64,000 nucleotides of DNA from an uncultured virus (IMG/VR IMGVR_UViG_3300042261_000615) (Duplodnaviria; Heunggongvirae; Uroviricota; Caudoviricetes), in IMG/VR virus record IMGVR_UViG_3300042261_000615. The stretch is one strand, 5' to 3'. Both the position numbers and the translations under genes were made by a program. The notes under the pieces are model-generated. The model made no database searches. It was not told the origin of the DNA and saw nothing but the letters and a program-made list of their open reading frames with translations. Below, piece after piece: positions 1 to 64,000 of this stretch. Position 1 is the stretch's first letter. The number at the start of each line of letters is the position of its first letter.

Positions 1-312
1 ATCAACCCATTTTCTTTTACCTGTTTTCGATGAATCGGCTCTCGACGGTGCTGATAAAATAGATACATTCTTATTTTTAATATAATTCCACAAAGTTTTC
101 CCTTCCGACATCCAACGCATTGATGTCCAAAATGCTTCACCCCCCTTACCAACAACTGCCCAAAATTCAGCAGGGGTCCGTGTTTTATCAAATTCATCGG
201 GGGAAATCCCTCCCGAATAGTGTTTGAATTGACCATCGAAATCAGTCAGTACACCATCTAAGTCACAGTAGATTTTATATTCTACATCATCCATAAGTTC
301 TTTTAGTTTCAT
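1..312 (-). CDS. HAD-family 5'(3')-deoxyribonucleotidase-like protein (runs off the window)
   Basis: Manual translation MKLKELMDDVEYKIYCDLDGVLTDFDG...ILSAPSR...GKRKWVD; DxDGV HAD motif I; not in the ORF track because it is truncated. Confidence 0.75.
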   Translation of the reverse strand, partial: MKLKELMDDVEYKIYCDLDGVLTDFDGQFKHYSGGISPDEFDKTRTPAEFWAVVGKGGEAFWTSMRWMSEGKTLWNYIKNKNVSILSAPSRADSSKTGKRKWVD

Positions 313-316
313 ATTG

Positions 317-1084
317 TTAAAATTGAAAAAATTCGTTTGATTTACTAATGTTATGATTATTTATTCGGTCCACACTTAAATCATAATAATGGGTGTCCAA
401 CTCCATACATATATAGTTTCGGTTTGTATTTATTGCGGCGATTGCAGTTGTACCACTACCAGACGTGTTATCTAATATCGTTTCACCTTCATTACTATAT
501 GTTCGTATCAACCATTCTAAACAATCTATACTTTTTTCTGTCCGATGAAGTGCTACACTTGAATGTGGTTTTTGGAAAGATATTATTGATTTTGGATATT
601 TTTTAGTCGTTTCAGTATCAGTAACCGACGGTTCAAATTTACCATAATTCTTATTATTTACATCTTTTTGTAGAAACTTTTTACCCTGATTATGCGATGG
701 TAATCCATTTGTAAATTGAGGGTTGTATGTTCCCAACTTTTTGTAAAATATAGCAATTTGTTCATGCACTCTCAATGGCATCCGTTTTGCATTTAGAAAC
801 CCACTTGTCAGTTTTTTATCCCAAACTAAATCATACTTAAACATCTTTCTATTCGATTGTACCAAATCTACATAAAATAACCCCTGAGCGAATAAAGCAA
901 TAACACCCGTATCCTTTATTATCCTCTCATAGTGTTGCCATAACGTATCAAATGGTAGGGTTATATCCTTTTTATTAGAAGTAACACCATACGGCAAATC
1001 GCATAAAATCATATCAATACTACCATCGGAAATATCTTTCATCAATTCCAAGCAATCACCGTGATATATTTTGTTTATTTCCAT
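317..1084 (-). CDS. N6-adenine/N4-cytosine DNA methyltransferase (beta class)
   Basis: GDCLELM, motif IV DLPY, HRTEK, motif I DNTSGSGTT, MELD. Confidence 0.9.
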   Translation of the reverse strand: MEINKIYHGDCLELMKDISDGSIDMILCDLPYGVTSNKKDITLPFDTLWQHYERIIKDTGVIALFAQGLFYVDLVQSNRKMFKYDLVWDKKLTSGFLNAKRMPLRVHEQIAIFYKKLGTYNPQFTNGLPSHNQGKKFLQKDVNNKNYGKFEPSVTDTETTKKYPKSIISFQKPHSSVALHRTEKSIDCLEWLIRTYSNEGETILDNTSGSGTTAIAAINTNRNYICMELDTHYYDLSVDRINNHNISKSNEFFQF

Positions 1085-1085
1085 A

Positions 1086-1937
1086 TTAAAATGCGAAAAA
1101 TTTACTAGCCTCTCGTTTTACACTTACAACACTTCCCCAATTTACACAATCGTAGAAATCTTGAAGTTTTTCAGTCAATTCACTATCCAATATTCGGTTA
1201 TGGTCTATATATGTTGTTATAAATTCCATAATCTCAGATGGATCATTATCACCCTTAAATGCCAATGCATCGATACCAAGTGGATTAGATTTCAAATATG
1301 CCCATTTGACCTTATCACCACTCCTAAGAGGTTCATACTTAAACGCACAATTAAAATGCTTCAAACAATCATTATAAAGTATTGCCGCTTTTACATGGGC
1401 AGGAGTACCTTTTTCCAAACTAAACGGTTGTCTTTTTTTGGGCATATATTTTGACATATCCTTTACAGCTGAATTCTTAGATATATCCACTACATTCATA
1501 CTCTTCATATTCGATCTAAAATCAGATATAATGTCTGTAACTTCATCTTCGGTTTTACCTTTCAATATACTAATCAAAACATCAGCCATTACTTTTTGAA
1601 ACGCTTTAGGAAATGAAGATCTCTTTACATCCAACCCCTTAACATCCAATTCATCCTTTGCTATACCATTTTCAGCAATAATCCATTGAGCATATCGTTT
1701 CTTCGATACCCACAAACCGCTACGAGATACAAACTCTTTCTTAATCTGAAAACGGTGGTTCTCTTTTGGTACATTAAATATACGTTCCGATAACAAATCG
1801 TAAAAATTATTAAGAAAATCCTGCGTTTCACCCGCAATACCATCCACTAGTTGTACAATATCCTCAATAGATTTATCTCTCCAATTATCATAACGATGGT
1901 CTAATAACGGAACTGCGCTAAAAAATACGGAATCCAT
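1086..1937 (-). CDS. Family-B DNA polymerase, C-terminal piece (second half of motif C, palm and thumb)
   Basis: Begins MDSVFF; KKRYA, VKGLDVKRSS, TPAHVKAA typical of gp43-like polymerases. Confidence 0.9.
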   Translation of the reverse strand: MDSVFFSAVPLLDHRYDNWRDKSIEDIVQLVDGIAGETQDFLNNFYDLLSERIFNVPKENHRFQIKKEFVSRSGLWVSKKRYAQWIIAENGIAKDELDVKGLDVKRSSFPKAFQKVMADVLISILKGKTEDEVTDIISDFRSNMKSMNVVDISKNSAVKDMSKYMPKKRQPFSLEKGTPAHVKAAILYNDCLKHFNCAFKYEPLRSGDKVKWAYLKSNPLGIDALAFKGDNDPSEIMEFITTYIDHNRILDSELTEKLQDFYDCVNWGSVVSVKREASKFFAF

Positions 1938-2021
1938 CTACGTGTCAATGTAGATGTTGAAGTCTATTCGACCCTCAGCATCTACATTGACAGTACCCTT
2001 TCTTATACTTTTAATTTTCAT
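1938..2021 (-). CDS. 27-aa middle piece of the family-B polymerase, MKIKSIRKGTVNVDAEGRIDFNIYIDT, in frame with the C-terminal piece and separated only by TAG
   Basis: Manual translation ...TAC ATT GAC ACG TAG ATG GAT TCC; YIDT plus DSVF rebuilds motif C; own upstream promoter. Confidence 0.8.
   Translation of the reverse strand: MKIKSIRKGTVNVDAEGRIDFNIYIDT
1943..1992. repeat. 14-bp perfect inverted repeat (extended RNA hairpin) inside the polymerase mini-ORF
   Basis: tgtcaatgtagatg (1943-1956) and catctacattgaca (1979-1992); the inner segment pairs further around a GAAUA loop. Confidence 0.9.
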
Positions 2022-2046
2022 TTATATTATTTTAATTAGTTTACTA

Positions 2047-2078
2047 CAAAGATACGAGAATTATTCCGAATAATCAAA
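2047..2078 (-). promoter_or_regulatory. Bacteroidota-type housekeeping promoter for the downstream polymerase pieces
   Basis: Minus strand TTTG-N20-TATCTTTG. Confidence 0.75.
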
Positions 2079-2918
2079 TATTTTAACATTTAATTTTTCA
2101 TCTATTCTAATAAATTTACATTTTAATTGATTACCGATTTCATTTTGACGAATTAAATCTCTTTCGGGCATGTCACCCCTACTATGATATTTTTCATCAA
2201 ACTCTATAACTACATTATTATCAATATCATAACCATCTACAATATATGTGGTATTTGGGATATGGTACTCACCACCGTTCTCAGCATGTTGGAACTCATA
2301 TCCGTTTTCTTCTGCATATTGTTCTATAATTGGTATTGATTTTTTATTGTAAGCAGTACATGTACCTTGCCTTATAACTCTATTTATAGCAGATTGCTTC
2401 ATTTTTTCTAATTCTTCGGGACGTTTTTTTCGTTTATAATTTCCCGATTTTTCCCCTATACAAATTTTTTTTTGAGTTACAGCATCGTTCATACTATCTG
2501 CTATTTCTTTACCATATAGTGTAACCCATTTTTCATAATAAGATGTACCATACATTGGGTTTTTTTCACCAGAATTACCTCGTTTTTTGTTATATTCAAC
2601 CCATTGTTCATAATCCCAACCGTATCTGTCTCGTTTATACTCAAATGAATTAGAATAAGACTGTTTTTCTTTATATATTTGCCATTTAATTTCACCATCA
2701 ATTTGACCATATTTGGATATCATATTATCCAATGTATTTGATCTACGATTTTGATATTCGGATTTGGCTTTGATTGCATCATCTTTAGATAATCCTTTAT
2801 ACAAATGAAAATACTCAAATGTACCAGGGGTTCTACTCAGCCGCATTTGTTCAGCTTCGGTTTCAGTATACCCGATATCAATCCAATGTTTTAATGTTCG
2901 TGCGCTTCCTTTTCCCAT
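2061..2918 (-). mobile_element. Free-standing homing endonuclease (Vsr/DUF559-like PD-(D/E)XK) between the polymerase pieces
   Basis: C-terminal VDGYD...VIEFDEKYH...RD; KYG-type repeats and NUMOD3-like GEKNPMYG; upstream TATTTATA at 2951-2958. Confidence 0.8.
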
Positions 2919-2974
2919 AATTTATATATAGATATGTTAGTGTATCCATATATAAATATAAGAAATTTAATTAT

Positions 2975-4744
2975 TTAGGCGATAAAATCATCACTTTCTA
3001 ACAAATCTTTTGCTAAAATTTCCTGTAATATACCATCTCGCTTTATAGAAACTTTACTATTTGGGTATTTAGTAATTTCGCTACCATTATCCAATGTAAT
3101 TATAATAGGAGTACCACCAAGTTCCATATTATATTTGGCATTAGCCATAGCTGCAGTAGATTTAATAACCTCCTGCCCCGTAAGTGTTACGGCTTCGGCA
3201 TTTGAAATATTATAGAACCTAAAAGCCGGGAGCCCCATGACGCCATATAAGCTATTGAGCAAAATCTTCTGTACTAACTGACGTTTTTTATAAAAAGTGT
3301 ATTTATCTTTATCACCGGCCAATCCAAATTGTTTTTCCAATTTTCTAAACTCAACACGTTGTTTGAACCAAGTATCCAAAATATCGGGAATACAACCAAC
3401 TTTATCGGTTCTGTACATAACACCATTTGATGCAACCGAATACTTTTCGGTTGTTATCATACGTTTTAGATTTTCAGCCGATATGATATTTTGACCAATA
3501 TGATATTCCGAAACTTTACCATTTATAAAATCGGATGCGTTCCAATTCTCAATCTTACCAATAAGAGTCTCGGGGCTAATATTAATGGTCATAATAATGG
3601 ATGGATACAGCGATGTTAAGTCCAAGTCATAAATCCACTCATACTTACCAGCTATGGGATCCTTAACATACGCTCCGATGAACTTTTCATCACCATTTTC
3701 ACGTAAGGCTTCCATTCGTTCTTGTCTATCAGCAGGTTTATTGGGTGCTACTAAATTCTTTCTTCTCAGATAAGTCAAAATAGCCCCCTCCAAATACTTC
3801 GATGAATATACAAAATCCTCATATGGTACATGACCAACGTGACATATCGCACGTGCCAAATCAATGAATTGTAACTTATTATTGAGTGCCACAACCAAAT
3901 CAACGTCCACTTTGTTGTATTCAATAAACTTTTCAATATCGTCCCTAAACAATTGGTCAAGATTTCCAGTATATTCAACCTTACCACGCTTCAACTCAAT
4001 ATTAGAAATAGTATCCAACCGATAATTCGGTAGTTCGGTGTAGGTATATGTTTTGTACAAATCAATGTAGTCCATATATGATACACCAGCTATAAAATAT
4101 CGTGTACGATACGGACTCCAAAAACACTGACCAATTGGTGATAATCTATTTGCATGTTGTTCACCCAACACATTCTTAATACGATTATACAACATCGGTG
4201 TATCGAACTTGTCTATATTCCACCCCGTTACAATTGTGGGATTGATCATTTCATATAAATCTAAATAACCCAAAAGTAGTTCAGCTTCACTACGATATGG
4301 TATTACTTTAGCACTTGCGGTATCACGTTCGACCATATCACCTTTAGCATCCAAAACCAATACATAATATTGGTCGGTTGCTGAATCGTGTACAGCAATA
4401 GATGTTATTGTATTTTGAGCTTTCTGAACATCTGGCAATCCACTCTCCATCTCAACTTCAATATCATATGTAAGTATGACATGACCATCCGATGAATCAT
4501 CAGAATCGGTGTATAAATCAATTAAAGCCCGTGTTGTTTCAGGAACATCCGATTCAAACAATTCAGGATCATCCTTTTTGAATTTGTAAATTTTATTCAG
4601 TCTATCACCATAAATTGATAGATATTGGCCACCTGCTGATTTTTCATAAGCATACCGTGTATATGGGAAAGAAAAGTACCCCTTCACACTATCCCACACA
4701 TGCATTAAGTTTCGTTCTCGTTGATAATAAATACTGCGATACAT
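2975..4744 (-). CDS. Family-B DNA polymerase, N-terminal piece (3'-5' exonuclease, motifs A and B)
   Basis: YDIEV, TGWNIDKFD, YNKVDV, DLDLTSLYPS, KILLNSLYG; ends before motif C. Confidence 0.95.
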   Translation of the reverse strand: MYRSIYYQRERNLMHVWDSVKGYFSFPYTRYAYEKSAGGQYLSIYGDRLNKIYKFKKDDPELFESDVPETTRALIDLYTDSDDSSDGHVILTYDIEVEMESGLPDVQKAQNTITSIAVHDSATDQYYVLVLDAKGDMVERDTASAKVIPYRSEAELLLGYLDLYEMINPTIVTGWNIDKFDTPMLYNRIKNVLGEQHANRLSPIGQCFWSPYRTRYFIAGVSYMDYIDLYKTYTYTELPNYRLDTISNIELKRGKVEYTGNLDQLFRDDIEKFIEYNKVDVDLVVALNNKLQFIDLARAICHVGHVPYEDFVYSSKYLEGAILTYLRRKNLVAPNKPADRQERMEALRENGDEKFIGAYVKDPIAGKYEWIYDLDLTSLYPSIIMTINISPETLIGKIENWNASDFINGKVSEYHIGQNIISAENLKRMITTEKYSVASNGVMYRTDKVGCIPDILDTWFKQRVEFRKLEKQFGLAGDKDKYTFYKKRQLVQKILLNSLYGVMGLPAFRFYNISNAEAVTLTGQEVIKSTAAMANAKYNMELGGTPIIITLDNGSEITKYPNSKVSIKRDGILQEILAKDLLESDDFIA

Positions 4745-5847
4745 TATTGAATCTCCCTCACATTTTTAATAAAATTATTCTCAATATCCCAACTCTTCAA
4801 TTGGTTTTCCCATAAAAGTGATTGGGCTATTTCTGTTACATTCGGTCGTTCAATTTCACCATCAAATAATTTTACCACTTTTTCTTTGAATTCTTGCTTT
4901 GTTTTATATAGCAATGGGTATTCGTTTCCAACCATTTCTGGATAACACATACCATCTGGTAATAGATATGGTACACCTCTACTTAACCCATCTGTGGTAC
5001 TCATACTCCAAGCTGAATATTTCTGAAAACACCCTACTCCGAAATGGGCTTGTGATAGTTGATTCATATATACATCTCTGTCAGCATGGCCTATATATTT
5101 GGTATATGGTTTACCCATATCCTTCAATGTAGTCCAAACTTGAAAATCCTGACGTTCCTTCCACAATTCATCCATCGTTTCAAAAAACCATTCAGACCCA
5201 GTATACACATTATCTCTATGATTGAACACAACCGTCTTTGGCGTAAACCCATTGGATGGAGTTGCAGTATCACACCCCAAATACCAAGGTTGAATAATCT
5301 TATCCAATTTCTCTATAATATGCGGTTGGAATACTTCGCCGGCGCGTTTCAACACAAGTTGTTTTACCCATTCCGAATTTACACCACACACTTTCATATC
5401 AAGCATACCACGAATGTTTCGCCAAAATGAATTATCATCCCTAGCACCATTATCAGGAATTTCCCACCAATGACAATATCCAATTATTGGTTGGGTTTTA
5501 TTATAAATACGCGTTATCTTAAATTCGTGAGTCCACTCAGGTAGATGCGACCACACCATATTAAAATTACCCTCATCCAATAATTTATCAAAAAACCTAT
5601 GTGGATAATCAACCCGCATCTTAGGCGGAAAGGAATCAACCTTTCCCATCAATCTCAATTTTACGTTTGGATAATCAATCCAATTTATTATGCCGGGCAT
5701 ATTATCGCTCGGGTAAGGCAGAACCCACTCCCAAGTCTTACCAATTTCGGTATTATCTAAAAAAGATTTGAATACCAATAGAAACGAATCTCTATTGATA
5801 TCCTTTGCTCCAAAATTAGTGTAATTAGGTATTACAAGTACTTTCAT
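4744..5847 (-). CDS. GT-B fold glycosyltransferase, probably DNA-modifying
   Basis: VVFNHR, WSMSTTDGLSRGVPYLLP, CYPEMV resemble GT4-type C-terminal motifs; TAATG overlap with the polymerase start. Confidence 0.7.
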   Translation of the reverse strand: MKVLVIPNYTNFGAKDINRDSFLLVFKSFLDNTEIGKTWEWVLPYPSDNMPGIINWIDYPNVKLRLMGKVDSFPPKMRVDYPHRFFDKLLDEGNFNMVWSHLPEWTHEFKITRIYNKTQPIIGYCHWWEIPDNGARDDNSFWRNIRGMLDMKVCGVNSEWVKQLVLKRAGEVFQPHIIEKLDKIIQPWYLGCDTATPSNGFTPKTVVFNHRDNVYTGSEWFFETMDELWKERQDFQVWTTLKDMGKPYTKYIGHADRDVYMNQLSQAHFGVGCFQKYSAWSMSTTDGLSRGVPYLLPDGMCYPEMVGNEYPLLYKTKQEFKEKVVKLFDGEIERPNVTEIAQSLLWENQLKSWDIENNFIKNVREIQ

Positions 5848-5848
5848 A

Positions 5849-7621
5849 TTATGCAGTTAAATTTATTTCTATCATCTCATAAAGAGTATCGATACTTCTT
5901 TGTACTTTTCGTTTCATAGTATTATTGAGTGTGTGCAGCATACACTCATTTTTTTCAATAATGGTTTTCCAATATTCATTTGGTGTACAATTCCAATTTT
6001 TATATTTCTGATTACCATCTAAATTATCATCAATCATACCCAAAAACCCATCTTTAGCATCACCACCGATACTATTGGGTGTTTTGTGTAACCAATGCAA
6101 CCCATCACCATTAGAAATATTTATTTCGGTCAATATATCAGTAGATAGTGGAAATAATTTTAATTTAGGTAAAAACTCATTTTCTATACAAAATGCTGAT
6201 AATTTACTTATAACAGATTCTCTATACTTAGCCTCAACGTTTCTATCGTTACCTCTGTCTAATAACCAATTCTGAACTTCCTTTGGAACGTATTGAAACA
6301 ATTTTTCAGTACGTTGAATACCACTGGTGGATTTGTATATGGATGATTCCGTTCCAAAATAATTATAAACGGCAACACTAGACCCATTAAATTCAACACT
6401 GCCATTTAATAACTTAACATAATTATTAACAACTTGTTCAATAATAGTTGTCAATCCTTTTTTCTTATTACGTTCCTTAAACCAAAGGACAACACACACA
6501 AACCATATACCAGTATGAAATTTTTTAATTTGAAGGTCTTTCATAGCAGTTGTTTCCACCCCATCACAATGTTTTGTTACAATTAATTTAATAGTTTGTG
6601 CAATCGTATCCCATAACTCTGATAAAAATACAACTTTATAATTTTTGTTATAAAAATCAACCATTTCTTGATATGTTGTATCGTTTACCATTTTTTTAAA
6701 CATATTTGACCAGTAATCAGAAACATCAATATCATTATGATTATTAAATCTTATAATCATAAGATGCGCTTCTATAAGTTCATCCAATGTGGTACAATAC
6801 TTAGAAATACAATATGCAACATATATTGGAATTACTCTAGCCACTCTACGTGTTTCAGCATCAGTTTTATACCCATACATCAATTTACCCATAGAAAATC
6901 TAGCAGTTCCAACTTTATCAGAAAAATAATTTAGCAATTCAGACCCTAAAAATTGAGTCTTATATTGTTGAGTGAATTTTAAAGAAGTCATATAGAAATT
7001 ATAAGCCACCCACGGATTCGGTTGCTTATTACAATTAATCATATCTTTTTGATGTTGTTTGGTTGAGAATAGATTAACAACAAACGCAATTTCGGTAGAA
7101 TTGTAAGTAGCCAACGCATTAATTGAATTTTCCAATAATTCTTTCCACGAATATTTTAAATCCAATTGTGATTCACTAAGAGATTCTACAAATTGTTTCA
7201 ATGCATTTATAAAGGTTTGGTTTTGGATATCAACTTCATATTCAGTTATAATATCATCAAATAAATTCAGCCAGTCGTGGCCGGTTAAATACTTTGTATC
7301 AAAGTATTTACCGAACGCAAGAGCAAACATAGTACCATTATCACGTATAAGACCGTGCTTAGATGGATTATCTTTCAGAATAGAAACCATAAGTTGTCCT
7401 TTTTCCGATATACCAACCACATATCGAATCAAATGATTAACTTTTGACTTATATTGGTCTATGGTATCCAAATCTTCATCTCTGTTAGATTCATTATCCA
7501 ATATACCGCTATCTATAAGAGTTTTACACTCCGAGAAAGAAGCCGTACCAAGTTTTCGCATTAAAATACTCGGTTGATACTTATTTTCCCCAACATATTT
7601 AATTGCATCGTGTAACGTCAT
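5849..7621 (-). CDS. 590-aa protein, possibly a diverged DUF262(ParB-like)/HNH GmrSD-like protein
   Basis: Weak motif resemblance: ESNRD, IRDNGT, INCN, and C-terminal HWLHKTPNSIGG...DDN. Confidence 0.4.
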   Translation of the reverse strand: MTLHDAIKYVGENKYQPSILMRKLGTASFSECKTLIDSGILDNESNRDEDLDTIDQYKSKVNHLIRYVVGISEKGQLMVSILKDNPSKHGLIRDNGTMFALAFGKYFDTKYLTGHDWLNLFDDIITEYEVDIQNQTFINALKQFVESLSESQLDLKYSWKELLENSINALATYNSTEIAFVVNLFSTKQHQKDMINCNKQPNPWVAYNFYMTSLKFTQQYKTQFLGSELLNYFSDKVGTARFSMGKLMYGYKTDAETRRVARVIPIYVAYCISKYCTTLDELIEAHLMIIRFNNHNDIDVSDYWSNMFKKMVNDTTYQEMVDFYNKNYKVVFLSELWDTIAQTIKLIVTKHCDGVETTAMKDLQIKKFHTGIWFVCVVLWFKERNKKKGLTTIIEQVVNNYVKLLNGSVEFNGSSVAVYNYFGTESSIYKSTSGIQRTEKLFQYVPKEVQNWLLDRGNDRNVEAKYRESVISKLSAFCIENEFLPKLKLFPLSTDILTEINISNGDGLHWLHKTPNSIGGDAKDGFLGMIDDNLDGNQKYKNWNCTPNEYWKTIIEKNECMLHTLNNTMKRKVQRSIDTLYEMIEINLTA

Positions 7622-7660
7622 AATTTACTTTTTAAATTTATTATTACCAAAGTTATATTA

Positions 7661-7691
7661 CAAAAATACAAATAATTTTTTAATTATCAAA
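7661..7691 (-). promoter_or_regulatory. Bacteroidota-type promoter
   Basis: TTTG-N19-TATTTTTG upstream of the 590-aa ORF. Confidence 0.6.
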
Positions 7692-7713
7692 ATTTATTAA
7701 TCATTTTCAACAA

Positions 7714-8517
7714 TCACCAAAACGATACTGAAAGGCTATCTTCGGGTGGAAATGTTTCGTGATATGTGATATTAGCATCATATACCGCATTATCTTTTGG
7801 GTATGGTTTCAAAGCATGCTTGATGTTCTTCATCAGTTCCTTCTTCTCACGCTTATCACCAACTATAATCTGAACATACCGATGTTTTGGTGGTTCTAAT
7901 CGTCTCCAGAACCCAGCATACCCCTCTTTACCAATCTCTCTTTTTAAATGGTCTAAGTTATTACTACCCCACAATGAATAAACAGTTCTGCTGTGAATCC
8001 ATTTGTAAGGATTTTCTTGCACAGATATCCCGTAATTCGGCATTAACGCGATTTCATCGCTCGTACCCGTATATTGCCAATTGGTAGCCTGATAAATCTT
8101 ACCTAAATGCTCTTGCCCAACATCAGCGTATGATATCAATGCTTTAATATTTTTGTCATTTTCTCTCAACCATTTGAAAGTTTGCCCAATTGCATATGAT
8201 TCAATATTAGAACCATATCCATCATCAATATATAATCGTGTAAGTTCCAATACATTATCTTTTGTCAGACCATCACTAATAGATGTGGGGGCTTTTGCAC
8301 CAACTGGGAATCCGTAGATAGCACACCCAATTAACTTATCCGTATCGCCTAATATATTAACCTCATCGGTTTTATAGAACACCCCTATGGCGTAACGGCA
8401 CGCGGACCATGCGTGGGTATAGTGTTTTTCTACAATAATTTTTTTAGCAGTATCTTTGGATATGGGTGCAACATAAACTCTGCTCACATCGCAATACTCT
8501 TTTCCTTCTTCACGCAT
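7714..8517 (-). CDS. Mom-like GNAT-fold DNA base-modification protein, paralog 1
   Basis: IVEKHYTH, VLELTRLY, ALISYAD, HLGKIYQATNWQYTG. Confidence 0.8.
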   Translation of the reverse strand: MREEGKEYCDVSRVYVAPISKDTAKKIIVEKHYTHAWSACRYAIGVFYKTDEVNILGDTDKLIGCAIYGFPVGAKAPTSISDGLTKDNVLELTRLYIDDGYGSNIESYAIGQTFKWLRENDKNIKALISYADVGQEHLGKIYQATNWQYTGTSDEIALMPNYGISVQENPYKWIHSRTVYSLWGSNNLDHLKREIGKEGYAGFWRRLEPPKHRYVQIIVGDKREKKELMKNIKHALKPYPKDNAVYDANITYHETFPPEDSLSVSFW

Positions 8518-8532
8518 TACAATTTATTTTTA

Positions 8533-8563
8533 CAAATATACTATTTTTTTTTCAGATTGCAAA
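8533..8563 (-). promoter_or_regulatory. Bacteroidota-type promoter
   Basis: TTTG-N19-TATATTTG. Confidence 0.65.
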
Positions 8564-9316
8564 ATTTATTGGGTCTAATTTATAAATCTCGTCAGTATGT
8601 GTATCATTTAATTTTGGATATGGCTTTAATTCATGCTTCAAACTTTTTATTATACGTTTCCGACCACTGCCATTCGTTAAAATATATATATACCTATGCT
8701 TTCTGGGTTCTTTTTTTATCCAAAATGGTTTGTTTACCAAAGTTTGTATTATTTTGGGGTCATTAGTCCCATAGTACGGAAAAATTGTTCTACTATGTTG
8801 CCATTCACCATTTTCATCAAATCTAAATACCCACCCATCATTGAATCGTAACTTATTACCCTGATACATCCAATTCGTTGCCTGATACACTATACCCGTA
8901 TGACCAGCTTTTGGGTCTGAGTATGATATTAATGCCTTTATATGTGGTGCATGTTGTCGTAACCATTTGAAAGTCTGTCCAACGAACCAACTCTCAACAT
9001 TACTGCCATATCCATCAAATACAAATAAACGGGTCAGTTCTAATACAGATGTACGGTCCAATAGTGGTGAAATAGATTGTCCTGCGCTTCTACCAACCGG
9101 ATCCCCATAACAAGCAACCCCTATCAACTTTTCGTTTACGTTATCAAAGAATGGGTGATATTCATTATTCTCAATAAATAACCCAATTGCATAACTAACT
9201 TTAGTCCATAAGTGTGAATAATGGTTTGAAACTATAATTTGTCTAGCAGTACCTTTTGGTATCGCCCGTATGGATAATTTGGATGTATCGCAATACTGCT
9301 TTCCTTCTATTTTCAT
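8552..9316 (-). CDS. Mom-like GNAT-fold DNA base-modification protein, paralog 2
   Basis: IVSNHYSH, VLELTRLF, ALISYSD, HTGIVYQATNWMYQG. Confidence 0.8.
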   Translation of the reverse strand: MKIEGKQYCDTSKLSIRAIPKGTARQIIVSNHYSHLWTKVSYAIGLFIENNEYHPFFDNVNEKLIGVACYGDPVGRSAGQSISPLLDRTSVLELTRLFVFDGYGSNVESWFVGQTFKWLRQHAPHIKALISYSDPKAGHTGIVYQATNWMYQGNKLRFNDGWVFRFDENGEWQHSRTIFPYYGTNDPKIIQTLVNKPFWIKKEPRKHRYIYILTNGSGRKRIIKSLKHELKPYPKLNDTHTDEIYKLDPINFAI

Positions 9317-9321
9317 ATAAT

Positions 9322-9501
9322 CTATTTAAGATGTTTCCACGTTTTACGTTTCGTTATTTCGCGGATATTCCAAGAACTCACCTTAAAGTTTCTAGCAATA
9401 ACATTATCGGAAAACCCCTTTTCATGTAACTCTCGGATTTTCTTTACTTGTTCATTTGTCAATTTTGCTTTTGGGTGCATTTCCCCCCGCAATCCGCTCA
9501 T
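9322..9501 (-). CDS. Small helix-turn-helix protein resembling the DNA-binding tail of HNH endonucleases
   Basis: GEMHPKAKLTNEQVKKIR...IARNFKVS...KTWKHL; start set at the ATGA overlap. Confidence 0.65.
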   Translation of the reverse strand: MSGLRGEMHPKAKLTNEQVKKIRELHEKGFSDNVIARNFKVSSWNIREITKRKTWKHLK

Positions 9502-10130
9502 ATCGAAAACCATTTATCAGCCCCTTTAATTATAGGGTGATACCACCCCAATATCTTACGCATCTTATTACGTTTCATATGGATTGGATATAACCATATG
9601 TTCTTCGGCAGCCCTTCACATATTACAGCCTTACCCGTTTTAACATCTTCCCTCATTCGATATGAATAATCCCTATCTATAGATAATGAGCGTGGGTGAT
9701 ATATTTTACCTTCCCATTCCACCCACTTTGTAGCCGATGTCTGCCCTATATGTCTAAAGTTAGCAGCTTTGTATATAGTACCCATATGTCCTACAGAGGT
9801 ATCGCTGTATGACAATACATTTTCATATTCAGTATTTGTAGATATCCATTGGATAATTTGTCCCAAAAACCAGCTCTCACTATTTTTTGGAGCAGCATCA
9901 ACACACGCCATTCTACGAATATCTATACAATTTTTATAACGATTTTCATGTCTCGGTTTACCCAATACAGCACCCCCAACCAAATCATTATCTATTGTCA
10001 TAGCGAAACAATTACTTATACCGCCACCCATATGACCACGCTTATAGTGAAACTCTTCAAATATATGTCGAATATCACTAAAATCACACAGATATATTTT
10101 GCAACGCGTTTTATCTAAAACTTCATCCAT
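9498..10130 (-). CDS. Mom-like GNAT-fold DNA base-modification protein, paralog 3
   Basis: FEEFHYK, IDIRRMAC, PKNSESWF, VLSYSD, HMGTIYKAANF; start set at the TAATG overlap. Confidence 0.75.
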   Translation of the reverse strand: MDEVLDKTRCKIYLCDFSDIRHIFEEFHYKRGHMGGGISNCFAMTIDNDLVGGAVLGKPRHENRYKNCIDIRRMACVDAAPKNSESWFLGQIIQWISTNTEYENVLSYSDTSVGHMGTIYKAANFRHIGQTSATKWVEWEGKIYHPRSLSIDRDYSYRMREDVKTGKAVICEGLPKNIWLYPIHMKRNKMRKILGWYHPIIKGADKWFSI

Positions 10131-10495
10131 TATTCCCAAAAACAATGATTTGTTGGTTTAATATCACCCACCTTCTTTTTCTTATCAGTATACTCAATTT
10201 TATCCGAATTATGTAGTTCCCAATCGATACGGGCCTCTGCAATTTCGAAATAATCCGGTTCACGCTCAATACCTATAAAGCTCACACCTTCACGTATTGC
10301 AGCTTTTCCGGTACTACCACTACCCATAAAAGGGTCTAACGTAACACCACCCTTTGGAGTAACCAATCGTATAAGATATGACATTAGGTCTACTGGCTTG
10401 AGCGTCGGGTGCGTATTCGATTTACCAGTATGCAGCGTAAAATGTATTTTTAGTTCGTCTGGTAATTTATCGTATTGCTGCTTTGATAGTTTCAT
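10130..10495 (-). CDS. Split DNA methyltransferase, C-terminal SAM-binding piece
   Basis: NTHPTLKP, LDPFMGSGSTG, FIGIERE; complements the ORF at 11275-12924. Confidence 0.85.
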   Translation of the reverse strand: MKLSKQQYDKLPDELKIHFTLHTGKSNTHPTLKPVDLMSYLIRLVTPKGGVTLDPFMGSGSTGKAAIREGVSFIGIEREPDYFEIAEARIDWELHNSDKIEYTDKKKKVGDIKPTNHCFWE

Positions 10496-11216
10496 ATATA
10501 TAATCTTTATTTAATTTAATATCGCTTTCCCAAAATCTTAATACAGTATAACCAGCTTTACGCATATATGCATCTTGACTTTTATCCAGATTCATTCTTT
10601 TTAATTGTCTATGGTCAGGAATGCCCCCTTTTAATTTGGTGGGGTGACCGTGCCAATAATCACCATCCCATTGTATTACTATTTTTTTATCAACTAATAC
10701 AACATCAACTAAAAATTTATCAAATAGTAATTGCTGACATTCATATTCAACCCCTATATCGTTTAATATAAAATTACCAGCAATTTCTAATCCATTCAAC
10801 CCCTTCCTATTTTGTTGTGACTGGTTTGCTTTTATATTGGATTGTCGCCATTCATCATCACTATTTCGACATACGATAGAACAAAATTTAGTTTCATATT
10901 TTCTGCCATCGGCAAGACTTTTACTTATAGCAAATTCAGTGCCGCATGTTTTACATATAAAACGTGATTTATTTCTAGATTGCCAAATAATCTGACACGT
11001 ATTTCCACAAAATCGTTTAGATTGGGTTTTTGTAGTAAAATGGTTACTACATATTTCACATTGCTTTTCTATAATATATCTAAAAGTTCTAGTAGGTCTG
11101 TAAGTATCATAACATTTGCGAGAGCAGTATTTTTGGTTTTTATTAAAATGACCACCAACAGTCTTACCGCATGACACGCACAAAATTTCTCTATATTTAT
11201 ATTCACACTTACCCAT
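10467..11216 (-). mobile_element. Free-standing homing endonuclease (zinc-ribbon repeats plus DUF559/Vsr-like domain) splitting the methyltransferase
   Basis: CxxC...YCSxxC repeats; VDVVL...IQWDGDYWH...D...GYTVLRFWE; TATTTATA at 11249-11256. Confidence 0.85.
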
Positions 11217-11274
11217 AATAATTCATTAAGTTAAAAGGTTTCACTGTGTATAAATATAAAAAAAATAATATAAA

Positions 11275-12924
11275 TCATAAATATTTTTTAATTTTTTCTA
11301 ATATTTCTAATGCAACACCATCGTTTAATATATAAAAATCATCACCCAACCCTTCATTGCGTTCCGATTTGGATACTTTTGGACAATAAAAGAATCGAGA
11401 AGCACCACCCATATCATCATATTCGCAATTAACTTGAACTTCGGTACTATTGTTTAATTTTATCGGGTTACTTATATCAGCCGTTCTTTTATTTCCTTTT
11501 ATAGATTTACTCACACCACTTTGTTCATCCAACAGTTCCCCCGCTTCTTCATCCAAAATTATATTAGCAGGCCATCTACCCAAAGTTTGACCATTAGTTT
11601 GGTGTGTTTCTTGAGCTTTACTATAACCATAAATACCTTTGCTTACGGCACTATCACTACCCCGACTATGGTTCGTTATAGTTTCATCTGTAGCTATTCT
11701 ACACCCGTCTATGTTAATCCCACCAGTACCCCATTTCAGTACGTTGTCTGCAACAGTAGGTTCGGATAGTGGTTTTCTACAAAGTGTCCACAATTCCATA
11801 GCAGGTTTAAGAGCTGTGCCTCGGCCGTCAAATTCTGCTACATGGTTTTTTAGAATATCTACCATGCTTGAAATTAGGAGCTCCATTGTGGATACCGTAA
11901 TAATGACATTGATGACAGTAGGTAATTCCGTTTGAGATAACATGCCGCAACTCGGGGTATTCTGAACATAATTTAATATGATGGGCTTCAAGTTTTTTAT
12001 TATCTCCGCATATTGTACATTTATATCCATCTCGTTCAAGTACCGAACGTTTCCATTGTAAATCTTCTGGACTACGTCTACCTTGAGACTGTCCATTATT
12101 TTTTCTTCTAAAAGAGGATGAGCATTTATGGGAACAGAAATTATGTTCGGAGTGGATGATGTTAGTATTTGGTTTTCGTACTTCAAGTCCACAGTATTCG
12201 CATTTAATAACATTTGAGTTTGCAAGAGATCTGCAGGATTTACTACAATAGTTGTGTGCCCCTCTAGTGTGTGACAAGTTTCTATCAAATTCACTTCCGC
12301 AATTATCGCATTTGACTCTAATTTTAGTTGTGTGTCCGATACCGGAGCACTTTTTACTACAGTATTTTTTTTCGTTATATGATTTCCAGCATCTATCTGT
12401 TGTTTTGGGGATAACTGTTCCGCATGTTTCACAATATCTAAGTTCACGTTTTTCCATAATTCATATATATCTTTACTATAAGTATCAAATTTTTTAAAAT
12501 TGTCAATTGATTTATAGATATTTTTTGATATATTCATACTTTTCGGGAATCCGCTTCCATATACCCAGGCAACAATATCCCTGATTTCAAACCCAGCAAA
12601 TCGCAGACTAGATGCCATCCAATCCTGCGTTCTAGTACCACATGCGACCAGCATATACCCCCCCGGTTTCAATACTCGATATACCTCCTTCCATAATATA
12701 GGTTGGGGTACGAACGAATCCCATTCCTTTCCCATAAAACCACCACCCTTTACTTCATGGTATCCGCACTTTACCCATGATGTCATCACGTCTACAATGT
12801 CGGGTTCTTTTCCAAGTCCGTATGGAGGGTCTGTAACAATACTATCAACCGAATTGTCATCCAATTCTTTTAGCCTATCTAAGCAATCTCCTAATAATAA
12901 TTTAATGTTTCCGTTATAACTCAT
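11275..12924 (-). CDS. Split DNA methyltransferase, N-terminal catalytic piece, with a ~225-aa in-frame insertion
   Basis: GDCLDRL, TDPPYGL, WVYGSGFPKS, GTALKPA, GRWPANII, ASRFFYCPK; no FxGxG motif. Confidence 0.85.
   Translation of the reverse strand: MSYNGNIKLLLGDCLDRLKELDDNSVDSIVTDPPYGLGKEPDIVDVMTSWVKCGYHEVKGGGFMGKEWDSFVPQPILWKEVYRVLKPGGYMLVACGTRTQDWMASSLRFAGFEIRDIVAWVYGSGFPKSMNISKNIYKSIDNFKKFDTYSKDIYELWKNVNLDIVKHAEQLSPKQQIDAGNHITKKNTVVKSAPVSDTQLKLESNAIIAEVNLIETCHTLEGHTTIVVNPADLLQTQMLLNANTVDLKYENQILTSSTPNIISVPINAHPLLEEKIMDSLKVDVVQKIYNGNVRYLNEMDINVQYAEIIKNLKPIILNYVQNTPSCGMLSQTELPTVINVIITVSTMELLISSMVDILKNHVAEFDGRGTALKPAMELWTLCRKPLSEPTVADNVLKWGTGGINIDGCRIATDETITNHSRGSDSAVSKGIYGYSKAQETHQTNGQTLGRWPANIILDEEAGELLDEQSGVSKSIKGNKRTADISNPIKLNNSTEVQVNCEYDDMGGASRFFYCPKVSKSERNEGLGDDFYILNDGVALEILEKIKKYL
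11828..12457 (-). mobile_element. HNH homing endonuclease nested in the methyltransferase gene in a different frame
   Basis: Zinc-ribbon repeats, then VLERDGYKCTICG...LEAHHIK...NGITYCHQCH; promoter variant TACTTATA at 12477-12484. Confidence 0.85.
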
Positions 12925-13664
12925 TCCCAAAAATTATTTGAATTTTTATTTAATCTTTTATTTATAATTTCAATATACTCTATATTATTTTCAATTAAAA
13001 TACAATTTCGATTATTGTTTATACACACATCACCCAAAGTGCCACTACCAGCAAAATTATCCAATATAATATCACCCTCATTTGTAAATAACTTAACCAA
13101 TCGTTCAATAAGTTGATATGGTTTTTGAGTCGGATGCTTTAATTTTTCCCTACTATTATGCGGTAATGCCGGAATATCACTCCAAACGTCACTCATAGTT
13201 ATACCATCTTTTAGAATGCCTGTATAATATTCTTTTCTGTCGGTTTTTGGTTTGATTTTAATATTATTAAATGTACCCCCACTCCCATTAGTATAGTAAC
13301 AAATCGGTTCATATCCACTAGCTAAAGCCGTACCACGGGTATTATTAAATGCGCGTTTTCTAGCCCAAATTATTATTCGTTTTTCATTAAAAAATTCATC
13401 TAATATGGTTGATATTTTGCGATTATATTGACGGCCTGTAAAGATAATTATATTACCCCCATCTTTAATAATTCGTTTATATTCCACTATAATACGTCGG
13501 CACCAATCCAAATACTCAACTTCAGTACTCCATTGATTATCCCAATCTTCTTTAACTACTTTATAAAATGGCCAATCTGAAATTATATGATCTATACTAT
13601 TGGTATCGATATTCCCAAGTTCCTCTATACAATCCCCATAAATAATATTTGCGTTTACACTCAT
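12921..13664 (-). CDS. N6/N4 DNA methyltransferase (beta class) with atypical motif IV DWPF
   Basis: GDCIEEL, SDWPFY, HPTQKP, DNFAGSGT. Confidence 0.85.
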   Translation of the reverse strand: MSVNANIIYGDCIEELGNIDTNSIDHIISDWPFYKVVKEDWDNQWSTEVEYLDWCRRIIVEYKRIIKDGGNIIIFTGRQYNRKISTILDEFFNEKRIIIWARKRAFNNTRGTALASGYEPICYYTNGSGGTFNNIKIKPKTDRKEYYTGILKDGITMSDVWSDIPALPHNSREKLKHPTQKPYQLIERLVKLFTNEGDIILDNFAGSGTLGDVCINNNRNCILIENNIEYIEIINKRLNKNSNNFWE

Positions 13665-13894
13665 TTCTTTTTAATCTTTTTAATTCGTTTACGTTCAAGT
13701 TTTCGCATGTCCGCCAACTCTTTTTGTTCTCGGATGTAAATTGGTTTATAATGGATAATCACTTCAATTGGGCCCGACTTATGCTTACCCAAATCGTATT
13801 TCCAAGTTTCCCGCATATAATCATCTTCAAAGTGTCTATCAAACTTCAAAATAACATCATCAGCTATCGTATTCCTTTTCACCATATACAACAT
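13661..13894 (-). CDS. Hypothetical protein
   Basis: ORF with upstream promoter and ATGA overlap with the next gene. Confidence 0.6.
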   Translation of the reverse strand: MLYMVKRNTIADDVILKFDRHFEDDYMRETWKYDLGKHKSGPIEVIIHYKPIYIREQKELADMRKLERKRIKKIKKK

Positions 13895-13900
13895 TTTTTA

Positions 13901-13932
13901 CAAAGATACTAAAAATATCACACATATCCAAA
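13901..13932 (-). promoter_or_regulatory. Bacteroidota-type promoter heading the methyltransferase/Mom cluster
   Basis: TTTG-N20-TATCTTTG. Confidence 0.75.
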
Positions 13933-13980
13933 CCAATAGACAGTAAAAAGGCACATTTACATAATAAATGTACCTTAAAC

Positions 13981-14178
13981 TTAGCATCCCCAAAATTGGT
14001 TCAAATGCTTCCAAGTTTTATTATTTACAATCTTAATAATGCTTGTAGCAGATACTCCATTTTGGCGCGCCATCAATGAAACATTTCGATATCCCATCTT
14101 CCACAACTTTCGTATTTGTACTACCTGAGCAGACGATAATTTATGCGATGGGTGTAATTCGCCACTTAATACCGGCAT
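13981..14178 (-). CDS. Small HTH protein, paralog of 9322-9501
   Basis: GELHPSHKLSSAQVVQIR...MARQNGVS...KTWKHL. Confidence 0.65.
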   Translation of the reverse strand: MPVLSGELHPSHKLSSAQVVQIRKLWKMGYRNVSLMARQNGVSATSIIKIVNNKTWKHLNQFWGC

Positions 14179-14198
14179 ATGTAACCTTTTTTATTTTA

Positions 14199-14465
14199 TT
14201 ATATGTTTTGATTTATGATATTTACATACGTTGATTTGGGATTCAACCCTACCAATCTTCGTATCTCTTGTCCGTTTTTTTCAAACACAACAGTTGGTAC
14301 ACTTCTAACTCCGTATTGTTGTGTCAATTCTGGGGAATTATCAACATCTACGTTTTGAAACGTAACTGAAGGATAAACACCCCTAAGTTCATCAAACACA
14401 GGATTCAACGCTCGGCATGGTTGACAATATGTCCCATAAAACTTTTTTACTACTAAATTTGCCAT
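14199..14465 (-). CDS. Thioredoxin
   Basis: YCQPC active site, VDVD, YGVRSVPT; adjacent to RNR. Confidence 0.92.
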   Translation of the reverse strand: MANLVVKKFYGTYCQPCRALNPVFDELRGVYPSVTFQNVDVDNSPELTQQYGVRSVPTVVFEKNGQEIRRLVGLNPKSTYVNIINQNI

Positions 14466-14489
14466 ATCATTTATTTTTTAATTTTTTTA

Positions 14490-16346
14490 TCATTGTAATT
14501 CGCATCCAGCACCACCGCAGCTTATTTCACCACTTAAATCTGTCTCGTCAGATAACTCAACCACTTTACTCAAATCCACATCGACTAGGGATTTCATCAA
14601 TCTATCATATTCTTCTTTAGTACATTCCTGGAAAGGAGCCTGGACATAAGTGTGTTCTGCGAATGGTAATACGGATAGACCGTTGTAGTATCGGCGATTT
14701 TGCCACATCCATTCACCAACTTCAGCCCATTCATTTGGTTTTATGGATACGGTTGCGGATATATTGTGTGTATTGCTTCCATTGTCATGCCCACCTTTAA
14801 TCCAATCACCATATACCATTTTTACACGTTCTAAAAGATGTAAAGCACTTTCAGTTCTCAATATTGCACCTTCAGGTGCTTTTTGTGGTACGGATATAAC
14901 TGCTGTATCTTGCGGTCTGAAATATTCATCTTCAATCAGTTCTGGGTGATATAGCAATAGATAGTTGTAAATGGCTTCATTTTTACCAACACGGATTCTA
15001 CGAATATAATAATCACTATGCCAAGCGTGGATTCCCGACGATGTGCCCAACACCAAACTAGCCGATCCGGATGGTTTTATTACCGTCGTTCTTGCTGCAG
15101 GATTTATACCTATAAGTTTAGCGACTCTCTTATTTTCAGATTTAACAACCTCGGCCGCAGATTTCATATCCAAATTCAGTACAGCACCACTACCGATACC
15201 AGTCATAGATACTCCAATTAACGCATCCTTTTCGGTTGTGCGTTTCCATATGGGACGTAGATAATGAAAATCGGTATACCCTGCCTGTAACGTACCAATA
15301 AATGATGCAGTTCTTACACGTGCTTCGTAATCATCCTGATTTTCAACATTGGATACATTCACCTCTGTTAAATTACAGAATTGAAATGGTCTTAATGCAG
15401 TTTCCACGCAGGGGTTTGTTCCATAATCCTTATCATTTGAAAAATAAATACCAGGCTCACCTGCCCCACTCGCTTCTATACGATGCCACAAATCCAAGAA
15501 AAACTCTTTTGTTATTTTATGTCGCATCAATACTGCTGAATTATTAGCTCTACCACGCTGAGGATTCAGTTCCCACCAGGCACCACTCTTTGCACTAATC
15601 ATATCGGCATCGTTGGCTGAAAACAACGATATGAGCGCCGCCCTACGGATACCACCAGCCAATACTGCATCGGCAATATGACAAACCATATCATGTGCAT
15701 CGATGGGTTTCAACTTATCACCATTTTCTTTACTATCCAAAATACCTTCCAACTTAATCAAACACTCCTTCAATGGTTGTGGGCCAGGAGCTTTACCACC
15801 CGATGTGACCAATCTAGCACCCTTAGGTCGTATATCCCTAAAATCAAACACAGGTCTACTACCACCTTGAAAATATGCTTTTACCAGTACGGATACGGCA
15901 TCTGCCCATCCTTCAATACTGTCACCAACTAAAAATCTACGAGTCTTATCTTTGGATGGTTTACGTATCTCAGGTAGTTGTTCTATATGATGTTGTTGAA
16001 CTGAAAATCCTACACCAGACCCACCTAAAAGTAAAAACATAAATTCAGAAAATACCCTAATATCATCGACTGGGGCATATGAACAATTAAATATTCGGTT
16101 TGGCGATATTTCGATTGGTTTGCCGGCGAACTGAATAGAACGCATTGAGGGTAGTACTTTTTTATCAAAAACAAATTTGTAATTCTCTCTAATCTCACTT
16201 TCGAGCTGAGGGTATTTATCTATATGCATTTGCATATTGCGTGTTACCATTTCAGCCCAAGTCTCCCGTCTCTTTAACGTATCGTTATATTTGGCATATT
16301 TCATATGCACCGTAATGTCGCTCAAAATCTTATTCGAAATATCCAT
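14490..16346 (-). CDS. nrdJ: Class II (adenosylcobalamin-dependent) ribonucleotide reductase
   Basis: LPSMR, FNCSY, GGIRRAA, TNPCVE, FCNLTEV, IKPSG, C-terminal CGGAGC; start moved to MDISNK. Confidence 0.9.
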   Translation of the reverse strand: MDISNKILSDITVHMKYAKYNDTLKRRETWAEMVTRNMQMHIDKYPQLESEIRENYKFVFDKKVLPSMRSIQFAGKPIEISPNRIFNCSYAPVDDIRVFSEFMFLLLGGSGVGFSVQQHHIEQLPEIRKPSKDKTRRFLVGDSIEGWADAVSVLVKAYFQGGSRPVFDFRDIRPKGARLVTSGGKAPGPQPLKECLIKLEGILDSKENGDKLKPIDAHDMVCHIADAVLAGGIRRAALISLFSANDADMISAKSGAWWELNPQRGRANNSAVLMRHKITKEFFLDLWHRIEASGAGEPGIYFSNDKDYGTNPCVETALRPFQFCNLTEVNVSNVENQDDYEARVRTASFIGTLQAGYTDFHYLRPIWKRTTEKDALIGVSMTGIGSGAVLNLDMKSAAEVVKSENKRVAKLIGINPAARTTVIKPSGSASLVLGTSSGIHAWHSDYYIRRIRVGKNEAIYNYLLLYHPELIEDEYFRPQDTAVISVPQKAPEGAILRTESALHLLERVKMVYGDWIKGGHDNGSNTHNISATVSIKPNEWAEVGEWMWQNRRYYNGLSVLPFAEHTYVQAPFQECTKEEYDRLMKSLVDVDLSKVVELSDETDLSGEISCGGAGCELQ

Positions 16347-16422
16347 AATCTTATAAATTTTATTGTAGTTAAACCTTCCAAAAATTTTACTGAAGGTAAT
16401 GATAAATATCATCAATTTTTAA

Positions 16423-16456
16423 TAAAAAATGGGTTTTTTTAGCCAAAAACCCATGT
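16423..16456 (-). terminator. Rho-independent terminator after the helicase
   Basis: atgggttttt...aaaaacccat stem with a minus-strand U tract. Confidence 0.6.
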
Positions 16457-16497
16457 TTTCTTTTATTTTTTTTGTCAATACTTATATCGCAAAAACG

Positions 16498-16992
16498 TTA
16501 TCCCAATCCTGAAACTTGTGGAGGTTTACCCCCAATCGGCATTGTTTCCATATATTTTTTATGAAGTAATTGTCTATCTTCTTCAGCACCACTCCTACTT
16601 GCTTTTTGCGAAATAATACCATCGGTTGATGTAGGATTATACACTTCAATAATTCCATGATTCGTGTCCATTTTTGTGGGAAACGTCAATCCATCCGGAC
16701 CGAATCTGTTTTTCATAATATGAATACGAGCAGTATTATTCAATTTATCTTTCGATTTTCTACTTAAACTTATAATGAAGTCTGCGTTCATAACCTTTGC
16801 ATATGAATCCGCAACTTTGTCAGCTTCAATTACCTCACTATCTACAGATGAATTATGGGTATATATATCATTGGCGTAGAACATATGCGTATCCGCCACT
16901 GTTATATCAATCGTTTCCAACTCACCAATCATTTCTATTGAAACGATTTCATCCAAATCAAAATCATTAATATCTAAAGTATGTTTATTCAT
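16498..16992 (-). CDS. Replicative helicase piece 3: 47-aa IntC (16852-16992) plus C-extein
   Basis: TIDITVADTHMFYANDIYTHN|SSVD; ADSYAKVMNAD, MKNRFG. Confidence 0.9.
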   Translation of the reverse strand: MNKHTLDINDFDLDEIVSIEMIGELETIDITVADTHMFYANDIYTHNSSVDSEVIEADKVADSYAKVMNADFIISLSRKSKDKLNNTARIHIMKNRFGPDGLTFPTKMDTNHGIIEVYNPTSTDGIISQKASRSGAEEDRQLLHKKYMETMPIGGKPPQVSGLG

Positions 16993-17956
16993 ATAAAAAT
17001 TTAATACATTGCCCAATAACAACACTTTTATTCTTCATATAATTCTCATATTTTACACGAAGAACATCATAGTTATGCGATTTCAAAAACAAATCACGTT
17101 TCATATCACGATATGTATCATGCCAATACTCACAGTCAAATTCAATAATTTTATGCTTAAACTTAAAATCAACTCTGTGTAATTTTATCAAATTATCAGT
17201 ATGTTCATAAAACTTATACTCTTCATTTAATTCATAAAAATATACGTCAGATTTCATATTATCAGGCAAATGGTTATATATTTGCCAAAATAACGTTTGT
17301 GATGATTTGGATACTCCATTAAATTCCAATGGTTTGGTAATTGCTGATAACCACTCAGTATATTTCACAGTTCCATCAATTTCACCATATTTGGATACCA
17401 TACGGTCTAATGTAATTGCATATTTTTTGCAATTCTCTTCGTATTTAATCCTACCAGCATCTGCCCCATATCTATTTACAAATGATTCAAGTGATATGTT
17501 ATCTTTAATTTTAGCACATATTTCACGACCATAGATTTCACCATATTCGTCTATATATCGTTGCCGAGATACTTTATATGATTGAATTCTATTTCGTTCA
17601 CTCCATTTAGTATAACCAACATCAACACCATGTCGTTCCTGATATTCTTCTAATGTTCTTCCGTTTTTCCACTTTTTATCTCTAAAATTATCTTTTTGAG
17701 TTTTTAGTTTTTTAGAAACAACAGCATCCCATCGTAATTTTCCATCAATATCACCATATTTATCAATATAATATTGTAAATTAAAAGTAGATTTCTTTTT
17801 AGATAAATTTTTAACATAATCATCACCATATTTAATACGTAATTCGTCCTTCGTCTTACCAAATTTTGATTTGTGGTCATTCCACATTCGAAGTCCTTCA
17901 CGCTCTCCGTATTTATTTATCCACGCTTGTTTTACAGATGCCATAATTTTTAACAT
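16985..17956 (-). mobile_element. Free-standing homing endonuclease (DUF559/Vsr-like) between helicase pieces 2 and 3
   Basis: KYG...G...W repeats; VDFK...IIEFDCEYWH...RD...YDVLRV; TATTTATA at 17969-17976. Confidence 0.8.
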
Positions 17957-17993
17957 ATTTAGTGTATATATAAATATAACAACATCACAAAAA

Positions 17994-19121
17994 TTACGTG
18001 TTTTTTTCACTTTTTTTTGTAAAAAGTTTATCACCTACCTTCAATCCCATTTCTATTGATTTCAAATTACCATATTTTGTCGGAAATTGGTGCTTAGCTG
18101 ATACATCTATGGTTTTTCCACTTTTTAATGTTATACGATATACTGCTTGAGTTCCAATTGGAAATACATTAGTAACTGGTTTATATCCATCCGATGTCAA
18201 AACCACATCCCCCTCTTTAATTTTTCCAATTTGTATTTTACCAGATGGGGTATCTACAACACTATCCAGTGCGAGGCATCTATTTGCCTGGCTTGCGGTC
18301 CATATTGGTATACCAAGTTCGCCACCCATACCCCGTAGTTCAATATAAATACCACCCTGTTCACCATAGGTACTATCGGATTTGTTTGTATGCGATAACA
18401 ATAAATCAGCGTAATCAACTATTATCAAATCAGGTTTATTGCCCAATGCAATCATCTTTTCAATATGGGCTTCCAGTTTTTTGGAGGTTATGCCTTTAGG
18501 TGGAAAATATTTAATTAATAGTTTACCTTTCAACTTTTTTATCTTCTCATATACTACATCCGATTTTTCCTTCAAATCAGATGAGGGTATTCCTGTAAAT
18601 ATCGTATCATACCGAGCCCCTACATATTTTTCCGATAATTCAAGTGTATAATGTACAACAGTCTTTCCAGCCTTAACTGCTTGAGCGCCTATGGCATTTA
18701 ACACCCATGTATTATGGGATAGTATCCCATTCGAATAAAAGCAATGTACTTTATCAACAGATAAGTCATATAATATCTTATCAGTTTTCTCTTTTATTTC
18801 TTTAATTTTAGTCACACCAGTTTCAGTCTCTATTATATCGCATGTAATATCAATATCTTTAACAGATTTCCACTCACCGTTTGCCTTCAATTTATGATCC
18901 CAACCACACTCAAGAGTCTTATTATTATTAAAATACAAACGTATTGATTTCTGTTTTACAGTTCTACATACTTGAGGTACTGTATGATACCCGTATGGTG
19001 TGTTTACCTTCAATTCATACGGAATATCAACAAAATAATCTTCAATTTCAGGAATATCATTTTTATTAAAAAAATCGTCAACCCTAATACTTTCCCGTTT
19101 CGTTTTAGTGTGAATTACCAT
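17994..19121 (-). CDS. Replicative helicase piece 2: 137-aa IntC (18711-19121), middle extein, 94-aa IntN (17997-18278)
   Basis: YDLSV...FYSNGILSHN|TWVL; YTLELSE, IIVDYADLL, WTASQANR|CLALDSVV...SAKHQF. Confidence 0.92.
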   Translation of the reverse strand: MVIHTKTKRESIRVDDFFNKNDIPEIEDYFVDIPYELKVNTPYGYHTVPQVCRTVKQKSIRLYFNNNKTLECGWDHKLKANGEWKSVKDIDITCDIIETETGVTKIKEIKEKTDKILYDLSVDKVHCFYSNGILSHNTWVLNAIGAQAVKAGKTVVHYTLELSEKYVGARYDTIFTGIPSSDLKEKSDVVYEKIKKLKGKLLIKYFPPKGITSKKLEAHIEKMIALGNKPDLIIVDYADLLLSHTNKSDSTYGEQGGIYIELRGMGGELGIPIWTASQANRCLALDSVVDTPSGKIQIGKIKEGDVVLTSDGYKPVTNVFPIGTQAVYRITLKSGKTIDVSAKHQFPTKYGNLKSIEMGLKVGDKLFTKKSEKNT

Positions 19122-20013
19122 CTACAATATTTTTTATTTTTTTCAAAATCTCATTTTTGTCATCGTTGTATTCGTTCTCCCATACAACAATAACGGTATA
19201 ACCAAGTCCTTCCAAATATTTTATTTTAGTGTAATCATATTCCCAGATTTCCTTAGCCGTTTTACGTATATGCGGATGTATATCCAACTCATTAAATATA
19301 TTTGGATGACAATGCCAATATATTCCAAAGTATTCAATCACTATATTATCAATGAGAATATCCACATTATAGTGTCCGATAAACGTATTAGCAATTGCAC
19401 TATCGGTTATACTACTAATAATGTTATTATATAATTCAATCTCACCATTGCTACGATATATACTATCAGCTGAATCCCCGAAATGAGATATCCACACATC
19501 GTTACCTACATTATCGATATGCCGGCGAAGTCCTTCAGATATACGATGCTTAGATTCGGTCGAATGGTGTCTCCCACTGAATTTAGGTGAACGACTTGAT
19601 AATTTACGTTGAATTTGCCCAACCATATCTCTAGCTAAACTGTCGTCAAGCCCTCTCCGTTTCCAGAATTCCACACTAAATGATGTTGGTGAAATATCGT
19701 AGTTACGTTTCTTAGAGTTACTACTTTGTATAGTTCGTACACGTTCTTTAGCAGAAATTTCATCCATACCACACCCCATCCAATATTTATAATCGAAAAT
19801 TGATTTACGATTTTCATTCATTTTGGATATCCAATATGGATCTTTCATACGATCTGCCCACAATTTAGATAATTTTTCTTTTTGAGTACCACTCATACTA
19901 TGTACCGATTGTACATTGTATTTTGATTTATAATCAGCAATACTCATATTATGTTTTCGAGTTATATGCGTAATCAAACTGAGCCCTTCAAATCCACAAA
20001 TTTCACATCTCAT
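19105..20013 (-). mobile_element. Free-standing homing endonuclease (zinc finger plus DUF559/Vsr-like) between helicase pieces 1 and 2
   Basis: CEICG...H...H; VDIL...IEYFGIYWH...D...GYTVIVVWE; TATTTATA at 20030-20037. Confidence 0.8.
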
Positions 20014-20052
20014 AATAAATTACCTTTTATATAAATATAAAAAAATATTTTT

Positions 20053-20844
20053 TTATGCGGTCTTACCAACGCCTAATGATAATAATTTTTGAACTTGATA
20101 TGCATACATAAATTCTGAATCACTAATATATATTTTATCCCAAGGTTTGAACCACGCTATAAGTTTATCCGTTAGTTCAAACCCAATTTCGTCATATTCA
20201 ATATCAATAATTGTATCACCACCAACGCATTTCCCAACACCTGACGGAGCGACTACAACTGCCAACTCACCCGGACCTAACCCCCCTTGCATCAATTCAT
20301 CAATTACATCAAACCCAGTTGGTACAGTATCACGGTTTTCATCAGTTACACGATCTGTGTAATCCAACAAATAATCATGACCCAACTCACTATCGACTCC
20401 AATCTTCATAGCGGAATCAACCAATTCTTTAATTCTGTCGTAATTTCCCGATTTAAGCAAATCCACAGATTGAATAATTGCGTTTTTAAGATTTTGATTT
20501 ATACAAAATGCCGAAAACTCATTTTTTATATAATCAGCATCGGTTGCATCTATATTATCATAGATTATTTTAAGTTGTTCCACAATGGACTTCATCAACG
20601 ATTTGTTGTCCATTTTGGAAAGTTCAACCTTAAACACTTCAATTGTCGGAATTCGTCTATAATTTTTGTAATAATTTAATATCTCTTCAACTATCCATTT
20701 ATTCGATTCCGATTCAAAAAACTTTTTATGGATTAATTCACTCAATGAATCCAATAGTTTAATATCTGATAATAACGCTGATATGGTTTTTTGTTGAAAA
20801 GAGTGGCCGTATTTTTCCAGCGTATCTGTATTATTTGTACTCAT
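20053..20844 (-). CDS. Replicative DnaB/gp41-like helicase piece 1: N-extein plus short IntN (20056-20229)
   Basis: VPTGFDVID..MQGGLGPGEL, Walker A APSGVGK|CVGGDTIIDI. Confidence 0.92.
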   Translation of the reverse strand: MSTNNTDTLEKYGHSFQQKTISALLSDIKLLDSLSELIHKKFFESESNKWIVEEILNYYKNYRRIPTIEVFKVELSKMDNKSLMKSIVEQLKIIYDNIDATDADYIKNEFSAFCINQNLKNAIIQSVDLLKSGNYDRIKELVDSAMKIGVDSELGHDYLLDYTDRVTDENRDTVPTGFDVIDELMQGGLGPGELAVVVAPSGVGKCVGGDTIIDIEYDEIGFELTDKLIAWFKPWDKIYISDSEFMYAYQVQKLLSLGVGKTA

Positions 20845-20862
20845 AATAATATTATTTTACCA

Positions 20863-20894
20863 CAAAGGTAACAATTTTTTTTCAATTTATCAAA
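20863..20894 (-). promoter_or_regulatory. Bacteroidota-type promoter for the helicase
   Basis: TTTG-N20-TACCTTTG. Confidence 0.7.
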
Positions 20895-21944
20895 CTATTT
20901 GCAAATAATATTAGTAAATGTAGAATTAAGCCACCCATTAACATCTTTCCAATTTTGAAGTATTTTATACTTCATAGCTGTTTTAATGAAACGCATTTTA
21001 TCAAAAGTTTTGTTTGGTTCATCAAATCTGCCCAAAATCTTCAATGCGTATGACGTAGGTATTTGCGGATCTGATAACTGCATCAATTTTTGATTTCGCA
21101 TCACATCATCCCAATTAGATAGAATATCATCATATATCTTTGATTTTATCGTAGCTGATTTACATTGATGATATAATTCATCAAATGAAAATGCAACATC
21201 ATTAGATAGTTCAGGAAAACGTTTCAATACCGTTTTTATACCGCACCCCTTAACGCCAGGAATGTTATCCGAACTGTCGCCATCCAATGTTCTGAATAGT
21301 AATAGATTTTGCGGATATAATCCGTATTTTTGGTATACAGCTTCTTTGTTGTATAATATCTTATGGGTTGGTGAATATATGGTAGTATTATCATCAACCA
21401 ACTGTAAGAAATCCTTATCGGTTGATACAATTATTGTTTGATTACCATGCTCTCGGTTGTATTTAGCCATATATGCAATTACATCATCGGCTTCAATACC
21501 ATCATATACCATTGTTGTTATAGGTAATTCATCCAACAAATCAGCCAACCATACAAACTGCCGTTTCATCGATATATGCTCCTCCTCTTCATTCAGCATA
21601 TCCGGATATTGACGATTGACTCGGAATCGGTTTTTACCCCTTTCAGATTTATAACCATCAAAAATTTTTTTACGTCCATCACTCCCACCCTTGCCATCAA
21701 ATACTATAATAGCTCGGGTAGGACTGAATTGACGTATCATGTAACCTATTGAATTTAATGTACCAACCACACCACCAACATGTTCACCATCCTCATTCAT
21801 TGTAGGATTTTGAGTCCATAATCTTATAAATGTGTTCAGTCCATCGATTATTAGAACCCTATCGTTTCTTAATCGATTTTGTGTTTGAGTATGTTCCACC
21901 TCAACTTCATTTAGTAACTTTTTATAGAGTTCTTTCATATTCAA
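20895..21944 (-). CDS. 5'-3' exonuclease / RNase H (FEN-like)
   Basis: IIDGLN, VFDG, YKSER, EADDVIA, STDKDFLQL, GDSSDNIPGVKGCG. Confidence 0.92.
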   Translation of the reverse strand: MNMKELYKKLLNEVEVEHTQTQNRLRNDRVLIIDGLNTFIRLWTQNPTMNEDGEHVGGVVGTLNSIGYMIRQFSPTRAIIVFDGKGGSDGRKKIFDGYKSERGKNRFRVNRQYPDMLNEEEEHISMKRQFVWLADLLDELPITTMVYDGIEADDVIAYMAKYNREHGNQTIIVSTDKDFLQLVDDNTTIYSPTHKILYNKEAVYQKYGLYPQNLLLFRTLDGDSSDNIPGVKGCGIKTVLKRFPELSNDVAFSFDELYHQCKSATIKSKIYDDILSNWDDVMRNQKLMQLSDPQIPTSYALKILGRFDEPNKTFDKMRFIKTAMKYKILQNWKDVNGWLNSTFTNIICK

Positions 21945-21953
21945 AACTTATTT

Positions 21954-22391
21954 TTACTCATCCAACAAAGTACCAACCGATAACTCGTCTTCTGCTATCT
22001 GATTGCTCTTATATTGTGATATTGTTGCATCGCATATCTTGCTATACACATCATCTCTCATATCGGGGTGTGATGTCAATATATCTTCAAAATCTTTTGA
22101 TTGAAATTTTATCTCCTCACCTGTAGTTTCATTCACATACGTATACCACGCACCACCCTGCTTTATGATACCATAATCTTTCATAGCACTTATCCAAGCG
22201 CCATAGTTATCGATACCACGGTCAAAGAATATATCGAAATCAGCGGATCTCAATGGTGGGCCCATTCGATTCTTTATAACCTGCGCCCGTACTTTAATAC
22301 CAACAACTTGTTCTTGACCTTTAACTTTTGCTTTGATAGTTCCCATATTTTTCAACCTAAGCCTAACTGATGCGTGAAAAGCCAATGCTTT
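21954..22391 (-). CDS. recA: RecA/UvsX 3' exon
   Basis: KALAFHASVRL, VIKNRMGPP, GAWY; follows the intron terminal G. Confidence 0.9.
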   Translation of the reverse strand, partial: KALAFHASVRLRLKNMGTIKAKVKGQEQVVGIKVRAQVIKNRMGPPLRSADFDIFFDRGIDNYGAWISAMKDYGIIKQGGAWYTYVNETTGEEIKFQSKDFEDILTSHPDMRDDVYSKICDATISQYKSNQIAEDELSVGTLLDE

Positions 22392-23558
22392 CATTTTGTT
22401 ATCGTATAACCATTTAAGTTATACATCTTATGGTTTCCCATAAGTTCGGACTATATCTTTATCAAACTTATTTACACAATTTAACACATACGATTCATTC
22501 ACATCGGATTCAAATATCCTAATTACGTTATATCCAAATGATTCAATTTTAGATTGTCGTTTTATATCAGCATCCCATATTTCATGTGCAGTTACAATTC
22601 GATTTCCAGGATATTTAATTATATCATCGGCTTTGTACTTTTTGGGGTTTGCGTGCCAATAATCACCGTCAGCTTCGATAATCAAATTATATTTGGGTAT
22701 ATATACATCAACATAAAATTCACAAATACTATATTGAGGTATATAGTGTATATTACATTTATCCAATACCATTTTTATGAATTTTTCAATTTTAGTATCT
22801 CTACTTCCACCGGGCAATCTATTTTTAATTTTCCACTCTTCGAGTTTAATATTAGCAATATCCTCACCATACTTGTCACACCAACGTTGCCAATTTGATT
22901 TTTTATAATGAATATGATTCACACCTTTTGGTGAGGTAAGCATGGTTGAACATTTTTCTGGATTATTTCTAACATATTCACTCATAACATTACTCATTTT
23001 CACCCGATATCCATCACTTTTAATAGTTTTAATCAAATTATGCAATCGTTTTGGGTTATTGATAACATTTTTTTGAAGGTTTCTAATATGTTGTTTATTC
23101 TCATCGGAATTTACCCAATCGGATAATTTACGTTTGTGAGAATCGGCAATCATATCAGAATTCGGATATAACGCTTTATATTCGATTGTTGTTATATTGT
23201 GTTTGTCACGTAAATGTGAATTTGTTATGGATTTATAATATTTTCCACACACTTCACATCGTAATAAATTAGTTTGATATTCGGCACTCATGGTATTTTT
23301 ATCTTAATTATTCTATATATAAATATAATGGAATGTGAAATCTTTACCCAATTTCAATTAAATTCCAAAAAAAGATTAATCATACTAGTCTCTGAACCTC
23401 CATCTCATCACTAAGATGTTTGGCTGCTGATTGTCCAATATTTTATTTTTCAAACATTCGCACTTATCGTTACCGATTATGCTGTAGTATAAAATCTCTA
23501 AGGAGTTTCCAGCAATTCACCGAATTTTTTATAGTGGAAGCAAAGCTTATTTAGTTAT
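22392..23558 (-). ncRNA. Group I self-splicing intron in recA (1167 nt)
   Basis: Minus strand P AATTGCTGGAAA, Q AATCAGCAGCC, R GTTCAGAGACTA, S AAGATATAGTCC; exon ends in U (GGT), intron ends in G; guide GCTTTGCTTCCACT pairs with both exons; splicing restores TTSGG|KALAFHAS. Confidence 0.92.
22428..23291 (-). mobile_element. Intron-encoded homing endonuclease (zinc finger plus DUF559/Vsr-like)
   Basis: CEVCG...H...H; YVDVY...IEADGDYWH...GYNVIRIFE; 3' end overlaps intron element S; TATTTATA at 23318-23325. Confidence 0.85.
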
Positions 23559-23924
23559 ACCACCACTTGTTGTATTATGGTTCAACTGACCATTTGCCCA
23601 ATAGCATTCAGTATCATCTACTGAAATGTCTACTACATTCATTTCACCTTTTACTAAAACCGCATCCGGATGATCTTTTAGATGAATGAACGAACCATTG
23701 TAATCAACTCTATGATTACCAGTTCCGGTTAATCCACCTAATTGATAAAACTCGGTTACTTTCGGTTTCACTAAAAAATTAGTAATTTCTTTATAAACCT
23801 CGCCAACATCCGATTCGGATTGTACATGCAACCCCATCCCCTCAATATCAAAGGTTTCGGGATTACTATAATCCATTTCAAATAATCTAGCAAGTTGATC
23901 TAATGTTACTTCATTTTTTATCAT
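23559..23924 (-). CDS. recA: RecA/UvsX piece 2, 5' exon: 117-aa IntC plus five extein residues TTSGG
   Basis: GTGNH (block B), VVDISVDD..CYWANGQLNHN|TTSGG. Confidence 0.88.
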
Positions 23925-24690
23925 AGTTATCCTCCTGTATTATTTTCATAAGTTTAGTGTGATATTCCTCATAAAATGGGGAATTTTCATCGTATTTGAT
24001 TTTTACTTTGGTAGTAAATGGATCTACACACCAAGGGTCTGCAAATGCCATAGCATTCATTTTTTGACGTAATTGGTTTGTAAATACCAATGCTATCTTT
24101 TCACGACCAATTATATTGGTAATCTTCCGCATTGCCTTGGATATGATTATAGCTTTATCGGTAGCGTAACCATCCTTTCCATAGTCGGCTTCCAATTCCT
24201 TAGCAGTGGAGGCGGCCGCAACCGAGTCCACCACAATGGTAACAAGTTTGTTTTTAGAAGTATTACGTACCTTTTCTATAATAGTTTCCGTATACTCAAA
24301 ACATTGTTCAACAGTATCAGCTGATACATACAACATTTTAGATACATCAACACCAATTGCTTCAAGAAATTCACGGCTCACTGCTGTTTCAGTATCGATG
24401 AGAACCGCTACACCCCCCAATTTCTGCGTTTCAGCCAATAAATGAGCCGATACCAAAGATTTTCCTGACTGCTCTAAACCAGTAATCTCTACTATACGAC
24501 CCACTGGAATACCACCGTTTGGACGATTTGATATTGCCAAATCGAGCATAGTAGCACCGGTGGATATCCAATGATCTACATTCGTAGCCGCTGCATCAGA
24601 ATCAAGAAAATATGCAACTTTCTGATCTTTAGTCTGCTTGTTGAGTTCTTCAGCCAACACTTCGGCCAAATCAACCTCCTTCTTTGCCAT
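23911..24690 (-). CDS. recA: RecA/UvsX piece 1: N-extein plus 39-aa IntN (23914-24030)
   Basis: ISTG, GRIVEITGLEQSGKS, IVVDSVAA, FTNQLR, ADPW|CVDPFTTKV. Confidence 0.92.
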   Translation of the reverse strand: MAKKEVDLAEVLAEELNKQTKDQKVAYFLDSDAAATNVDHWISTGATMLDLAISNRPNGGIPVGRIVEITGLEQSGKSLVSAHLLAETQKLGGVAVLIDTETAVSREFLEAIGVDVSKMLYVSADTVEQCFEYTETIIEKVRNTSKNKLVTIVVDSVAAASTAKELEADYGKDGYATDKAIIISKAMRKITNIIGREKIALVFTNQLRQKMNAMAFADPWCVDPFTTKVKIKYDENSPFYEEYHTKLMKIIQEDNYDKK

Positions 24691-24700
24691 AAATTAAAAC

Positions 24701-25501
24701 TTAATTGTTAAAAAGTTCATCAAATGCGTTGGATACCGCATCGATATTTTTAGCACCAGACATAGTATTTTCAGTAGTGCTAACCACCTTTTCAGTATTT
24801 GAGGCAGTTGGTGCCGTTGCATCAGGAGCCGTATCACCATCGCTATCAGAATCCGGATTCAACCAACCTTCCAAAACCTTTTTCAGTTCAGGGTATGTAA
24901 GTTCTTGATACAATTCGGTGATTTCCTTCTGACTTTCCAAGAATTTAGTCATCTGTTCGGTATTATCCGAAAGTAAGGTTTCTTTGGGTTTTACACGAAT
25001 TGTAGTTACAGGGAACGATGTTCCACTATCTTCAGCGGATACAATCTCCACAGTAATATCACGACCAGTCTTTGGGTCGGTTATATCACCATAATCAGGA
25101 TCGGCGATATATCCAAGAATATCTTGGTATACAGTCTTACCAAATCCCCAAAAACGAACACCTTCACCTTCTTCACCCCTTACCAATACAGGTACGAAGG
25201 TACGCAATTTCGGCTCCATTTTTTTGGCAGCTTTCCAATCTTCCTTATCACCCATACGTTTAAGTTTTTCAGCAAACTCAACAATTGGGTCGGGGCGGCC
25301 GAATGACATTGGAGAAAGATACGTTTTGTTGTTGATACCGTAGTGGAAATAAAGTTCAATAAACGGATTTTCTTTATTGAATTTGTAAGGGACTAACCGA
25401 ACTTGATATTTGCCGGGTTCAGGCTTCCAAAGTTCAACGGTTTTCTTTTGAGAGTTTTGTAGTTTGTTCAGTCTACCTCTGATTGCATCAAGATTAATCA
25501 T
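24701..25501 (-). CDS. gp32-like single-stranded DNA-binding protein
   Basis: WKPEPG..VRLVP, FHY, WGFGKTVY, DYGDITDP..GRD; acidic tail AFDELFNN; next to recA. Confidence 0.8.
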   Translation of the reverse strand: MINLDAIRGRLNKLQNSQKKTVELWKPEPGKYQVRLVPYKFNKENPFIELYFHYGINNKTYLSPMSFGRPDPIVEFAEKLKRMGDKEDWKAAKKMEPKLRTFVPVLVRGEEGEGVRFWGFGKTVYQDILGYIADPDYGDITDPKTGRDITVEIVSAEDSGTSFPVTTIRVKPKETLLSDNTEQMTKFLESQKEITELYQELTYPELKKVLEGWLNPDSDSDGDTAPDATAPTASNTEKVVSTTENTMSGAKNIDAVSNAFDELFNN

Positions 25502-25578
25502 AGTTTTTAAGTTTTAGAGTTTTATGTGGTTTAATACTTTTATAGTTTATCAATGTATATATAATTATAAAAGTTTTA

Positions 25579-25683
25579 CAAAAGTACGAAAAAAAAATGA
25601 ATTTTACAACATTTTTTTCCAATATTTTTGTTAAATTTTTATTATATAATTTCAATAGTATTGCACATATTTTTACAAAGATA
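25579..25683 (-). promoter_or_regulatory. Two tandem Bacteroidota-type -7 boxes upstream of the SSB gene
   Basis: TACTTTTG at 25579-25586 and TATCTTTG at 25676-25683. Confidence 0.55.
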
Positions 25684-25708
25684 CAAAAAATATGTGATAT
25701 TGTAAAAT

Positions 25709-25735
25709 AAAAAAGGAAGTATTTTTAGTACTTCC
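25709..25735 (-). terminator. Rho-independent terminator
   Basis: ggaagta...tacttcc stem followed by a minus-strand U tract. Confidence 0.6.
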
Positions 25736-25748
25736 GTTAGTTTACGTA

Positions 25749-26210
25749 TTATCTGATTTTCCGTGCAATTTCCTTAAACCCAGGCTTACCATCCGACCAA
25801 TATACTTTTGCAACCCAACCACCTCGTTCAGGTCTGATTATTATCGTATCAAATATCTTACCATCTGTATTGTAAAAATTTAACGATTGCTGTCTATCAT
25901 TTTTTAATGAATCTATTACTTTTGATTTCAATGTTTCCAAACTATCGTTCATATGGTTTGTATAATCAGTAACGCCGGCAACTACAGAATTGCTATCTTC
26001 AAACTTTGATGCAGCTTGGTCTTTCAAATACCATTTTGCCTTTTTAGCAGCAGCTAAAACTGTGGCTGGACTGATATTATCATACATACTATTGAATTTC
26101 TTTTCTCCAAATTTTTCAATAATATCATTTTTCAATTTTTGAGCATCAATGCGTGATGACCAAAAATCATCTTTTGCTTCCAATAGTTTTTTAAGCTTTA
26201 TCATTATCAA
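25749..26210 (-). CDS. Hypothetical protein with MIKLKKLLE leader
   Basis: ORF overlapping the upstream gene end. Confidence 0.6.
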   Translation of the reverse strand: MIMIKLKKLLEAKDDFWSSRIDAQKLKNDIIEKFGEKKFNSMYDNISPATVLAAAKKAKWYLKDQAASKFEDSNSVVAGVTDYTNHMNDSLETLKSKVIDSLKNDRQQSLNFYNTDGKIFDTIIIRPERGGWVAKVYWSDGKPGFKEIARKIR

Positions 26211-26983
26211 TACCGTTTAATCTCCTTATAATCCAATACTTCAGTTGGGTACACAACCAATTCGTTCCAAAGAGTTGTTTTGTTTTCTTTACATTCTTGC
26301 CAATCTCTACACAAATTACTTTCATGATCTGGATATGATAACCTAAACATATTTGCAGCTCGGTGTCCCATATCGGTAGCAAATGTTTTGGCATCCGATT
26401 CAAATGCGGCAGCCAACTTACCCCTTACTTTGACCAATATATTGCTCTCTTTGACAAAAAATTCCTTAGATTGCGTTGTAAATGTTGATATAGCAATACG
26501 ATACCCATTCTGTACACTGTCTATTATATTTATCAACCCCTCTTTGTTTGTCCAATGAAATGAAGTTACATCGATATCGTTAGAACCATATGTATCTTTT
26601 GTAAATTGGTCATCCATAAGTACATATGGTTCTATAGAACCTCTTGAGTAAAAAAATGCAATCTTATCATTGCTTATATTCACCATATATTTCTTAAATT
26701 CATCCTTCAATGACCAAACTCTATGATTTACAAAATCTTCAATAAAATCCAACACCTTCTTTCTTGTAAAATCGGCATATTGTTCGGTTTCAATATACAA
26801 TTGATATGAAAAATAATTATTGATAAGATTTATCAGTTTTATATTCTGGTCAATATTGCCACTACGAATATCATATCCTTGTTTTTGTAATTCCAAAAAC
26901 TCTTTAGATACAGATTCCCATTCAGCTATCGTATGAAATGCGGATTCTGGTTTATAATATCCCCTAACATCAAATTTCTTCAT
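26207..26983 (-). CDS. Hypothetical protein
   Basis: 258-aa ORF in operon context. Confidence 0.65.
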   Translation of the reverse strand: MKKFDVRGYYKPESAFHTIAEWESVSKEFLELQKQGYDIRSGNIDQNIKLINLINNYFSYQLYIETEQYADFTRKKVLDFIEDFVNHRVWSLKDEFKKYMVNISNDKIAFFYSRGSIEPYVLMDDQFTKDTYGSNDIDVTSFHWTNKEGLINIIDSVQNGYRIAISTFTTQSKEFFVKESNILVKVRGKLAAAFESDAKTFATDMGHRAANMFRLSYPDHESNLCRDWQECKENKTTLWNELVVYPTEVLDYKEIKRY

Positions 26984-27377
26984 TATCCAATTTAACTATA
27001 TCAAATATTTTAGTCGATATTTTACGAACTCCGTCCGGACCGGTAAGTATGATGCAATTCTTATATTTTGGCCAATCTACGATATAACTATCATCGATTA
27101 TACCGTTATTTTCATCAGCAATCAACTGATTCAATGCATTGATTGTATATAATGTGTTACTTTCTTTTTTTCTATGCAATAAAATAGTATTTGCCAACGG
27201 CCGGTGGGGTTGGTGCTTAGAATCGATATTATATGTTACAAATAATTCATTTATATTCGACCTATTCTGCAATACATAAATATAATTATAAACTACAACA
27301 TATGTATTTCGTATTTGTGGCAGCATCAACCCAATATCGTCACGCAATACAAATGTACATAATAGTTGTGTTGTCAT
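26970..27377 (-). CDS. Hypothetical protein
   Basis: 135-aa ORF; TATTTATA at 27403-27410. Confidence 0.65.
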   Translation of the reverse strand: MTTQLLCTFVLRDDIGLMLPQIRNTYVVVYNYIYVLQNRSNINELFVTYNIDSKHQPHRPLANTILLHRKKESNTLYTINALNQLIADENNGIIDDSYIVDWPKYKNCIILTGPDGVRKISTKIFDIVKLDNEEI

Positions 27378-27419
27378 TATCCTATATTGTTGGTTTAATA
27401 TGTATAAATATGTTGTTTT

Positions 27420-30400
27420 TTATTTATTATGAGATTGTAAACATTTTTGCAATTCTGGATGGAAATTGTAAACTGTTTGCAATTTACCAAGAGGGCCGGT
27501 TTTCGATCTTTGACGTTTTTCACCTATTGCGTATTTTTTTCCATCCTTAGTAACGGCATATACGATTTTGGTAGATCCTGAAACCGAGTCTGAACCTTTC
27601 TGAATAACTTCTTTCTCATCCCCCACTTCAAAGTGCGATATCATTTCATCTTTATTTGTATATGGAATGCATTTCGACAATGTATTTCTGCTTACAGTAA
27701 CACCACCACTCTCCTGCACAAAGGCACTCTCATCCATAAATACACCGTCACCACCGAATATTATATTCAAATGCAATTTATCAACAACCGAATTGGCTTC
27801 CAAATAAGTACCAATACCAACCTCCACTCCAGCAATTACAACTTTTTTCTTATCCAATTCCCGAATTAGTTTCAAATCAGTCTCAATAGTTTTCTTTCTA
27901 ATATCACCAATTGCCGACCCTATTTTCGGACCGTTGGTAGAATTTGATAAATCTGTAATGATTCGTTGAGATGGCTTTGTTAAGTTTCCCACATTAGAAT
28001 CATCAATTGAATAATTTATGAAAGCTGCCATCATTTCGGAATCAGTGGGTGGGGTTGAATGCCCAGCAGGTAAGTAATCCGATACCATTCGGTCACCAAG
28101 CTTTCGGTTGGGGTTTGAAAATCTACCAGATATTTGAGTTTTCCAGTATTTTTCAGGATCAGCACCCTTTGATATGGTTTTAGCCATATGCGTTAGAGTA
28201 TTAATATTTTGGGTCTTCAAATGATGCATCGGGGCTGTTACTATATTAGTTAGTTGAGTCTCCAATGTAGAATACTCCTTCAATGAAGTATTCATAATAT
28301 CTTTAATATAAGTGGCCGTTGCGGAATTCAACTTACCATCTGCCGCAAGTTCATCAATTATACCGATCTTAACTGAGGTTTCGGCTGTGATGGATGATTG
28401 TGCAACGATGGCATTTATATTATCCTTATCCGAATAATACGTCATATGCATATCTCCATTCGATTTATCAACAACAAATATAGCAGTATCGGATGGATTA
28501 CGACCTGAACCTCCGGATATTGCGATGCGAATTGCATCCGATTTGGATATCTCTGTATTACCCAAAAATACTTTTCCAGTTGTATTACGAATCATATCCG
28601 ATTGTGACAGCAACCCACCTTTATCACCAAAGAATGGTATGCACATATATTCACCTATACCATTTTTATCTATAATATGAGTACGTACCCAATTGTACTT
28701 ATTCATAGCTGCTCGGGTTGCGGCTATGGTTTTAGATGCCAATTGCATCGAAACACCATATTTTTGAGATACGTCACGCGCATCCGATGCCGTAACACCT
28801 GAAATCGGTTCATCGCCCGTATTTTCATCACCAAGTTTAGAACCTTTAAGTTCGTTTATACTTTTACCTAACGCCGTATTAAAATCAAATTCAGTAGTTG
28901 AGTTCAGATATTCGGTAGCGGAACTTATCGATATAATTTCATTTAACATAGATCCAGGCGAACCGGGTGCACCTTTACTTGCAGAAAATCCATTTTTGAT
29001 GAATGATTTAAGTAGGTTAGAACTACTATTGTAATCAATCGATGAATCGGATTTTAATGATATACCATGCTTACGAAGTAATGATATTGCAATTGGATAC
29101 ACTTTATGACCTTCCCCATATGATAGAGCTGTACTTACTTTTATGTTTCGACCGGTTTCCGGATTTTTAATATGCATATCATATACCGATTGCATATCTT
29201 CAGTTATAGTACCATCAGTTTTATCATTATAGCTGTCCACAACCGATTCCATAAACGATGGTTCTAACTTCATCTTTTCAATACCATCGGCAATCAGATT
29301 TATAAATCTAACCATATCAGCATCAACATCCATATCACCTGCAAACAATGCAGCACGACCAATTCCCTTTAATATAGTTTCACCGATAACATGTGGTATC
29401 AATTGTGATGCAACGTGTTGACTGAACGCCGCAGTTCCATGTGCAACCCCGCCACCAGCCGCACCAAACAATGCGGTAGTAGCAATCTTAACACCAACAT
29501 TCATCAATGCTTTTTTCTGATGTTTGTTTAGTTTTTTACCCGAAAACAGATTTTTAACAGCAACACCTGCGGTCTTGAATTCAACTGTTTCATGCTTCAG
29601 CCCATGTTTCACCGATTTGACAGCCCCAGCCGCCTTTTCTTTGAGAGTTTTACCAAGTCCACGGCGAAATTCCGATTCTACCTTATATTCCTCTTTCTTG
29701 AAAAATTCCTTTTCCGATTCAGACCAATCCTTTATCTTCTGACCGATTCGTTTCGATACCGATTTAGTATCCGTTGCGTTATCTACTTTTTTTTTTGGAC
29801 CTTCTGCGTTTGCATCGGCTTTCTTAGCCGCAATACCAACCTTTTCAGCAAATTTATTGGCCAATGGTATGATGTCTTTGGCATCCATATCTATTACATG
29901 AACTTTCATGTTTACAGGTTTGCCGTCCGTAATTGCCTTCGATGTCATCGCTGCCCATCTGTGGTGACCATCTACCACGTATCCATCACGGCTTACATAT
30001 ATTGGAGCTGTGATAGATGGGTGGTCTGGGTTCGTATCCAATGCTTTAGCCATACCAGCAACCTTAGCACCTACCAATTCCGATTGGGTCGCTTTCAACC
30101 TATCCGATGGGATTTCCGTATCTACTACATTCACACCCTTCGATTTCAATAATGCACGGAACATTGGTTCGGTATCCACTTCACCATTTGCATCCAATTT
30201 CATCTTTGCCGCCGGAGTACCTTCTTGTGGTTTTCCTTTGAATTGCGGCATATCCTCCCGTGGTATTCCCAAATTCCCATCGCAATATAAATTTGTTCCG
30301 GGTATAGTCACCTTACATAAATTGTAATTCGGTGCCTTCTCACCTTTTTCCTTAGCATCCTTAGCGGCTTTAGCTAATTGGTCTATCTTGGTAGCAACCT

Positions 30401-31145
30401 CCAACTTTTTATCACCGGGAATATCTTGAGGTATATCCGATTTTCCTTGGAATGTATCAGTATCGGCATCCGGCATCTCCTTATTCACTTCCGATGATTT
30501 CTTTGGTTTGAAATCGGTTTCAGCATCCATTTGCGCCTGCTTAATCTGGTCTTTGACCTTTTGTTCACCATCACCATCACCACCCGGTTCAGCATCCTTA
30601 GCTAATTTGGTTTGAATCTGCTTTTCCTTTGAAAGCATTGCCGCCATCGCCGGGTCTGATTTGAACATATGCGATGTATCGGGCTGCTGTGGTGTGGTAT
30701 CCGTTTGAACCGCATCAGGTTTGGTTTTTACCTTTGGTTGCTGTGGAGTAGTACTCCCACCCTGACGTTCCGAACCCAAATCACGGTTTATGGCATCTCG
30801 TTCAGCACTACCCTCAGGCGGCAACAACCGTTCTGCGGCTTTACGTCCGGGCTGGTCTGCCGCCAAACGCAAAAGATTGCCGACCACTCCCTGTTTTGCC
30901 ACACCCTTTTTGTTTTTGTAAGTAATCACTTTGTTCAATTCAGGTGTTCTGAACCTTTTATCATCGGCTTCCGATAGCTGGGTAATATTATCAATCAATT
31001 CATATTTGACAGATTGTAATCCCATATCATCCAACACCTCACACAATACTGTTATGTGTTGTTCGTTGAATGGATTTGGCATACCATCGTTTACTCGGTA
31101 CGACCATTCCAATACGATATCATTTATAATTTCGGATATATTCAT
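27420..31145 (-). CDS. Large multidomain protein with a ParB/Srx-like domain
   Basis: LKATQSEL, PIYVSRDGYVVDGHHRWAA; low-complexity linkers; TATTTATA at 31181-31188. Confidence 0.6.
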   Translation of the reverse strand: MNISEIINDIVLEWSYRVNDGMPNPFNEQHITVLCEVLDDMGLQSVKYELIDNITQLSEADDKRFRTPELNKVITYKNKKGVAKQGVVGNLLRLAADQPGRKAAERLLPPEGSAERDAINRDLGSERQGGSTTPQQPKVKTKPDAVQTDTTPQQPDTSHMFKSDPAMAAMLSKEKQIQTKLAKDAEPGGDGDGEQKVKDQIKQAQMDAETDFKPKKSSEVNKEMPDADTDTFQGKSDIPQDIPGDKKLEVATKIDQLAKAAKDAKEKGEKAPNYNLCKVTIPGTNLYCDGNLGIPREDMPQFKGKPQEGTPAAKMKLDANGEVDTEPMFRALLKSKGVNVVDTEIPSDRLKATQSELVGAKVAGMAKALDTNPDHPSITAPIYVSRDGYVVDGHHRWAAMTSKAITDGKPVNMKVHVIDMDAKDIIPLANKFAEKVGIAAKKADANAEGPKKKVDNATDTKSVSKRIGQKIKDWSESEKEFFKKEEYKVESEFRRGLGKTLKEKAAGAVKSVKHGLKHETVEFKTAGVAVKNLFSGKKLNKHQKKALMNVGVKIATTALFGAAGGGVAHGTAAFSQHVASQLIPHVIGETILKGIGRAALFAGDMDVDADMVRFINLIADGIEKMKLEPSFMESVVDSYNDKTDGTITEDMQSVYDMHIKNPETGRNIKVSTALSYGEGHKVYPIAISLLRKHGISLKSDSSIDYNSSSNLLKSFIKNGFSASKGAPGSPGSMLNEIISISSATEYLNSTTEFDFNTALGKSINELKGSKLGDENTGDEPISGVTASDARDVSQKYGVSMQLASKTIAATRAAMNKYNWVRTHIIDKNGIGEYMCIPFFGDKGGLLSQSDMIRNTTGKVFLGNTEISKSDAIRIAISGGSGRNPSDTAIFVVDKSNGDMHMTYYSDKDNINAIVAQSSITAETSVKIGIIDELAADGKLNSATATYIKDIMNTSLKEYSTLETQLTNIVTAPMHHLKTQNINTLTHMAKTISKGADPEKYWKTQISGRFSNPNRKLGDRMVSDYLPAGHSTPPTDSEMMAAFINYSIDDSNVGNLTKPSQRIITDLSNSTNGPKIGSAIGDIRKKTIETDLKLIRELDKKKVVIAGVEVGIGTYLEANSVVDKLHLNIIFGGDGVFMDESAFVQESGGVTVSRNTLSKCIPYTNKDEMISHFEVGDEKEVIQKGSDSVSGSTKIVYAVTKDGKKYAIGEKRQRSKTGPLGKLQTVYNFHPELQKCLQSHNK

Positions 31146-31195
31146 AATTCCAATTGTTCCAATTATTTATATATTATAGGTATAAATATACGATT

Positions 31196-32482
31196 TTACA
31201 CTTTTCCATAATTTTCTCCCCATGATGTTTTGACTGGAAATCCACCACTCTCAATCAGTTCCCGCAACCCCAACAGAACGGATTTGTCACAATCCAACGG
31301 AACATCAAACAGAAACGAATCATATACATATAGACTGATACGTATGCCAGTACCATCGATGTATTTCAGTATTTTTGCCAGCATATCCATATTAAGTTCG
31401 GTTTCCATTGCTTGTAAAAGATAATTGAATACCTTTTGTGGGGTGGCATCCTCAATCCAATCCAACGGAATACGCCGATATCGGGTTTGCAGGTATCCCA
31501 ATTGTTTGGAAGTGCCCCACAACTTTTCAATGTATTCAGCCACCTTATCATAATATTCGATTTGCCGGAACTCATCAGGAATACCACCATACAACAATCG
31601 GAACGTAATACCCTTACCCTCACCATATTCACACCCATATTGGTCGGCCAACCATTGGTGTACGGAAGTTTTCGGCAATTCATATCCTATCAATTTACCG
31701 ATAATGCGTGGGTGATATGCATCATAGTCCATTTGCAGGAATATTCCGTCTGCCACGAAACAATCACGGCTACCATCGGATTTGTTCAATGCAGAGAAAT
31801 TCACCCCACCATGTCGGTTTGATGGTCGGCCGGTCACCGTAAACGGATTGTATTCGGTGTACACCCTACTATTTGGTGAAATATGCTTAGATGAATGGCT
31901 AAAACTATCTGTAAATTTTTTCCTATCGACCCCCACACCCCATTTCTCAATTTGAGATAATGTTGGAATGAATATTTTATCATACCAATTGTAACTATAA
32001 TTCGTATTATCTATACTGATATTATTGATAAATGAACGTATAGTTTCACACAATTTTAATATTGGTAACGATTGTATCAAATCATCTTTGTATCCATGTC
32101 TGGTTAGAATTGACATCACCGGTTGCAATATGGTATCATACTCAATCACCTTACCATTTTTCAAAAAATAAGCGGAATCAACATCATTTACATTGTCACC
32201 ATTGATAGATAATGATTGGATGAACTTCTTCTTTTGGAATGACCATATCTCCGTTGCATCATTAAATACATCGGTAATATCATCGATTTTCAGTGGAAGC
32301 ATATCCGTATGGTGTACGGAAACTATATATTCCGTTCCGCCGCATACTACAAATATAAATGAAAGTTTGGTATTGTATGGGTGTTTGGAATTATCAACCC
32401 ACATTGGAAAGCACACACACATATCGTGCTTAACGATGGATTTCAGTTCCATCAACTCATCGTATGTTTCTATTGTGCGCAT
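31196..32482 (-). CDS. Compact family-A DNA polymerase-like protein
   Basis: TVTGRPS, motif A MDYDAYHPR, motif B GKGITFRLLYG, NYLLQ, motif C YVYDSFLFD. Confidence 0.8.
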   Translation of the reverse strand: MRTIETYDELMELKSIVKHDMCVCFPMWVDNSKHPYNTKLSFIFVVCGGTEYIVSVHHTDMLPLKIDDITDVFNDATEIWSFQKKKFIQSLSINGDNVNDVDSAYFLKNGKVIEYDTILQPVMSILTRHGYKDDLIQSLPILKLCETIRSFINNISIDNTNYSYNWYDKIFIPTLSQIEKWGVGVDRKKFTDSFSHSSKHISPNSRVYTEYNPFTVTGRPSNRHGGVNFSALNKSDGSRDCFVADGIFLQMDYDAYHPRIIGKLIGYELPKTSVHQWLADQYGCEYGEGKGITFRLLYGGIPDEFRQIEYYDKVAEYIEKLWGTSKQLGYLQTRYRRIPLDWIEDATPQKVFNYLLQAMETELNMDMLAKILKYIDGTGIRISLYVYDSFLFDVPLDCDKSVLLGLRELIESGGFPVKTSWGENYGKV

Positions 32483-32491
32483 ATGTAATCA

Positions 32492-32528
32492 CAAATATAC
32501 AAAAAAAGCTTGGAATTACCAAGCTTTT
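32492..32528 (-). promoter_or_regulatory. Bacteroidota-type promoter overlapped by a terminator-like inverted repeat
   Basis: TATATTTG at 32492-32499; aaaagcttgg...ccaagctttt. Confidence 0.6.
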
Positions 32529-32539
32529 AATGATGTTTT

Positions 32540-32659
32540 TCACATTGATTTATATTTCCTAAGAGTTTCAACCGTATTAGCTATTATTTTATGCAGCTTT
32601 CTACGATTTTTCATATTTGGTTTCCGATGGGATACCTTTTGCCGTTTACTTTTCGCCAT
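32540..32659 (-). CDS. 39-aa highly basic small protein
   Basis: Manual translation MAKSKRQKVSHRKPNMKNRRKLHKIIANTVETLRKYKSM; TATTTATA at 32685-32692 upstream and a hairpin downstream. Confidence 0.5.
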   Translation of the reverse strand: MAKSKRQKVSHRKPNMKNRRKLHKIIANTVETLRKYKSM

Positions 32660-32697
32660 AACTGTTGAATTTAGTGATTACTCATATAAATATGGTA

Positions 32698-33213
32698 TTA
32701 TCTAAAATAAGTAATATTATCAAATCCTTCCAATTTTGTTGGAGCTTCATACGATGACATCATACTATCTACAACATCCAACCCAACACGCTTACCGGTT
32801 TCCTTTTCTCGCTTTTCCAAACGTCGTATCAACTCATCTCTGGATACTTTGAATACAACTGCGTTCTTAATATAACCTTTTGGTACGCGTGATAGAATTT
32901 TGTTTCTACTACCTTTATTCATATTAGTCATGTCCACAACAATATCTTTACCCGAACTTAATGTTGAATTTATATGAGATTGTAGTTCTGAATTTACTGT
33001 TTTCTGAAATGGTTGGTCTTTGAATGTTTCCGAATAACTCATACCAGTACCACGTCTCAATCTGTCCACAATATCATCGCGTGATATTATAGTAGCACCC
33101 TTTCCGTATTGTGAAACCCATGTACTTTTACCACTAGCCGGCGGCCCTATCAAAAACGTAATAGTAGGTTGTGGTGATTCTATCAAATTACTAAGTGGTA
33201 TCATATTATTCAT
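32698..33213 (-). CDS. P-loop kinase, polynucleotide-kinase-like
   Basis: IGPPASGKST, ISRDDI, VVDMTN..R, RLEKR. Confidence 0.85.
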   Translation of the reverse strand: MNNMIPLSNLIESPQPTITFLIGPPASGKSTWVSQYGKGATIISRDDIVDRLRRGTGMSYSETFKDQPFQKTVNSELQSHINSTLSSGKDIVVDMTNMNKGSRNKILSRVPKGYIKNAVVFKVSRDELIRRLEKREKETGKRVGLDVVDSMMSSYEAPTKLEGFDNITYFR

Positions 33214-33236
33214 ATATCGATTATAGATATAAATAT

Positions 33237-33261
33237 AAAAAAGGGAGTTTTTCGACTCCCT
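33237..33261 (-). terminator. Terminator after groEL
   Basis: agggagt...actccct with U tract. Confidence 0.7.
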
Positions 33262-33266
33262 TAGTA

Positions 33267-34886
<1,620 letters not shown>

Positions 34887-34910
34887 TTATTTTTATTATG
34901 TATATTTTTA

Positions 34911-34942
34911 CAAAATTACAAAAAAAGTTCGGATTTTCCAAA
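34911..34942 (-). promoter_or_regulatory. Bacteroidota-type promoter for groEL
   Basis: TTTG-N20-TAATTTTG. Confidence 0.6.
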
Positions 34943-35026
34943 CTTTTTATAATTTTTTTTATAATTGGTCGTTTCCAACCATATATAAATATATATATTT
35001 TTCAGAAAACGATAAAAAAATCAGAA

Positions 35027-35389
35027 TTATTCAGTAATTTGTGCAAATTGTAATAAATATGGCAAATACATAGATATATTCTTCATTTTTTCCGAAGCTA
35101 TCCGTATAGATGCTGCATTTGAATTCATAATATCAGGTTTACTACCGGTTAATCTCCAATCTAATTCAACCACATTATATAATGGATTTGCTTTTATAGC
35201 ATGAGTACCATTCAAATCAATTTCATAAATTGGAGAATTTATATCATTGTACCGTTGAGTAAAATAACGTTCAATATAACCGCGCTTATAATCACTTTTT
35301 GTGGGTGATGGTATGTATGGTTTGATATTTATTTGCGTTAAAGATACCACACTATGTAAATTTAGTGATGTATATAAAGAAGTATCCAT
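35027..35389 (-). CDS. Hypothetical protein in the baseplate module
   Basis: 120-aa ORF, context only. Confidence 0.55.
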   Translation of the reverse strand: MDTSLYTSLNLHSVVSLTQINIKPYIPSPTKSDYKRGYIERYFTQRYNDINSPIYEIDLNGTHAIKANPLYNVVELDWRLTGSKPDIMNSNAASIRIASEKMKNISMYLPYLLQFAQITE

Positions 35390-35424
35390 AATTCTATTTA
35401 TATTTGTTGATTACATTTTATATA

Positions 35425-37848
35425 TTATCTGACTGGTGATTTTGTATTTCTACGCCAACCACCCTTCACCTCAGTTACCCATTGGTTATCACTTATTGTA
35501 TGGGTTATGGATAGTACTTGGAAAAACCCATCCGTACTATATTTGGATGGCAATCCATTCACTTTGAATCGGTTTCCACGAATTATACCACTCACCCCAT
35601 GTACTTTGAATGTAAAATCAATAGGCATAAGTGCCGATACCATTGCACTATCACGACTATGCAAATCATAGGCATACTTAAACCCATCAAACACAATAGG
35701 GTCATCAAAACAATCGAAATATAAACAATTTGACCACGAATCCCTACCAATATCTGCTTTTTGTATCTTGAATTTGGGATACACTCCGATTTTTCCCAAA
35801 TATTTTTTAACCTGTTCGGCAGATTTTTCAGATTGGGCCTCATTTCGAATCATCTCATCAGCCGGCGCTCTAAGTGATGCCGCATATTGTGTGTCGTATG
35901 CATATGTTGTAGTTGGTTGTTGAGTTGTTGTAGATGTGGGTGTTACAGAACTATTCATTGTAAAATTAACCTTATTCCACAAATTAGCGGTAATCGCTTT
36001 TGTATTTGATTGTGCCTTAGTGGGAGATTGTAGTGATATTGGTTTTGAAGTATCAGCCGCTTTAATAGTTTTCTTATTAGTATTTGATGTATCAGATGAT
36101 AATAATTTATCAGTATAATTTGAGAACAATCCAATGTATGGTTGAGATACATTAGCACCAGCATTTAATTTTGAAGCTATAATCTGATTACGTTTTGCAC
36201 CGGATATGTCCAAGTCAAGAGATGCTTCCATAAAAATAGAATCAGATCCGTTTATATCAAATTCATATATAGTATTATCTGAGTTGGATAGTAGATTCAT
36301 TTCAATAACCGAAAGTTGATTTGATTTTGAGGCATCGGTTATTTGAAAATCCCATATACCATTCACAGCGGATGACACGCCATTTAATATTTGATATACC
36401 GCATCTTTTAGACTTAGATTTGGAGTCTTTATAATATCATTAAAAAATTGAAGATTGATGTACAAATCCTTAAGATACCCCCAAGTGTGGGCTGAAAATA
36501 TATTCGATTTATTCTTAGTCTCATCCATTTGTTGGGGGAACGTTATAGTACCGATACTGCAATCGGATACGGAATCCCTTTTCAACTCATCTGTGGATTT
36601 TATTGCGTTCGCAAAATTAGGTGTATTTGGGTTTGGTATGAATAACTTTGTTTTATCCATACTAAATATGTTCTCAAATGCCGATATTCTAGTTTCGGAT
36701 ATATCAATACTCATATTGACATTGGTATCACCTAATTTAATTTTCGGAAATTGTACATCATTCAATATCTTAAACAACAATTCAGCTCGCACAAACCGAT
36801 TATCATCTACTATTTCAGTACCCACTGGTAGTTCAACGCCTGCTAATTTAGCCTCTTTAGAAAATATCCAAAATCCACTACCATTTGAGTTACTATTTAT
36901 TTCCGATCTAATATCCTCATCAAAATTTATATAGTTTCCCTGCCAACTCACCTTATTAAATATAAGAGCACCGGTATCACCTATATTCGAGTTTATCTTA
37001 CCATCCATCAGATTCTTAACAGATGTAATCTTCCTATTTTCAGGAAGGTCGTTAAACATAAGCATAAAGAACTTTTTACCAAAATCTGTTTGTGCATTTA
37101 TGTCACTTTGACTGAAATCCTGCTCACGACTGGCATTTAACGTATTTGTATCCGGCGATTCAGTAGTTTGGGTAGTATTCGATACATTCAAGAATGCAGG
37201 CAAATCGGTATATCCAGAGCATTTTACATTCACATCCCAAAACATACCATTCGCTGATATACTACCACCGATAATAAATCCTAAATAATTATCATAATGA
37301 CCTTTTGTTTTTTTTCGTTTAGCAACCAAACTCTCATGTGTTGTAAACGTTGATATGGTTTTGGCGTAATTATCGTTTATATCCACTATACCCGATGTAC
37401 CATCTGACGTATTCCAACCCCATTCTATGAAAACACCAAAACCCGGTTCCAAAAAATATTTGCATATGGTATCCAACTGACCTGTTGTGTATGCGGTTAT
37501 AGTAAATTCGGCTTTACGTGATATACCACCAGCAGCTTCATCCACTGTCAAGTTGGATATAGTTGGTCTAGTTCTGTACGCTACATCCTTTGCCGTGTCG
37601 GCATAAACTGGCCGACCACCCCAATCAATTCCTACAGTACCACTGCGTGAAGAATTACCATACATGGATGTGGTATCGCCTGTTAAGGAAAAATCGGGAT
37701 TCGATTCTATAATCAACCCATTATCGGCACCGGATACCAATCGAATCCAAGGTACAAACGATGATATATATTGGGTATTATGCTTACGTTTTACAAATTC
37801 ATCCGTTATATATCCGTCCAAATCACTGAAATACGGAAAATTAGCCAT
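35425..37848 (-). CDS. Putative baseplate hub / tail protein
   Basis: FIEWGWN near the N-terminus; C-terminal G...FQVLSITHTI..NQWVT like hub proteins; follows the LysM gene. Confidence 0.55.
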   Translation of the reverse strand: MANFPYFSDLDGYITDEFVKRKHNTQYISSFVPWIRLVSGADNGLIIESNPDFSLTGDTTSMYGNSSRSGTVGIDWGGRPVYADTAKDVAYRTRPTISNLTVDEAAGGISRKAEFTITAYTTGQLDTICKYFLEPGFGVFIEWGWNTSDGTSGIVDINDNYAKTISTFTTHESLVAKRKKTKGHYDNYLGFIIGGSISANGMFWDVNVKCSGYTDLPAFLNVSNTTQTTESPDTNTLNASREQDFSQSDINAQTDFGKKFFMLMFNDLPENRKITSVKNLMDGKINSNIGDTGALIFNKVSWQGNYINFDEDIRSEINSNSNGSGFWIFSKEAKLAGVELPVGTEIVDDNRFVRAELLFKILNDVQFPKIKLGDTNVNMSIDISETRISAFENIFSMDKTKLFIPNPNTPNFANAIKSTDELKRDSVSDCSIGTITFPQQMDETKNKSNIFSAHTWGYLKDLYINLQFFNDIIKTPNLSLKDAVYQILNGVSSAVNGIWDFQITDASKSNQLSVIEMNLLSNSDNTIYEFDINGSDSIFMEASLDLDISGAKRNQIIASKLNAGANVSQPYIGLFSNYTDKLLSSDTSNTNKKTIKAADTSKPISLQSPTKAQSNTKAITANLWNKVNFTMNSSVTPTSTTTQQPTTTYAYDTQYAASLRAPADEMIRNEAQSEKSAEQVKKYLGKIGVYPKFKIQKADIGRDSWSNCLYFDCFDDPIVFDGFKYAYDLHSRDSAMVSALMPIDFTFKVHGVSGIIRGNRFKVNGLPSKYSTDGFFQVLSITHTISDNQWVTEVKGGWRRNTKSPVR

Positions 37849-37854
37849 AACCTA

Positions 37855-38145
37855 TTATGTATTAAAATTTGATATAATTTGTCTATAATTTTGGGGAATT
37901 CGTAGAATCGTACCATCAGCCAATCCTAAGTGCGCATTGTGTATATTATTTGCACATGCGATAATCCACCATAATGATGAATCTCCATAATATTGTGATG
38001 CCAATGTATCGAGACGGTCGCCTGTTTCACTCATTACGTATACATCGGTAGAACTTAATGGTATGTTCGGATATATCCTACTTCTATACACAGTCCTACC
38101 ATCGATTGATTTTTTCAGTTGATTGCTTCTATATCTCATACTCAT
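37855..38145 (-). CDS. LysM-like baseplate protein
   Basis: GDRLDTLASQYYGDSSLWWIIACAN...GTILRIP. Confidence 0.85.
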   Translation of the reverse strand: MSMRYRSNQLKKSIDGRTVYRSRIYPNIPLSSTDVYVMSETGDRLDTLASQYYGDSSLWWIIACANNIHNAHLGLADGTILRIPQNYRQIISNFNT

Positions 38146-39998
38146 CCAAAATTATAAAGTGCATTTGTACCAGTTTTTGTTGTAGTATTATTACGACTTT
38201 CCAAAAATTTAAGGCTGACGCTCACCTTTATCATACGCGGTAGTGTATATTTTTCAACATCGGTAGTCGCTCCGCCTGCCGACAATGGTAATTTACCAAT
38301 TTCCCACCCCGCATTATCTTCCATTGACCAATTCAGTGAATCTATAATACATATCTTATTTTTATACAAATCACCAATGGTCACTTTTATTATTGGAGCA
38401 ACAACAGCGGATGCATTTTCTGTATAACTTGATGGATATACAAGAGATGTCAATGCTGAAACTCTCGTCCACATTTGTCGGTGTTGAGATGAATTGTTGG
38501 AATATACCGTAAAATCAAAACTTATACTACGTTCAACCCCAGTATAGTTATAATAATTAAATGGGTTTCCTATAAATCGATTACTATCCCACGACGGAGT
38601 TGAGGTTTCTTGCAATCCGGTTATGGTAGCTGGAAAATATAAAGTACTATCACTACCTGCATCAGGTTCACCTATTTTTGCAAATTTTATAAGTATAAAA
38701 TCCTTTGTAAGTGCATTCTCATCATTGGAGACATTATCAAATATCGTACCATTAGCTTTAGATGATGAAAAATATGTTGTTGCATAATCGGCGTCGGATT
38801 TCACCGAATACATAAGTAACTTTGCCTTTGGACTGTATTTATCTTTCAATTCTATCAAGTCCAATTTAGGTATCGCAGAATCACCAAATGTACGACCATA
38901 TTCCGAGTTATCTAAGTTTTTATCATAATTATAGGCAGGTTTCAATGGGTTGGATTTATTCTTCAAAACTGCATCATAGAATGCCATTAATAGACTGGTA
39001 TCGTTACCGCTAGTATATCCTGATACGTTACTACTATATAAATTATCCGAAGTATAGATTGAATTTGTAAAATGTTTAGTTATACCAATAGCCAATTTAG
39101 TTTGTGTGTGCGGCTCAGATAGTGACAAATAATATAAAGCATCATCATAAAACCCGTCAGAATTAAATGGTTTAAGTATGGTATCACGTTTAGTTATATC
39201 ACCCATCGTTGGAGTTTCACCAATCTTATAACGTAGTGAACCAAATGGCGTTAATAATGATGTAGGATACGACCCTAGTGGTTTACTAACCGATGAATCC
39301 GGATTACTACCATCTTTCAACGCCTTTAGCAGAGATTTAGAAAAATGGTTCATATCCAATTCAGGTGGTGTCGTTTTACTCAAATTCATATCGATGACAT
39401 CCAATGTCGATATACCAAGTGTTTGACCCGCAATCTGTTTAGGAGTATCTTTACCATACACAACCGGTATTGATAGAGTATGTAATGCCGCCAATCCACC
39501 CACAGTTTCTTCCAAAAAGGTTTCCTTAGTTGCAGGTGAAATACCTGTCTTAGCCAATCCGTTACGTAACTTAGTATATGCCCAAAGTGATGGTTGTGTT
39601 GGTATTGATACATTACCGCCATTCACAATATTGTTACTATACCCAGTCAAATCGTTCAGCATTGGATTTCGTATATCATATTTATCCTTTGCAAGTTTAT
39701 CCGAATTTGGTAACTTTTCAGTTAAAAACGAATTCAATATCATCGATTGATTTGGGGTTGTCCTTAAATCGGAAGCATAAAATGGTTTTGCGATTATATC
39801 ATCAGCTTGCTTTGCAGTAAATGAGGTATAAAGTGGATTCTTAACCTTAATATCGGAAAAATTCGATTGCATAGGACTGTTATTCGTATTGACTTTCGCA
39901 TCATACGGATTTTCAGCCCCAACCACACTTGCTGCGGCAGTCTTATTGGTATTGGTTAATACCTGTGTTACAAATAATTCCCTTAAAGTCTTTGCCAT
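38142..39998 (-). CDS. Putative tail tube initiator / baseplate protein
   Basis: C-terminal FPATITGL...W...GNPFNYYNYTGVERSISFDF...P; lies between the tape measure and LysM genes. Confidence 0.55.
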   Translation of the reverse strand: MAKTLRELFVTQVLTNTNKTAAASVVGAENPYDAKVNTNNSPMQSNFSDIKVKNPLYTSFTAKQADDIIAKPFYASDLRTTPNQSMILNSFLTEKLPNSDKLAKDKYDIRNPMLNDLTGYSNNIVNGGNVSIPTQPSLWAYTKLRNGLAKTGISPATKETFLEETVGGLAALHTLSIPVVYGKDTPKQIAGQTLGISTLDVIDMNLSKTTPPELDMNHFSKSLLKALKDGSNPDSSVSKPLGSYPTSLLTPFGSLRYKIGETPTMGDITKRDTILKPFNSDGFYDDALYYLSLSEPHTQTKLAIGITKHFTNSIYTSDNLYSSNVSGYTSGNDTSLLMAFYDAVLKNKSNPLKPAYNYDKNLDNSEYGRTFGDSAIPKLDLIELKDKYSPKAKLLMYSVKSDADYATTYFSSSKANGTIFDNVSNDENALTKDFILIKFAKIGEPDAGSDSTLYFPATITGLQETSTPSWDSNRFIGNPFNYYNYTGVERSISFDFTVYSNNSSQHRQMWTRVSALTSLVYPSSYTENASAVVAPIIKVTIGDLYKNKICIIDSLNWSMEDNAGWEIGKLPLSAGGATTDVEKYTLPRMIKVSVSLKFLESRNNTTTKTGTNALYNFG

Positions 39999-40009
39999 TA
40001 CATCTTATA

Positions 40010-42343
40010 TTATCTTATAGTTGATACAGGTGCACCCGGTACATATGCGTTGGAAGTTTGTGAACTGACGTTCGATTCTATATTTTTGGTTATTTTCTTA
40101 CCATCCAAATAAACTGCGATTTTACCACTAATTAAATCGTTATGCAATGCTTTTATTTCGACCATCAATGGTTCTAAGTTTATAGTTTGATTAACGCCAG
40201 CAGTAACCACATTTCCACCCATACCTATCGTGCCTGAAAGTCCTTTTGCTAACCCAGGTGCAGCAATTACATCATCATTTGGTGATAATTCATACAATCC
40301 CCCCTCTTTAGTTGATATTTGTGTTTTTCCATCAGCAGGTGAAAATACGTCCCCAGCTTTCGACATAGCCCGACCAACCATAGAAATCATACCAATACCT
40401 GCGGCAATCGCAATAGGTATACCAAACGGACCTAACATACCAACAATAGAACTCCATATACTAGCAATTGCAGTACCTATTGATTTAGCAAACACCACAC
40501 CCAATACACCGCCAAGTGTAATTGCAAGTGCAATATTTTCCTTCAAAAAATTAACAATTATACTAAACCCTTCCGCTATTGCCTGTACTGGTAGCATTAT
40601 TAAATTTATAATTGGTATCAGTCCCGCTAATAGTGGTGATATTGTACTACCAAGAGTTGCCGCAATTCCTTTGAATAAATTTTCTAATTGTTCTAATTGC
40701 GATTGCTGCTCCTGTTGTATATTATATTGGGCCAGAGTATTCTTCAAATCACCCTTCTTTATGTTAGATAAATCCAATCCCCTAGCCATAGCTTCTTCCG
40801 CATTTTTTTTATCTTCTTCAGATAAACCAGCTAACTTTTTACGCATATTCAATTGTTTGGATATCTCATCAACACTCATGCCAGCGGCTTGGGCCATAGC
40901 TTTTTGTGCCCATATACTTTGATTCTGAAAATCACCGTTTCGTTCCAGTTGTGTGAGGATTTCATTCTGCATACCAACCATATCACCGGCGGCGGCTAGT
41001 GAACGAGCCTGTGTTAAATTAAAATTTCCACCAGCAATTGCCTGTGCATTTAATTCATCTTCAATACCGGTTTCAAAATCCAACATAGATTCCGCCGTCT
41101 TAGCCATATCCGTTATCGAAGACCCCAAACGAGCCGCTTGAACCGCTGCTTTGGTTAAAGCTTGGATATCACCATGAAAATATTCGGATGTAACCTCAGC
41201 ATTGTTTGCAATATCCTTAAAAACTTTATCAGGCGCAACTCCGGCTAACTTAGCCATACTAACTGTTTGTAACTGAACGTTTGCAGCAGTATCTGAAGTC
41301 AGTCCTCCAATGTTCTCAAATACGTTTTGAACCCCAGATAGCGCTTCAGATGATACACCAAAGTTCTTATTGAGTATAACCATTGCTCGGGTTGCATCTT
41401 CAGTTAAATCTACAGCTCCTGAAAATTGGTTTTTATATTCCGTCACAATATCATACACATCAGCAGCCTCAACCCCCAATCTAGCGTAATCACCAACTAT
41501 ATTATTTACATTAGCATCAATTTCTTTAGTTTGAGATGCAAGCATACCCGATTCCTTACGAAAATCCGATGCTGCTTTTTGTATATCAGTAAAATAAGAA
41601 ATCGCAGCTACCAACACACTACCAATTAATACCCATGGTATAGCCCCCGCGGCAGATGCACTTACAAATTTTTTAGTAAAAGATACCGCACTTTGAATGG
41701 ATTGGGGTGCGGATTGCAATAAATCTGATTGCATTTCATCTATAGCGAGTAACCGTTGTTTTTTATCGGATAATAATTGAGTTTCACGTACAGCAGCAAT
41801 TAATTGATTGGCAATTCTGTCACCGATATCAGCGCGTCTATCCTCAATATCTTGTATTTTTTGTTGAAATTCCGAAATACCTCTTATCGAATTTTCAGTT
41901 TCGGCGGTAGAAACGGCCTGTTCTGTTAAATTATGTATTTCATCCCTAAGAGATTGCGCACGTAGTTCAGCATTTTTCTTGATAATACCTGCACTATTGG
42001 ATTCAATAGATTCTTGTCGCGCCAATTCACGATTCATCTCATGAAGTAATGATGCGCTTCTACCATTAGATTCAAGTTGCTTTTTAACAGATACCGATAA
42101 CGCTTTATAAGATGCGGTAAGTGATGCAAACCCACTATTAGTATCTTTAGAAATTTTAAGTCTACGTTCCTCCGATTTAATTATTTTAGCAGTATCGGAA
42201 TATTGTTTCTGAAGTGTTGTAAGTCTATCACGCTCAACATCAGACAATAATTGTTTAGCCTTAAGTTCTTGTATAGAACTATCAGTTATTTGTTGTTGAA
42301 CTTTTAATGGTTTCAAATCTATACCATTCACGTCATCAGCCAT
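40010..42343 (-). CDS. Tape measure protein
   Basis: Long Ala/Leu-rich helical protein with hydrophobic Gly-rich segments; downstream of the chaperone genes. Confidence 0.75.
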   Translation of the reverse strand: MADDVNGIDLKPLKVQQQITDSSIQELKAKQLLSDVERDRLTTLQKQYSDTAKIIKSEERRLKISKDTNSGFASLTASYKALSVSVKKQLESNGRSASLLHEMNRELARQESIESNSAGIIKKNAELRAQSLRDEIHNLTEQAVSTAETENSIRGISEFQQKIQDIEDRRADIGDRIANQLIAAVRETQLLSDKKQRLLAIDEMQSDLLQSAPQSIQSAVSFTKKFVSASAAGAIPWVLIGSVLVAAISYFTDIQKAASDFRKESGMLASQTKEIDANVNNIVGDYARLGVEAADVYDIVTEYKNQFSGAVDLTEDATRAMVILNKNFGVSSEALSGVQNVFENIGGLTSDTAANVQLQTVSMAKLAGVAPDKVFKDIANNAEVTSEYFHGDIQALTKAAVQAARLGSSITDMAKTAESMLDFETGIEDELNAQAIAGGNFNLTQARSLAAAGDMVGMQNEILTQLERNGDFQNQSIWAQKAMAQAAGMSVDEISKQLNMRKKLAGLSEEDKKNAEEAMARGLDLSNIKKGDLKNTLAQYNIQQEQQSQLEQLENLFKGIAATLGSTISPLLAGLIPIINLIMLPVQAIAEGFSIIVNFLKENIALAITLGGVLGVVFAKSIGTAIASIWSSIVGMLGPFGIPIAIAAGIGMISMVGRAMSKAGDVFSPADGKTQISTKEGGLYELSPNDDVIAAPGLAKGLSGTIGMGGNVVTAGVNQTINLEPLMVEIKALHNDLISGKIAVYLDGKKITKNIESNVSSQTSNAYVPGAPVSTIR

Positions 42344-42374
42344 TGGGTAGCATTTTAAGTATTATCAACTATAA

Positions 42375-42644
42375 TTATTTAGTAATATCTATACCATACT
42401 TTTTCAATATAGCCACAGCATCTTTATCCTTTAACAAACGTAATCTAGCCTCATCGTTTAATTCAGCTATATCGCCATCCAATTTTTTTAATATAGGGTC
42501 GTTATCTATCAAATCATTGATTTGTTCACTTCTATGCGTTTTTGGTTTACCAAATAGGCCAAAAAAATTAGATACTTTAGATTCCGATAATTTATACTTT
42601 CTCATATAGTCAATATTATAGCGTTGTATGTATATAAATATCAT
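42375..42644 (-). CDS. Hypothetical protein (true start probably MRKYK)
   Basis: ORF with TATTTATA at 42633-42640. Confidence 0.5.
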   Translation of the reverse strand: MIFIYIQRYNIDYMRKYKLSESKVSNFFGLFGKPKTHRSEQINDLIDNDPILKKLDGDIAELNDEARLRLLKDKDAVAILKKYGIDITK

Positions 42645-42650
42645 TCAAAC

Positions 42651-42683
42651 AAAAAAGTTGGGAAACTATGATTTCCCAACTTT
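42651..42683 (-). terminator. Terminator
   Basis: aaagttgggaaa...tttcccaacttt. Confidence 0.65.
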
Positions 42684-42890
42684 AGGTATAACAGGTTTAT
42701 TTGATTTTTCAATATATTCCTTTTCTTTTTTCTTACTATCTGCAAGTTTTCGATAATAAAAGTTTCGTAAGTATGTTGGCATCCTATACAAATCCATCAT
42801 AGTAAACCCATTACCATAATAACACATCTCATAAATCTGAGTGTGTACATCAATACTATGCGTTTTCGGTAGGCCAAAAAAACCCGACAC
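42666..42890 (-). CDS. Tail/baseplate assembly chaperone, second part (possibly reached by frameshift)
   Basis: GFTMMDLYRMPTYLRNFY gp51/GT-like motif; overlaps the upstream gene across a T7 run. Confidence 0.6.
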   Translation of the reverse strand: MSGFFGLPKTHSIDVHTQIYEMCYYGNGFTMMDLYRMPTYLRNFYYRKLADSKKKEKEYIEKSNKPVIPKVGKS

Positions 42891-43620
42891 CCATAGTAAC
42901 GGGCACTACCTCACTTTCCCCATTTTCGTGAACATATTCTATATTCATATCTATATCAGGCGAAATGGATTTTATATAACTTCTAAATGCTTTGCTATCT
43001 CGTGCTAAAAACCTGTTGATAAATTTTGATATTTCACCTACGTCAGAATTGCCATTTACGGATTTTATCATATATCTAAACCGTGTTGTAATATCGTTTG
43101 GTTCATCTTTGTTTATTTTCGATAATGCGGCAATATCCTTATCAATTGCCAACTCATCACCGTGAGTCAACAGCTTAAACACAATAGTATCCTTACTGGT
43201 CGGTGTTATAAATTGGAATTCATTTTTGTTGTTATATAAATTCGTATTAATATCCTTAATTTTTATATCACCCAAATTTACAACAGTATCCACCATATCA
43301 CCCACTACAGTTGAGTAAAATCGAATAGGATATTCCGGCCCATATCCCAAAACACGCGTTGCAAGAATAATTGCATTTTTATCACCGATTACGATATCAT
43401 TTATATTTACTTTATCTACAATAATCGATTCAAATAATTTATCCAGAACAACACCCTTCTTAATCAAATTTTGTGATGATAAAATATCTTCTTCCTTTGC
43501 CGTCATATACTTTATTGTAATCCTACCAGATGATAACGGATTATCCAATGGATATACCTTCCCATTTGAAGGTAAATCGATAACTTCAACTGGAAATTCG
43601 AATTTATTTTCTTCTGCCAT
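42856..43620 (-). CDS. gp26-like baseplate hub assembly protein / tail chaperone
   Basis: IDLPSNG, MTAKEEDIL, GDKNAI...R..GYG, C-terminal FFWP. Confidence 0.75.
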   Translation of the reverse strand: MAEENKFEFPVEVIDLPSNGKVYPLDNPLSSGRITIKYMTAKEEDILSSQNLIKKGVVLDKLFESIIVDKVNINDIVIGDKNAIILATRVLGYGPEYPIRFYSTVVGDMVDTVVNLGDIKIKDINTNLYNNKNEFQFITPTSKDTIVFKLLTHGDELAIDKDIAALSKINKDEPNDITTRFRYMIKSVNGNSDVGEISKFINRFLARDSKAFRSYIKSISPDIDMNIEYVHENGESEVVPVTMGVGFFWPTENA

Positions 43621-43672
43621 AATTTATAACATTTAATCGTTTATATATAAATATATACTTTTTGAAAAAATC

Positions 43673-43709
43673 AAAAAAATAAGCCCCAATTTTATTTGAG
43701 GCTTATTTT
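43673..43709 (-). terminator. Terminator closing the MKKS gene array
   Basis: aaaataagcc...ggcttatttt. Confidence 0.6.
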
Positions 43710-43724
43710 ATAACATCGGTATTG

Positions 43725-44060
43725 TTATCGTATTCCAACAGATTTCAATAGTTTCTGAATTTTAAGAACTAACTCACCCTGTTCATCGGCTCCAAGTTTG
43801 TTGAAACCTTTAACATGCATCGTAAGCGCTTTGTAAATATCATCTTCAACTGCCTCAGTAACCACATCACCCGGTTCGGGCTTTTCGTCCTTACCTTTCC
43901 AAGCTGCATCAATCTTATCGAAAAATGCCTTCTTTTCATCATCACTCATATCTGTGATTTTCTTACCTGCTTTTTCCAAAGCCTTAGCGAAGAATTGCGC
44001 ATATTCACCTTCTTCTTTTATCATTTTACGGATTGATTCCCTTAATTGTGATTTTTTCAT
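43725..44060 (-). CDS. MKKS-leader protein 6
   Basis: MKKSQLRESIRKMIKEE. Confidence 0.75.
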   Translation of the reverse strand: MKKSQLRESIRKMIKEEGEYAQFFAKALEKAGKKITDMSDDEKKAFFDKIDAAWKGKDEKPEPGDVVTEAVEDDIYKALTMHVKGFNKLGADEQGELVLKIQKLLKSVGIR

Positions 44061-44061
44061 A

Positions 44062-44652
44062 TTATTTCAGATATTTTTTTATGAACCAATCAAACACAAT
44101 CTTTGCTGCGTTCTTATTACCTCTTAGTTTTTGTTGATAATAAGTTGGGGCATTTCCAAATGTATAATCACCAGAAACCCCATATACTTTGTGCATAGTT
44201 TTACCACCTTGTTGATAAGATTGTGCATATAAATTCCAAGACCAGTGGGGCATGGGTATTTTTTTAATTTCATCGGAAATCGGTCTACCCTCACCATCAA
44301 ACAAATGTTTAACCTTTTCCCAAGCGTCCGGTTCTAATAAAAGAACCATTGTCGGTTTACCTCCACCCGAATCTTCTTTATATACGTAATTCAGATTTTC
44401 AGTTAGTTTGGATTCATTTGACAATTTCTTTACTATTGCATCATAATCGACCATCGACAATACATCTTTGGATTTCGACATTCGAATTAAGTTTTCAGTC
44501 ACATCGTGCAAATCCATATCTGTCTTTGCATCTTCACGGGCGTACTCTAATAATCTAATAAGCAAGGGCACATCCACAGTTATGGTATCGATTGTATCCG
44601 ATTCTTCACGGATAATCGCACGGATTTCTTCGATAAGTTGTGATTTTTTCAT
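44062..44652 (-). CDS. MKKS-leader protein 5
   Basis: MKKSQLIEEIRAIIREE; internal LSNE/LTE. Confidence 0.75.
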   Translation of the reverse strand: MKKSQLIEEIRAIIREESDTIDTITVDVPLLIRLLEYAREDAKTDMDLHDVTENLIRMSKSKDVLSMVDYDAIVKKLSNESKLTENLNYVYKEDSGGGKPTMVLLLEPDAWEKVKHLFDGEGRPISDEIKKIPMPHWSWNLYAQSYQQGGKTMHKVYGVSGDYTFGNAPTYYQQKLRGNKNAAKIVFDWFIKKYLK

Positions 44653-44915
44653 ATTATTTCAGATATTTTTATAACAAATGAGTACTCTTCATCCGGATTA
44701 ATATTTTTAAGCATTCTTAATGCGGAATTTTTATCAACTGGTTTTGATGGTAGTTTTGAATAACCAAAATCACCACTTTTAGTCTTAAAAGATGCATACC
44801 ACCCCTTTTCCTTTGGAGTTATCGTTTTATCCAAGTTTGAATCATAAAATAATGCAGATTCATTCAGTCTGGAAATTTCTTCACGAATGATTTGTCTTAG
44901 TTCTGATTTTTTCAT
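44649..44915 (-). CDS. MKKS-leader protein 4
   Basis: MKKSELRQIIREEISRLNES. Confidence 0.75.
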   Translation of the reverse strand: MKKSELRQIIREEISRLNESALFYDSNLDKTITPKEKGWYASFKTKSGDFGYSKLPSKPVDKNSALRMLKNINPDEEYSFVIKISEII

Positions 44916-45130
44916 AATGTTTTGAGTGTTCGGTATAACTTCATAACTACCGCATCTTTATCTGTATCATTCATAACAGCATACATACCCAACAATTTCT
45001 TCCTATCGAATGATGGGTTTCCTTTTTTGTATTGGTCAATTGCCTTCATCATGTCACGTTGGGCATTGCTGGATTCTCTCAACCGTTTCAAATCCTCACC
45101 AATGATACTACGTAATTGCGATTTCTTCAT
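44912..45130 (-). CDS. MKKS-leader protein 3
   Basis: MKKSQLRSIIGEDLKRLRES. Confidence 0.75.
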   Translation of the reverse strand: MKKSQLRSIIGEDLKRLRESSNAQRDMMKAIDQYKKGNPSFDRKKLLGMYAVMNDTDKDAVVMKLYRTLKTL

Positions 45131-45402
45131 TTTTGTATCCGTTTGAATTCTTTGGATGATTTCAAATGGTTATCTGCCGCAATGACATCCAACATTTTGT
45201 CTATATGGCCGTATTTTTTCTTTTTGTACTCCCAATCATGATCACCAGCTCGCCATCCCTTATAGACACGTTTGCCGTTTACAAATACTTCAACATCAAC
45301 CCCGCCATCATAGGGGTCTCCAGCTATTGTATAATAGTTGTTACTTTCAGTGAGCCGATGGATTTCTTCTCGGATTATATTCCGTAATTCTGATTTTTTC
45401 AT
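45127..45402 (-). CDS. MKKS-leader protein 2
   Basis: MKKSELRNIIREEIHRLTES. Confidence 0.75.
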   Translation of the reverse strand: MKKSELRNIIREEIHRLTESNNYYTIAGDPYDGGVDVEVFVNGKRVYKGWRAGDHDWEYKKKKYGHIDKMLDVIAADNHLKSSKEFKRIQK

Positions 45403-45761
45403 ACTCCTTTAACTTTTTCAATTTTTGGGTCGTTGGCATCCCAAGTACGCCGACCATCCGTAGTGAGAACGGTTATGGTATTACCAGCTTTATTCACAAT
45501 AATACCTGTCAGATTCTCAGTACTATTGTGCACACTATCTCCCAATTTTGCCTTTTTAGCAGAAATTGGAGTATCCATTTTAGCTTGGGACTTTTCTTGT
45601 TTACCAACAGTAGTTGTATAACCCGCGATAGTTACCTTCGTATCAGGCCGCATCTTATGCTGTTTTTTATATTCTTGGAATTCGGCTGGAGTTTGAAATG
45701 ATAACTCACTTAGTTTCTGAATTTCTTCTCGCACCATTTGTCTCAATTCTGATTTCTTCAT
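45399..45761 (-). CDS. MKKS-leader protein 1
   Basis: MKKSELRQMVREEIQKLSE; TATTTATA at 45792-45799. Confidence 0.75.
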   Translation of the reverse strand: MKKSELRQMVREEIQKLSELSFQTPAEFQEYKKQHKMRPDTKVTIAGYTTTVGKQEKSQAKMDTPISAKKAKLGDSVHNSTENLTGIIVNKAGNTITVLTTDGRRTWDANDPKIEKVKGV

Positions 45762-45826
45762 ATCGGTATACGTACTTTTTTAGATTATACTTATAAATAT
45801 AATGTTTTTTGTTTTTACTTAAATTT

Positions 45827-46627
45827 CTATATATTGTATGAAGGGTGTAGTTTCATGTGACATTCTTTGCATAAAGTCTCACCACTTACACCATATTGAA
45901 TATGATAATCAATAACTTTATTCATTATATCACGCTTTTCTTCAAATGTGTATTCTTTATATTCATCAACGGACATATGTAATATATCAGCCATAGTTTC
46001 ATTTGTATGATGTACTTCTAAATTATGTGTACATCCACACCTCACACACTTAAATCCATCCCTAACTAAAATCGGATATACCCAATCCGTATATAATCTC
46101 TTATTTACTCTAACTAACGTATTTATAGATGATGTACCACCTTTCCAATTATGTGAACGTATACCATATTCAGCAATTATATTGCCTCGTTTCCATTGCG
46201 ATGACATTTGTGCCTTACGTCTTTGTATTTCAATTGGGTTGGAGTTAATGGCATTACTACCAATTTCACCATATTTTCTAACTCGTTCATCCGTTTCTTT
46301 AGTCAGGCCGGTATTCCAAACAGTACGTTCACCACTGTTGAACTGTTCTCTGCGAGTTTGAGATGATTTATCAATAGCTGATTGATTGTGTCCCCAATTA
46401 TTTACAACTCGTGCTATATGGCCCCGAATCCATTCTTTATACCCATATTTCAGTGATATGAATCTTGGAGTTTCACCGCAACCACATTTACATTTGGGTC
46501 TTTCATCACCATCTAACACATACATATCATAAAGAGTTTGGGCTGACAGTTGGTGTATACGCATACTATGAATACGCAAAGAATTCAAATTGTCAAACTC
46601 TTCATTGCAAATCGAACATTTAAGCAT
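45827..46627 (-). mobile_element. Free-standing HNH homing endonuclease
   Basis: C2H2-like finger, CKCGCG, WNTGLTKETD, RDGFKCVRCG..LEVHH...GETLCKECH. Confidence 0.85.
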
Positions 46628-46788
46628 AAAAATTTCCTTACATTTATATTATTTATATATAAATATAAGGAAATTTCAAAAACGTAAATATATGATTATG
46701 CAGTATTTACTAAATTTTGTATAATTTCAATTTATTACAAAAATCAATAATTAAGTAATAAATTAATATTTTTTAGTACGTTTTACTA

Positions 46789-47280
46789 TCAATACTCCAA
46801 AATCGCGTAGTCGTAGGAAATTCCCAATTCAACAGTCATTGGGTCATTGCTTGAAAAATCAACATCACCAAAATTAGCCGAATTGATAAACGCCCCCTTC
46901 AAAGTCCATTGTTCAACCTTATCACCTACTGGACCAAGAGAATAGAAATCCAAATCCTTCTTATAGAATTCAGCATATCCCCTGCGACCGGTTATTGATT
47001 CATGCCCCAATCGAATCCATTCCATTACACCTTGAGCGGCCGATGGTACGATGGGGTCGTATAACGTTATAGAGATGTCCTGCCATTCACCCTTTCCTTG
47101 CAATTTTCGTTTGATGTTTATATGGTCGAGAGTAATCGTTTCGAATTGGATTGATGGCCTAGCTGCCGTTTTCACCATATATGCGGGCAATCCATCGGAA
47201 AGCTTCATAATATAGCGATTTTTCATCTTAGGCTCGAAGTTCGTATAGAACATTTCGTTAAATTCTGCTATTTGTGCCAT
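46789..47280 (-). CDS. Tail tube protein (gp19-like)
   Basis: FEPKMKNRY, WQDISITLYDP, WTLKGAF, YDYA; downstream of the sheath. Confidence 0.88.
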   Translation of the reverse strand: MAQIAEFNEMFYTNFEPKMKNRYIMKLSDGLPAYMVKTAARPSIQFETITLDHINIKRKLQGKGEWQDISITLYDPIVPSAAQGVMEWIRLGHESITGRRGYAEFYKKDLDFYSLGPVGDKVEQWTLKGAFINSANFGDVDFSSNDPMTVELGISYDYAILEY

Positions 47281-47395
47281 TTTCTAAAAATTAATATTGT
47301 TATAGATTTGTGGTTTCTTTATAATAAATATATCGTAAAATTATTTTAAGTAATTTTGGGTGTATATATTCGATTTACATAGTATAAATATAATA

Positions 47396-47663
47396 TTATT
47401 TATTTTCCCACAAATATTTATACGAACCACAGTCCCAAATCCTATCATATCCGTTATTTTTCATATTTTGCCATTCGGATATAGTATCATCATATATTTT
47501 TAGCTTTTGAGATAGAATGTTTTTTTCTGACTGTAAATGATGATCCACATTGTACACAATATCGTATTTCATACGTTTTAGCGTTTCGGCTTATATCTCG
47601 ACACTCAATTGAACAATAATGTACGTTTTTAGTATCATTTCCACAAACTTCACATTTATTCAT
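47396..47663 (-). pseudogene. Internally deleted homing endonuclease remnant
   Basis: Zinc-ribbon start MNKCEVCG...YCSIEC...CVQCG joined out of frame at an A run to the tail SEWQNMKNNGYDRIWDCGSYKYLW. Confidence 0.7.
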
Positions 47664-47735
47664 TTACTTTACTATTAGTTATTTAGTATTACATATATAA
47701 TTATAACATTTTAATGCAAACGTACATAAAAGACA

Positions 47736-47768
47736 TAAAAAAGGGAACTTTTTTCAAAATTCCCTTTT
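47736..47768 (-). terminator. Terminator after the tail sheath
   Basis: aaaagggaa...ttccctttt. Confidence 0.7.
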
Positions 47769-47787
47769 AATTTATTGATTATTTTAC

Positions 47788-50103
47788 TTATGCGGAAAAA
47801 GCCGCTCCACCTGTTGGTAAAATATTGAAATCGATGACTATGAATTCCGCCGTTTTGGTCGGTTGAATATAAATTGCACCGGCAAGTATATTTCTATCAA
47901 TTACGTCAGGAGTATTATTAGTATCGTCCATAACTACTTTGAAAGCGTAAAGTCCTTGTCTTTGTTGTATTGCTTCAAGATATGGATTTACAGTATTCAA
48001 AAATTTAGAACGAGTAGCGGCAGTATTTTGTTCAAAAACAAGGTATCTACTTGTACTAGCCACAAACTTCTTCATAGTGATAAGTAAACGTCTAACATTG
48101 ATTCTATCCAACGCAGATGCCTTATCCTGCAAAGTCTTTTGTCCAAATGCCACAATACCTTGTCCAGGGAATGCTGCGATAGGATTGACTTTATTTTCAT
48201 ACAAAGTATCACGTTCGGCATGAGTCAAACGATTCAATACACTAACAGCCCCAACGATACCCCCACGATTCAATCCAGCAGGAGCCCACCATTCAGCGGC
48301 CAGTTTATCATTTGATGCATATACTGCTGGCAACAATACCGATGGGGGAACGGATATCAGTTTATTGGTATTCGTGTCTACCGTCTTAACCCAAGGATAG
48401 TAGGTTGCTGCATAGTTGGTATCAACTGCATTGGCTTGTTCAGCTGCATCATCAATTGTAGCGTCCGCTTTCGAAAAATCTGCAATATAAAATGCATCTT
48501 GTCTTGCTTCCACCATATCAATTATAGCAGTTGCAGTCGAATTATGTAATTGTTTGATAATACCAGGAGCAACTACCATATTGATATCCCACTCATCGGG
48601 ATTGGATATTGCGTTGATTGCTTTTTGGTATGCCAAAGAACCACTTGATGTTGAAGTTGCACAATTGAAACCTTGCGTATTGGCTTCTGAAATATCAGTA
48701 CCCAAATAAATAGGAACAATTGGATTCATACCATCATACCCTCCTTGGAATGCCAATGTAAATTGACGTTTAACCATATCAGCAGCGGATGAACCTGTCA
48801 TTACATATGATAATTGTGAATCAAATCCAAAGTCTACGTTTGCACCAACAGTTGCACCGGCGGGATATGCTTTAAGATATTGAGTATTATCGTTCACATA
48901 ATTGCTATTCTCAAAGTCAAACCCAGCATAATAGATTGGGTTGGTTGTTGTGTTGTTTGCAGATGAGGTGGTATATGTTACAGTAGGTATCGAAGCATCA
49001 GCGGCTATACCAGATACGGGAGTGGTATATGCTCCGTGTCCAAATGGTGCTGCTGATATTGGGAATGTTCCTGGTGCGGAAACTACTACACGGATACACT
49101 TTGATTTGTTTGCATAGTCTCCATACTCAGTAATCTTGCCGTTTGAATCGATTTCTACATATCGGTCACCAATACGTTTAGCAATATAATTAGGAGATGC
49201 TGGGTCAAGATTTACATTATTGTATGTTTCGATTACGGATTTACGTTTATCGGTATCCGAGTATGAACGAACCATTACACTAAATACGGAATAATCAGTA
49301 GCCCCATCTTCACCCGCCGCCTTAACATTAGAAATACTTACCTTATACTTTGTGTTGTATGCATCACCATGACCCAAAGTAACAAACTGGAATAAATCAT
49401 AACGTTGACCGCTAATCAATTGAGATTTTACCTGAGGTGTTGATGCTTCGCTATATGCGGGGGTATCAGATGTACCAGTAAAGTCTTGATTACCCATAAT
49501 TGATGCCGATAATATATAACTACCAGCAAGTAAGTTTGCAGTATCCTCAAAATAAGTATACGTATATGCCTTCTTATTTCCAAATGGACTTTGACCAAAT
49601 ACATCGGAAAGGTCGTTTGTAGCTGATGGTAAAACAGATGCGGATACACCTGCCAAATTCGATGCCGATACGAAGAATGATCCCGAAAGAGATCCTGTAC
49701 TGAATATCAACCCAGAAAATCCGGAATCAACACCCGTAGGTGCGCCAGTTGAAGTTGTTGTCAATACACCTATCAACTTCTTACCACCAATACTAGAACC
49801 ACTTGCGTAAATTGCGATTGGTGATGCCTTAGTGTGTCCACCTATACCTGCGACACGAACTATGGTAGCTGTACCGGCTTCACTTAAGTAATTTTTAACT
49901 GCGTAATCAGTATAATACGTACCATCAGGAGTCCCAAATATATTTTCAAATTCGGTAGCTGTATGCACAACCGTTGGTACGAAAGCTGGCCCTTGTTTGA
50001 ATGGTCCGATAAATGCGGCTCCAATCTCACCTACGCCCTGGGCCAAAAAGGACATGTCATTTTCACGAGTGAATACACCGGGTGATACAATTCTTTCTGC
50101 CAT
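47788..50103 (-). CDS. Contractile tail sheath protein (gp18-like)
   Basis: SPGVFTRE, WWAPAGLNRG, GQKTL, DRINVRRL, VFEQN, PTKTAEFI. Confidence 0.95.
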   Translation of the reverse strand: MAERIVSPGVFTRENDMSFLAQGVGEIGAAFIGPFKQGPAFVPTVVHTATEFENIFGTPDGTYYTDYAVKNYLSEAGTATIVRVAGIGGHTKASPIAIYASGSSIGGKKLIGVLTTTSTGAPTGVDSGFSGLIFSTGSLSGSFFVSASNLAGVSASVLPSATNDLSDVFGQSPFGNKKAYTYTYFEDTANLLAGSYILSASIMGNQDFTGTSDTPAYSEASTPQVKSQLISGQRYDLFQFVTLGHGDAYNTKYKVSISNVKAAGEDGATDYSVFSVMVRSYSDTDKRKSVIETYNNVNLDPASPNYIAKRIGDRYVEIDSNGKITEYGDYANKSKCIRVVVSAPGTFPISAAPFGHGAYTTPVSGIAADASIPTVTYTTSSANNTTTNPIYYAGFDFENSNYVNDNTQYLKAYPAGATVGANVDFGFDSQLSYVMTGSSAADMVKRQFTLAFQGGYDGMNPIVPIYLGTDISEANTQGFNCATSTSSGSLAYQKAINAISNPDEWDINMVVAPGIIKQLHNSTATAIIDMVEARQDAFYIADFSKADATIDDAAEQANAVDTNYAATYYPWVKTVDTNTNKLISVPPSVLLPAVYASNDKLAAEWWAPAGLNRGGIVGAVSVLNRLTHAERDTLYENKVNPIAAFPGQGIVAFGQKTLQDKASALDRINVRRLLITMKKFVASTSRYLVFEQNTAATRSKFLNTVNPYLEAIQQRQGLYAFKVVMDDTNNTPDVIDRNILAGAIYIQPTKTAEFIVIDFNILPTGGAAFSA

Positions 50104-50219
50104 GTTTAATATGTTTTTTAAGATTTATATGTAATAACATTTTATTACTTATATAAATATAATAAAAAAACCCAAAACACTAATATTTCGGGTTTTTAGA
50201 TAAGATTATATTTATGCAG

Positions 50220-50555
50220 TTATACGTTCCAAGGCAATTCGGTACGAATCTCAACCGTTTGTATCGGTGGAGCGGGCGGGTTTATTCGGCGTGATAGCAT
50301 ATCTTTAATTCTGCCATATTCATTTATTGAGTTCAGCCACCCCTTAACGATTTCTTCTGTCAATTCAGCATATTCTACAAATTCAGTATCAACAAAATCG
50401 GGTGATGAATTTAACGATACCCTGCGTAGTTCCTTAATAGTACGCGTACCATTTGAAACTTCGATTTCCACCCATACGGCAGTCACATAATTTGTTTGGT
50501 TGTTGTAGGAAGGTTCTACTTCCAGTTTCTTAATTGTTTCTGTAAATGTTACCAT
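50220..50555 (-). CDS. Small tail-associated protein
   Basis: FVEYAELTEEIVKGW...LPW; start moved to MVTF. Confidence 0.55.
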   Translation of the reverse strand: MVTFTETIKKLEVEPSYNNQTNYVTAVWVEIEVSNGTRTIKELRRVSLNSSPDFVDTEFVEYAELTEEIVKGWLNSINEYGRIKDMLSRRINPPAPPIQTVEIRTELPWNV

Positions 50556-50568
50556 AGTATTGTTTTTA

Positions 50569-51615
50569 TTATAATTTTTTATATTTTCCAAATACCAATA
50601 TCTCATTCGTTTCATCCAAATCGGATGACAGCCCATTGAATGTGAACGATATTTCTTTTAATGCACCATCATATGAATATGTATAATTGATATTGTTTAC
50701 AAATTTACCATCAATATATATTGTAAAAATATTATGTGTATCCGTTTCATTATTATTAGGAGTTGATAAAACGGGTAAAAATACATTTGTCAATTTCGCA
50801 GTAGTAGCGTTAACAAATTGGGCTATATCCGAACTGTTGGTTGATGCATATGTACTTAATGATGAATTATCGGAATTTTCACCGGTCAAATCAGTTTCCA
50901 TACCAACAATAATACGTTTGGGTGAGTATGATTTACCAACCACCGGTTTTTTTGCAAATTCATCAGGCAGCAGATATGCATTTACCGATAACGTAAATGT
51001 AGTACGTATTACACGTTCAGTTCCGTCACCAACATCCTGTTGATTATCAAAGTTTTCAATACGAACCCTAAACTTATATTTCAAAGGGTCTCCCCAATAC
51101 CTATCTGTGGCGAATTGGAATGCCTCAACAATTTTATTCATTTGTTCAGTAAATGCAGTCCATAACATAAGTTCATATGTAATTGTTACATAAGCAGGTA
51201 TAGCTACGGAATATTGTTCATATACAGGCTTTTCATTGTTTAACAAACTGAATCTATCGTATCGGTTTGTGGTGGAATACTTTTTATATGCAGGCATTGT
51301 AAGTTGCTCTCTGAAATGCTGCATTGAACTGTCACGTTCTATACTATTACGTTTGAACATAACAATCGGTGTTTGTATCTTACCACGGCTATCACGAAGA
51401 TACCCATCCTTTCTGGCGTTTACCCATCGTTCCGAATTACCATATATCAAAGGTACTTTAACGGATACCCCATTCTCATCCAAATCTGGAATAATTTGGT
51501 TAGATACATACTCAAAAATGGAAGTATCTATATCTGTTAATGATATTCCCTTTCTGAATTGCTCGTCTGTCGGCAATTGAGTTGCTCTGTTATCTTTAGT
51601 TTCGTAGTTCATCAA
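50569..51615 (-). CDS. Tail terminator / sheath stabiliser (gp15-like)
   Basis: VPLIYGNSERW, PAYVTITYEL, EQMNKIVE; context. Confidence 0.7.
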   Translation of the reverse strand: MMNYETKDNRATQLPTDEQFRKGISLTDIDTSIFEYVSNQIIPDLDENGVSVKVPLIYGNSERWVNARKDGYLRDSRGKIQTPIVMFKRNSIERDSSMQHFREQLTMPAYKKYSTTNRYDRFSLLNNEKPVYEQYSVAIPAYVTITYELMLWTAFTEQMNKIVEAFQFATDRYWGDPLKYKFRVRIENFDNQQDVGDGTERVIRTTFTLSVNAYLLPDEFAKKPVVGKSYSPKRIIVGMETDLTGENSDNSSLSTYASTNSSDIAQFVNATTAKLTNVFLPVLSTPNNNETDTHNIFTIYIDGKFVNNINYTYSYDGALKEISFTFNGLSSDLDETNEILVFGKYKKL

Positions 51616-52067
51616 ATACGGCGTTGTTCAATCTGTAGAGTACTTATACGTGTCATAAATGTTTCACATATAATTGAATATTTGTTATATGTTTGTCCAC
51701 CGACCAATTGGTCTTCTCTAACATTACTTACTTCAAAATATGCATTGTTGTGATAAAATATATCTCCTATTTCAGGATAAAACCCAATTTCTTTCAGTTT
51801 GAATTTATTAAACCTAAAGTCTACAGTCTGAACCGTATCAGATCCAAATCCTTCATATTGCGTAGATGTATCACTTCGTTCTATCAATGCGGTACAATTT
51901 ACAGGAGTGTAATATGTTTTAGACATAGATTCACCATATATATTGGGTGAACTTTTACCAATAACCAATTTATACAATGAAACTATAGTTTCAACGACAT
52001 CATCTACCAATTCACTTGAAATTGATTCAAAAAATGTCACATCTCGATTCAATACAAACCTAGGCAT
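51612..52067 (-). CDS. Neck / head-closure protein (gp14-like)
   Basis: NIYGES, PEIGDI, YFEV; context. Confidence 0.65.
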   Translation of the reverse strand: MPRFVLNRDVTFFESISSELVDDVVETIVSLYKLVIGKSSPNIYGESMSKTYYTPVNCTALIERSDTSTQYEGFGSDTVQTVDFRFNKFKLKEIGFYPEIGDIFYHNNAYFEVSNVREDQLVGGQTYNKYSIICETFMTRISTLQIEQRRI

Positions 52068-52086
52068 ATTATATAATTATTTTATT

Positions 52087-53244
52087 TTATCCAACATATA
52101 CACCCAAAGGTATTTTCTTCAGCATATCCTGTTGTTGCTGAAATTGGTTACTTCTATTTTCAAATTGAACCTTATTACTCAATTCTTCCAAAGTCTCACG
52201 CAATTGAGTCATCAATAACTCTTTTTCAGTTTGAGCTTCTGACCGTAATGCAGCTCCATCCAATGTTACTTCGGAACCCGGTATTGGAATTGTACTATAT
52301 TTTTCACGAATAGCACCCAACAATTCTTTAGATAAGGCAAGTGTGTATTTTCGTATCCATTGTTTACCAACATCATTTATATTCACATATGGAATAAAGT
52401 CATACCCAACATTTGAATAATCAGCAACCACATTATCTTTTGTTTGTGTGGAAAAATCCCTAAAATCATCATCAACGTAATATTCAAAATATACACGCTT
52501 TCTCATATTAGCTGCAGTTGGTATCGGAAATATTTGCAATTTATCGTTTACAATATTGAATGTATATGCAGACTTACGCATTTGGTCGTTGAACTCAATT
52601 GCCTGAATACGTAATAAATCTTCAAATATAGGCATCAATACAAATTGGGCGGCGGGTGAGAACGACCCGAACCCAAATTCATCAATCAAATTCAAAGTAC
52701 CCTGGCCGCTAACAGAATATGGATCAAAAAATCTATTTATTGCGGGTACTGGTTCGTGAAATACCTTTGTAATAACAAGTGCGTTACCATCTTCGTGTGT
52801 ATCAGCCCAAAGTTCCTTCAAATCATATGTCTGTTGACCATCGACTAAATCAACATATCCTTTCTTAATATCAACATCACCCCCAACACCAACAAGTGTA
52901 CCATATGTATCGGATATTTTTATAAGTTGATTGATATTCGTACCTTGAACTAACTTTTGAGTATAATTCGTATCAGTAGAACTACCTTGTAATACATTCA
53001 AATTATTTCGGATATTGAATTGATTTACCTGAGCACCATATTCTGAAATTGATTCTTCAAAACATGCATAAAAGTTTTCATCAAGCAACTCAACATTTTG
53101 AATCGGATACCCCAATCGTCTTGCACACCACAATGCTACCTTTGGGGCATCTGATTTGAAACGATAATCAGTATCGTATATTCCAAACGGAGTTTGTCCT
53201 GCGGAAAACGATGATGAACCTGGATATATTAAATAATCTGACAT
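52087..53244 (-). CDS. Neck protein (gp13-like)
   Basis: RRLGYPIQNVEL, WIRKYTLAL.KE.LG..R.KY..IP, LDG..L. Confidence 0.75.
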   Translation of the reverse strand: MSDYLIYPGSSSFSAGQTPFGIYDTDYRFKSDAPKVALWCARRLGYPIQNVELLDENFYACFEESISEYGAQVNQFNIRNNLNVLQGSSTDTNYTQKLVQGTNINQLIKISDTYGTLVGVGGDVDIKKGYVDLVDGQQTYDLKELWADTHEDGNALVITKVFHEPVPAINRFFDPYSVSGQGTLNLIDEFGFGSFSPAAQFVLMPIFEDLLRIQAIEFNDQMRKSAYTFNIVNDKLQIFPIPTAANMRKRVYFEYYVDDDFRDFSTQTKDNVVADYSNVGYDFIPYVNINDVGKQWIRKYTLALSKELLGAIREKYSTIPIPGSEVTLDGAALRSEAQTEKELLMTQLRETLEELSNKVQFENRSNQFQQQQDMLKKIPLGVYVG

Positions 53245-53309
53245 AGGTTTATGTGTTTATATTATATAAATATAGTAAACCCATTTATTTAGATTTTTGA
53301 TAATCTAAT

Positions 53310-54341
53310 TTACAATTTGGTAATAATAATATAACCATTACTTTGATTGGTATTATTGGATCCACTAACAATAGTGCCAGAATAATAAGTACCCCCACCC
53401 CCAGCATAAGAACTGTTACTTTGTCCGGAATTACCGCCACACGCTCCGCCGGAGTATCCGCCACCACCACCTGCCCAACCAATACTGTTAGCATCTGCGG
53501 ATGCATCTCCATCTACAGCACCACCTCCACCACCAAATCCACCCTCAACACCATTTATGTTTGAAGTTGAACCGGTAGTACCACCCAACCAATTATTAAC
53601 CCTTGATAATCCTTGCCCACCATTTGCCGCAGACCCGGATGAATTTACACCAGCACCCGGTCCACCATATAAAATAGGAGTAGGTGTTCTGTTAGTTATA
53701 TATCCACCCCGACCGCCCCAACCGCCGGATGCAGTTACAGGCAGAGTTATTACTACGCTAGATCCTGATGTTGTATTATACTTTCCACTTGCTGTTGCTT
53801 GGTTCGAATATAAATTTGTAGCGTTACCAGCCGCACCACCTCCACCACCAACAGCAACATAGTATGATAATGATGCACTATCATACATAAACGTACCACC
53901 ACCACCAGACCCACCATTATATGGACTTGCGCCAGAGCCGGTATATCGGTTTCCACCTTTTTGACCAATAACTATATTTATTTTCTGTCCTTGAGTTAAT
54001 ATAACATCTGTAATAACCAACGCACCATACCCACCATTAAATGAAATCGATGGATTACTACCACCTGCAGCACCCGCAGCCTCAACCCTATATGTTGCGG
54101 TTTCCGGAACTGTCCATTGTTGAATACCACGAATGGATGCGGTAAAAAATGATGGGGTTGTGACCCAATTTGCAGATGCCGAATACGATGAAGTCAATTG
54201 TTGATATGTTGGACCTTGCCTACCAACGGCGCCGGCATTTGTAAATGTAAACGATGTAAACGAATATAATGCAGATGATGTATTTTGATTTACATATACC
54301 GATTGGGGGTTGTATAAAAATGAAATTGGTATAATATTCAT
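53310..54341 (-). CDS. Glycine-rich virion appendage protein
   Basis: WTVP...GAAGG, GGSGGGGT, GGFGGGG, GGGGGYSGG. Confidence 0.65.
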   Translation of the reverse strand: MNIIPISFLYNPQSVYVNQNTSSALYSFTSFTFTNAGAVGRQGPTYQQLTSSYSASANWVTTPSFFTASIRGIQQWTVPETATYRVEAAGAAGGSNPSISFNGGYGALVITDVILTQGQKINIVIGQKGGNRYTGSGASPYNGGSGGGGTFMYDSASLSYYVAVGGGGGAAGNATNLYSNQATASGKYNTTSGSSVVITLPVTASGGWGGRGGYITNRTPTPILYGGPGAGVNSSGSAANGGQGLSRVNNWLGGTTGSTSNINGVEGGFGGGGGAVDGDASADANSIGWAGGGGGYSGGACGGNSGQSNSSYAGGGGTYYSGTIVSGSNNTNQSNGYIIITKL

Positions 54342-54342
54342 A

Positions 54343-56931
54343 TTATATCATATTTTTTGCCGAAACAACATATAGGGTAGACGCATCTACCGAAGCGAGG
54401 GTCAGTATATCGACACCAGTGGAAGTTGTTGGTACGTATGCGGAACCCGATGGTTGCTTTACATTTGGTGGGAAAGATACTGTGGCTGAACCAATACTCG
54501 ATACAACAATAATACTAGTCTGACCTGGTAGTATATTAGATGGATTTATATATGTATTTGTACCAGCAACCAATTGCAATGTGAAAAAGTTACCACTACT
54601 CAAATCCATAGATGCTGTATTAGAACTAATCAATAAACTAGTTATATTTCCACGATTAGATCCCGTTACTATTTGAGTACCATTAAAAGTATTTGAACCA
54701 GTTGTAGCCAACGATGCCGTATTAATACCAGTCATACCACTCAACGCATATGATGCGGTCAAAGATGATACAGAATACGATGATGTTCCCATTAAACTAC
54801 CAGTGATACCGCCACTTGTTCTCAACGACCCAGTTATGGTTTGATTACCAATAAATATGTTTGAACCTGTTAATGCGTAACTACCGGTATTTAGTTGAAT
54901 TGTATTCAATGCATATGATGCAGTTAATGCATATGATGCCGATATTGAATTGGTAGCAGTACCAAACAATGAACCTGTAATCGAATTTGAAATCAAATTG
55001 CCGCTTATAACAATCGAAGTACCATTTTGGGTTATTATTGAATCTCCAATGTGATCATCACCAACTGCCACAGTTACCGTACCCACAGTCAAACCTGCCT
55101 CACTTCCAAGAGACCCCGTATTTTTAGGACCGGATATAAACCTAGCAGATGTGTATGCACCACCATCGGGATTTTCATATATCCAAACGTTATTCGTAGA
55201 ATCCCACAATAAAGACCCCGTTTGACCACTACTGCCACTATCATAAACTTTTAGACCCGCCCATCTTACAGCAGGCGTATTTGTATTCAAAATTACAGTA
55301 TTAGTACCGATAGATACAACCGATGCTGTTATATTTTGTATGGATGATGACCCATATACAATCATATCACCCGTTATGTACATTGAGCCCGATAGTATTT
55401 GAGTGCCATTAAAAGTATTTGAACCAGTTGTGGCCAACGATGATGTATTTATAGAAATACCAGTAAGCATACTACCATTACCCGAAAATGAAGTGGCTGT
55501 AATCGTTCCAACTACATCTAATGCGGTAGTTGGTGTACGTTTACCAATCGCAACAGATCCTGAAAAATATGATGGAGTGTGTGTATCGGAATATATCGCA
55601 TAACTGCTTGTGGTGGATGTAGCGTATACACTATTATGAATATAAATTCCGTATAGTTCACTTGCATTTGAATATGCGGCACTGTCCCACGGGTGTATAT
55701 CGGACCCAATTTTCAATCCATATACCGTAGTATTTACCGAACCAGTCGCCATCACCCCACCACTCACGTTATCTTTCAAAAAATAAATACCAACTCCCGA
55801 TAGTTCATTAATACGCCCGGAATTGTAACCATACAACGCCAATCCAATAGATGATTCTACATACGACCCAGATGAGTTTACATTACTCATAGCCACCCCA
55901 TACATATCATTATTCAGTGGAGATGCAGATCTATTAAATACCCACCCATTTATAAAACTCATCTTATTGAACGAACCCGACTGATTTCTAGCATCACCAC
56001 CAAATGCCGTTATATTAGAACCTGTACCTATATAATCGTTTCGTCCATACCCTAATACGCCCGCTATTTCGGATATAGATGCAGCTGATACATTCTTCAC
56101 CAATGAAGTCAATCCATCGAATCCAGTAATATTTGAAGTACCACTATAACCTGTAAGTATTCTAACTGGACGGTGGTATGTTCCCGCTGTACCTGAATTA
56201 TACGATGATGTTATAAGTATCATCGTTGAATTGTTGATTTGGTTGGTTATATTTATAGATCCTGATAAATTCAAAGAACCAGTAAGTATTTGGTTTCCGA
56301 TGAATGTATTACTCCCCGTTGTAGCGAATACGGAAGCATGGTATCCATCCAATAAATCTGAGTTAGATGCCGATACTGCATACGAAGATGATATGGCTAA
56401 TGTAGAATATGAAGAACTACCCAATAAACTACCAGTAATACCGTATACATCCATATCAATACTACCGCCAGCCGTCATATCCCCATTCATATCAATCTTC
56501 CAAATATGGGCACCGATATTCCAATTGGTAACAAGTCTTACATATTCATCATCAACCCATACATAATTTTGACCATTATTAGATCCGATTTCAGACCAAC
56601 CACCGGGCCCAGCAGTCATATCTATATTAGAACCACCGGCTGTAATTACAGATCCGCTTATAAATCTTATAGTACTGTTTACATTATCGGAGCCTGATAT
56701 TATAACATCACCGATGATTTCTTGATTACCAATAAATCTATTTGAACCAGTCGTTGCAACAATACTCATATCGGCATCCTTTCCAGGTAATCCGCTTGAC
56801 ATTATACTAACAACAGTACTATTATCGGTTAATACCAATTGTGTCGAATCTGGATTGGTTATAGTTATAGTATTGGTTGCAACTGGGGATACAGTTACAT
56901 ATGTTGGATTATTTATTGTATCTAATGCCAC
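54343..56931 (-). CDS. Tail/whisker fibre protein with TGSNxFxGxQ repeats
   Basis: Five A(T/L)TGSNxF(I/N)G(N/T)Q repeats, SASYA repeats, Ser/Gly/Thr-rich. Confidence 0.7.
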   Translation of the reverse strand: MALDTINNPTYVTVSPVATNTITITNPDSTQLVLTDNSTVVSIMSSGLPGKDADMSIVATTGSNRFIGNQEIIGDVIISGSDNVNSTIRFISGSVITAGGSNIDMTAGPGGWSEIGSNNGQNYVWVDDEYVRLVTNWNIGAHIWKIDMNGDMTAGGSIDMDVYGITGSLLGSSSYSTLAISSSYAVSASNSDLLDGYHASVFATTGSNTFIGNQILTGSLNLSGSINITNQINNSTMILITSSYNSGTAGTYHRPVRILTGYSGTSNITGFDGLTSLVKNVSAASISEIAGVLGYGRNDYIGTGSNITAFGGDARNQSGSFNKMSFINGWVFNRSASPLNNDMYGVAMSNVNSSGSYVESSIGLALYGYNSGRINELSGVGIYFLKDNVSGGVMATGSVNTTVYGLKIGSDIHPWDSAAYSNASELYGIYIHNSVYATSTTSSYAIYSDTHTPSYFSGSVAIGKRTPTTALDVVGTITATSFSGNGSMLTGISINTSSLATTGSNTFNGTQILSGSMYITGDMIVYGSSSIQNITASVVSIGTNTVILNTNTPAVRWAGLKVYDSGSSGQTGSLLWDSTNNVWIYENPDGGAYTSARFISGPKNTGSLGSEAGLTVGTVTVAVGDDHIGDSIITQNGTSIVISGNLISNSITGSLFGTATNSISASYALTASYALNTIQLNTGSYALTGSNIFIGNQTITGSLRTSGGITGSLMGTSSYSVSSLTASYALSGMTGINTASLATTGSNTFNGTQIVTGSNRGNITSLLISSNTASMDLSSGNFFTLQLVAGTNTYINPSNILPGQTSIIVVSSIGSATVSFPPNVKQPSGSAYVPTTSTGVDILTLASVDASTLYVVSAKNMI
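54672..55442. repeat. 45-bp direct repeat (two mismatches) within the fibre gene
   Basis: tttgagt(a/g)ccattaaaagtatttgaaccagttgt(a/g)gccaacgatg at 54672-54716 and 55398-55442. Confidence 0.85.
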
Positions 56932-56944
56932 AATATATATATTA

Positions 56945-57325
56945 TTATCGAGTTACATTTTTGGATAAACGGATATTGCCCTCAATTAATCGAGTAACGG
57001 TATCCGAATATACCATTTCCAAATCATAAACTGCATCCGAAAATGTCAATAATGATGATGAATATGCGGATATACAGATTGCCATAGATCCTGATGATAA
57101 TGGTGTAGACCCGTTGCTTCCACTTAAATTTATACCACTACCATCCAATCCCATTACTGATGATAAACTTACATACACTTTATCCGATGTAGCATTTGGC
57201 CGTATTTGCATTCTAGCTGAATATCCTGATAAATCAACCGGATTGCCATCACCATCCGACCATTGTAATGGTATGTTTAACGTAGCTCCCTGCTCTATTG
57301 TAAACGAATATTTACCTGCTGACAT
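56945..57325 (-). CDS. Fibre adaptor-like structural protein
   Basis: IEQGAT, VDLSGYSARMQIR, AVYDLE, RLIEG; TATTTATA at 57350-57357. Confidence 0.65.
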   Translation of the reverse strand: MSAGKYSFTIEQGATLNIPLQWSDGDGNPVDLSGYSARMQIRPNATSDKVYVSLSSVMGLDGSGINLSGSNGSTPLSSGSMAICISAYSSSLLTFSDAVYDLEMVYSDTVTRLIEGNIRLSKNVTR

Positions 57326-57361
57326 ATATTAAATTATTACGTTATTACATATAAATATAAC

Positions 57362-57393
57362 AAAAAAGGGAAAGTGGTTACACTCTCCCTTTT
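57362..57393 (-). terminator. Terminator
   Basis: aaaaggga...tccctttt. Confidence 0.6.
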
Positions 57394-57420
57394 AAAATTC
57401 AAATATCTATAATCAACCCA

Positions 57421-57636
57421 TCAGTAACTCAGCAATGCGGCACAATAAGAAACACGCTTTGAATCATCCGGATGATTTACAAAATATGTGTATATTTTTT
57501 GAATTTTTGGTTTTGGTTGCGTAAGATAATAGTTATAATTTCTTTCAAACTGAGTCCCACTGAACATTTGATTCAACATTTCACCTTTAGTAAATGATTC
57601 AGTCAAAAATGGTTTTGCAATTTCAGTCAGTTTCAT
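57421..57636 (-). CDS. Small protein with MKLTEIAKPFLTES leader
   Basis: Start moved downstream of TATTTATA at 57658-57665. Confidence 0.55.
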   Translation of the reverse strand: MKLTEIAKPFLTESFTKGEMLNQMFSGTQFERNYNYYLTQPKPKIQKIYTYFVNHPDDSKRVSYCAALLSY

Positions 57637-57697
57637 ACTAATATTTATTATATATATTATAAATATAATAAAAAAGAAAAAACAATATGTATATGTA

Positions 57698-58042
57698 CTA
57701 ACAATACGATAACGATTGTCTACCGATTGTGTTCCACAAAGTCTCAGAATACCTAACACCATTTTCAATGGATGATTTCAAACAATTTTTCAAAAGTTCA
57801 TAAGTTTCAGTACTCAATCGTTCAAACCCAACCCCTTTAACCAAATAACGTTCACCATTGATATGAATGATATCACCTTTGGATACCGATGGTAGTTCCA
57901 AATATTGCGTTTCTGATGTATTCTGACCAAGGATGTAAATTGTCTCTAAAACAACATCAATCCCACAACTCTTGCATTCTTCAACCTCAACCGGTCGAAT
58001 CACACCCTTACCAAAATTCATCAGTTCAACTTCGTAAATCAT
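57698..58042 (-). CDS. Hypothetical protein
   Basis: 114-aa ORF; PSVSKGDII. Confidence 0.6.
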   Translation of the reverse strand: MIYEVELMNFGKGVIRPVEVEECKSCGIDVVLETIYILGQNTSETQYLELPSVSKGDIIHINGERYLVKGVGFERLSTETYELLKNCLKSSIENGVRYSETLWNTIGRQSLSYC

Positions 58043-58112
58043 AATTTAGTGTTTTAATTGGTCTTACAACACGAAGATACAATGAATATCTACAAATTCC
58101 AAATAATATGTG

Positions 58113-58307
58113 TTAAAAAATGTTAATATTCATCATGTTTTCGGTTAATCTTTCAGAGTATATCTTCCTTGCTTCTGCAAATTTCTCATCAAAATCTTCA
58201 GATTGAATTACTATTCTTTCAAACCATTCATCGAAAGAGATTTGTCCATTCGCTTTAACGTATTCATCGTACGCGATTTCCATTATTTGTTCTCCTACTG
58301 GTCCCAT
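58113..58307 (-). CDS. Hypothetical protein
   Basis: 64-aa ORF abutting the HAD gene. Confidence 0.5.
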   Translation of the reverse strand: MGPVGEQIMEIAYDEYVKANGQISFDEWFERIVIQSEDFDEKFAEARKIYSERLTENMMNINIF

Positions 58308-58308
58308 T

Positions 58309-58857
58309 TTAAATTTTATTTAAGATTTTTACACATTCTTCTGCGAGTTCCTGAGTGATTCCTTCCATCATCTCTGTATTGATAAACCAGTCCTTTTGGA
58401 AGTACAGCATATCAATGTCATCATCTAGAATTACATAAGTGAAATCTCTTCCGACTCTATTTGAGTCCATCATTTTAAATGAACCATCTTCTTTGTAAGT
58501 TCTATACTCTGCATCAAGTTCTGGCCAAGCATACCAAGGGTAATCAAGATGGTCATGGATCCATGTCTGAATTTCATTTCCTCTCACTGAATTAAAAGAT
58601 GATTTAACATAGTGATAATGAGACTTTGTCTCATCGATTATGTGTTCTCTCAACCACTCAGGGAATTCAAGCTTTGTTTTTTCAAGGTTTCCAGTTCTCC
58701 AAGATGAAGATATGACAACCTTTGCGCCGGTCTGCTCTATCACCCATTTTAACCGATCCATTGCTTCAGAGTTAAATCCTCTGAAATGGTCCTTTCCCAA
58801 GCAGATAACACCGTCTACGTCAAGAAATATGACTTTCCATTTTTCACCTTTTTTCAT
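58309..58857 (-). CDS. HAD-superfamily phosphatase (RNA-repair-associated type)
   Basis: FLDVDGVI, VISSSWR, RGNEI, YVILDDD. Confidence 0.85.
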   Translation of the reverse strand: MKKGEKWKVIFLDVDGVICLGKDHFRGFNSEAMDRLKWVIEQTGAKVVISSSWRTGNLEKTKLEFPEWLREHIIDETKSHYHYVKSSFNSVRGNEIQTWIHDHLDYPWYAWPELDAEYRTYKEDGSFKMMDSNRVGRDFTYVILDDDIDMLYFQKDWFINTEMMEGITQELAEECVKILNKI

Positions 58858-58880
58858 CTTTGTAAATTTTTAATGTAATA

Positions 58881-59207
58881 CTACGGATACAATGAAAGAT
58901 ATGATTCAAACAATAAGGTTATAAATGCTAATGGCGTTTCCACATTACATAGTTCCAACCGAGTACTAATCATAGCAAATGCAGTTGGACACCGAACTTG
59001 CCAATCGTATGTGTCAATTTCATATCGTAAATCAGCAATGAACCCATTCGTATGCGTAGCGTTTATCCGAACAAAATAACCGGAACGGCCGTTCAATAAA
59101 CATTCACCTACATCAGTAACCCAACACTCATATTGCCACCCACTGATTATGATAGTTGTCTTCATATCAAGAAGTTTCTCAAACCCGATAATCTGCAAAC
59201 GTTTCAT
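58881..59207 (-). CDS. Hypothetical protein
   Basis: ORF in the small-gene island. Confidence 0.5.
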   Translation of the reverse strand: MKRLQIIGFEKLLDMKTTIIISGWQYECWVTDVGECLLNGRSGYFVRINATHTNGFIADLRYEIDTYDWQVRCPTAFAMISTRLELCNVETPLAFITLLFESYLSLYP

Positions 59208-59233
59208 ATAATTACACCCACTTTATTATATTG

Positions 59234-59626
59234 TTACAATGTTAGTTTCAAAAAATCTACAAATTCAACTCTAAAATTCGTAATAGCAATATGGGTGGCG
59301 TCGTATACAACCTCAACCGTACTATCGTCCAGATTATACAAAACATCAACACATACATCCCCATTACGTATCGCACGCCATACTCTAACACCAATGCAAA
59401 TTATACGTACACCACCATATTTCCAGGGTGATGTGAACGTATCGGTATCAAACTCCAACAAATACGCATCATCCGATATTAAAAGTCCGGAAGCCTTAAC
59501 GCCGTCCGACCATACATTTGGATTCGCAATTCTCAATCGTTGTCCCATTCGATTATCGTTTTTATCATAAAATTGTACATACAACCAATACCATATACCA
59601 CATCGTTTCAAAATGTATGAAATCAT
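59234..59626 (-). CDS. Hypothetical protein
   Basis: ORF in the small-gene island. Confidence 0.5.
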   Translation of the reverse strand: MISYILKRCGIWYWLYVQFYDKNDNRMGQRLRIANPNVWSDGVKASGLLISDDAYLLEFDTDTFTSPWKYGGVRIICIGVRVWRAIRNGDVCVDVLYNLDDSTVEVVYDATHIAITNFRVEFVDFLKLTL

Positions 59627-59665
59627 CCACGACTTTCAACTATATAATTCAGATTTCCCATATTT

Positions 59666-59929
59666 TCAAATACATTCGGTGTGTTTTAGGAATAATTGCA
59701 CGTCTGGGTCGGTAATATTCAACCGTATCCCCGGTTTATCTAACACAATTGCACATGCCAATCGATAGACATCCCCCCTCATAATTGGGATGGCTGCATC
59801 ATTTACTATCACACTCTTAGTATTTTTACCCACCCATACGTCATGCCCATTAAGTCTGAATTTGACTTCACCAAATCCATCATCAATATTACTGATATTC
59901 CTAACTATTTTCATTACAAATTTCTTCAA
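59666..59929 (-). CDS. Hypothetical protein
   Basis: ORF in the small-gene island. Confidence 0.45.
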   Translation of the reverse strand: MKKFVMKIVRNISNIDDGFGEVKFRLNGHDVWVGKNTKSVIVNDAAIPIMRGDVYRLACAIVLDKPGIRLNITDPDVQLFLKHTECI

Positions 59930-60134
59930 ACACTATATACCAAAACGAGTGACCCTCGTTACTATTACCCCAGGTGAATGAACGATTAATCAAGTCAGCG
60001 GGGGTTAAGGCTAAATCAATCTGTTGTTGACGAGAATCGTTCCACTGGTCTTTCACATTATACAGCCACTTATCATAAACTCCCATTTCTTTGAGGCGTC
60101 TGATATATTCTGTCTTTATTTTTAATGTCGGCAT
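59901..60134 (-). CDS. Small protein, paralog of 60151-60357
   Basis: MPTLKIKTEYIRRLKEMGVYDKW...SFTWGNSNEGHSFW; start moved. Confidence 0.65.
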   Translation of the reverse strand: MPTLKIKTEYIRRLKEMGVYDKWLYNVKDQWNDSRQQQIDLALTPADLINRSFTWGNSNEGHSFWYIVFEEICNENS

Positions 60135-60150
60135 ATACTGATGTTTATAT

Positions 60151-60357
60151 TCATTTGAGTGAGATTTCTCTCCAATACTCATATCCGTCAGCGGTCTCCG
60201 ACCATACAAATGATATTCGTATGAATAGTTCCCAATCATAATAGCGCCACTCACTATCTCGATTAACAGAATCAACTATGGCAGTAAACCACTTATCATA
60301 AATCCCCAATTCGTTGAGGCGTCTAAGGTGGGTTGTAGGTATCGTCAGTTTTGGCAT
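60151..60357 (-). CDS. Small protein, paralog of 59901-60134
   Basis: MPKLTIPTTHLRRLNELGIYDKW...SFVWSETADGYEYW. Confidence 0.65.
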   Translation of the reverse strand: MPKLTIPTTHLRRLNELGIYDKWFTAIVDSVNRDSEWRYYDWELFIRISFVWSETADGYEYWREISLK

Positions 60358-60418
60358 AATCGTTTCTTTACTATTGTCGAATGTATTGGTTAATGATTCC
60401 CATATAGAAATATGAATA

Positions 60419-60730
60419 TTAGTTTAAGTATTCAGGTCCGTAGAAATTCCATCGATCAGTACCATCCCAAATGTTACCCCTACTATGTTTGGCTGGAGCG
60501 TTCCAATTAGCAGCCTTCATCAAATCACCAATCCGTACAGGAACTCCTTTGAAATAACCAGTATACATACATACAAATCCCCACACAGAATCTTCATCGA
60601 TGATTTTGACAAACTTAGTACCTTTTTTGTAAGTAAGTGGAGAATATGGTTTGTACGTATAATTCAAATCCCAATATTCTTTGCGTTTTTCATTGACTTT
60701 AGCCAACCAATCTGGAAATGATTTTGTCAT
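60419..60730 (-). CDS. Hypothetical phage protein
   Basis: GTKFVKI..SVWGFV...GDLMKAANWNAPAKHSRGNI; start moved to MTKSF. Confidence 0.65.
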   Translation of the reverse strand: MTKSFPDWLAKVNEKRKEYWDLNYTYKPYSPLTYKKGTKFVKIIDEDSVWGFVCMYTGYFKGVPVRIGDLMKAANWNAPAKHSRGNIWDGTDRWNFYGPEYLN

Positions 60731-60777
60731 AATTGTATATATCTTAGTTCCACACTCAATAACAATGTAAATGTACA

Positions 60778-60816
60778 AAAAATAACCCATACTGCAAAAT
60801 AGTATGGGTTATTTTT
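60778..60816 (-). terminator. Long inverted repeat overlapping a promoter-like box
   Basis: aaaaataacccatact...agtatgggttattttt. Confidence 0.6.
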
Positions 60817-60835
60817 ACGTTAAATCTTTCGGTAA

Positions 60836-61636
60836 TCAATCGTTACTCCACTCAGATAAGATGGATTGTTTACATTCATTTGCAATATCGGAACTTGCAA
60901 AGTAGTTTCCAGTGATACGACGCCATTCCAACGCCTGTCTGGTAAGATTGGACCGTTCTTCAAAGTCACGACAAACGACACCTTCGGAGTTGATGAAGTA
61001 GTAAATAGTGGCTGTTTTCAATTCGGATTCGGTCATATCCGTAAATTGTTTTCCATTTTCAAACCGAACCGTATATCTATACCCTCCACCACGCAATACC
61101 GCTGATTTCACAATTCCCAACTGACCAGACTTCACAACGTATTCGCCACTAACGAATGTTTGTATGGGGACTGGTTTCAACAGTTTTTCGGGCATATCAT
61201 ACCATTCCGAACCCCCATGCGACCTGGATACGAAATCATACGAATGACCGGACCTCGAACTATGAAGATTGGTAATTACTACAACAGTATTGTCATAGAG
61301 GGCAAGTCCACCAATTTCAAAAATTGGGGTGGATTCGACGGGATACAATAAAAATTCCGGAACAGTATACACTTTACCAGAATTTGGATCCGTAATATTG
61401 TACGCATATCCCTTTTCGATGGGGATTACTTCACTGATGGTAAACGCATACGGATAATTGTCAACCCCGACGGGTTGTCCAATTTCGAACTTTGGTTCAT
61501 GCTGAGGTTCAAAAAATTTGGTGTTGGCGAAATCAATTGGTAGGGACTGCCACTCAGAATCATCGATAACCATTCCCCTTTTAATTCCCATAGACAACAA
61601 CGGTTCCGGAAACGACTGTAATACTAAATACTTCAT
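60836..61636 (-). CDS. Protein with three tandem SH3/KOW-like repeats
   Basis: Repeats PKFEIGQPV...VPEFLL, PIFEIGGLA...MPEKLL, TFVSGEYV...MTESEL; TATATTTG at 61684-61691. Confidence 0.6.
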   Translation of the reverse strand: MKYLVLQSFPEPLLSMGIKRGMVIDDSEWQSLPIDFANTKFFEPQHEPKFEIGQPVGVDNYPYAFTISEVIPIEKGYAYNITDPNSGKVYTVPEFLLYPVESTPIFEIGGLALYDNTVVVITNLHSSRSGHSYDFVSRSHGGSEWYDMPEKLLKPVPIQTFVSGEYVVKSGQLGIVKSAVLRGGGYRYTVRFENGKQFTDMTESELKTATIYYFINSEGVVCRDFEERSNLTRQALEWRRITGNYFASSDIANECKQSILSEWSND

Positions 61637-61747
61637 TTTTAATTTATTTAAGTGAATAATGTTTCATAACTATGTGAATACAACAAATATAATAAATAGT
61701 ATGGATTTTGCAGAATAATACGTATTATTTTTACGTTAAATTATTAC

Positions 61748-61942
61748 TTATACGAAATAATAAACTCCACCAGATTCATACACACCACGCCATCGACCGA
61801 CAACTTCGCCTTCAATAACCCAATGTCTAAATGTGGTGATACCACTTACAATACCTTTGTTAGTAATTGAACCAACAACTATTTTATTTTTTTCAATAGG
61901 GGATAGTAATGTACGAACTGTGTTACTCTCAATTGGTTTCAT
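61748..61942 (-). CDS. Hypothetical protein
   Basis: 64-aa ORF. Confidence 0.45.
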   Translation of the reverse strand: MKPIESNTVRTLLSPIEKNKIVVGSITNKGIVSGITTFRHWVIEGEVVGRWRGVYESGGVYYFV

Positions 61943-62047
61943 AACTTTAATTTAAGTGGGCATCTCTCAATCACATTGTAAATGTACACAAAAAAGCATG
62001 GATAAACAAGCCTTACATAGTTAAAGAATGTTAAATGATGTTAAAGT

Positions 62048-62626
62048 TTATTTGGAAGATACAAATCTACCCGTTTCATCAGTTTTCAATTTTCTATTTT
62101 TTAATTGCTGATATCGGTCATTATATAATGTAGTACCATCATCCAATCCATATCTATCAATAAACCAATGTAACGTAAATCTTCCTTTGGCTTTGGATTT
62201 CATTAAATTCATAGTTTCATCAGTATGAGTTTTACCATACATACCATTACTTTCACCTGAATTTATTTTTGTCATTTTATCAATCCACTCCGTATATTCA
62301 GTAGTTTCTTTTCTATCTTTCCACATATCACCGCCACCACCAACATAAGTATCATTATATCCGGTTTTAACGGAATTATAAGCTAAAATAAGTTGTTCTT
62401 CAATTTTTTGAGATTGGTCTGAATCAACTTCACATATAATCTCCTTTATCATATTATCCCAACCATATTTACGTATGGCTTTATGAATTGAATTTTTTGA
62501 ATGTTTAGTTAAAGCGTTACACTTATGTTCGTGCATTCTACCTATAAAATTATTAGTCCTACCAATATATACTTTCCCGATTGGAGATTGTATTTTATAA
62601 ATCACATCTTTATCCATAGAATTCAT
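62048..62626 (-). mobile_element. GIY-YIG homing endonuclease
   Basis: VIYKI..PIGKVYIGRT...R..EH, GYN, NUMOD3-like GESNGMYGKTHT. Confidence 0.85.
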
Positions 62627-62666
62627 TTTATATATATATAAAAAGAGTTTTATGATAAAAGAGCAT

Positions 62667-62694
62667 AAAAAAAAGGGAGATTTCTCTCCCTTTT
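62667..62694 (-). terminator. Terminator after the major capsid gene
   Basis: aaaagggaga...tctccctttt. Confidence 0.75.
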
Positions 62695-62716
62695 AGTTAT
62701 TTAGATTCGTTATAGA

Positions 62717-64000
62717 TTAAATCAAAGATAAATCTTTAACATAAATCTTACCATAATACTCAGGTCTGACCATCTTCTTAGCGTAACGAGTCATTACTCC
62801 GCGTCTTGGTGTGAAGTTTTGTGGGTCGTATACCAACGGAGTCATAATCAGCGGAACGTATGGAGCGTATACAGCGCCAGTTTCCAAGAAGTTGTTACCA
62901 CGGTAACCCATAAGGATTTCGTTAGAAGTCATATAAGGGTTCTTATATACGGTGTAACGATTGTTCATCGAACCGATTTGAGTAACACCAGCTGCGAATT
63001 GCAATGCATCCTTTTCAGCGTTCACCATGAAACCAGGGATGGATTCAAGGATAGTGCAAACATCAGGAGAAGCAACGATGAAGTTAGCACCACCACGAAG
63101 TGTCAATTGATGGATCTTGTTAGATACCTTATTCAATTTAACACCCAATGTTTGATACCAAGTATTCTTTTGGTAGTAAGGAGTAGTTGCTCCAGTAGAC
63201 CAAGTTCCGTTACCTTGATATTCTTGACCGATAGTTGCTGACCAATAATCGGTAGTCAAAGCGTTTGATTTCAACATGTCAAGGATTTCCAAATCAATTT
63301 CCAAAGAAATGTAATCACTCAACATAGAAGTCAATTCAGCTTCAGCGTCGATAGAGTGGTAAGCGTTCAAGTCTTGCGCAAGTTCAGGAGTCCATACGGC
63401 TTTCAACTTACGAGTCTTAGCAACGATGGCTTCAGACTTCATTTCCAAATCAATTTCTGGAATATCAAGAGGAGTAATAGTACTACCTTCAGACTTATCT
63501 TCAAAGTCACCACGGTTGTAAGCGGCAGGAACTTTACTGTAATAAACGCTTACGCTAGATGTAAGTGTATTAGCCATATTGGTAGATGCTGAAATAAACA
63601 TAGAAGCGCTCGACAACGTAGCGTTGTAGCTATTCAATCCGTTCAAATTAGTTGAGAACGTAGTACCTTCGGTACCTGATACGACGAAAGAACGAACAGT
63701 ATCCAAGTCAGGAGTAGTAAATACGCTGGTTGGGAAGGAAATTTTCTTAACTTCACCAGCAGCAACTGAAGCTGAAAGAGAACCGTTGAAACCGGTGTCA
63801 GCCCAAGATGCGGTAACGACGTTAGCCGACGTTACAGCCACAGTGGATTCGTTAGTTGAATAACTATAACGACCATCACCATAAAGACCGTTTACAGCAG
63901 CATCGGTACGACCAAACAAAGTTCCAGTACCCCCGAATAGAGATTTGCTTGCAAACAATGGGCTACCAGGTTGGTTAGTACCATATTTGAAGTCAAGATA
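62717..64000 (-). CDS. Major capsid protein, gp23-like (5' part outside the window)
   Basis: AKTRKLKAVWTPELAQDLNAYH.IDAEAEL, YAPYVPL, FTPRRGVMTRYA; frame open to the window edge. Confidence 0.96.
   Translation of the reverse strand, partial: YLDFKYGTNQPGSPLFASKSLFGGTGTLFGRTDAAVNGLYGDGRYSYSTNESTVAVTSANVVTASWADTGFNGSLSASVAAGEVKKISFPTSVFTTPDLDTVRSFVVSGTEGTTFSTNLNGLNSYNATLSSASMFISASTNMANTLTSSVSVYYSKVPAAYNRGDFEDKSEGSTITPLDIPEIDLEMKSEAIVAKTRKLKAVWTPELAQDLNAYHSIDAEAELTSMLSDYISLEIDLEILDMLKSNALTTDYWSATIGQEYQGNGTWSTGATTPYYQKNTWYQTLGVKLNKVSNKIHQLTLRGGANFIVASPDVCTILESIPGFMVNAEKDALQFAAGVTQIGSMNNRYTVYKNPYMTSNEILMGYRGNNFLETGAVYAPYVPLIMTPLVYDPQNFTPRRGVMTRYAKKMVRPEYYGKIYVKDLSLI

What the first reader, a model, noticed from the sequence alone, without database searches (positions are those of the whole stretch)
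1921..2021. Catalytic YIDTDS motif of the replicative polymerase broken by a precise TAG-ATG insertion
Seen: the minus strand reads TAC ATT GAC ACG TAG ATG GAT TCC GTA, i.e. YIDT-stop-MDSVF. Removing six bases gives a perfect family-B motif C. TAG is a normal stop elsewhere in the window, and both flanking frames are intact. Known: motif C is a beta-hairpin whose second Asp is catalytic, and it is a frequent intein insertion site; T4 gene 60 shows programmed ribosomal bypass. Inference: either the enzyme has three chains with an active site shared between a 27-aa peptide and a chain starting M-D-S, or the ribosome hops 6 nt from ACG to near-cognate AUG. Either way the insertion could destroy a homing endonuclease target. 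Plain readthrough would give DTxMDS, which is unlikely to work.
Basis: partly seen in the sequence, partly recalled or inferred. Interest (0 to 1): 0.92.

Follow-up and report, generated by a model that had tools for sequence, protein, structure and literature searches.

The report
Six-base ribosome-hop gap in phage polymerase
An uncultured lake phage carries a stop codon plus three extra bases inside the catalytic motif of its DNA polymerase gene, next to a conserved RNA hairpin and a selfish nuclease gene, and ribosomes most likely hop over these six bases, a rare way of reading a gene.

Summary
On the minus strand, ACG TAG ATG GAT (1943..1932) splits YIDT|DS, motif C of a T4-like family B polymerase.

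The 27-residue "peptide" is the leader of a second polymerase cistron. The gene is already split by a Vsr-like homing endonuclease gene.

Eleven further gap variants from metagenomes carry 5- or 6-base inserts at the same phosphodiester:
- A stop codon directly follows the Thr codon in 12 of 12.
- The codon just before GAY is ACN (8), ATG (3) or GCT (1). Each can pair with the Thr anticodon by Watson-Crick or G-U pairs.
- 5 of 12 have no ATG, GTG or TTG to start the downstream frame.
- All 12 have a co-varying hairpin of 7-13 contiguous bp whose 3' arm ends 0-1 nt before the Thr codon. None of 82 ungapped relatives has it.

Best reading (about 0.55): a short, hairpin-assisted +6 hop, a miniature of the T4 gene 60/MobA cassette.

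Main rival (about 0.2): termination and restart at the ATG, giving a three-chain enzyme.

No protein or RNA evidence exists. This scan has noted the same design on other phage DNA. I found no paper describing it.

The parts
2975..4744 (-). First polymerase cistron (polB-N, 589 aa): exonuclease domain, motif A and fingers. Polymerase homology ends at ...KYNMELGG.
   Evidence: Pfam PF03104 and PF00136; phrog_262 profile positions 91-587 of 856.
2978..3112 (-). 45-residue C-terminal extension (CTE) of polB-N, absent from unsplit relatives.
   Evidence: tblastn with the window's N-piece reaches query residue 586-589 in 9 of 9 gap loci that hold the end of the N-piece. Unsplit relatives run KYNKELG...YIDTDS without it. 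Its length matches the ~44-aa CTE of the MobA element (preprint 10.1101/2022.08.31.505936, section 6).
2061..2918 (-). Free-standing homing-endonuclease-like gene (285 aa) with a restriction-endonuclease-like (Vsr-like) C-terminal domain.
   Evidence: phrog_22677. It aligns with three paralogues in the window, with invariant D228, E239, H245 and D254. Four endonuclease-like ORFs of the window reach Pfam DUF559 above its cut-off: those three and 10467-11216. The modelled C-domain 188-285 matches Vsr 1cw0_A (Z 7.1, rmsd 2.8, 85 aligned) and I-Bth0305I 3r3p_B (Z 6.9, rmsd 3.1, 77 aligned). A homologue in L004 carries NUMOD3 motifs.
1941..2021 (-). 27-codon leader of the second polymerase cistron: the N-terminal extension MKIKSIRK..., then a stretch homologous to the parental sequence, ending ...DFNIYIDT.
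   Evidence: ORF list. 32 protein clusters of relatives carry such a leader fused in frame to YIDTDS....
1944..1991 (-). RNA hairpin. 5' arm 1991..1979 (GTCAATGTAGATG), 22-nt loop 1978..1957, 3' arm 1956..1944 (CATCTACATTGAC, the codons for IYID). It ends directly before the Thr codon.
   Evidence: 13 contiguous Watson-Crick pairs. A 106-nt fold gives -32.9 kcal/mol, z -5.85, with 0 of 200 shuffles as good. Across 12 variants 95.6% of cells pair, against 12.5-42.6% with the partner slid, and 4 of 13 pairs show compensatory changes.
1941..1943 (-). Proposed take-off codon ACG (Thr, last residue of YIDT).
   Evidence: The same position is the last sense codon in all 12 gap variants.
1935..1940 (-). 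The 6-nt gap: TAG stop (1940..1938) plus ATG (1937..1935). ATG is the proposed landing codon and also a possible restart codon.
1086..1934 (-). Body of the second polymerase cistron, starting at the catalytic Asp of motif C (DSVFF...) and covering the rest of the palm and the thumb.
   Evidence: Pfam PF00136; phrog_262 profile positions 580-840; 57-64% identical to 80 IMG/VR relatives.

Best explanation
The polymerase gene has been invaded by a homing-endonuclease cassette with the same layout as the T4 MobA/gene 60 element. It adds a 45-residue extension to the upstream half, then the endonuclease gene, then a new leader for the downstream half, then a short untranslatable gap at the 3' end of the cassette.

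The enzyme is made as two chains, not three: polB-N (589 aa) and a roughly 309-residue polB-C. Proposed steps for polB-C (all inferred, none shown):
1. Ribosomes start at the leader ATG (2021) and read 27 codons to ACG (Thr).
2. They meet TAG in the A site.
3. A fraction does not terminate. The peptidyl-tRNA-Thr lets go of ACG, the mRNA slides six bases, and the anticodon re-pairs with AUG (A-U, G-U wobble, G-C).
4. Decoding resumes at GAU, giving an uninterrupted YIDT-DS motif.
5. The hairpin drives the slide. Its 3' arm lies in the E site and the mRNA exit channel at take-off, so its re-folding behind the ribosome would pull the mRNA forward.

What is shown: the sequence layout, its recurrence, the hairpin with its covariation, and its strict link to the gap.
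For: 1. Exact recurrence. Searches examined 44 loci plus the window. Sixteen loci plus the window are polymerase loci; 28 are chance matches. They collapse to 12 gap variants, two of them (L099 and L126) near-identical strains. All 12 inserts sit between the Thr codon and GAY. All 12 begin with a stop (TGA 6, TAA 4, TAG 2).
2. Landing codon. The three bases before GAY are ACN in 8, ATG in 3 and GCT in 1. Every one can pair with anticodon positions 35 and 36 of tRNA-Thr by Watson-Crick or G-U pairs. Skipping from the stop through that codon restores YIDT|DS exactly in all 12.
3. No start codon. 5 of 12 variants have no ATG, GTG or TTG in the downstream frame (GTA three times, TTA once, CTG once). 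Yet DS[VI]FF... stays conserved with synonymous differences. In L094 and L122 the next in-frame Met is 25 codons further on.
4. Weak stop context. The base after the stop is C in 9 of 12. From recall, this is the weakest termination context in E. coli.
5. Hairpin. 12 of 12 gap variants have it (7-13 contiguous bp; folds of -12.0 to -28.1 kcal/mol). It ends 0 nt (10 variants) or 1 nt (2 variants) before the Thr codon. Three ungapped split loci fold at -6.9 to -7.8 kcal/mol. All 82 ungapped loci have at most 3-5 bp at that place. Covariation: 4 of 13 pairs change on both sides, and 0 of 500 shuffles reach the observed score. The sense strand folds better than the antisense strand in 10 of 12.
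6. Cassette behaviour. On a quick tree the gap state is scattered among ungapped split relatives (11 changes, at least 5 forced by well-supported branches). L123 (gapped) has a nearly identical C-piece to P0027 and P0028 (ungapped) but a different leader.
7. Same architecture as the MobA element: CTE ~44 aa, endonuclease, NTE, homologous region, bypass cassette, with the insert ending at the landing codon (preprint section 6).
Against: - There is no protein, RNA or reporter evidence for any of these loci.
- In this window the landing codon is AUG, a start codon, and the base after the stop is A, not C. ATG recurs in 3 of 12 variants and in 3 protein clusters that begin MDS (one of them identical in its C-piece to variant L087). 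That looks like selection for a restart.
- Unstimulated stop-hops in E. coli are inefficient (recalled).
- The hairpin lies 5' of the take-off codon, unlike the gene 60 take-off stem-loop. It could serve another purpose, such as mRNA stability or endonuclease regulation.
- If each cassette arose separately by copying local sequence in inverted orientation, covariation would not prove selection on RNA.
- In the window and L087 the antisense strand folds slightly better.
- The host and its tRNAs are unknown. No tRNA gene lies in the window.
- Several variants come from related sampling campaigns, so independence is limited.
Confidence: 0.55

Rival explanations
1. Termination and restart, giving a three-chain polymerase. 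Ribosomes stop at TAG, release the 27-residue leader peptide, and restart at the adjacent ATG. The motif C beta-hairpin is then assembled from the peptide's C-terminus (YIDT) and a chain beginning fMet-Asp-Ser, together with polB-N.
For: UAGAUG is a classic stop-start junction. ATG lies directly before GAY in 3 of 12 variants (TAGATG, TAAATG and overlapping TGATG) and in protein clusters P0021, P0043 and P0084, which begin MDS. Four further variants offer TTG or GTG overlapping TGA. In the ATG variants the base after the stop is A or T rather than the weak C.
Against: 5 of 12 variants have no ATG, GTG or TTG, and a 5-nt insert changes frame, so a restart cannot be the general mechanism. It explains neither the hairpin kept in all three ATG variants (13, 13 and 11 bp) nor the conserved ACN before GAY. 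No Shine-Dalgarno-like run lies before the ATG (read by eye). A free formyl-Met on the metal-binding Asp and a cut in the catalytic turn are likely to harm activity (inference from family B polymerase structures, recalled).
Confidence: 0.2
2. Some other way of removing or tolerating the insert: an RNA-level event (transcript realignment by RNA polymerase at the hairpin, or processing and ligation), or translation through the insert with two extra residues tolerated.
For: The hairpin directly upstream could act on RNA polymerase as well as on ribosomes. Two protein clusters read YIDT-QI-DS and YIDT-QFT-DS in frame (P0094, P0080).
Against: No repeat long enough for transcript realignment flanks the gap. 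Rfam found no intron or ribozyme in 1000-5000 (best E 0.16, an unrelated motif on the other strand). Five- and six-base introns are unknown. The 5-nt inserts cannot be read through in frame. TAG is an ordinary stop in this window.
Confidence: 0.08
3. A damaged gene. The insert is a scar of endonuclease cutting and repair in a defective or decaying phage genome, and polymerase activity comes from elsewhere or not at all.
For: The rest of the genome is not held, so a second polymerase cannot be excluded. The genome is riddled with endonuclease genes.
Against: Twelve variants in lineages whose C-pieces are only 39-66% identical to the window's keep both reading frames, the stop, the landing codon and the hairpin. 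No other polymerase domain was found in the 64-kb window, although only the larger ORFs were scanned. The phage reaches word depths of 15.6 and 27.1 in two runs of a lake sample.
Confidence: 0.07
4. Assembly or sequencing artefact.
For: None found.
Against: Two separately assembled runs agree without a difference across 1935-1940. Homologous gaps occur in other metagenomes.
Confidence: 0.01

Closest known systems
Phage T4 gene 60 translational bypass within the MobA homing-endonuclease element. I read Manning and Atkins, bioRxiv 10.1101/2022.08.31.505936: abstract, passages, and sections 6 and 19. Huang 1988, Bonocora 2011, Samatova 2014, Chen 2015 and Agirrezabala 2017 I saw only in its reference list, and otherwise recall.
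   Same: An essential replication-related gene is split by a free-standing endonuclease gene. There is a ~44-45-residue extension on the upstream half, and a new leader plus a homologous replacement stretch on the downstream half. The untranslatable insert sits at the 3' end of the cassette, inside a catalytic acidic motif. The take-off codon is directly followed by a stop, with a matching or near-matching landing codon. Some relatives have lost the endonuclease but keep the gap (L086, L092, L118).
   Different: The gene is polB rather than topoisomerase. The endonuclease is Vsr-like rather than HNH. The gap is 5-6 nt rather than 50 (20 in the preprint's Aeromonas clade). No stem-loop contains the take-off codon; instead a strong, conserved hairpin ends just 5' of it. 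In the preprint the 5' stem-loop is the poorly conserved element (section 19). The word 'polymerase' does not occur in the preprint's main text.
Split gp43 (43A/43B) of Aeromonas phages 44RR and 25 (Petrov, Karam and co-workers; seen as cited in PMC2677866; details recalled).
   Same: A T4-like family B polymerase encoded as two cistrons, in one case with a free-standing endonuclease gene between them.
   Different: There the endonuclease is GIY-YIG and one phage has a group I intron. No stop-containing mini-gap in motif C is reported, as far as I recall.
Fractured genes with Vsr-like endonucleases (Dassa et al. 2009, PMC2677866; passages read).
   Same: Aquatic phage-like DNA in which replication genes are cut in two with a Vsr-like endonuclease gene between the parts. 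The same window holds a helicase fractured in this way, with intein halves.
   Different: Those genes are rejoined by split inteins. The polymerase pieces here show no intein domain. The paper considered bypassing only as an unlikely alternative for its gaps of hundreds of bases.
Short tRNA hops over stop codons in E. coli (Weiss, Dunn, Atkins and Gesteland 1987, +5 and +6 hops; recalled, not read here).
   Same: Peptidyl-tRNA leaves a codon next to a stop and re-pairs with a synonymous codon 5-6 nt downstream.
   Different: Those were low-level events in reporters. Here the design is natural, conserved, lies in an essential gene and is coupled to a hairpin.
Inteins at the motif C (pol-c) site of family B polymerases (recalled). 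One relative, LR756508, reads ...VVHN|TDSVFY (by eye; not tested with a profile).
   Same: The same few codons of motif C are targeted by a mobile element.
   Different: An intein is removed from the protein. This insert is only 6 nt long, contains a stop and lies one codon downstream of that intein site.

Membership tests
Programmed translational bypass of the gene 60 type | Take-off codon directly followed by a stop (or hungry) codon | tested here: met
   12 of 12 gap variants: TGA 6, TAA 4, TAG 2. In the window: ACG TAG.
Programmed translational bypass of the gene 60 type | Landing codon that matches the take-off codon, with decoding resuming at the next codon to give the conserved protein | tested here: inconclusive
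   A synonymous Thr codon in 8 of 12. AUG in 3 (including the window) and GCU in 1 need a G-U pair. Skipping restores YIDT|DS exactly in 12 of 12, but no product was observed.
Programmed translational bypass of the gene 60 type | Stem-loop that contains the take-off codon and forms in the A site | tested here: not met
   The gap is only 5-6 nt. The conserved hairpin lies wholly 5' of the Thr codon.
Programmed translational bypass of the gene 60 type | Nascent-peptide signal in the exit tunnel | tested here: inconclusive
   The leader starts with a conserved basic MKIK[KS]I[RK] stretch 15-30 residues before the Thr codon. Ungapped split relatives have it too, so it is not specific to the gap.
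Programmed translational bypass of the gene 60 type | A single polypeptide made across the gap | not testable with these tools
   Needs mass spectrometry or a reporter assay. No RNA run holds the stretch.
MobA-type mobile bypass element | Layout of CTE, endonuclease gene, NTE, homologous region and gap, with the insert ending at the landing codon | tested here: met
   against section 6 of the preprint.
MobA-type mobile bypass element | HNH endonuclease MobA, inserted in the topoisomerase large-subunit gene | tested here: not met
   The target is polB. The ORF has no HNH match and shows a restriction-endonuclease-like fold.
Vsr-like (EDxHD) homing endonucleases | Restriction-endonuclease-like catalytic domain with conserved acidic and His residues | tested here: inconclusive
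   The ORF itself has no Pfam hit. Four endonuclease-like ORFs of the window reach DUF559 at 21.6-34.4 bits (cut-off 20.6); three of them are aligned with this ORF, with invariant D228, E239, H245 and D254. Fold matches of Z 7.1 to Vsr and 6.9 to I-Bth0305I are tied with other nucleases of the fold. Foldseek gave nothing at E <= 0.001. The EDxHD name is recalled.
Family B DNA polymerase (T4 gp43-like) | Exonuclease domain, polymerase domain, and motif C YxDTDS | tested here: met
   PF03104 and PF00136 in the N-piece, PF00136 in the C-piece. Motif C is complete only if the six bases are skipped.
Split-intein fractured gene | Intein N and C halves at the broken ends | tested here: not met
   No Hint or intein family in the polB pieces. 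The helicase middle piece in the same window does have them (PF14890, PF07591). The extension and the leader lack the Cys/Ser start and the His-Asn end (read by eye).
Group I intron with a nested endonuclease gene | Ribozyme core flanking the endonuclease ORF | tested here: inconclusive
   No Rfam intron match in 1000-5000 at E up to 10. A divergent intron cannot be ruled out, and it would not remove the TAG.

The most novel reading that the evidence does not exclude
Hairpin-plus-stop mini-gaps of 5-6 bases are a general, mobile device. Homing-endonuclease cassettes would use it to sit inside the most conserved catalytic codons of essential phage genes: the gap blocks re-cutting of the target, while a hairpin-driven ribosome hop rescues the protein. 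The polB motif C cassette would then be one family of a wider class that also includes the gene 60 element, with many natural variants (landing codons ACN, AUG and GCU; three stop codons; loops of 6-37 nt) ready for mechanistic tests.
Probability: 0.45. Interest if true: 0.92.

Novelty: new variant of a known kind. Interest (0 to 1): 0.8.

Why it matters
As far as I know, and as the Manning and Atkins abstract says for T4, efficient programmed bypassing in bacteria and phages has been shown at the bench only for T4 gene 60 and its topoisomerase homologues.

A second, unrelated family would be valuable for these reasons:
- It sits in the catalytic motif of the replicative polymerase.
- Its gap is only 5-6 nt, and its only obvious RNA signal is a hairpin at the mRNA exit side.
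- That makes it a minimal natural system for testing how mRNA re-folding moves a ribosome without translocation.
- It shows how selfish endonucleases can colonise codons that cannot mutate.
- Gene callers break or truncate such polymerases. Among the 120 listed relatives, 24 clusters start downstream of the catalytic Asp.

If the three-chain alternative were true instead, it would be an equally unusual active site built from two polypeptides.

Tried and rejected
- Near-identical phage DNA: none in the phage collection (megablast).
- Group I intron or other Rfam family around the endonuclease gene and gap: nothing relevant.
- TAG reassignment: rejected. TAG ends 7 other ORFs, and 5-nt gaps in relatives change frame.
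- A second polymerase gene: no whole genome is held. No further polymerase domain was found in the window ORFs I scanned. ORF 31196-32482 has only a weak partial match to a PHROG named DNA polymerase and no Pfam hit.
- RNA evidence: no RNA holder listed, and one metatranscriptome laid with nothing on the stretch.
- Independent-sample check of the six bases: the run of the other study does not cover 1934-2026.
- PDB sequence search with the endonuclease: only chance-level rows. Foldseek: nothing at E <= 0.001.
- Endonuclease-based locus search in IMG/VR: only 3 loci, not informative.
- A fixed 7-nt gap pattern in IMG/VR found 0 loci. The relaxed 5-nt pattern refound only 3 known contigs.
- The gap pattern in 185,579 prokaryote genomes gave 43 loci, 0 of them polymerase.
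- T4 gp39 extension against the window's extension: a 20-residue blastp match at E 0.039 in a tiny search space. I do not take this as homology.
- Split-intein remnant idea for the extension and leader: no profile support. I keep it only as a resemblance seen by eye.
- The careful tree search did not finish, so a quick tree was used.
- No complex prediction was run.
- Literature: searches found no paper on a bypass or hop in a phage polymerase gene.
Full report
**Observation.** One search shows the minus strand reading ...AAC ATC TAC ATT GAC ACG TAG ATG GAT TCC GTA TTT TTT. ACG is at 1943..1941, TAG at 1940..1938, ATG at 1937..1935 and GAT at 1934..1932. One search lists a 27-codon ORF (2021..1938; it ends ...DFNIYIDT) that abuts a 283-codon ORF (1937..1086; it starts MDSVFF...). 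TAG is an ordinary stop here. Of 70 minus-strand ORFs, 42 end in TAA, 20 in TGA and 8 in TAG, counting this one. The six bases are not an assembly slip: contigs of two runs of one lake sample (one may be the window's source) bridge 1935-1940 with no difference, at word depths 15.6 and 27.1. A run from another study holds only 1779-1929 and 2077-2400.

**Gene layout.** All genes of the window lie on the minus strand. The order is as follows:
- polB-N, 4744..2975, 589 aa (Pfam PF03104 and PF00136).
- An endonuclease-like ORF, 2918..2061, 285 aa (phrog_22677).
- The 27-codon ORF.
- polB-C (PF00136).

Polymerase homology in polB-N ends at ...KYNMELGG. A 45-residue extension follows. Unsplit relatives lack this extension, but it is conserved in split relatives: tblastn reaches query residue 586-589 in 9 of 9 gap loci that hold that end.

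The 27 codons are not a stand-alone peptide gene. Among 120 listed relatives of polB-C, 32 protein clusters start with a similar leader (MKIK[KS]I...) fused in frame to ...NIYIDTDS[VI]F.... The gene is therefore a two-cistron polymerase, as known for some Aeromonas T4-like phages (cited in PMC2677866). The finding is a further interruption inside the second cistron.

**The same gap elsewhere.**
- Of 80 IMG/VR relatives of polB-C (57-64% identity), 79 read YIDT|DS without interruption. One (L004) reads ACG TAACC GAT behind an endonuclease homologue and a 28-codon leader.
- A degenerate DNA pattern allowing 1-12 extra bases between YIDT and DS[VI]FF found 7 loci in IMG/VR and 37 in JGI/ENA metagenomes. 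Sixteen of these 44 are polymerase loci and 28 are chance matches.
- With the window they give 12 gap variants:

| Locus | Thr codon, insert, next codon |
|---|---|
| window | ACG TAGATG GAT |
| L087 (= L091, L105) | ACG TAAATG GAT |
| L092 | ACG TGATG GAT |
| L086 | ACC TGACA GAC |
| L089 (= L004, L114) | ACG TAACC GAT |
| L111 | ACG TAACA GAT |
| L122 | ACG TAACT GAT |
| L094 (L095 is a related strain) | ACT TAGCT GAC |
| L099 (= L117) | ACT TGACT GAC |
| L126 | ACT TGACG GAC |
| L118 | ACT TGACT GAT |
| L123 | ACG TGACG GAC |

L099 and L126 are near-identical strains that differ in the third base of the codon before GAC. The same pattern found no polymerase locus among 43 matches in prokaryote genomes.

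**Rules the gaps obey.**
1. A stop codon follows the Thr codon directly in 12 of 12.
2. The codon just before GAY is ACN in 8, ATG in 3 and GCT in 1. With the anticodon of a tRNA-Thr, ACN pairs normally at the first two positions, AUG needs a G-U pair in the middle, and GCU needs a U-G pair at the first position.
3. Leaving out the stop through that codon restores YIDT|DS exactly in all 12.
4. The base after the stop is C in 9 of 12. From recall, this is the weakest termination context in E. coli.
5. In the downstream frame there is an ATG in 3 variants, TTG in 3 and GTG in 1. The other 5 have none of these (GTA three times, TTA once, CTG once). The 5-nt inserts also change frame.

Despite rule 5, DS[VI]FFS... 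is kept with synonymous differences (GAT/GAC, TCA/TCC/TCT, GTA/GTC/ATA). That stretch must therefore be translated by ribosomes coming from the leader frame. Thirteen further protein clusters of 271-274 aa begin at a Met about 10 residues after the catalytic Asp. That is what a gene caller produces at such loci, but I could not see their DNA.

**The hairpin.**
- In the window, 1991..1979 (GTCAATGTAGATG) pairs perfectly with 1956..1944 (CATCTACATTGAC, the codons of IYID). The loop is 22 nt, and the stem ends directly before ACG.
- A 106-nt fold gives -32.9 kcal/mol, z -5.85, with 0 of 200 shuffles as good.
- All 12 variants have the hairpin: 7-13 contiguous pairs, ending 0 nt (10 variants) or 1 nt (2 variants) before the Thr codon, with folds of -12.0 to -28.1 kcal/mol.
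- Three ungapped split loci fold at -6.9 to -7.8 kcal/mol with no such stem. All 82 ungapped loci tested have at most 3-5 pairs at that place.
- On the alignment of the 12, 95.6% of 136 cells pair, against 12.5-42.6% when the partner is slid by 1-3 columns. Four of 13 pairs change on both sides (12 cells). No shuffle of 500 reaches the observed covariation. Examples are GTC/GAC against ATC/GAT, AAT/ATT against GAT/ATC, and GTA/TAC against ATA/TAT.
- The sense strand folds better than the antisense strand in 10 of 12, owing to G-U pairs. The window and L087 are the exceptions.

**Cassette behaviour.**
- On a quick maximum-likelihood tree of 66 C-pieces (20 gapped, 32 split and ungapped, 14 unsplit), the gap state needs 11 changes, at least 5 of them forced by well-supported branches. 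Unsplit rows more than 90% alike had been dropped, and the careful search did not finish.
- L123 (gapped) has almost the same C-piece as P0027 and P0028 (ungapped) but a different leader. The swapped unit therefore ends at the gap.
- The endonuclease gene is complete in the window, L094 and L123. It is cut off at the contig end in L089. It is partial in L099, L117 and L126, a 50-residue remnant in L122, and absent in L086, L092 and L118. L087 has another 630-nt spacer.
- Two ungapped split loci (L131, L132) also have the endonuclease gene upstream. The gap is therefore not obligatory for carrying it.

**Comparison with what is known.** Manning and Atkins (bioRxiv 10.1101/2022.08.31.505936; I read the abstract, passages, and sections 6 and 19) describe the T4 MobA element. 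Its parts are a ~44-residue extension on gene 39, the HNH endonuclease, an N-terminal extension of gene 60, a stretch homologous to the deleted parental sequence, and then the bypass cassette. [quoted passage not shown]

The locus here has the same parts in the same order, with these differences:
- The gene is polB.
- The endonuclease has a restriction-endonuclease-like fold. The evidence is paralogues reaching DUF559, Z 7.1 to Vsr and Z 6.9 to I-Bth0305I, tied with other nucleases of that fold, and no Pfam hit for the ORF itself.
- The gap is 5-6 nt rather than 50.
- The conserved RNA element lies 5' of the take-off codon and does not contain it.

The preprint's main text never mentions a polymerase. 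Four literature searches found no description of a hop or bypass in a phage polymerase gene. Dassa et al. 2009 (PMC2677866; passages read) describe Vsr-like endonucleases that fracture replication genes, which are then rejoined by split inteins. The polB pieces show no intein domain, whereas the helicase of this window does.

**Mechanism proposed (inferred).** Ribosomes start at the leader ATG and reach ACG with TAG in the A site. At that moment the 3' arm of the hairpin lies in the E site and the mRNA exit channel, while the 5' arm and loop are already outside. Re-folding of the stem would pull the mRNA forward. The peptidyl-tRNA-Thr leaves ACG and re-pairs six bases on with AUG (five bases on with ACN in most relatives), and GAU is read next. 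The product is a second chain of about 309 residues with an intact YIDT-DS motif, and it joins polB-N. The extension of polB-N and the leader may help the two chains to associate, as proposed for other endonuclease-split enzymes (PMC3045599; search listing and start of the abstract only). I did not test this. The role of the gap in protecting the motif C codons from an endonuclease is likewise only an inference from the gene 60 case.

**Rivals.**
- For this window the strongest rival is termination at TAG and restart at the adjacent ATG, giving a 27-mer and a chain starting Met-Asp-Ser. ATG recurs in 3 of 12 variants and in 3 protein clusters, and the base after the stop is A here. But restart cannot work in the 5 variants without a start codon. 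It also explains neither the hairpin, which all three ATG variants keep, nor the conserved ACN. Both routes may run side by side.
- RNA-level removal, tolerance of two extra residues, a decaying gene and an artefact are each less likely (see the rival entries).
- Two clusters read YIDT-QI-DS and YIDT-QFT-DS in frame (P0094, P0080). Their leaders look like hairpin-type leaders, but I could not see their DNA, so they remain unexplained.

**Verdict.** I file this as a new variant of a known kind: programmed bypass linked to a homing-endonuclease cassette. It rests on comparative sequence evidence only. This scan has noted the same design before on other phage DNA (e1-5951006, e1-5697327; similar mini-gaps in dnaE in e1-5940006 and e1-3286731). 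Those notes are unchecked and are not independent support.

Noticed in passing
window 16498-20844 (minus strand): The DnaB/gp41-like helicase is fractured into three pieces (20844..20053, 19121..17994, 17025..16498) by two Vsr-like endonuclease genes (20013..19105 and 18034..16985). The middle piece carries an intein C-half (PF14890) at its start and a Hint N-half (PF07591) at its end. This is the 'fractured gene' arrangement of Dassa et al. 2009.
   Followed up: partly
window 21954-24690 (minus strand): The UvsX/RecA-like recombinase is split (24690..23911 and 22394..21954) by an endonuclease gene (23291..22428; DUF559 and a weak Vsr match). An unexplained 125-aa ORF (23924..23547) overlaps the end of the first piece. 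No intein domain was seen. I did not check for a gap or a hairpin.
   Followed up: partly
window 10130-12930 (minus strand): A DNA methyltransferase is split (12930..11275 and 10495..10130) by another endonuclease gene (11216..10467; DUF559, and PHROG families named HNH and homing endonuclease).
   Followed up: no
window 7714-10145 and 4744-7621: Three Mom-like paralogues (phrog_1384) and two large ORFs without any family match lie just upstream of the polymerase. Earlier scan notes describe similar Mom-type modification genes beside polB in related phages.
   Followed up: no
window 62048-62626: A GIY-YIG homing-endonuclease gene lies next to the major head protein gene (63958..62717).
   Followed up: no
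window 33267-34883: A phage-encoded GroEL-like chaperonin (phrog_5725, E 4e-173).
   Followed up: no
L002 (LR756508.1) 2981-4846 and 6237-7631: In this 484-kb uncultured phage the polymerase C-part is preceded by what looks like an intein ending ...VVHN directly before TDSVFY, that is, inserted one codon upstream of the gap site. A clamp-loader-like ORF also seems to hold an intein. Read by eye only.
   Followed up: no
proteins P0094 and P0080: Two split polB-C proteins read YIDT-QI-DSVFF and YIDT-QFT-DSIFF in frame. Their leaders resemble hairpin-type leaders. The Q may be a stop read under another code by the gene caller, or a real codon. No DNA was available.
   Followed up: partly
proteins P0092/P0098, P0102/P0118 and P0083: Their N-termini read ...STPEA-DSVFF...TSTRKS-DSIYF and MYT-DSVFF. 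These look like gene calls in the downstream frame across longer (about 7-11 nt) stop-containing gaps. This is inferred from the residues only.
   Followed up: no
L004 1725-2462: A second endonuclease gene lies directly downstream of polB-C. It has a zinc ribbon, three NUMOD3 motifs and the same C-terminal nuclease domain as the window's endonuclease.
   Followed up: partly
window 1938-1995 (minus strand): In the window's minimum-energy fold the stem extends by four more pairs, which take in the A and G of ACG and the UA of the TAG stop. By eye this extension is absent in L087; I did not check the other variants.
   Followed up: partly

Follow-up and report, generated by a model that had tools for sequence, protein, structure and literature searches.

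A conserved RNA hairpin at a stop-start junction within the catalytic motif of a phage family B DNA polymerase gene: a candidate component of a homing-endonuclease-borne coding gap

Findings

The family B DNA polymerase (PolB) locus in the window, that is, the complete 64,000-nt stretch of DNA from an uncultured virus of the class Caudoviricetes (IMG/VR record IMGVR_UViG_3300042261_000615) that was analyzed here, is a T4-like PolB gene broken up by a homing-endonuclease cassette. Just upstream of the second break, the mRNA can form a long hairpin, and comparison with relatives supports the view that this element is under selection and linked to the stop-start junction. Roughly half of our confidence goes to the reading in which a homing-endonuclease-borne cassette has this hairpin as its conserved 5' stem-loop and contains a micro coding gap that would be crossed by ribosomes, in the window mostly by restarting.

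The broken polymerase gene and its cassette

The components of the locus (Table 1) are arranged in the order fragment A with its 45-aa tail, Vsr-like nuclease gene, 27-codon leader, 6-nt gap and fragment B. Fragment A matches the Pfam families DNA_pol_B (9.6e-30) and DNA_pol_B_exo1 (6e-20) as well as phrog_262 (1.3e-127; profile positions 91-587 of 856), and fragment B matches DNA_pol_B (1.5e-07) and the remaining part of the phrog_262 profile (3.3e-49; positions 580-840 of 856). The last residues of fragment A that are homologous to intact relatives are ...KYNMELGG; the C-terminal extension (CTE) that follows displays a conserved pattern in an alignment of six gapped lineages and matched no Pfam family. 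The leader starts with a basic N-terminal extension (NTE), and both the basic character and the pattern of this start (M-K/I-I/V-K-x-I) are conserved across the gapped lineages; homologous leaders, 22-28 codons long, are present in all 11 of them.

The leader ends with ...NIYIDT* and the next ORF opens with M-DSVFF, so that UAG-AUG interrupts the invariant PolB motif C (YIDT/DSVFF), which is uninterrupted, as ...NIYIDTDS[VI]FF, in 79 of 80 IMG/VR relatives; the uninterrupted site in intact relatives reads ATCTACATYGACACNGAYTC. The Thr codon at this site is ACG in 29 intact relatives, ACT in 21 and ACC in three, so the putative take-off codon shows no special choice. In the window, an in-frame AUG of fragment B adjoins the UAG, so an independent start is possible; by inspection, the 15 nt preceding this AUG contain no run of purines resembling a Shine-Dalgarno sequence. 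Among neighboring ORF pairs in the window, 17 of 58 are adjacent or overlapping, and no tRNA gene was found in the window.

The earlier note, made from the DNA of the window alone, had argued that the insertion is not a random error, and the present data bear this out: the same layout is found again on 15 further contigs, and the junction is unchanged on contigs from two runs (X1 and X2) of one sample, so that assembly error is rejected. Because a run from another study (X3) does not cover 1930-2076, the confirmation of the exact junction comes from a single study.

The nuclease domain matches Vsr/I-Bth0305I-like folds and the gene belongs to phrog_22677; sequence searches of the PDB with the nuclease protein, alone and as a profile, yielded chance matches only, and the gene, used as a query against viral contigs, retrieved only three loci, all weak. 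The segment with the AU-rich hairpin that encloses its start codon (2905-2990) folds at -19.7 kcal/mol (z -4.75), a value equaled by 0 of 200 shuffles. Across the gapped lineages, the nuclease gene decays stepwise, with the split and the gap retained. The six extra bases presumably break the target site of the nuclease itself. That the hairpin and the gap are part of a larger homing-endonuclease cassette had been missed in the earlier note. Elsewhere in the window, the helicase gene is also broken, by split inteins and Vsr-like nuclease genes, and there is a second polymerase-like ORF (31199-32482, phrog_17).

Table 1. Features of the interrupted PolB locus in the window
Feature	Position	Strand	Basis or content
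PolB fragment A, 589 aa + stop	2975..4744	-	exonuclease domain, motif A, fingers, motif B
C-terminal extension (CTE) of fragment A, 45 aa, TPIIITLDNG...DDFIA	2978..3112	-	not in intact PolBs
AU-rich hairpin enclosing the nuclease start codon	2911..2965	-	fold
Free-standing homing-endonuclease-like gene, 285 aa, C-terminal Vsr/PD-(D/E)XK-like nuclease domain	2061..2918	-	
Leader mini-ORF, 27 codons + UAG, MKIKSIRKGTVNVDAEGRIDFNIYIDT*	1938..2021	-	translation
N-terminal extension (NTE) of the leader, basic start MKIKSIRK, contains the hairpin 5' arm	1965..2021	-	alignment
Hairpin 5' arm UGUCAAUGUAGAUG, antisense codon by codon to the I-Y-I-D codons	1979..1992	-	fold
Hairpin apical part, inner 5-7 pairs + loop	1957..1978	-	fold
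Cassette-borne PolB coding copy D-F-N-I-Y-I-D-T, first half of motif C	1941..1964	-	same as the motif of intact relatives
Hairpin 3' arm CAUCUACAUUGACA, final base = base 1 of the Thr codon	1943..1956	-	fold
Thr codon ACG, final sense codon of the leader; take-off codon if a hop occurs	1941..1943	-	
6-nt gap UAG-AUG within motif C	1935..1940	-	
PolB fragment B, M + DSVFF..., 283 aa + stop	1086..1937	-	second half of motif C, rest of palm, thumb

Gapped relatives

Ten further gapped lineages were detected, on 15 more contigs. Gapped PolB loci accounted for 3 of 38, 2 of 2, 8 of 42 and 7 of 8 stretches in the individual scans, and for 0 of 7 stretches in a scan of genome contigs; although the scan that yielded 8 of 42 permitted gaps of 3-18 nt, the gap in every PolB match is 5 or 6 nt long. 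The 6-nt form is found in the window and in lineage L134, in both with an in-frame AUG adjoining the stop. In the other nine lineages, the 5-nt gap consists of the stop, a C and one further base. Of 59 ordinary ORF ends in the window, where the base after the UAG of the junction is an A, no more than 5 have a C following the stop. In eight of these nine lineages, fragment B contains no ATG, GTG or TTG in frame before the motif (L153 has UUG), and in eight of the nine the final base of the stop together with the next two bases forms a second Thr codon (ACN; the triplet is GCU in L125/L126). The leaders of the gapped relatives keep the exact NIYIDT-type motif; the stop directly after Thr in these relatives is partly a matter of ascertainment and not an independent result, because the scan patterns demanded T-R-R immediately after the Thr codon.

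The interruption might, in principle, be removed or neutralized through a group I intron, an intein or an altered genetic code, an explanation that we consider extremely improbable. The split inteins and Vsr-like nuclease genes in the helicase gene of the window speak for it, as does a weak match of the CTE profile to the block-B region of the Pab polC intein, which ranked second (E 0.19) after CopZ (E 0.0064) in the PDB profile search. However, a gap of 5-6 nt is too small for an intron and would persist after splicing, and the CTE is conserved as a protein. Rfam intron models gave no match in 1000-5000 at E up to 1, a search that an intron with a large looped ORF could escape; the single match in that scan (RF01079, plus strand, E 0.16) is a chance one. 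Neither a Cys/Ser at the junction nor a His-Asn is present; the first residues of the tail are T-P, and the last ones of the leader are D-T. An intein origin of the tail and the leader was rejected: neither fragment A nor the CTE nor the leader matched a Pfam intein/Hint family, and hhalign comparison of the CTE with the helicase intein of the window returned a probability of 0.2%, which leaves the Pab polC intein as a weak lead. The relatives use UAA, UAG and UGA and change frame, so an altered genetic code is rejected.

A conserved hairpin next to the stop codon

On the minus-strand mRNA, the junction reads UGUCAAUGUAGAUG (1992-1979), 22 nt, CAUCUACAUUGACA (1956-1943), CG, UAG (1940-1938), AUG (1937-1935) and GAU. 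The 14-bp stem claimed in the earlier note (1943-1956 with 1979-1992) indeed forms on this strand, is perfect, ends 2 nt before the UAG and is extended by inner pairs. The hairpin alone (1941-1994) folds at -27.7 kcal/mol (z -8.11) and the 1920-2030 segment, a fold of which had been suggested along with a search for covariation in homologs, has a minimum free energy of -32.9 kcal/mol (z -6.12), neither value being equaled in any of 200 shuffles. The hairpin, which is strongest in the window, is retained by all 11 gapped lineages; in each of them, 2-4 nt separate its base from the stop. It is not found in 53 distinct intact relatives used as a control; the 90 nt upstream fold at -22.7 kcal/mol on average in eight gapped lineages compared to -8.5 in the 53 intact relatives (best, -13.1). 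In the hairpin alignment, pairing is seen in 92.8% of 138 cells, and sliding the partner lowers this to 11.6-44.2%. Compensatory changes occur at three hairpin pairs, and a covariation score as high as the one observed came up in 0 of 500 shuffles; two lineages with B fragments that are 91% identical (L170 and L153) differ by two G-C to A-U double changes in the hairpin. Five of the 14 pairs never vary, and covariation is limited because the 3' arm is fixed by coding.

Alternatively, the hairpin might act in the stability or the processing of the mRNA. A hairpin of this kind, or one that is a DNA-level feature of the cassette, would have no role in decoding, and the gapped genes might even be decaying pseudogenes, a view to which the second polymerase-like ORF in the window lends some weight. 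We regard these possibilities as improbable, given that the base of the helix is held at an all but fixed distance from the stop in every gapped lineage, that fragment B is open over 279-291 aa in the nine 5-nt lineages (in L133, it ends at the contig end), with the gapped lineages being 38-74% identical to each other, and that the NIYIDT-type motif is kept.

The other proposal of the earlier note, that two mutually exclusive hairpins form a conformational switch gating bypass or re-initiation, fared differently. The alternative 7-bp helix, CAUCUAC (1955-1949) with GUAGAUG (1941-1935), does exist in the window, with -8.8 kcal/mol (z -3.44), and both helices, which have one arm in common, beat 200 of 200 shuffles. 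Nevertheless, in the comparison across lineages, the alternative helix scores -8.5 kcal/mol here and 0 to -1.1 in the 10 others, including L134 with its 6-nt gap; its stability falls 19 kcal/mol short of that of the long stem, and, with a ribosome on Thr/UAG, both of its strands would be inside the ribosome. Being restricted to the window, the 7-bp helix does not support a two-hairpin switch, which we consider very improbable; the helix looks like a by-product of UAG-AUG, which by coincidence duplicates GUAGAUG from the 5' arm. Bypass or re-initiation, the other part of that proposal, is the right class of explanation, in view of the nine 5-nt lineages, eight of which are not decodable from ATG, GTG or TTG.

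How the gap may be crossed

The cassette would have split PolB after ...ELGG, added the 45-aa tail to fragment A and inserted the Vsr-like nuclease gene; translation would restart with the 27-codon leader, which re-supplies D-F-N-I-Y-I-D-T, and the cassette would place UAG-AUG between the T and the D of the catalytic YIDTD motif. Because the 3' arm consists of the I-Y-I-D codons and base 1 of the Thr codon, a ribosome on Thr/UAG must have melted the hairpin, and the 14-bp helix would re-zip immediately behind the ribosome as the mRNA exits. Re-zipping would block backward and favor forward movement, so that the same ribosome could resume decoding a short distance downstream. In the relatives with 5-nt gaps, re-pairing of the peptidyl-tRNA-Thr with the second Thr codon would be followed by decoding from GAU onward, a +5 stop-hop that would give an intact enzyme; the pattern in these lineages, with no starts and a second Thr codon, fits such a hop. 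In the window, the most likely event would be release at UAG and immediate restart on the adjoining AUG by the same ribosome, which would produce the leader peptide and the M-DSVFF form of fragment B at a strictly coupled 1:1 ratio; some of the ribosomes may hop instead. What the sequences show is the layout of the locus, its conservation, the covariation and the missing start codons of the relatives; we infer both the backstop role of the hairpin and the balance between restart and hop in the window.

Termination at UAG with restart on AUG strikes us, judging by the sequences, as an evenly balanced proposition. For it speak the AUG, in frame and adjoining the stop in both 6-nt lineages, the base after the stop, which is A and not C, and the 17 of 58 neighboring ORF pairs of the window that are likewise adjacent or overlapping; the tree is compatible with a single origin of the two 6-nt forms, so that the two occurrences of AUG may be one event. 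Against it, the enzyme resulting from restart would consist of three pieces, with its chain interrupted and a Met added between the catalytic T and D, and may not work. Fragment B would also lack the NTE, which presumably docks onto the CTE, and this argues for a hop here, too.

In such a +6 hop, tRNA-Thr would leave ACG with UAG in the A site and re-pair with AUG (A-U, U-G wobble, G-C), and decoding would continue from GAU, with forward movement driven by the hairpin; the product would be a single polypeptide, NTE-...YIDTDSVFF..., in which motif C is intact and the NTE stays joined to fragment B. For the window, this is a tentative alternative, less probable than restart. Since no ATG, GTG or TTG is available for restart in eight of the nine 5-nt lineages, a hop-type mechanism must exist in the gapped PolB family, and the other features of these relatives (leader length, basic N-terminus, hairpin, stop after Thr) are kept in the window. 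GCU, the other non-Thr landing triplet, also keeps wobble pairing with the Thr anticodon, and P-site re-pairing is described as tolerating mismatches (Atkins 2016, PMC5009743; Manning & Atkins). A hop would, however, be expected to land on ACN, as in eight of the nine 5-nt lineages, whereas both 6-nt lineages have AUG, a canonical start, and the C that follows the stop in all 5-nt forms is replaced by A.

Relationship to known systems

The closest known system is the T4 gene 39/mobA/gene 60 element with its 50-nt bypass (Manning & Atkins, bioRxiv 10.1101/2022.08.31.505936; PMC5009743). In both cases, an essential replication enzyme is broken within a metal-binding motif by the gene of a homing endonuclease, the two parts have conserved extensions at the C and N termini, the element brings along a duplicate of the few codons that come next, the non-coding gap opens with a stop right after the take-off codon, and the nuclease gene decays with the split and the gap kept. 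As in gene 60-type bypass, the ORF in the window is interrupted between conserved coding sides, with the stop directly after ACG, and the covarying hairpin provides an RNA structure, its stimulatory role being putative. A landing codon matching the take-off codon and the lack of an independent downstream start, are features of eight of the nine 5-nt lineages and not of the window, where ACG faces AUG (wobble at the middle base only), a landing triplet unlike that of the gene 60 system, and where this AUG could serve as a start. There is no sign of homology to MobA/gene 60: the host gene encodes PolB rather than the topoisomerase large subunit, and the nuclease matches Vsr/I-Bth0305I rather than MobA/HNH. 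The gap is 5-6 nt compared to about 50 in gene 60, and the leader has 22-28 codons compared to 46. Unlike gene 60, the PolB gap allows no conserved A-site take-off stem-loop and has no room for an internal Shine-Dalgarno sequence; conversely, the 5' stem-loop is the best-conserved RNA element of the PolB family and, per Manning & Atkins, is not conserved in the gene 60 family.

Synthetic stop-hops, with +5 and +6 shifts, have been described in E. coli (Weiss et al. 1987, via PMC5009743); there, as proposed here, the peptidyl-tRNA leaves the codon before the stop and pairs anew with a matching codon that lies immediately past this stop. The same review reports no known natural in-frame stop-hop (PMC5009743). 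In contrast to the synthetic constructs, the PolB arrangement is natural, conserved, located in an essential gene and equipped with a dedicated hairpin.

Split PolB genes (gp43A/gp43B) have reportedly been found by Petrov, Karam and co-workers in the Aeromonas phages 44RR and 25 (cited in PMC2677866). The Pfu polymerase has reportedly been split by termination-reinitiation (PMC3061061). In these systems, as would be the case with restart in the window, a family B polymerase can work as separately translated pieces, coupling can proceed via an adjacent stop and start, and a nuclease gene may sit between the cistrons. The UAG-AUG followed by a 283-aa ORF has the layout of such coupled cistrons. 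However, the gp43 and Pfu splits lie outside the catalytic triad, whereas the second break here falls between the T and the D of YIDTD, and most relatives are startless.

Fractured genes combine split inteins with nuclease genes that are Vsr-like and free-standing (Dassa et al. 2009, PMC2677866), I-Bth0305I being a representative of the nuclease type (PMC3239194; PDB 3r3p). The PolB locus resembles them in what appears to be the same kind of nuclease gene between the halves of a phage replication gene and in a hairpin over the nuclease start, and the helicase gene of the window is a textbook fractured gene with real split inteins. The PolB gene differs in having no detectable intein blocks, Cys/Ser or His-Asn; its halves would not be ligated by protein splicing, and a micro coding gap is present instead. 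The nrdA gene of Aeh1, split by mobE, resembles PolB in the cassette-derived C- and N-terminal tails on the enzyme halves, which in nrdA reportedly serve to assemble the enzyme; as described (PMC3045599; summarized by Manning & Atkins), it has neither a coding gap nor a hairpin-stop device.

Implications

Efficient programmed bypassing has been documented for T4 gene 60 and its homologues and for yeast mitochondrial byps, with candidate cases in Streptomyces phages, and shorter natural counterparts with matched codons have long been expected (2016 review, PMC5009743). We think it rather probable that the gapped PolB genes represent an unpublished family of homing-endonuclease-borne 5-6-nt hops in the PolB catalytic motif, in which an antisense hairpin would push the ribosome over the stop onto a matching Thr codon, with the UAG-AUG of the window as an evolutionary bridge from a hopped gap to a split gene. 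Our literature search found no description of the PolB gap; the bioRxiv supplements may list bypass cassettes outside topoisomerase genes.

If these are natural minimal stop-hops, they would offer a simpler system for the study of codon release and landing, with 5 nt, one hairpin and a leader of 22-28 codons, and natural variants with which to probe the proposal that mRNA pairing behind the ribosome drives forward movement (bioRxiv 10.1101/2024.12.09.627546); the in-frame AUG variant in the window makes hop and restart comparable on one scaffold. They would also pose an annotation hazard because gene callers would report such polymerases as truncated or as pseudogenes. A second family of selfish nucleases would then have reached the three-part solution of MobA, namely extensions, a duplicate of part of the exon and a coding gap. 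Ribosomes that cross such gaps would represent a rare way of reading a gene, and the 5-nt relatives suggest that this is how these phage polymerase genes are read.

Two breaks in the PolB gene

In the window, the T4-like PolB gene is divided between two ORFs, fragment A (Pfam DNA_pol_B, 9.6e-30; PHROG phrog_262, profile positions 91-587 of 856) and fragment B, with a nuclease gene and a 27-codon leader mini-ORF between them; all genes of this region are encoded on the minus strand. The stretch ...KYNKELGTxGxD[YF]NIYIDTDS[VI]FF is uninterrupted in 79 of the 80 IMG/VR relatives of fragment B (57-64% identity), and PolB is annotated as a single CDS in the nearest cultured relative, Microcystis phage Mel-JY01. 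Against these unbroken homologs, the window gene is broken twice, by a large insert after ...ELGG and then by 6 nt, UAG-AUG, inside the catalytic YIDTD of motif C, between T and D. The sole exception among the 80 relatives, contig L003, carries both a homologous nuclease gene and a leader of 28 codons; its junction reads ACG-UAACC-GAU, with a frame-changing gap of 5 nt.

Features of the window with coordinates and strand
Feature	Coordinates	Strand	Content
PolB fragment A ORF, 589 aa	4744-2975	-	exonuclease domain, palm and fingers up to motif B
AU-rich hairpin	2911-2965	-	encloses start codon of nuclease gene
Nuclease ORF, 285 aa	2918-2061	-	between fragment A and leader
Leader ORF, 27 codons	2021-1938	-	translation MKIKSIRKGTVNVDAEGRIDFNIYIDT*
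PolB fragment B ORF, 283 aa	1937-1086	-	M-DSVFFSAVP...; phrog_262 positions 580-840
Three tandem Mom-like DNA-modification paralogues	7717-10145	-	phrog_1384; E 4.5e-45, 2.5e-52, 1.8e-33
Nuclease/methyltransferase region	10470-13664	-
HNH/homing-endonuclease-like ORF	10470-11216	-	adjoins the two methyltransferase ORFs
DNA methyltransferase ORF, 551 aa	11278-12930	-	phrog_67
DNA methyltransferase ORF	12924-13664	-	phrog_67
DnaB/gp41-like helicase gene	16501-20844	-	phrog_19; pieces 20056-20844, 17997-19121, 16501-17025
Vsr-like nuclease genes	19108-20013, 16988-18034	-	DUF559 above cut-off
RecA/UvsX-like gene	21957-24690	-
RecA N-part	23914-24690	-	Pfam 8.1e-38; short Cys-led tail at end
Putative intein C-part	23550-23924	-	ends ...NHN-TTSGGITK*
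Vsr-like nuclease gene	22431-23291	-	DUF559 2.2e-07
Last RecA/UvsX-like piece	21957-22394	-	begins MKALAFHASVRL
Polymerase/chaperonin region	31199-34883	-	428-aa ORF, weak match to a second DNA polymerase family (phrog_17, 5.2e-12)
Full GroEL-like chaperonin, near 428-aa ORF	33270-34883	-	phrog_5725, 4.3e-173

Census of gapped relatives

Further gapped genes were sought with degenerate patterns that required Y-I-D-T, then T-R-R, then D-S-[VI], and left free the gap length (3-18 nt in the metagenome_contigs scan) and the bases 3' of the stop. Scans 1, 2 and 3 of viral_contigs matched 38, 2 and 8 stretches, with 3, 2 and 7 in a PolB context; the metagenome_contigs scan matched 42 (8 in context), and none of the 7 stretches matched in genome_contigs lay in a PolB context. 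Merging of duplicates left 15 further gapped contigs; once the window is counted in, the distinct lineages number 11, or about 10 if counted at <75% fragment B identity; this identity is 38-74% between lineages, except for L153/L170 (91%) and L125/L126 (80%). The position of the stop right after Thr in these relatives is partly by construction, an ascertainment bias, because the patterns demanded T-R-R. Wherever the contig is long enough, fragment B runs on without a stop for 279-291 aa.

Thr codon and gap in the gapped lineages
Lineage	Gap	Thr codon	Gap sequence
Window	6 nt	ACG	UAGAUG
L134 (= L088; L117 identical)	6 nt	ACG	UAAAUG
L149 (= L003)	5 nt	ACG	UAACC
L133	5 nt	ACC	UAACU
L142	5 nt	ACG	UAACA
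L157	5 nt	ACG	UAACU
L153	5 nt	ACU	UGACU
L125/L126	5 nt	ACU	UAGCU
L167	5 nt	ACC	UGACA
L168/169/173	5 nt	ACU	UAACU
L170/174	5 nt	ACC	UGACU

A conserved hairpin in front of the gap

The window mRNA reads, 5' to 3', UGUCAAUGUAGAUG (1992-1979), 22 nt, CAUCUACAUUGACA (1956-1943), CG, UAG (1940-1938), AUG (1937-1935) and GAU. The earlier note had placed two mutually exclusive hairpins at this junction, and its coordinates and description agree with the minus-strand sequence and with the folds of 1920-2030 (-32.9 kcal/mol; shuffle mean -15.6; z -6.12; 0 of 200 shuffles as good) and of the hairpin alone, 1941-1994 (-27.7 kcal/mol, z -8.11). The alternative 7-bp helix, CAUCUAC/GUAGAUG, also folds in the window (-8.8 kcal/mol, z -3.44) but is confined to it: in the comparison across lineages the window gives -8.5 kcal/mol and the other ten 0 to -1.1 kcal/mol.

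The long hairpin, in contrast, is present in all 11 gapped lineages (-10.6 to -25.7 kcal/mol), where it pairs the I-Y-I-D codons with a segment of the leader (22-28 codons), the base of the helix lying 2-4 nt 5' of the stop. In the alignment of leaders and hairpins, 92.8% of 138 cells are paired; sliding the 3' partner by 1-3 columns lowers this share to 11.6-44.2%. Covariation was found in the homologs: three pairs change in a compensatory manner (GC:8/AU:3, GC:10/AU:1 and AU:3/GC:2), and none of 500 shuffles reaches the observed covariation score. Its extent is limited because the 3' arm is also coding sequence. L170 and L153 differ in the 3' arm by UAC to UAU and AUC to AUU, both synonymous, and for each of these the 5' arm shows a corresponding change of G to A. 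The 5' arm is the codon-for-codon antisense of I-Y-I-D, which accounts for the V-D-V-D-like residues of the leader; their amino acids change (VNVD, VDVD, VDVG, VGAG, VSVD, VNMD) while the pairing is kept. As a control, the upstream 90 nt were folded in both groups: the mean is -22.7 kcal/mol for 8 gapped lineages and -8.5 for 53 distinct intact relatives (lowest, -13.1); seven of the eight fold lower than every intact relative.

Decoding of the gap

The leader retains exact [NI]IYIDT coding, so that a frame change, if any, must fall at the Thr-stop position. A C directly follows the stop in 9 of 9 lineages with a 5-nt gap, versus 5 of 59 ordinary ORF ends in the window; eight of the nine also have a second Thr codon, ACN, made up of the stop's last base and the two bases after it, with GAY (Asp) directly after. 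The simplest decoding that would restore YIDTDS in these forms is for peptidyl-tRNA-Thr to make a +5 hop between the two ACN codons, whereas the product of a +2 shift would read YIDT-T-DS. Restart, that is, release at the stop followed by re-initiation, would not be available to the 5-nt forms, L153 aside: read in the frame of fragment B, eight of the nine have no ATG, GTG or TTG anywhere from the preceding stop to the motif. In L153 (4000-4032, plus strand), ACU-UGA-CU makes a UUG overlap the stop in this frame (UUG-ACU-GAU), and only here among the 5-nt forms is restart, giving M-T-D-S, conceivable. We consider a programmed +5 hop in the 5-nt relatives quite probable. When Thr occupies the P site and the stop the A site, the ribosome encloses the 3' arm of the hairpin but not the 5' arm; the helix can form only while the mRNA moves out. 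The proposed role of the hairpin is that of a backstop or forward driver.

For the window itself, termination followed by restart on the AUG has about an even chance of being correct. In both 6-nt lineages the AUG is in frame and abuts the stop; the base 3' of the stop is A, not C; this phage often has stop and start adjacent or overlapping (17 of 58 ORF pairs); and a hop would be expected to land on ACN. A hop here, too, is the somewhat less probable alternative. The remaining features of the cassette are all kept in the window, and the AUG could still pair with a Thr anticodon via a middle wobble, like GCU in L125; restart, moreover, would cost fragment B its extension, the presumed dock to fragment A, and catalysis may suffer from a chain break plus an additional Met within YIDTD. 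Restart and hop may also coexist. In a tree of fragment B the two 6-nt forms do not group as sisters; they may nonetheless share a single origin.

The cassette and its nuclease

In every lineage with upstream sequence, fragment A bears about 45 extra residues after ...ELG that are mutually alignable. Between fragment A and the leader there is a full nuclease gene in the window, L125 and L149; 891 nt in L170; a 61-aa nuclease-gene remnant in L157; unrelated small ORFs in L134 and L133; and a spacer of about 30 nt in L153 and just 18 nt in L167 and L168. The cassette is therefore built from two protein extensions, C-terminal and N-terminal, with a nuclease gene between them, followed by a copied piece of exon and the coding gap.

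The 285-aa protein matched no Pfam family and no PDB sequence; it is assigned to phrog_22677, three paralogues of which in the window exceed the DUF559 (Vsr-like) cut-off, NUMOD3 is found in one of five aligned homologues, and the start codon of its gene sits within an AU-rich hairpin. This indirect evidence points to a putative homing endonuclease. That hairpin folds at -19.7 kcal/mol (z -4.75); Dassa et al. 2009 (PMC2677866) mention that the nuclease genes of their loci, too, have a hairpin upstream. A second nuclease paralogue of L003 (1725-2462, plus strand) lies directly downstream of fragment B; it has NUMOD3 repeats (8.6e-18) and shares the C-terminal domain. Fragment A of L134 (4750-6621, minus strand) has 624 aa, compared with 576-589 aa in the others; by eye, it has an additional segment, some tens of residues long, ahead of motif A.

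Other broken or notable genes

The three pieces of the helicase gene are separated by two Vsr-like nuclease genes, and the middle piece contains genuine split-intein halves (Intein_splicing, 2.9e-11, residues 103-137; PT-HINT, 2.2e-07, residues 289-374). This locus is a 'fractured gene' as Dassa et al. use the term, and the phage that carries it also has the PolB gap. A further gene that appears broken is the RecA/UvsX-like one: the N-part is followed by an ORF that, by eye, resembles an intein C-part with a few extein residues, then by a Vsr-like nuclease gene and then by the last piece. Its intein may be of the very-short-N-fragment type. The Mom-like paralogues lie just upstream of the PolB region, and the matches of the 551-aa methyltransferase ORF are confined to its two ends.

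Relation to known bypass systems

As described in the accessible text of Manning & Atkins (bioRxiv 10.1101/2022.08.31.505936), the MobA/gene 60 element has the same layout as the PolB cassette and shares with it the stepwise loss of the nuclease gene; in that text, gene 60-type cassettes are reported solely in topoisomerase genes. The backstop or driver role considered for the PolB hairpin is the one that the available text of bioRxiv 10.1101/2024.12.09.627546 proposes for pairing of the exiting mRNA in gene 60. A 2016 recoding review (PMC5009743), in its accessible part, expects short natural counterparts, stop-hops being known from synthetic constructs. The openly accessible literature searched yielded no description of a bypass or micro-gap in PolB.

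What the first reader, a model, noticed from the sequence alone, without database searches (positions are those of the whole stretch)
1938..3120. Polymerase pieces end in intein-like fragments with no catalytic residues: candidate non-splicing docking module
Seen: after KYNMELGG the N-piece ends TPIIITLDNGSEITKYPNSKVSIKRDGILQEILAKDLLESDDFIA. This aligns by eye with the second half of the helicase IntN in this window (ITLKSGKTIDVSAKHQFPTKYG...LKVGDKL). The next piece starts MKIKSIRK, like the first IntC strand. There is no N-terminal Cys/Ser block, no block-B His and no terminal His-Asn, and an endonuclease gene sits between the two. Known: split gp43 and endonuclease-split NrdA (phage Aeh1) work as multi-chain enzymes. 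Inference: a Hint sub-domain kept only to hold the pieces together.
Basis: partly seen in the sequence, partly recalled or inferred. Interest (0 to 1): 0.8.

Follow-up and report, generated by a model that had tools for sequence, protein, structure and literature searches.

The report
Split phage polymerase with dead-intein tails
A lake phage's DNA polymerase gene has been cut up by a selfish nuclease gene; the cut ends carry a leftover half of a self-splicing protein element that can no longer splice and probably only clips the pieces together, and a second, tiny break sits inside the enzyme's active site.

Summary
The sequences are there as described, but the gene is in three ORFs, not two. 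The N piece (589 aa) ends in a 46-aa acidic tail. A putative homing-endonuclease gene follows, then a 27-codon ORF, then TAG-ATG, then a 283-aa C piece.

The tail is a real family feature: 60 of 62 related N pieces examined end in it. By profile search and by predicted fold it matches residues about 66-120 of inteins, the block-B half. No splicing residue is left, so the Hint origin is supported. Docking is inferred only, because the complex predictor was not available.

This 6-nt filler follows an 18-bp hairpin. All six related loci with a filler at this codon have such a hairpin; three split loci without a filler and 81 contiguous relatives do not.

The layout (tail, nuclease gene, leader, re-copied target stretch, stop-containing filler) mirrors the phage T4 gene 60 MobA cassette. 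In this window the C part is made either by restart at the adjacent ATG or by a short ribosome hop, and I cannot tell which.

This scan has noted both features before on other DNA. I found neither in the papers I could search.

The parts
2975..4744 (-). PolB N piece, 589 aa (exonuclease domain, motif A DLTSLYPS, motif B KILLNSLYG), including its stop codon
   Evidence: (PF00136 9.6e-30, PF03104 6e-20)
2978..3115 (-). 46-aa acidic C-terminal tail (CTE): the block-B half of a Hint/intein fold, with YPNS where T-x-x-H would be
   Evidence: net charge -3
2920..2957 (.). 15-nt inverted repeat (93%) in the spacer just upstream of the nuclease gene's start
   Evidence: I12. Dassa 2009 mentions a hairpin upstream of the endonuclease genes in its loci (passage)
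2061..2918 (-). 285-aa ORF, putative free-standing homing endonuclease; catalytic family not identified
   Evidence: phrog_22677, unknown function; relatives in L008, L090, L250; NUMOD3 in 2 of 4
1977..2021 (-). Leader (NTE) of the mini-ORF, MKIKSIRKGTVNVDA: basic start, candidate partner strand of the tail
   Evidence: (first 10 residues of 30 of 31 family leaders are net positive)
1941..1976 (-). Codons EGRIDFNIYIDT: the polymerase's own strand leading into motif C, the counterpart of 'HomR' in the T4 MobA element
   Evidence: contiguous relatives read ELGTKGEDYNIYIDTDSVFF
1943..1992 (-). Hairpin: arms 1943-1960 and 1975-1992 (18 nt, 94% complementary, 14-nt loop). The 3' arm is made of the N-I-Y-I-D codons and ends at the first base of the Thr codon
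   Evidence: -27.7 kcal/mol, z -7.3; I6
1935..1940 (-). 6-nt filler TAG ATG between the Thr and Asp codons of motif C (Y-I-D-T | D-S)
   Evidence: Present without difference in contigs of runs X1 and X2, which are one sample
1086..1937 (-). PolB C piece, 283 aa, MDSVFF... (second half of motif C, rest of palm, thumb)
   Evidence: (PF00136 1.5e-7)

Best explanation
A homing-endonuclease cassette has invaded the family-B DNA polymerase gene of a T4-like lake phage and split it between the helix ending KYNMELGG and the strand leading into motif C.

The cassette gives the N piece a 46-aa acidic tail. This tail is the middle part of an intein (about residues 66-120: block B to the usual split or endonuclease site), with every splicing residue gone. 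The cassette gives the next ORF a basic leader, MKIKSIRK....

Inferred: tail and leader re-form one lobe of the Hint fold. This would resemble the first, electrostatic 'capture' step of natural split inteins, and it would dock the chains without any splicing.

Shown: 27 codons into the second ORF, a 6-nt filler (TAG ATG) splits catalytic motif C (DT|DS) directly behind an 18-bp hairpin made from the leader codons and the NIYID codons.

My best guess for this window, at about 45%, is that ribosomes stop at TAG and restart at the touching ATG. The refolding hairpin would hinder backward movement. The enzyme would then be three chains (589 + 27 + 283 aa), with the 27-aa peptide bridging the Hint lobe and the palm. 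The close rival, at about 40%, is a gene-60-like 6-nt hop giving one 310-aa C chain.

By analogy with T4 MobA, the filler would protect the carrier from cutting at the conserved motif C DNA. That role is untested.
For: Split architecture and family:
- 79 of 80 IMG/VR relatives of the C piece read straight through ...KYNKELGTKGEDYNIYIDTDSVFF.
- 60 of 62 N-piece relatives examined end in the tail.
- 32 of the 120 listed C-length relatives start with an MKIK-type leader.
- Tail and leader occur together on 7 of 7 loci that hold both ends: window, L090, L264, L300, L314, L250, L006.
- Both persist where the nuclease gene is gone: L090, L264, L314, and a remnant in L300. In LR756508 four other ORFs lie between the pieces.

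Hint origin. The tail is not a copy of the polymerase's own next segment (hhalign probability 0.09%).

Charges: 59 of 60 tails are net negative (mean -4.5). 30 of 31 leaders are net positive over their first 10 residues (mean +3.0).

Fused form: P0170 carries tail+leader as one inserted domain.

Filler and hairpin:
- Fillers at the same codon are TAAATG (L090), TAACC (L008), TGATT (L300/L304), TGACA (L314) and 42 nt (L263/L264).
- The 63 nt before the filler fold at -17.3 to -27.7 kcal/mol in 6 of 6 gapped loci. The values are -7.8, -7.7 and -6.1 in three split loci without a filler, and a mean of -5.5 (minimum -11.0) in 81 distinct contiguous relatives.
- 90.5% of stem cells pair and 4 of 14 pairs change on both sides. 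The covariation score is 0.367 against 0.270 for shuffles, reached by 2 of 500.

Restart: an ATG touches the stop here and in L090. Three protein clusters start MDSVFF. L264 has a GGGGA-type site and an ATG before TDSVFF.

Analogy: passages of bioRxiv 10.1101/2022.08.31.505936 and PMC7026636.
Against: - No binding test could be run.
- All intein matches are weak in absolute terms: PDB E 0.001-0.08, Pfam below its cut-off, Foldseek E>0.6, VIA Z 2.5-5.9.
- The window's own tail alone finds no intein, and it did not align to the window's helicase IntN.
- The leader could be shaped by the hairpin and by the polymerase's own sequence rather than by an IntC ancestry. P0087 and P0114 start MKIKKINKELG / MKIKKITKELN, like the native ...NIKYNKELG.
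- Other split phage enzymes assemble without Hint parts.
- Against restart: three loci have 5-nt fillers with a frame change and no start codon (L008, L300/L304, L314), yet the same hairpin. A mechanism common to all gapped loci would be a hop.
- Against a hop here: the codon before GAT is ATG, not a Thr codon.
- The filler was seen only in contigs of one sample. Contigs of the second study stop at 1929.
- No RNA or protein data exist.
Confidence: 0.6

Rival explanations
1. Short programmed ribosome hop. With ACG (Thr) in the P site and TAG in the A site, refolding of the upstream hairpin pulls the mRNA forward. The peptidyl-tRNA re-pairs 6 nt on and translation resumes at GAT. This gives one 310-aa C chain with an intact YIDTDS, a miniature of T4 gene 60.
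For: - The hairpin is specific to gapped loci (6 of 6, against 0 of 3 split loci without a filler and 0 of 81 contiguous) and co-varies.
- A stop follows the Thr codon directly in 5 of the 6 gapped loci. In the sixth, L264, one Phe codon separates Asp from the stop.
- Removing 5 or 6 nt restores the motif exactly.
- 5-nt fillers without any start codon can hardly be read otherwise. Two of the three (L008 ACC, L314 ACA) end in a Thr codon.
- In gene 60, mRNA refolding behind the ribosome is said to prevent backward sliding (PMC7026636 passage).
- The Aeromonas clade of the gene 60 element has a gap of only 20 nt.
Against: - Here and in L090 the landing triplet is ATG, and in L300 it is ATT.
- The 7-nt fillers inferred from P0101 and P0091 would end in TCN or GCN. 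This is my back-reading of protein frames, not DNA.
- L264's 42-nt filler has no matching take-off and landing pair, yet it has the hairpin.
- P0093 and P0079 carry sense-codon fillers (DT-QI-DS, DT-QFT-DS).
- There is no experimental data.
Confidence: 0.4
2. The tail and leader are neutral wreckage of a decayed split intein. The polymerase halves associate through their own large palm, fingers and thumb interface, and the tails add nothing.
For: - Split phage enzymes without intein parts work. NrdA of Aeh1 and gp43 of Aeromonas phage 25 are cited in the Dassa 2009 passages.
Against: - About 60 protein clusters keep the tail at 32-60% identity to the window's, with a conserved pattern.
- It is kept after loss of the nuclease gene.
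- Tail and leader carry opposite charges.
- The model is confident (pLDDT 82.5), and a fused form keeps the module as a domain.
- For Aeh1 NrdA, deleting the added tails is reported to abolish activity (preprint passage).
Confidence: 0.2
3. The region from the tail to the leader is a self-splicing intron carrying the nuclease gene, so the pieces are joined at the RNA level.
For: Nuclease genes often sit in group I introns of phage polymerase and recA genes (known background; Dassa 2009 passages).
Against: - No Rfam family matched at the gathering score in the whole window, nor at E<=1 in 1700-3400.
- The tail is conserved as protein, with a predicted fold.
- In relatives the pieces are 13 nt to 3 kb apart, with other genes between them.
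- Splicing would not remove the TAG ATG filler.
Confidence: 0.03
4. The polymerase gene is dead or mis-assembled: TAG ATG is an error or an inactivating mutation.
For: A stop lies inside the catalytic motif. Independent read support across 1930-2076 is lacking.
Against: - Identical sequence is found in contigs of two runs, though of the same sample.
- Five other distinct loci carry fillers at the very same codon.
- Both flanking ORFs are intact and 55-66% identical to many relatives.
- The hairpin co-varies with the filler's presence.
- No other DNA polymerase was found among 42 further ORFs of the window.
Confidence: 0.08
5. The tail is a degenerate duplicate of the polymerase's own segment after the split, as suggested by a MAFFT alignment, and not an intein relic.
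For: MAFFT placed TKYPNS...ESDDFIA opposite HRYDN...ETQDFLN of the C piece.
Against: - hhalign of 25 tails against 31 C pieces gave probability 0.09% over 10 columns.
- Profile, fold and Atlas searches all point to Hint.
Confidence: 0.02

Closest known systems
'Fractured genes': split inteins with a free-standing homing-endonuclease gene between the halves (Dassa et al. 2009, PMC2677866; passages read)
   Same: A phage replication gene is cut in two with a nuclease ORF between the parts. A hairpin lies upstream of the nuclease gene. There are intein-derived ends on both sides of the cut. This window also holds true examples in its helicase.
   Different: Here only about a third to a half of the Hint domain is left (46 aa plus about 15 aa). 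There is no Cys/Ser1, no block-B His and no His-Asn/+1 nucleophile, so no trans-splicing is possible. A second break follows inside motif C.
Aes123 PolB1 naturally split, cysteine-less intein of T4-like Aeromonas phages (PDB 9hth; PMC11923092, passages)
   Same: It is the best sequence match of the tail profile in the PDB (E 0.0011). The host gene is the same (PolB of T4-like phages), and so is the neighbourhood: its native flanks are DTD / SVY, which is motif C.
   Different: Aes123 PolB1 is a complete, active split intein inserted after DTD. The module here sits 14 codons upstream, lacks both splice junctions, and cannot splice.
Phage T4 gene 60 / MobA element: split topoisomerase with added tails, re-copied target stretch and 50-nt bypass cassette (bioRxiv 10.1101/2022.08.31.505936, passages; review PMC7026636, passages)
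   Same: The order of parts is the same: ORF1 with an added C-terminal extension, the nuclease gene, then ORF2 with an added N-terminal extension, then a stretch homologous to the replaced target, then a filler with a stop directly after a sense codon. The split lies in a catalytic metal-binding motif. An upstream stem-loop is present. The cassette persists after loss of the nuclease, and the nuclease type can be swapped.
   Different: - The gene is different and the nuclease is unrelated (no HNH match).
- The filler is 6 nt here (5-42 nt in relatives) instead of 50 (20 in one clade).
- There is no matched take-off and landing pair in this window.
- An ATG allows plain restart.
- The C-terminal extension is intein-derived.
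- Bypass is unproven here.
Nuclease-made 'genes in pieces' without inteins: NrdA of phage Aeh1 (mobE) and gp43 of Aeromonas phage 25 (cited in PMC2677866 and in the preprint; original papers not read)
   Same: The enzyme works as separate chains after a nuclease gene splits it. Added tails at the cut are reported to matter for activity (preprint passage).
   Different: Those tails are not reported to be Hint-derived. No third break in a catalytic motif is reported.

Membership tests
Intein (protein-splicing Hint domain) | Hint fold | tested here: inconclusive
   Only part of the fold is present. The tail model superposes on residues about 63-129 of inteins/Hedgehog (Z 2.5-5.9, rmsd 1.8-3.7 A, 50-54 residues). 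The fused relative's module 541-606 matches HINT models at TM 0.71-0.77.
Intein (protein-splicing Hint domain) | Block A: N-terminal Cys/Ser nucleophile at the N-extein junction | tested here: not met
   The polymerase sequence KYNMELGG runs directly into the part aligned to intein residue about 66 onward. The first 65 or so residues of an intein are absent.
Intein (protein-splicing Hint domain) | Block B T-x-x-H | tested here: not met
   YPNS lies where TADH, TVDH, THDH or TSGH lie in the aligned inteins. 0 of 25 tails have His there.
Intein (protein-splicing Hint domain) | Block G: terminal His-Asn followed by Cys/Ser/Thr | tested here: not met
   About 15 leader residues are followed by the polymerase's own EGRIDFNIYIDT. 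There is no HN followed by a nucleophile.
Fractured gene sensu Dassa 2009 | Gene halves with a free-standing nuclease ORF between them | tested here: met
   The ORF is at 2918..2061. Its nuclease identity is inferred.
Fractured gene sensu Dassa 2009 | Functional split intein on the two halves | tested here: not met
   See the intein rows above.
T4 gene 60 / MobA-type bypass cassette | Added C-terminal extension, nuclease gene, added N-terminal extension, re-copied target stretch and filler, in that order | tested here: met
   compared with the preprint passages
T4 gene 60 / MobA-type bypass cassette | Stop codon directly after the take-off codon | tested here: met
   ACG TAG. The same is seen in L090, L008, L300 and L314.
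T4 gene 60 / MobA-type bypass cassette | Matched take-off and landing codons | tested here: not met
   ACG against ATG in the window. The pair is matched as Thr/Thr only in L008 and L314.
T4 gene 60 / MobA-type bypass cassette | [quoted passage not shown] | tested here: met
   18-bp hairpin, -27.7 kcal/mol, specific to gapped loci. Its effect on ribosomes was not tested.
T4 gene 60 / MobA-type bypass cassette | Homology to MobA (HNH) or to the 50-nt cassette | tested here: not met
   The ORF has no Pfam HNH match, and the filler is 6 nt. This is an analogue, not a member.
T4 gene 60 / MobA-type bypass cassette | Ribosomes actually skip the filler; nascent-peptide signal | not testable with these tools
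   This needs protein mass spectrometry or reporter assays.
Family B DNA polymerase | Exonuclease domain and motifs A, B and C | tested here: met
   PF00136 and PF03104 match on the N piece, and PF00136 on the C piece. Motif C is present but divided by the filler.

The most novel reading that the evidence does not exclude
The window holds a second, independently evolved kind of gene-60-like mobile cassette, with two inventions. First, half of a dead intein is re-used as a non-covalent clasp for a split polymerase. Second, a hairpin-stop-filler module inside the catalytic DTD motif is read by a hairpin-driven hop of only 5-6 nt. Where an ATG is present, it instead yields a polymerase whose catalytic beta-hairpin is assembled from two chains, with a 27-aa bridging peptide.
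Probability: 0.35. Interest if true: 0.9.

Novelty: new variant of a known kind. Interest (0 to 1): 0.72.

Why it matters
It would show how a selfish nuclease cassette can cut an essential enzyme in its active-site region and still leave it working. The means would be salvaging half of an intein as a docking clasp and passing a stop-containing filler by restart or a very short hop.

A natural, splicing-dead Hint half that still pairs would be a compact, orthogonal protein-docking tag. It would also be a direct test of the 'capture' step of split-intein assembly.

A widespread family of 5-7-nt stop-containing fillers behind co-varying hairpins would make programmed bypassing testable in many natural variants, where until now it has been known essentially from T4 gene 60. 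It also matters for annotation: gene callers report these polymerases as truncated or broken. 24 of the 120 listed relatives were called from a downstream Met.

Tried and rejected
- Complex prediction on tail (A3, residues 530-589) plus mini-ORF: tool not available, so there is no binding prediction.
- IMG/VR scan for KYNKELGG: 13 stretches, 2 true (L244, L250).
- IMG/VR scan with the nuclease ORF: 3 weak loci, not used.
- The window tail alone against Pfam and PDB found no intein; only the 25-sequence profile did.
- Two tails also touched DrmE_C (best E 8.7e-4). Not followed up.
- Sequencing runs: no RNA holder listed. Contigs of the independent study X3 do not cover 1930-2076.
- No whole genome is held for this window.
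- ACG as a special take-off codon: rejected. Contiguous relatives use ACG in 28 of 52 distinct sequences.
- Tree programs were not available. A crude NJ tree without support values shows gapped, ungapped and contiguous forms interleaved, with MDS-type starts in three places. I draw no firm conclusion from it.
- Literature: searches listed no paper describing a splicing-dead half-intein clasp on a split polymerase or a short filler in PolB motif C. Only the held library was searched. The preprint's supplements are closed. Shah et al. 2013 is not held.
Full report
**What is at the coordinates**

All genes of the window lie on the minus strand. The window is a T4-like myovirus segment. It encodes a gp23 capsid protein, tail sheath, gp32, a RecA-like protein, a DnaB-like helicase, three Mom-family proteins and several DNA methylases. 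GC content is about 34%.

The family-B polymerase is read from three ORFs:
- 4744..2975: 589 aa with the exonuclease domain and motifs A and B. It ends KYNMELGG + TPIIITLDNGSEITKYPNSKVSIKRDGILQEILAKDLLESDDFIA.
- 2021..1938: MKIKSIRKGTVNVDAEGRIDFNIYIDT, then TAG.
- 1937..1086: 283 aa starting MDSVFF, beginning at the very next base.

A 285-aa ORF (2918..2061) lies between the first and the second. But the 'next piece' is a 27-codon ORF, and its end plus the start of the third ORF form catalytic motif C: IYIDT / TAG ATG / DSVFF.

**What relatives look like**

- The closest named phage, Microcystis phage Mel-JY01, has one contiguous gene reading ELGTIGKDYIQYIDTDSVFV.
- 79 of 80 IMG/VR relatives of the C piece (57-64% identity) are contiguous as far as their contigs reach: KYNKELGTKGEDYNIYIDTDSVFF.
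- In a second set, 54 of 61 loci are contiguous.
- Relative to these, the window has an insertion from after ELGG to before EGRIDF (tail, ORF, leader), plus 6 extra bases between the Thr and Asp codons.

**The split form is a large family**

A protein search restricted to the last 100 residues of the N piece returned about 60 clusters of 575-600 aa that end in the same tail. That is 60 of the 62 best hits examined. The other two are a contiguous-type protein and the fused P0170.

The consensus is KYNKELGG.P..IELEDGS....YPN..V.V.R.G....I.AKEL.E.DD.I.

A search for C-piece-length proteins listed 120:

| Class | Count |
|---|---|
| Fragments of contiguous genes | 47 |
| Start with an MKIK-type leader and run uninterrupted through NIYIDTDSVFF | 32 |
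| Start MDS | 3 |
| Start (M/L/V)(Y)TDS | 5 |
| Sense-codon inserts inside DTD (DT-QI-DS, DT-QFT-DS) | 2 |
| Out-of-frame stretch before DS | 5 |
| Called from a Met downstream of DS | 24 |
| Other | 2 |

Tail and leader occur together on all seven loci where both ends can be seen (window, L090, L264, L300, L314, L250, L006/LR756508). The nuclease ORF lies between the pieces only in the window, L008 (partial) and L250. It is reduced to 26 codons in L300 and is absent in L090, L264 and L314. In LR756508 four unrelated ORFs lie between the pieces. The split and its tails therefore outlive the nuclease gene.

**Is the tail Hint-derived?**

The window's tail alone finds nothing in Pfam or PDB. Its by-eye alignment with this window's helicase IntN is not reproduced by hhalign. 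A profile of 25 tails does find inteins:
- Its four best PDB hits, out of 11 at E<=10, are inteins: the Aes123 PolB1 split intein 9hth (E 0.0011), the Pab intein 2lcj (0.002), KlbA 2jmz (0.0058) and PI-PkoII 2cw7 (0.081).
- All four align at the same place, the strand before block B through the ...L..GD strand. The tail's YPNS lies opposite TADH, TVDH, THDH and TSGH.
- Three of 25 tails touch PF14890 at profile positions 47-95 of 155, below the curated cut-off.

AlphaFold2 on the 54-residue segment with that alignment gives five strands at mean pLDDT 82.5. Structure comparisons:
- Foldseek finds no match at E<=0.001. The best geometric matches are inteins and Hedgehog Hint, for example the RadA intein (probability 0.97, TM 0.65, rmsd 1.3 A over 40 columns). 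Hfq rows have rmsd 8.5-9.6 A.
- VIA-align lists 19 entries. 18 of them are inteins or Hedgehog, always over residues about 63-129 (Z 2.5-5.9).
- The ESM Atlas model of the naturally fused relative P0170 gives HINT and intein-bearing neighbours for residues 541-606 (tail plus leader equivalent), with TM 0.71-0.77 by query. One is a 103-aa PT-HINT protein aligned over all 66 residues.

The rival that the tail is a degenerate copy of the polymerase's next segment fails (hhalign probability 0.09%).

I conclude that the tail is the block-B half of an intein, at about 0.9 probability. It cannot splice: block A, the block-B His and the His-Asn/+1 junction are all missing.

**Does it dock?**

This is inference. 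The points in favour are:
- conservation over about 60 clusters;
- survival after nuclease loss;
- a confident independent fold;
- a fused form in which tail and leader make one inserted domain;
- opposite charges. 59 of 60 tails are net negative (mean -4.5), and 30 of 31 leaders are net positive in their first ten residues (mean +3.0).

A review passage describes natural split inteins as first recognising each other through anionic IntN and cationic IntC regions, the 'capture and collapse' model (PMC11766414). The original paper was not available.

The leader itself is too short to test for IntC ancestry. Two family leaders look like the polymerase's own NIKYNKELG. The complex predictor was unavailable.

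**The break inside motif C**

Six bases, TAG ATG, sit between the Thr and Asp codons. They are present without difference in contigs of two runs of one sample. Contigs of an independent study are identical where they overlap but end at 1929.

Other loci carry different fillers at the same codon:

| Locus | Filler | Note |
|---|---|---|
| L090 = L119 | TAAATG | |
| L008 | TAACC | |
| L300 = L304 | TGATT | |
| L314 | TGACA | |
| L263 = L264 | 42 nt after YID | Own small hairpin, a GGGGA-type site and ATG TAC before TDSVFF |

The 5-nt fillers change the frame and leave no start codon for DSVFF.

In every one of these six distinct loci, the 63 nt ending at the codon before the filler fold into a long hairpin. 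Its 3' arm is the N-I-Y-I-D codons and its 5' arm lies in the leader.

| Group | Folding energy of the 63 nt |
|---|---|
| Six gapped loci | -17.3 to -27.7 kcal/mol (z -3.0 to -7.3) |
| Split locus without filler, L316 | -7.8 |
| Split locus without filler, L250 | -7.7 |
| Split locus without filler, L006 | -6.1 |
| 81 distinct contiguous relatives | mean -5.5, sd 2.9, minimum -11.0 |

In the window the arms are 1943-1960 and 1975-1992: 18 nt, 94% complementary, with a 14-nt loop.

On an alignment of the six, 90.5% of cells in a 14-pair stem pair, against 13-49% when the partner is slid. Four pairs change on both sides. The covariation score is 0.367 against 0.270 +/- 0.038 for shuffles, reached by 2 of 500. 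Six sequences are few, and relatedness can inflate such figures.

The Thr codon ACG is not special: contiguous relatives use it in 28 of 52 distinct sequences.

**How the filler is passed**

The order of parts is: added tail, nuclease gene, added leader, a stretch homologous to the replaced target (EGRIDFNIYIDT against TKGEDYNIYIDT), then a stop-containing filler. A 2022 preprint describes the same order for the T4 gene 60 MobA element. There the filler protects the carrier from its own nuclease, and the added tails are proposed as a general way to rescue split ORFs. [quoted passage not shown]

- For the 5-nt fillers, a forward hop is the only reading that restores DTDS. Two of the three end in a Thr codon.
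- For this window, two readings compete. One is restart at the ATG that touches the stop. It is supported by the same arrangement in L090, by three protein clusters starting MDSVFF, and by L264's own start site. The other is a 6-nt hop onto ATG, supported by the shared hairpin and weakened by the non-matching triplet.
- I put restart at about 45%, a hop at about 40%, readthrough at about 5% and a dead gene at about 8-10%.

Two relatives carry sense-codon fillers (DT-QI-DS, DT-QFT-DS). This hints that the tip of the catalytic hairpin tolerates extra residues.

**Other rivals**

No Rfam family, introns included, matches in the window or at E<=1 in 1700-3400. No second DNA polymerase is seen among 42 further ORFs, and the whole genome is not held. 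A crude NJ tree without support values shows gapped, ungapped and contiguous forms interleaved. That would fit a mobile cassette but proves nothing.

**Known or new**

Published relatives of the idea are:
- fractured genes with active split inteins (PMC2677866);
- the active Aes123 PolB1 split intein, inserted at DTD/SVY in T4-like Aeromonas phages (PMC11923092);
- nuclease-made genes in pieces;
- the gene 60 cassette.

My six literature searches listed nothing on a splicing-dead half-intein clasp or on a short filler in PolB motif C.

This scan itself has already noted both features on other DNA. The notes on dead half-intein tails are e1-5846003, e1-5971575, e1-5971587 and e1-5971599. The notes on a short stop-containing gap behind a co-varying hairpin in motif C are e1-5951006, e1-6073605 and e1-5972946. 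I read these after forming my own reading and count them as leads, not support.

This window adds the combination of both features in one locus with the nuclease gene still present. It also adds a stop-ATG filler, which makes restart a live alternative to hopping.

Noticed in passing
window 20844..16498 (minus strand): The DnaB-like helicase is in three ORFs with two nuclease-like ORFs between them (20013..19105, 18034..16985). The middle piece (19121..17994) starts with about 137 aa of intein-like sequence ending SHN|T and ends in an IntN beginning CLALDS. The last piece starts with an IntC ending THN|S. The first piece ends at GVGKTA with no IntN that I could see.
   Followed up: partly
window 24690..21954 (minus strand): The RecA-like gene is also in pieces: 24690..23911 (RecA profile 25-196), 23924..23547 (ends ...NHN|TTSGG, intein-like), a DUF559/Vsr-like ORF at 23291..22428, and then 22394..21954 (RecA profile 206-262).
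   Followed up: no
window 12930..10130 (minus strand): An N6/N4 DNA methylase appears split. Profile 1-120 lies in 12930..11275 and profile 157-220 in 10495..10130, with a DUF559 ORF (11216..10467) between them. A further 209-aa ORF (12457..11828) is nested in another frame.
   Followed up: no
window 7714..10145: Three Mom-family ORFs (PF25680) lie in a row next to the polymerase, with two unannotated ORFs (5849..7621, 4744..5847). Earlier notes of this scan describe such replisome-embedded modification loci.
   Followed up: no
window 1935..1941 and 1979..1985: The filler with the preceding G (GTAGATG) repeats the last 7 bases of the hairpin's 5' arm. The 3' arm could therefore pair with either copy, giving two exclusive hairpins. 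This may be chance, a switch, or a trace of how the filler arose.
   Followed up: no
L264 2848..2970: A relative has a 42-nt filler after NIYID: one Phe codon, a stop, a 6-bp GC-rich hairpin, then ATG TAC before TDSVFF. It is closer in size to the T4 gene 60 gap. Its N piece also carries an intein.
   Followed up: partly
L006 364..3417 and 6423.. (LR756508, 484-kb uncultured phage): The same split with tail and MK.K leader is present. In addition there is an intein in motif B and a full intein exactly at D|TDS of motif C, and four unrelated ORFs lie between the pieces. No hairpin precedes motif C there (-6.1 kcal/mol).
   Followed up: partly
P0170 residues 541-610: One relative (899 aa) has tail and leader fused in a single chain as an inserted domain. 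It is either the ancestral state or a re-fusion after nuclease loss.
   Followed up: partly
window 1911..1931 and relatives: Four gapped loci (window, L090, L008, L264) read GTA TTT TTT AGY after DS. 51 of 52 contiguous relatives read GTA TTC TTT, mostly followed by TCA. L300 and L314 differ. The meaning is unknown.
   Followed up: no
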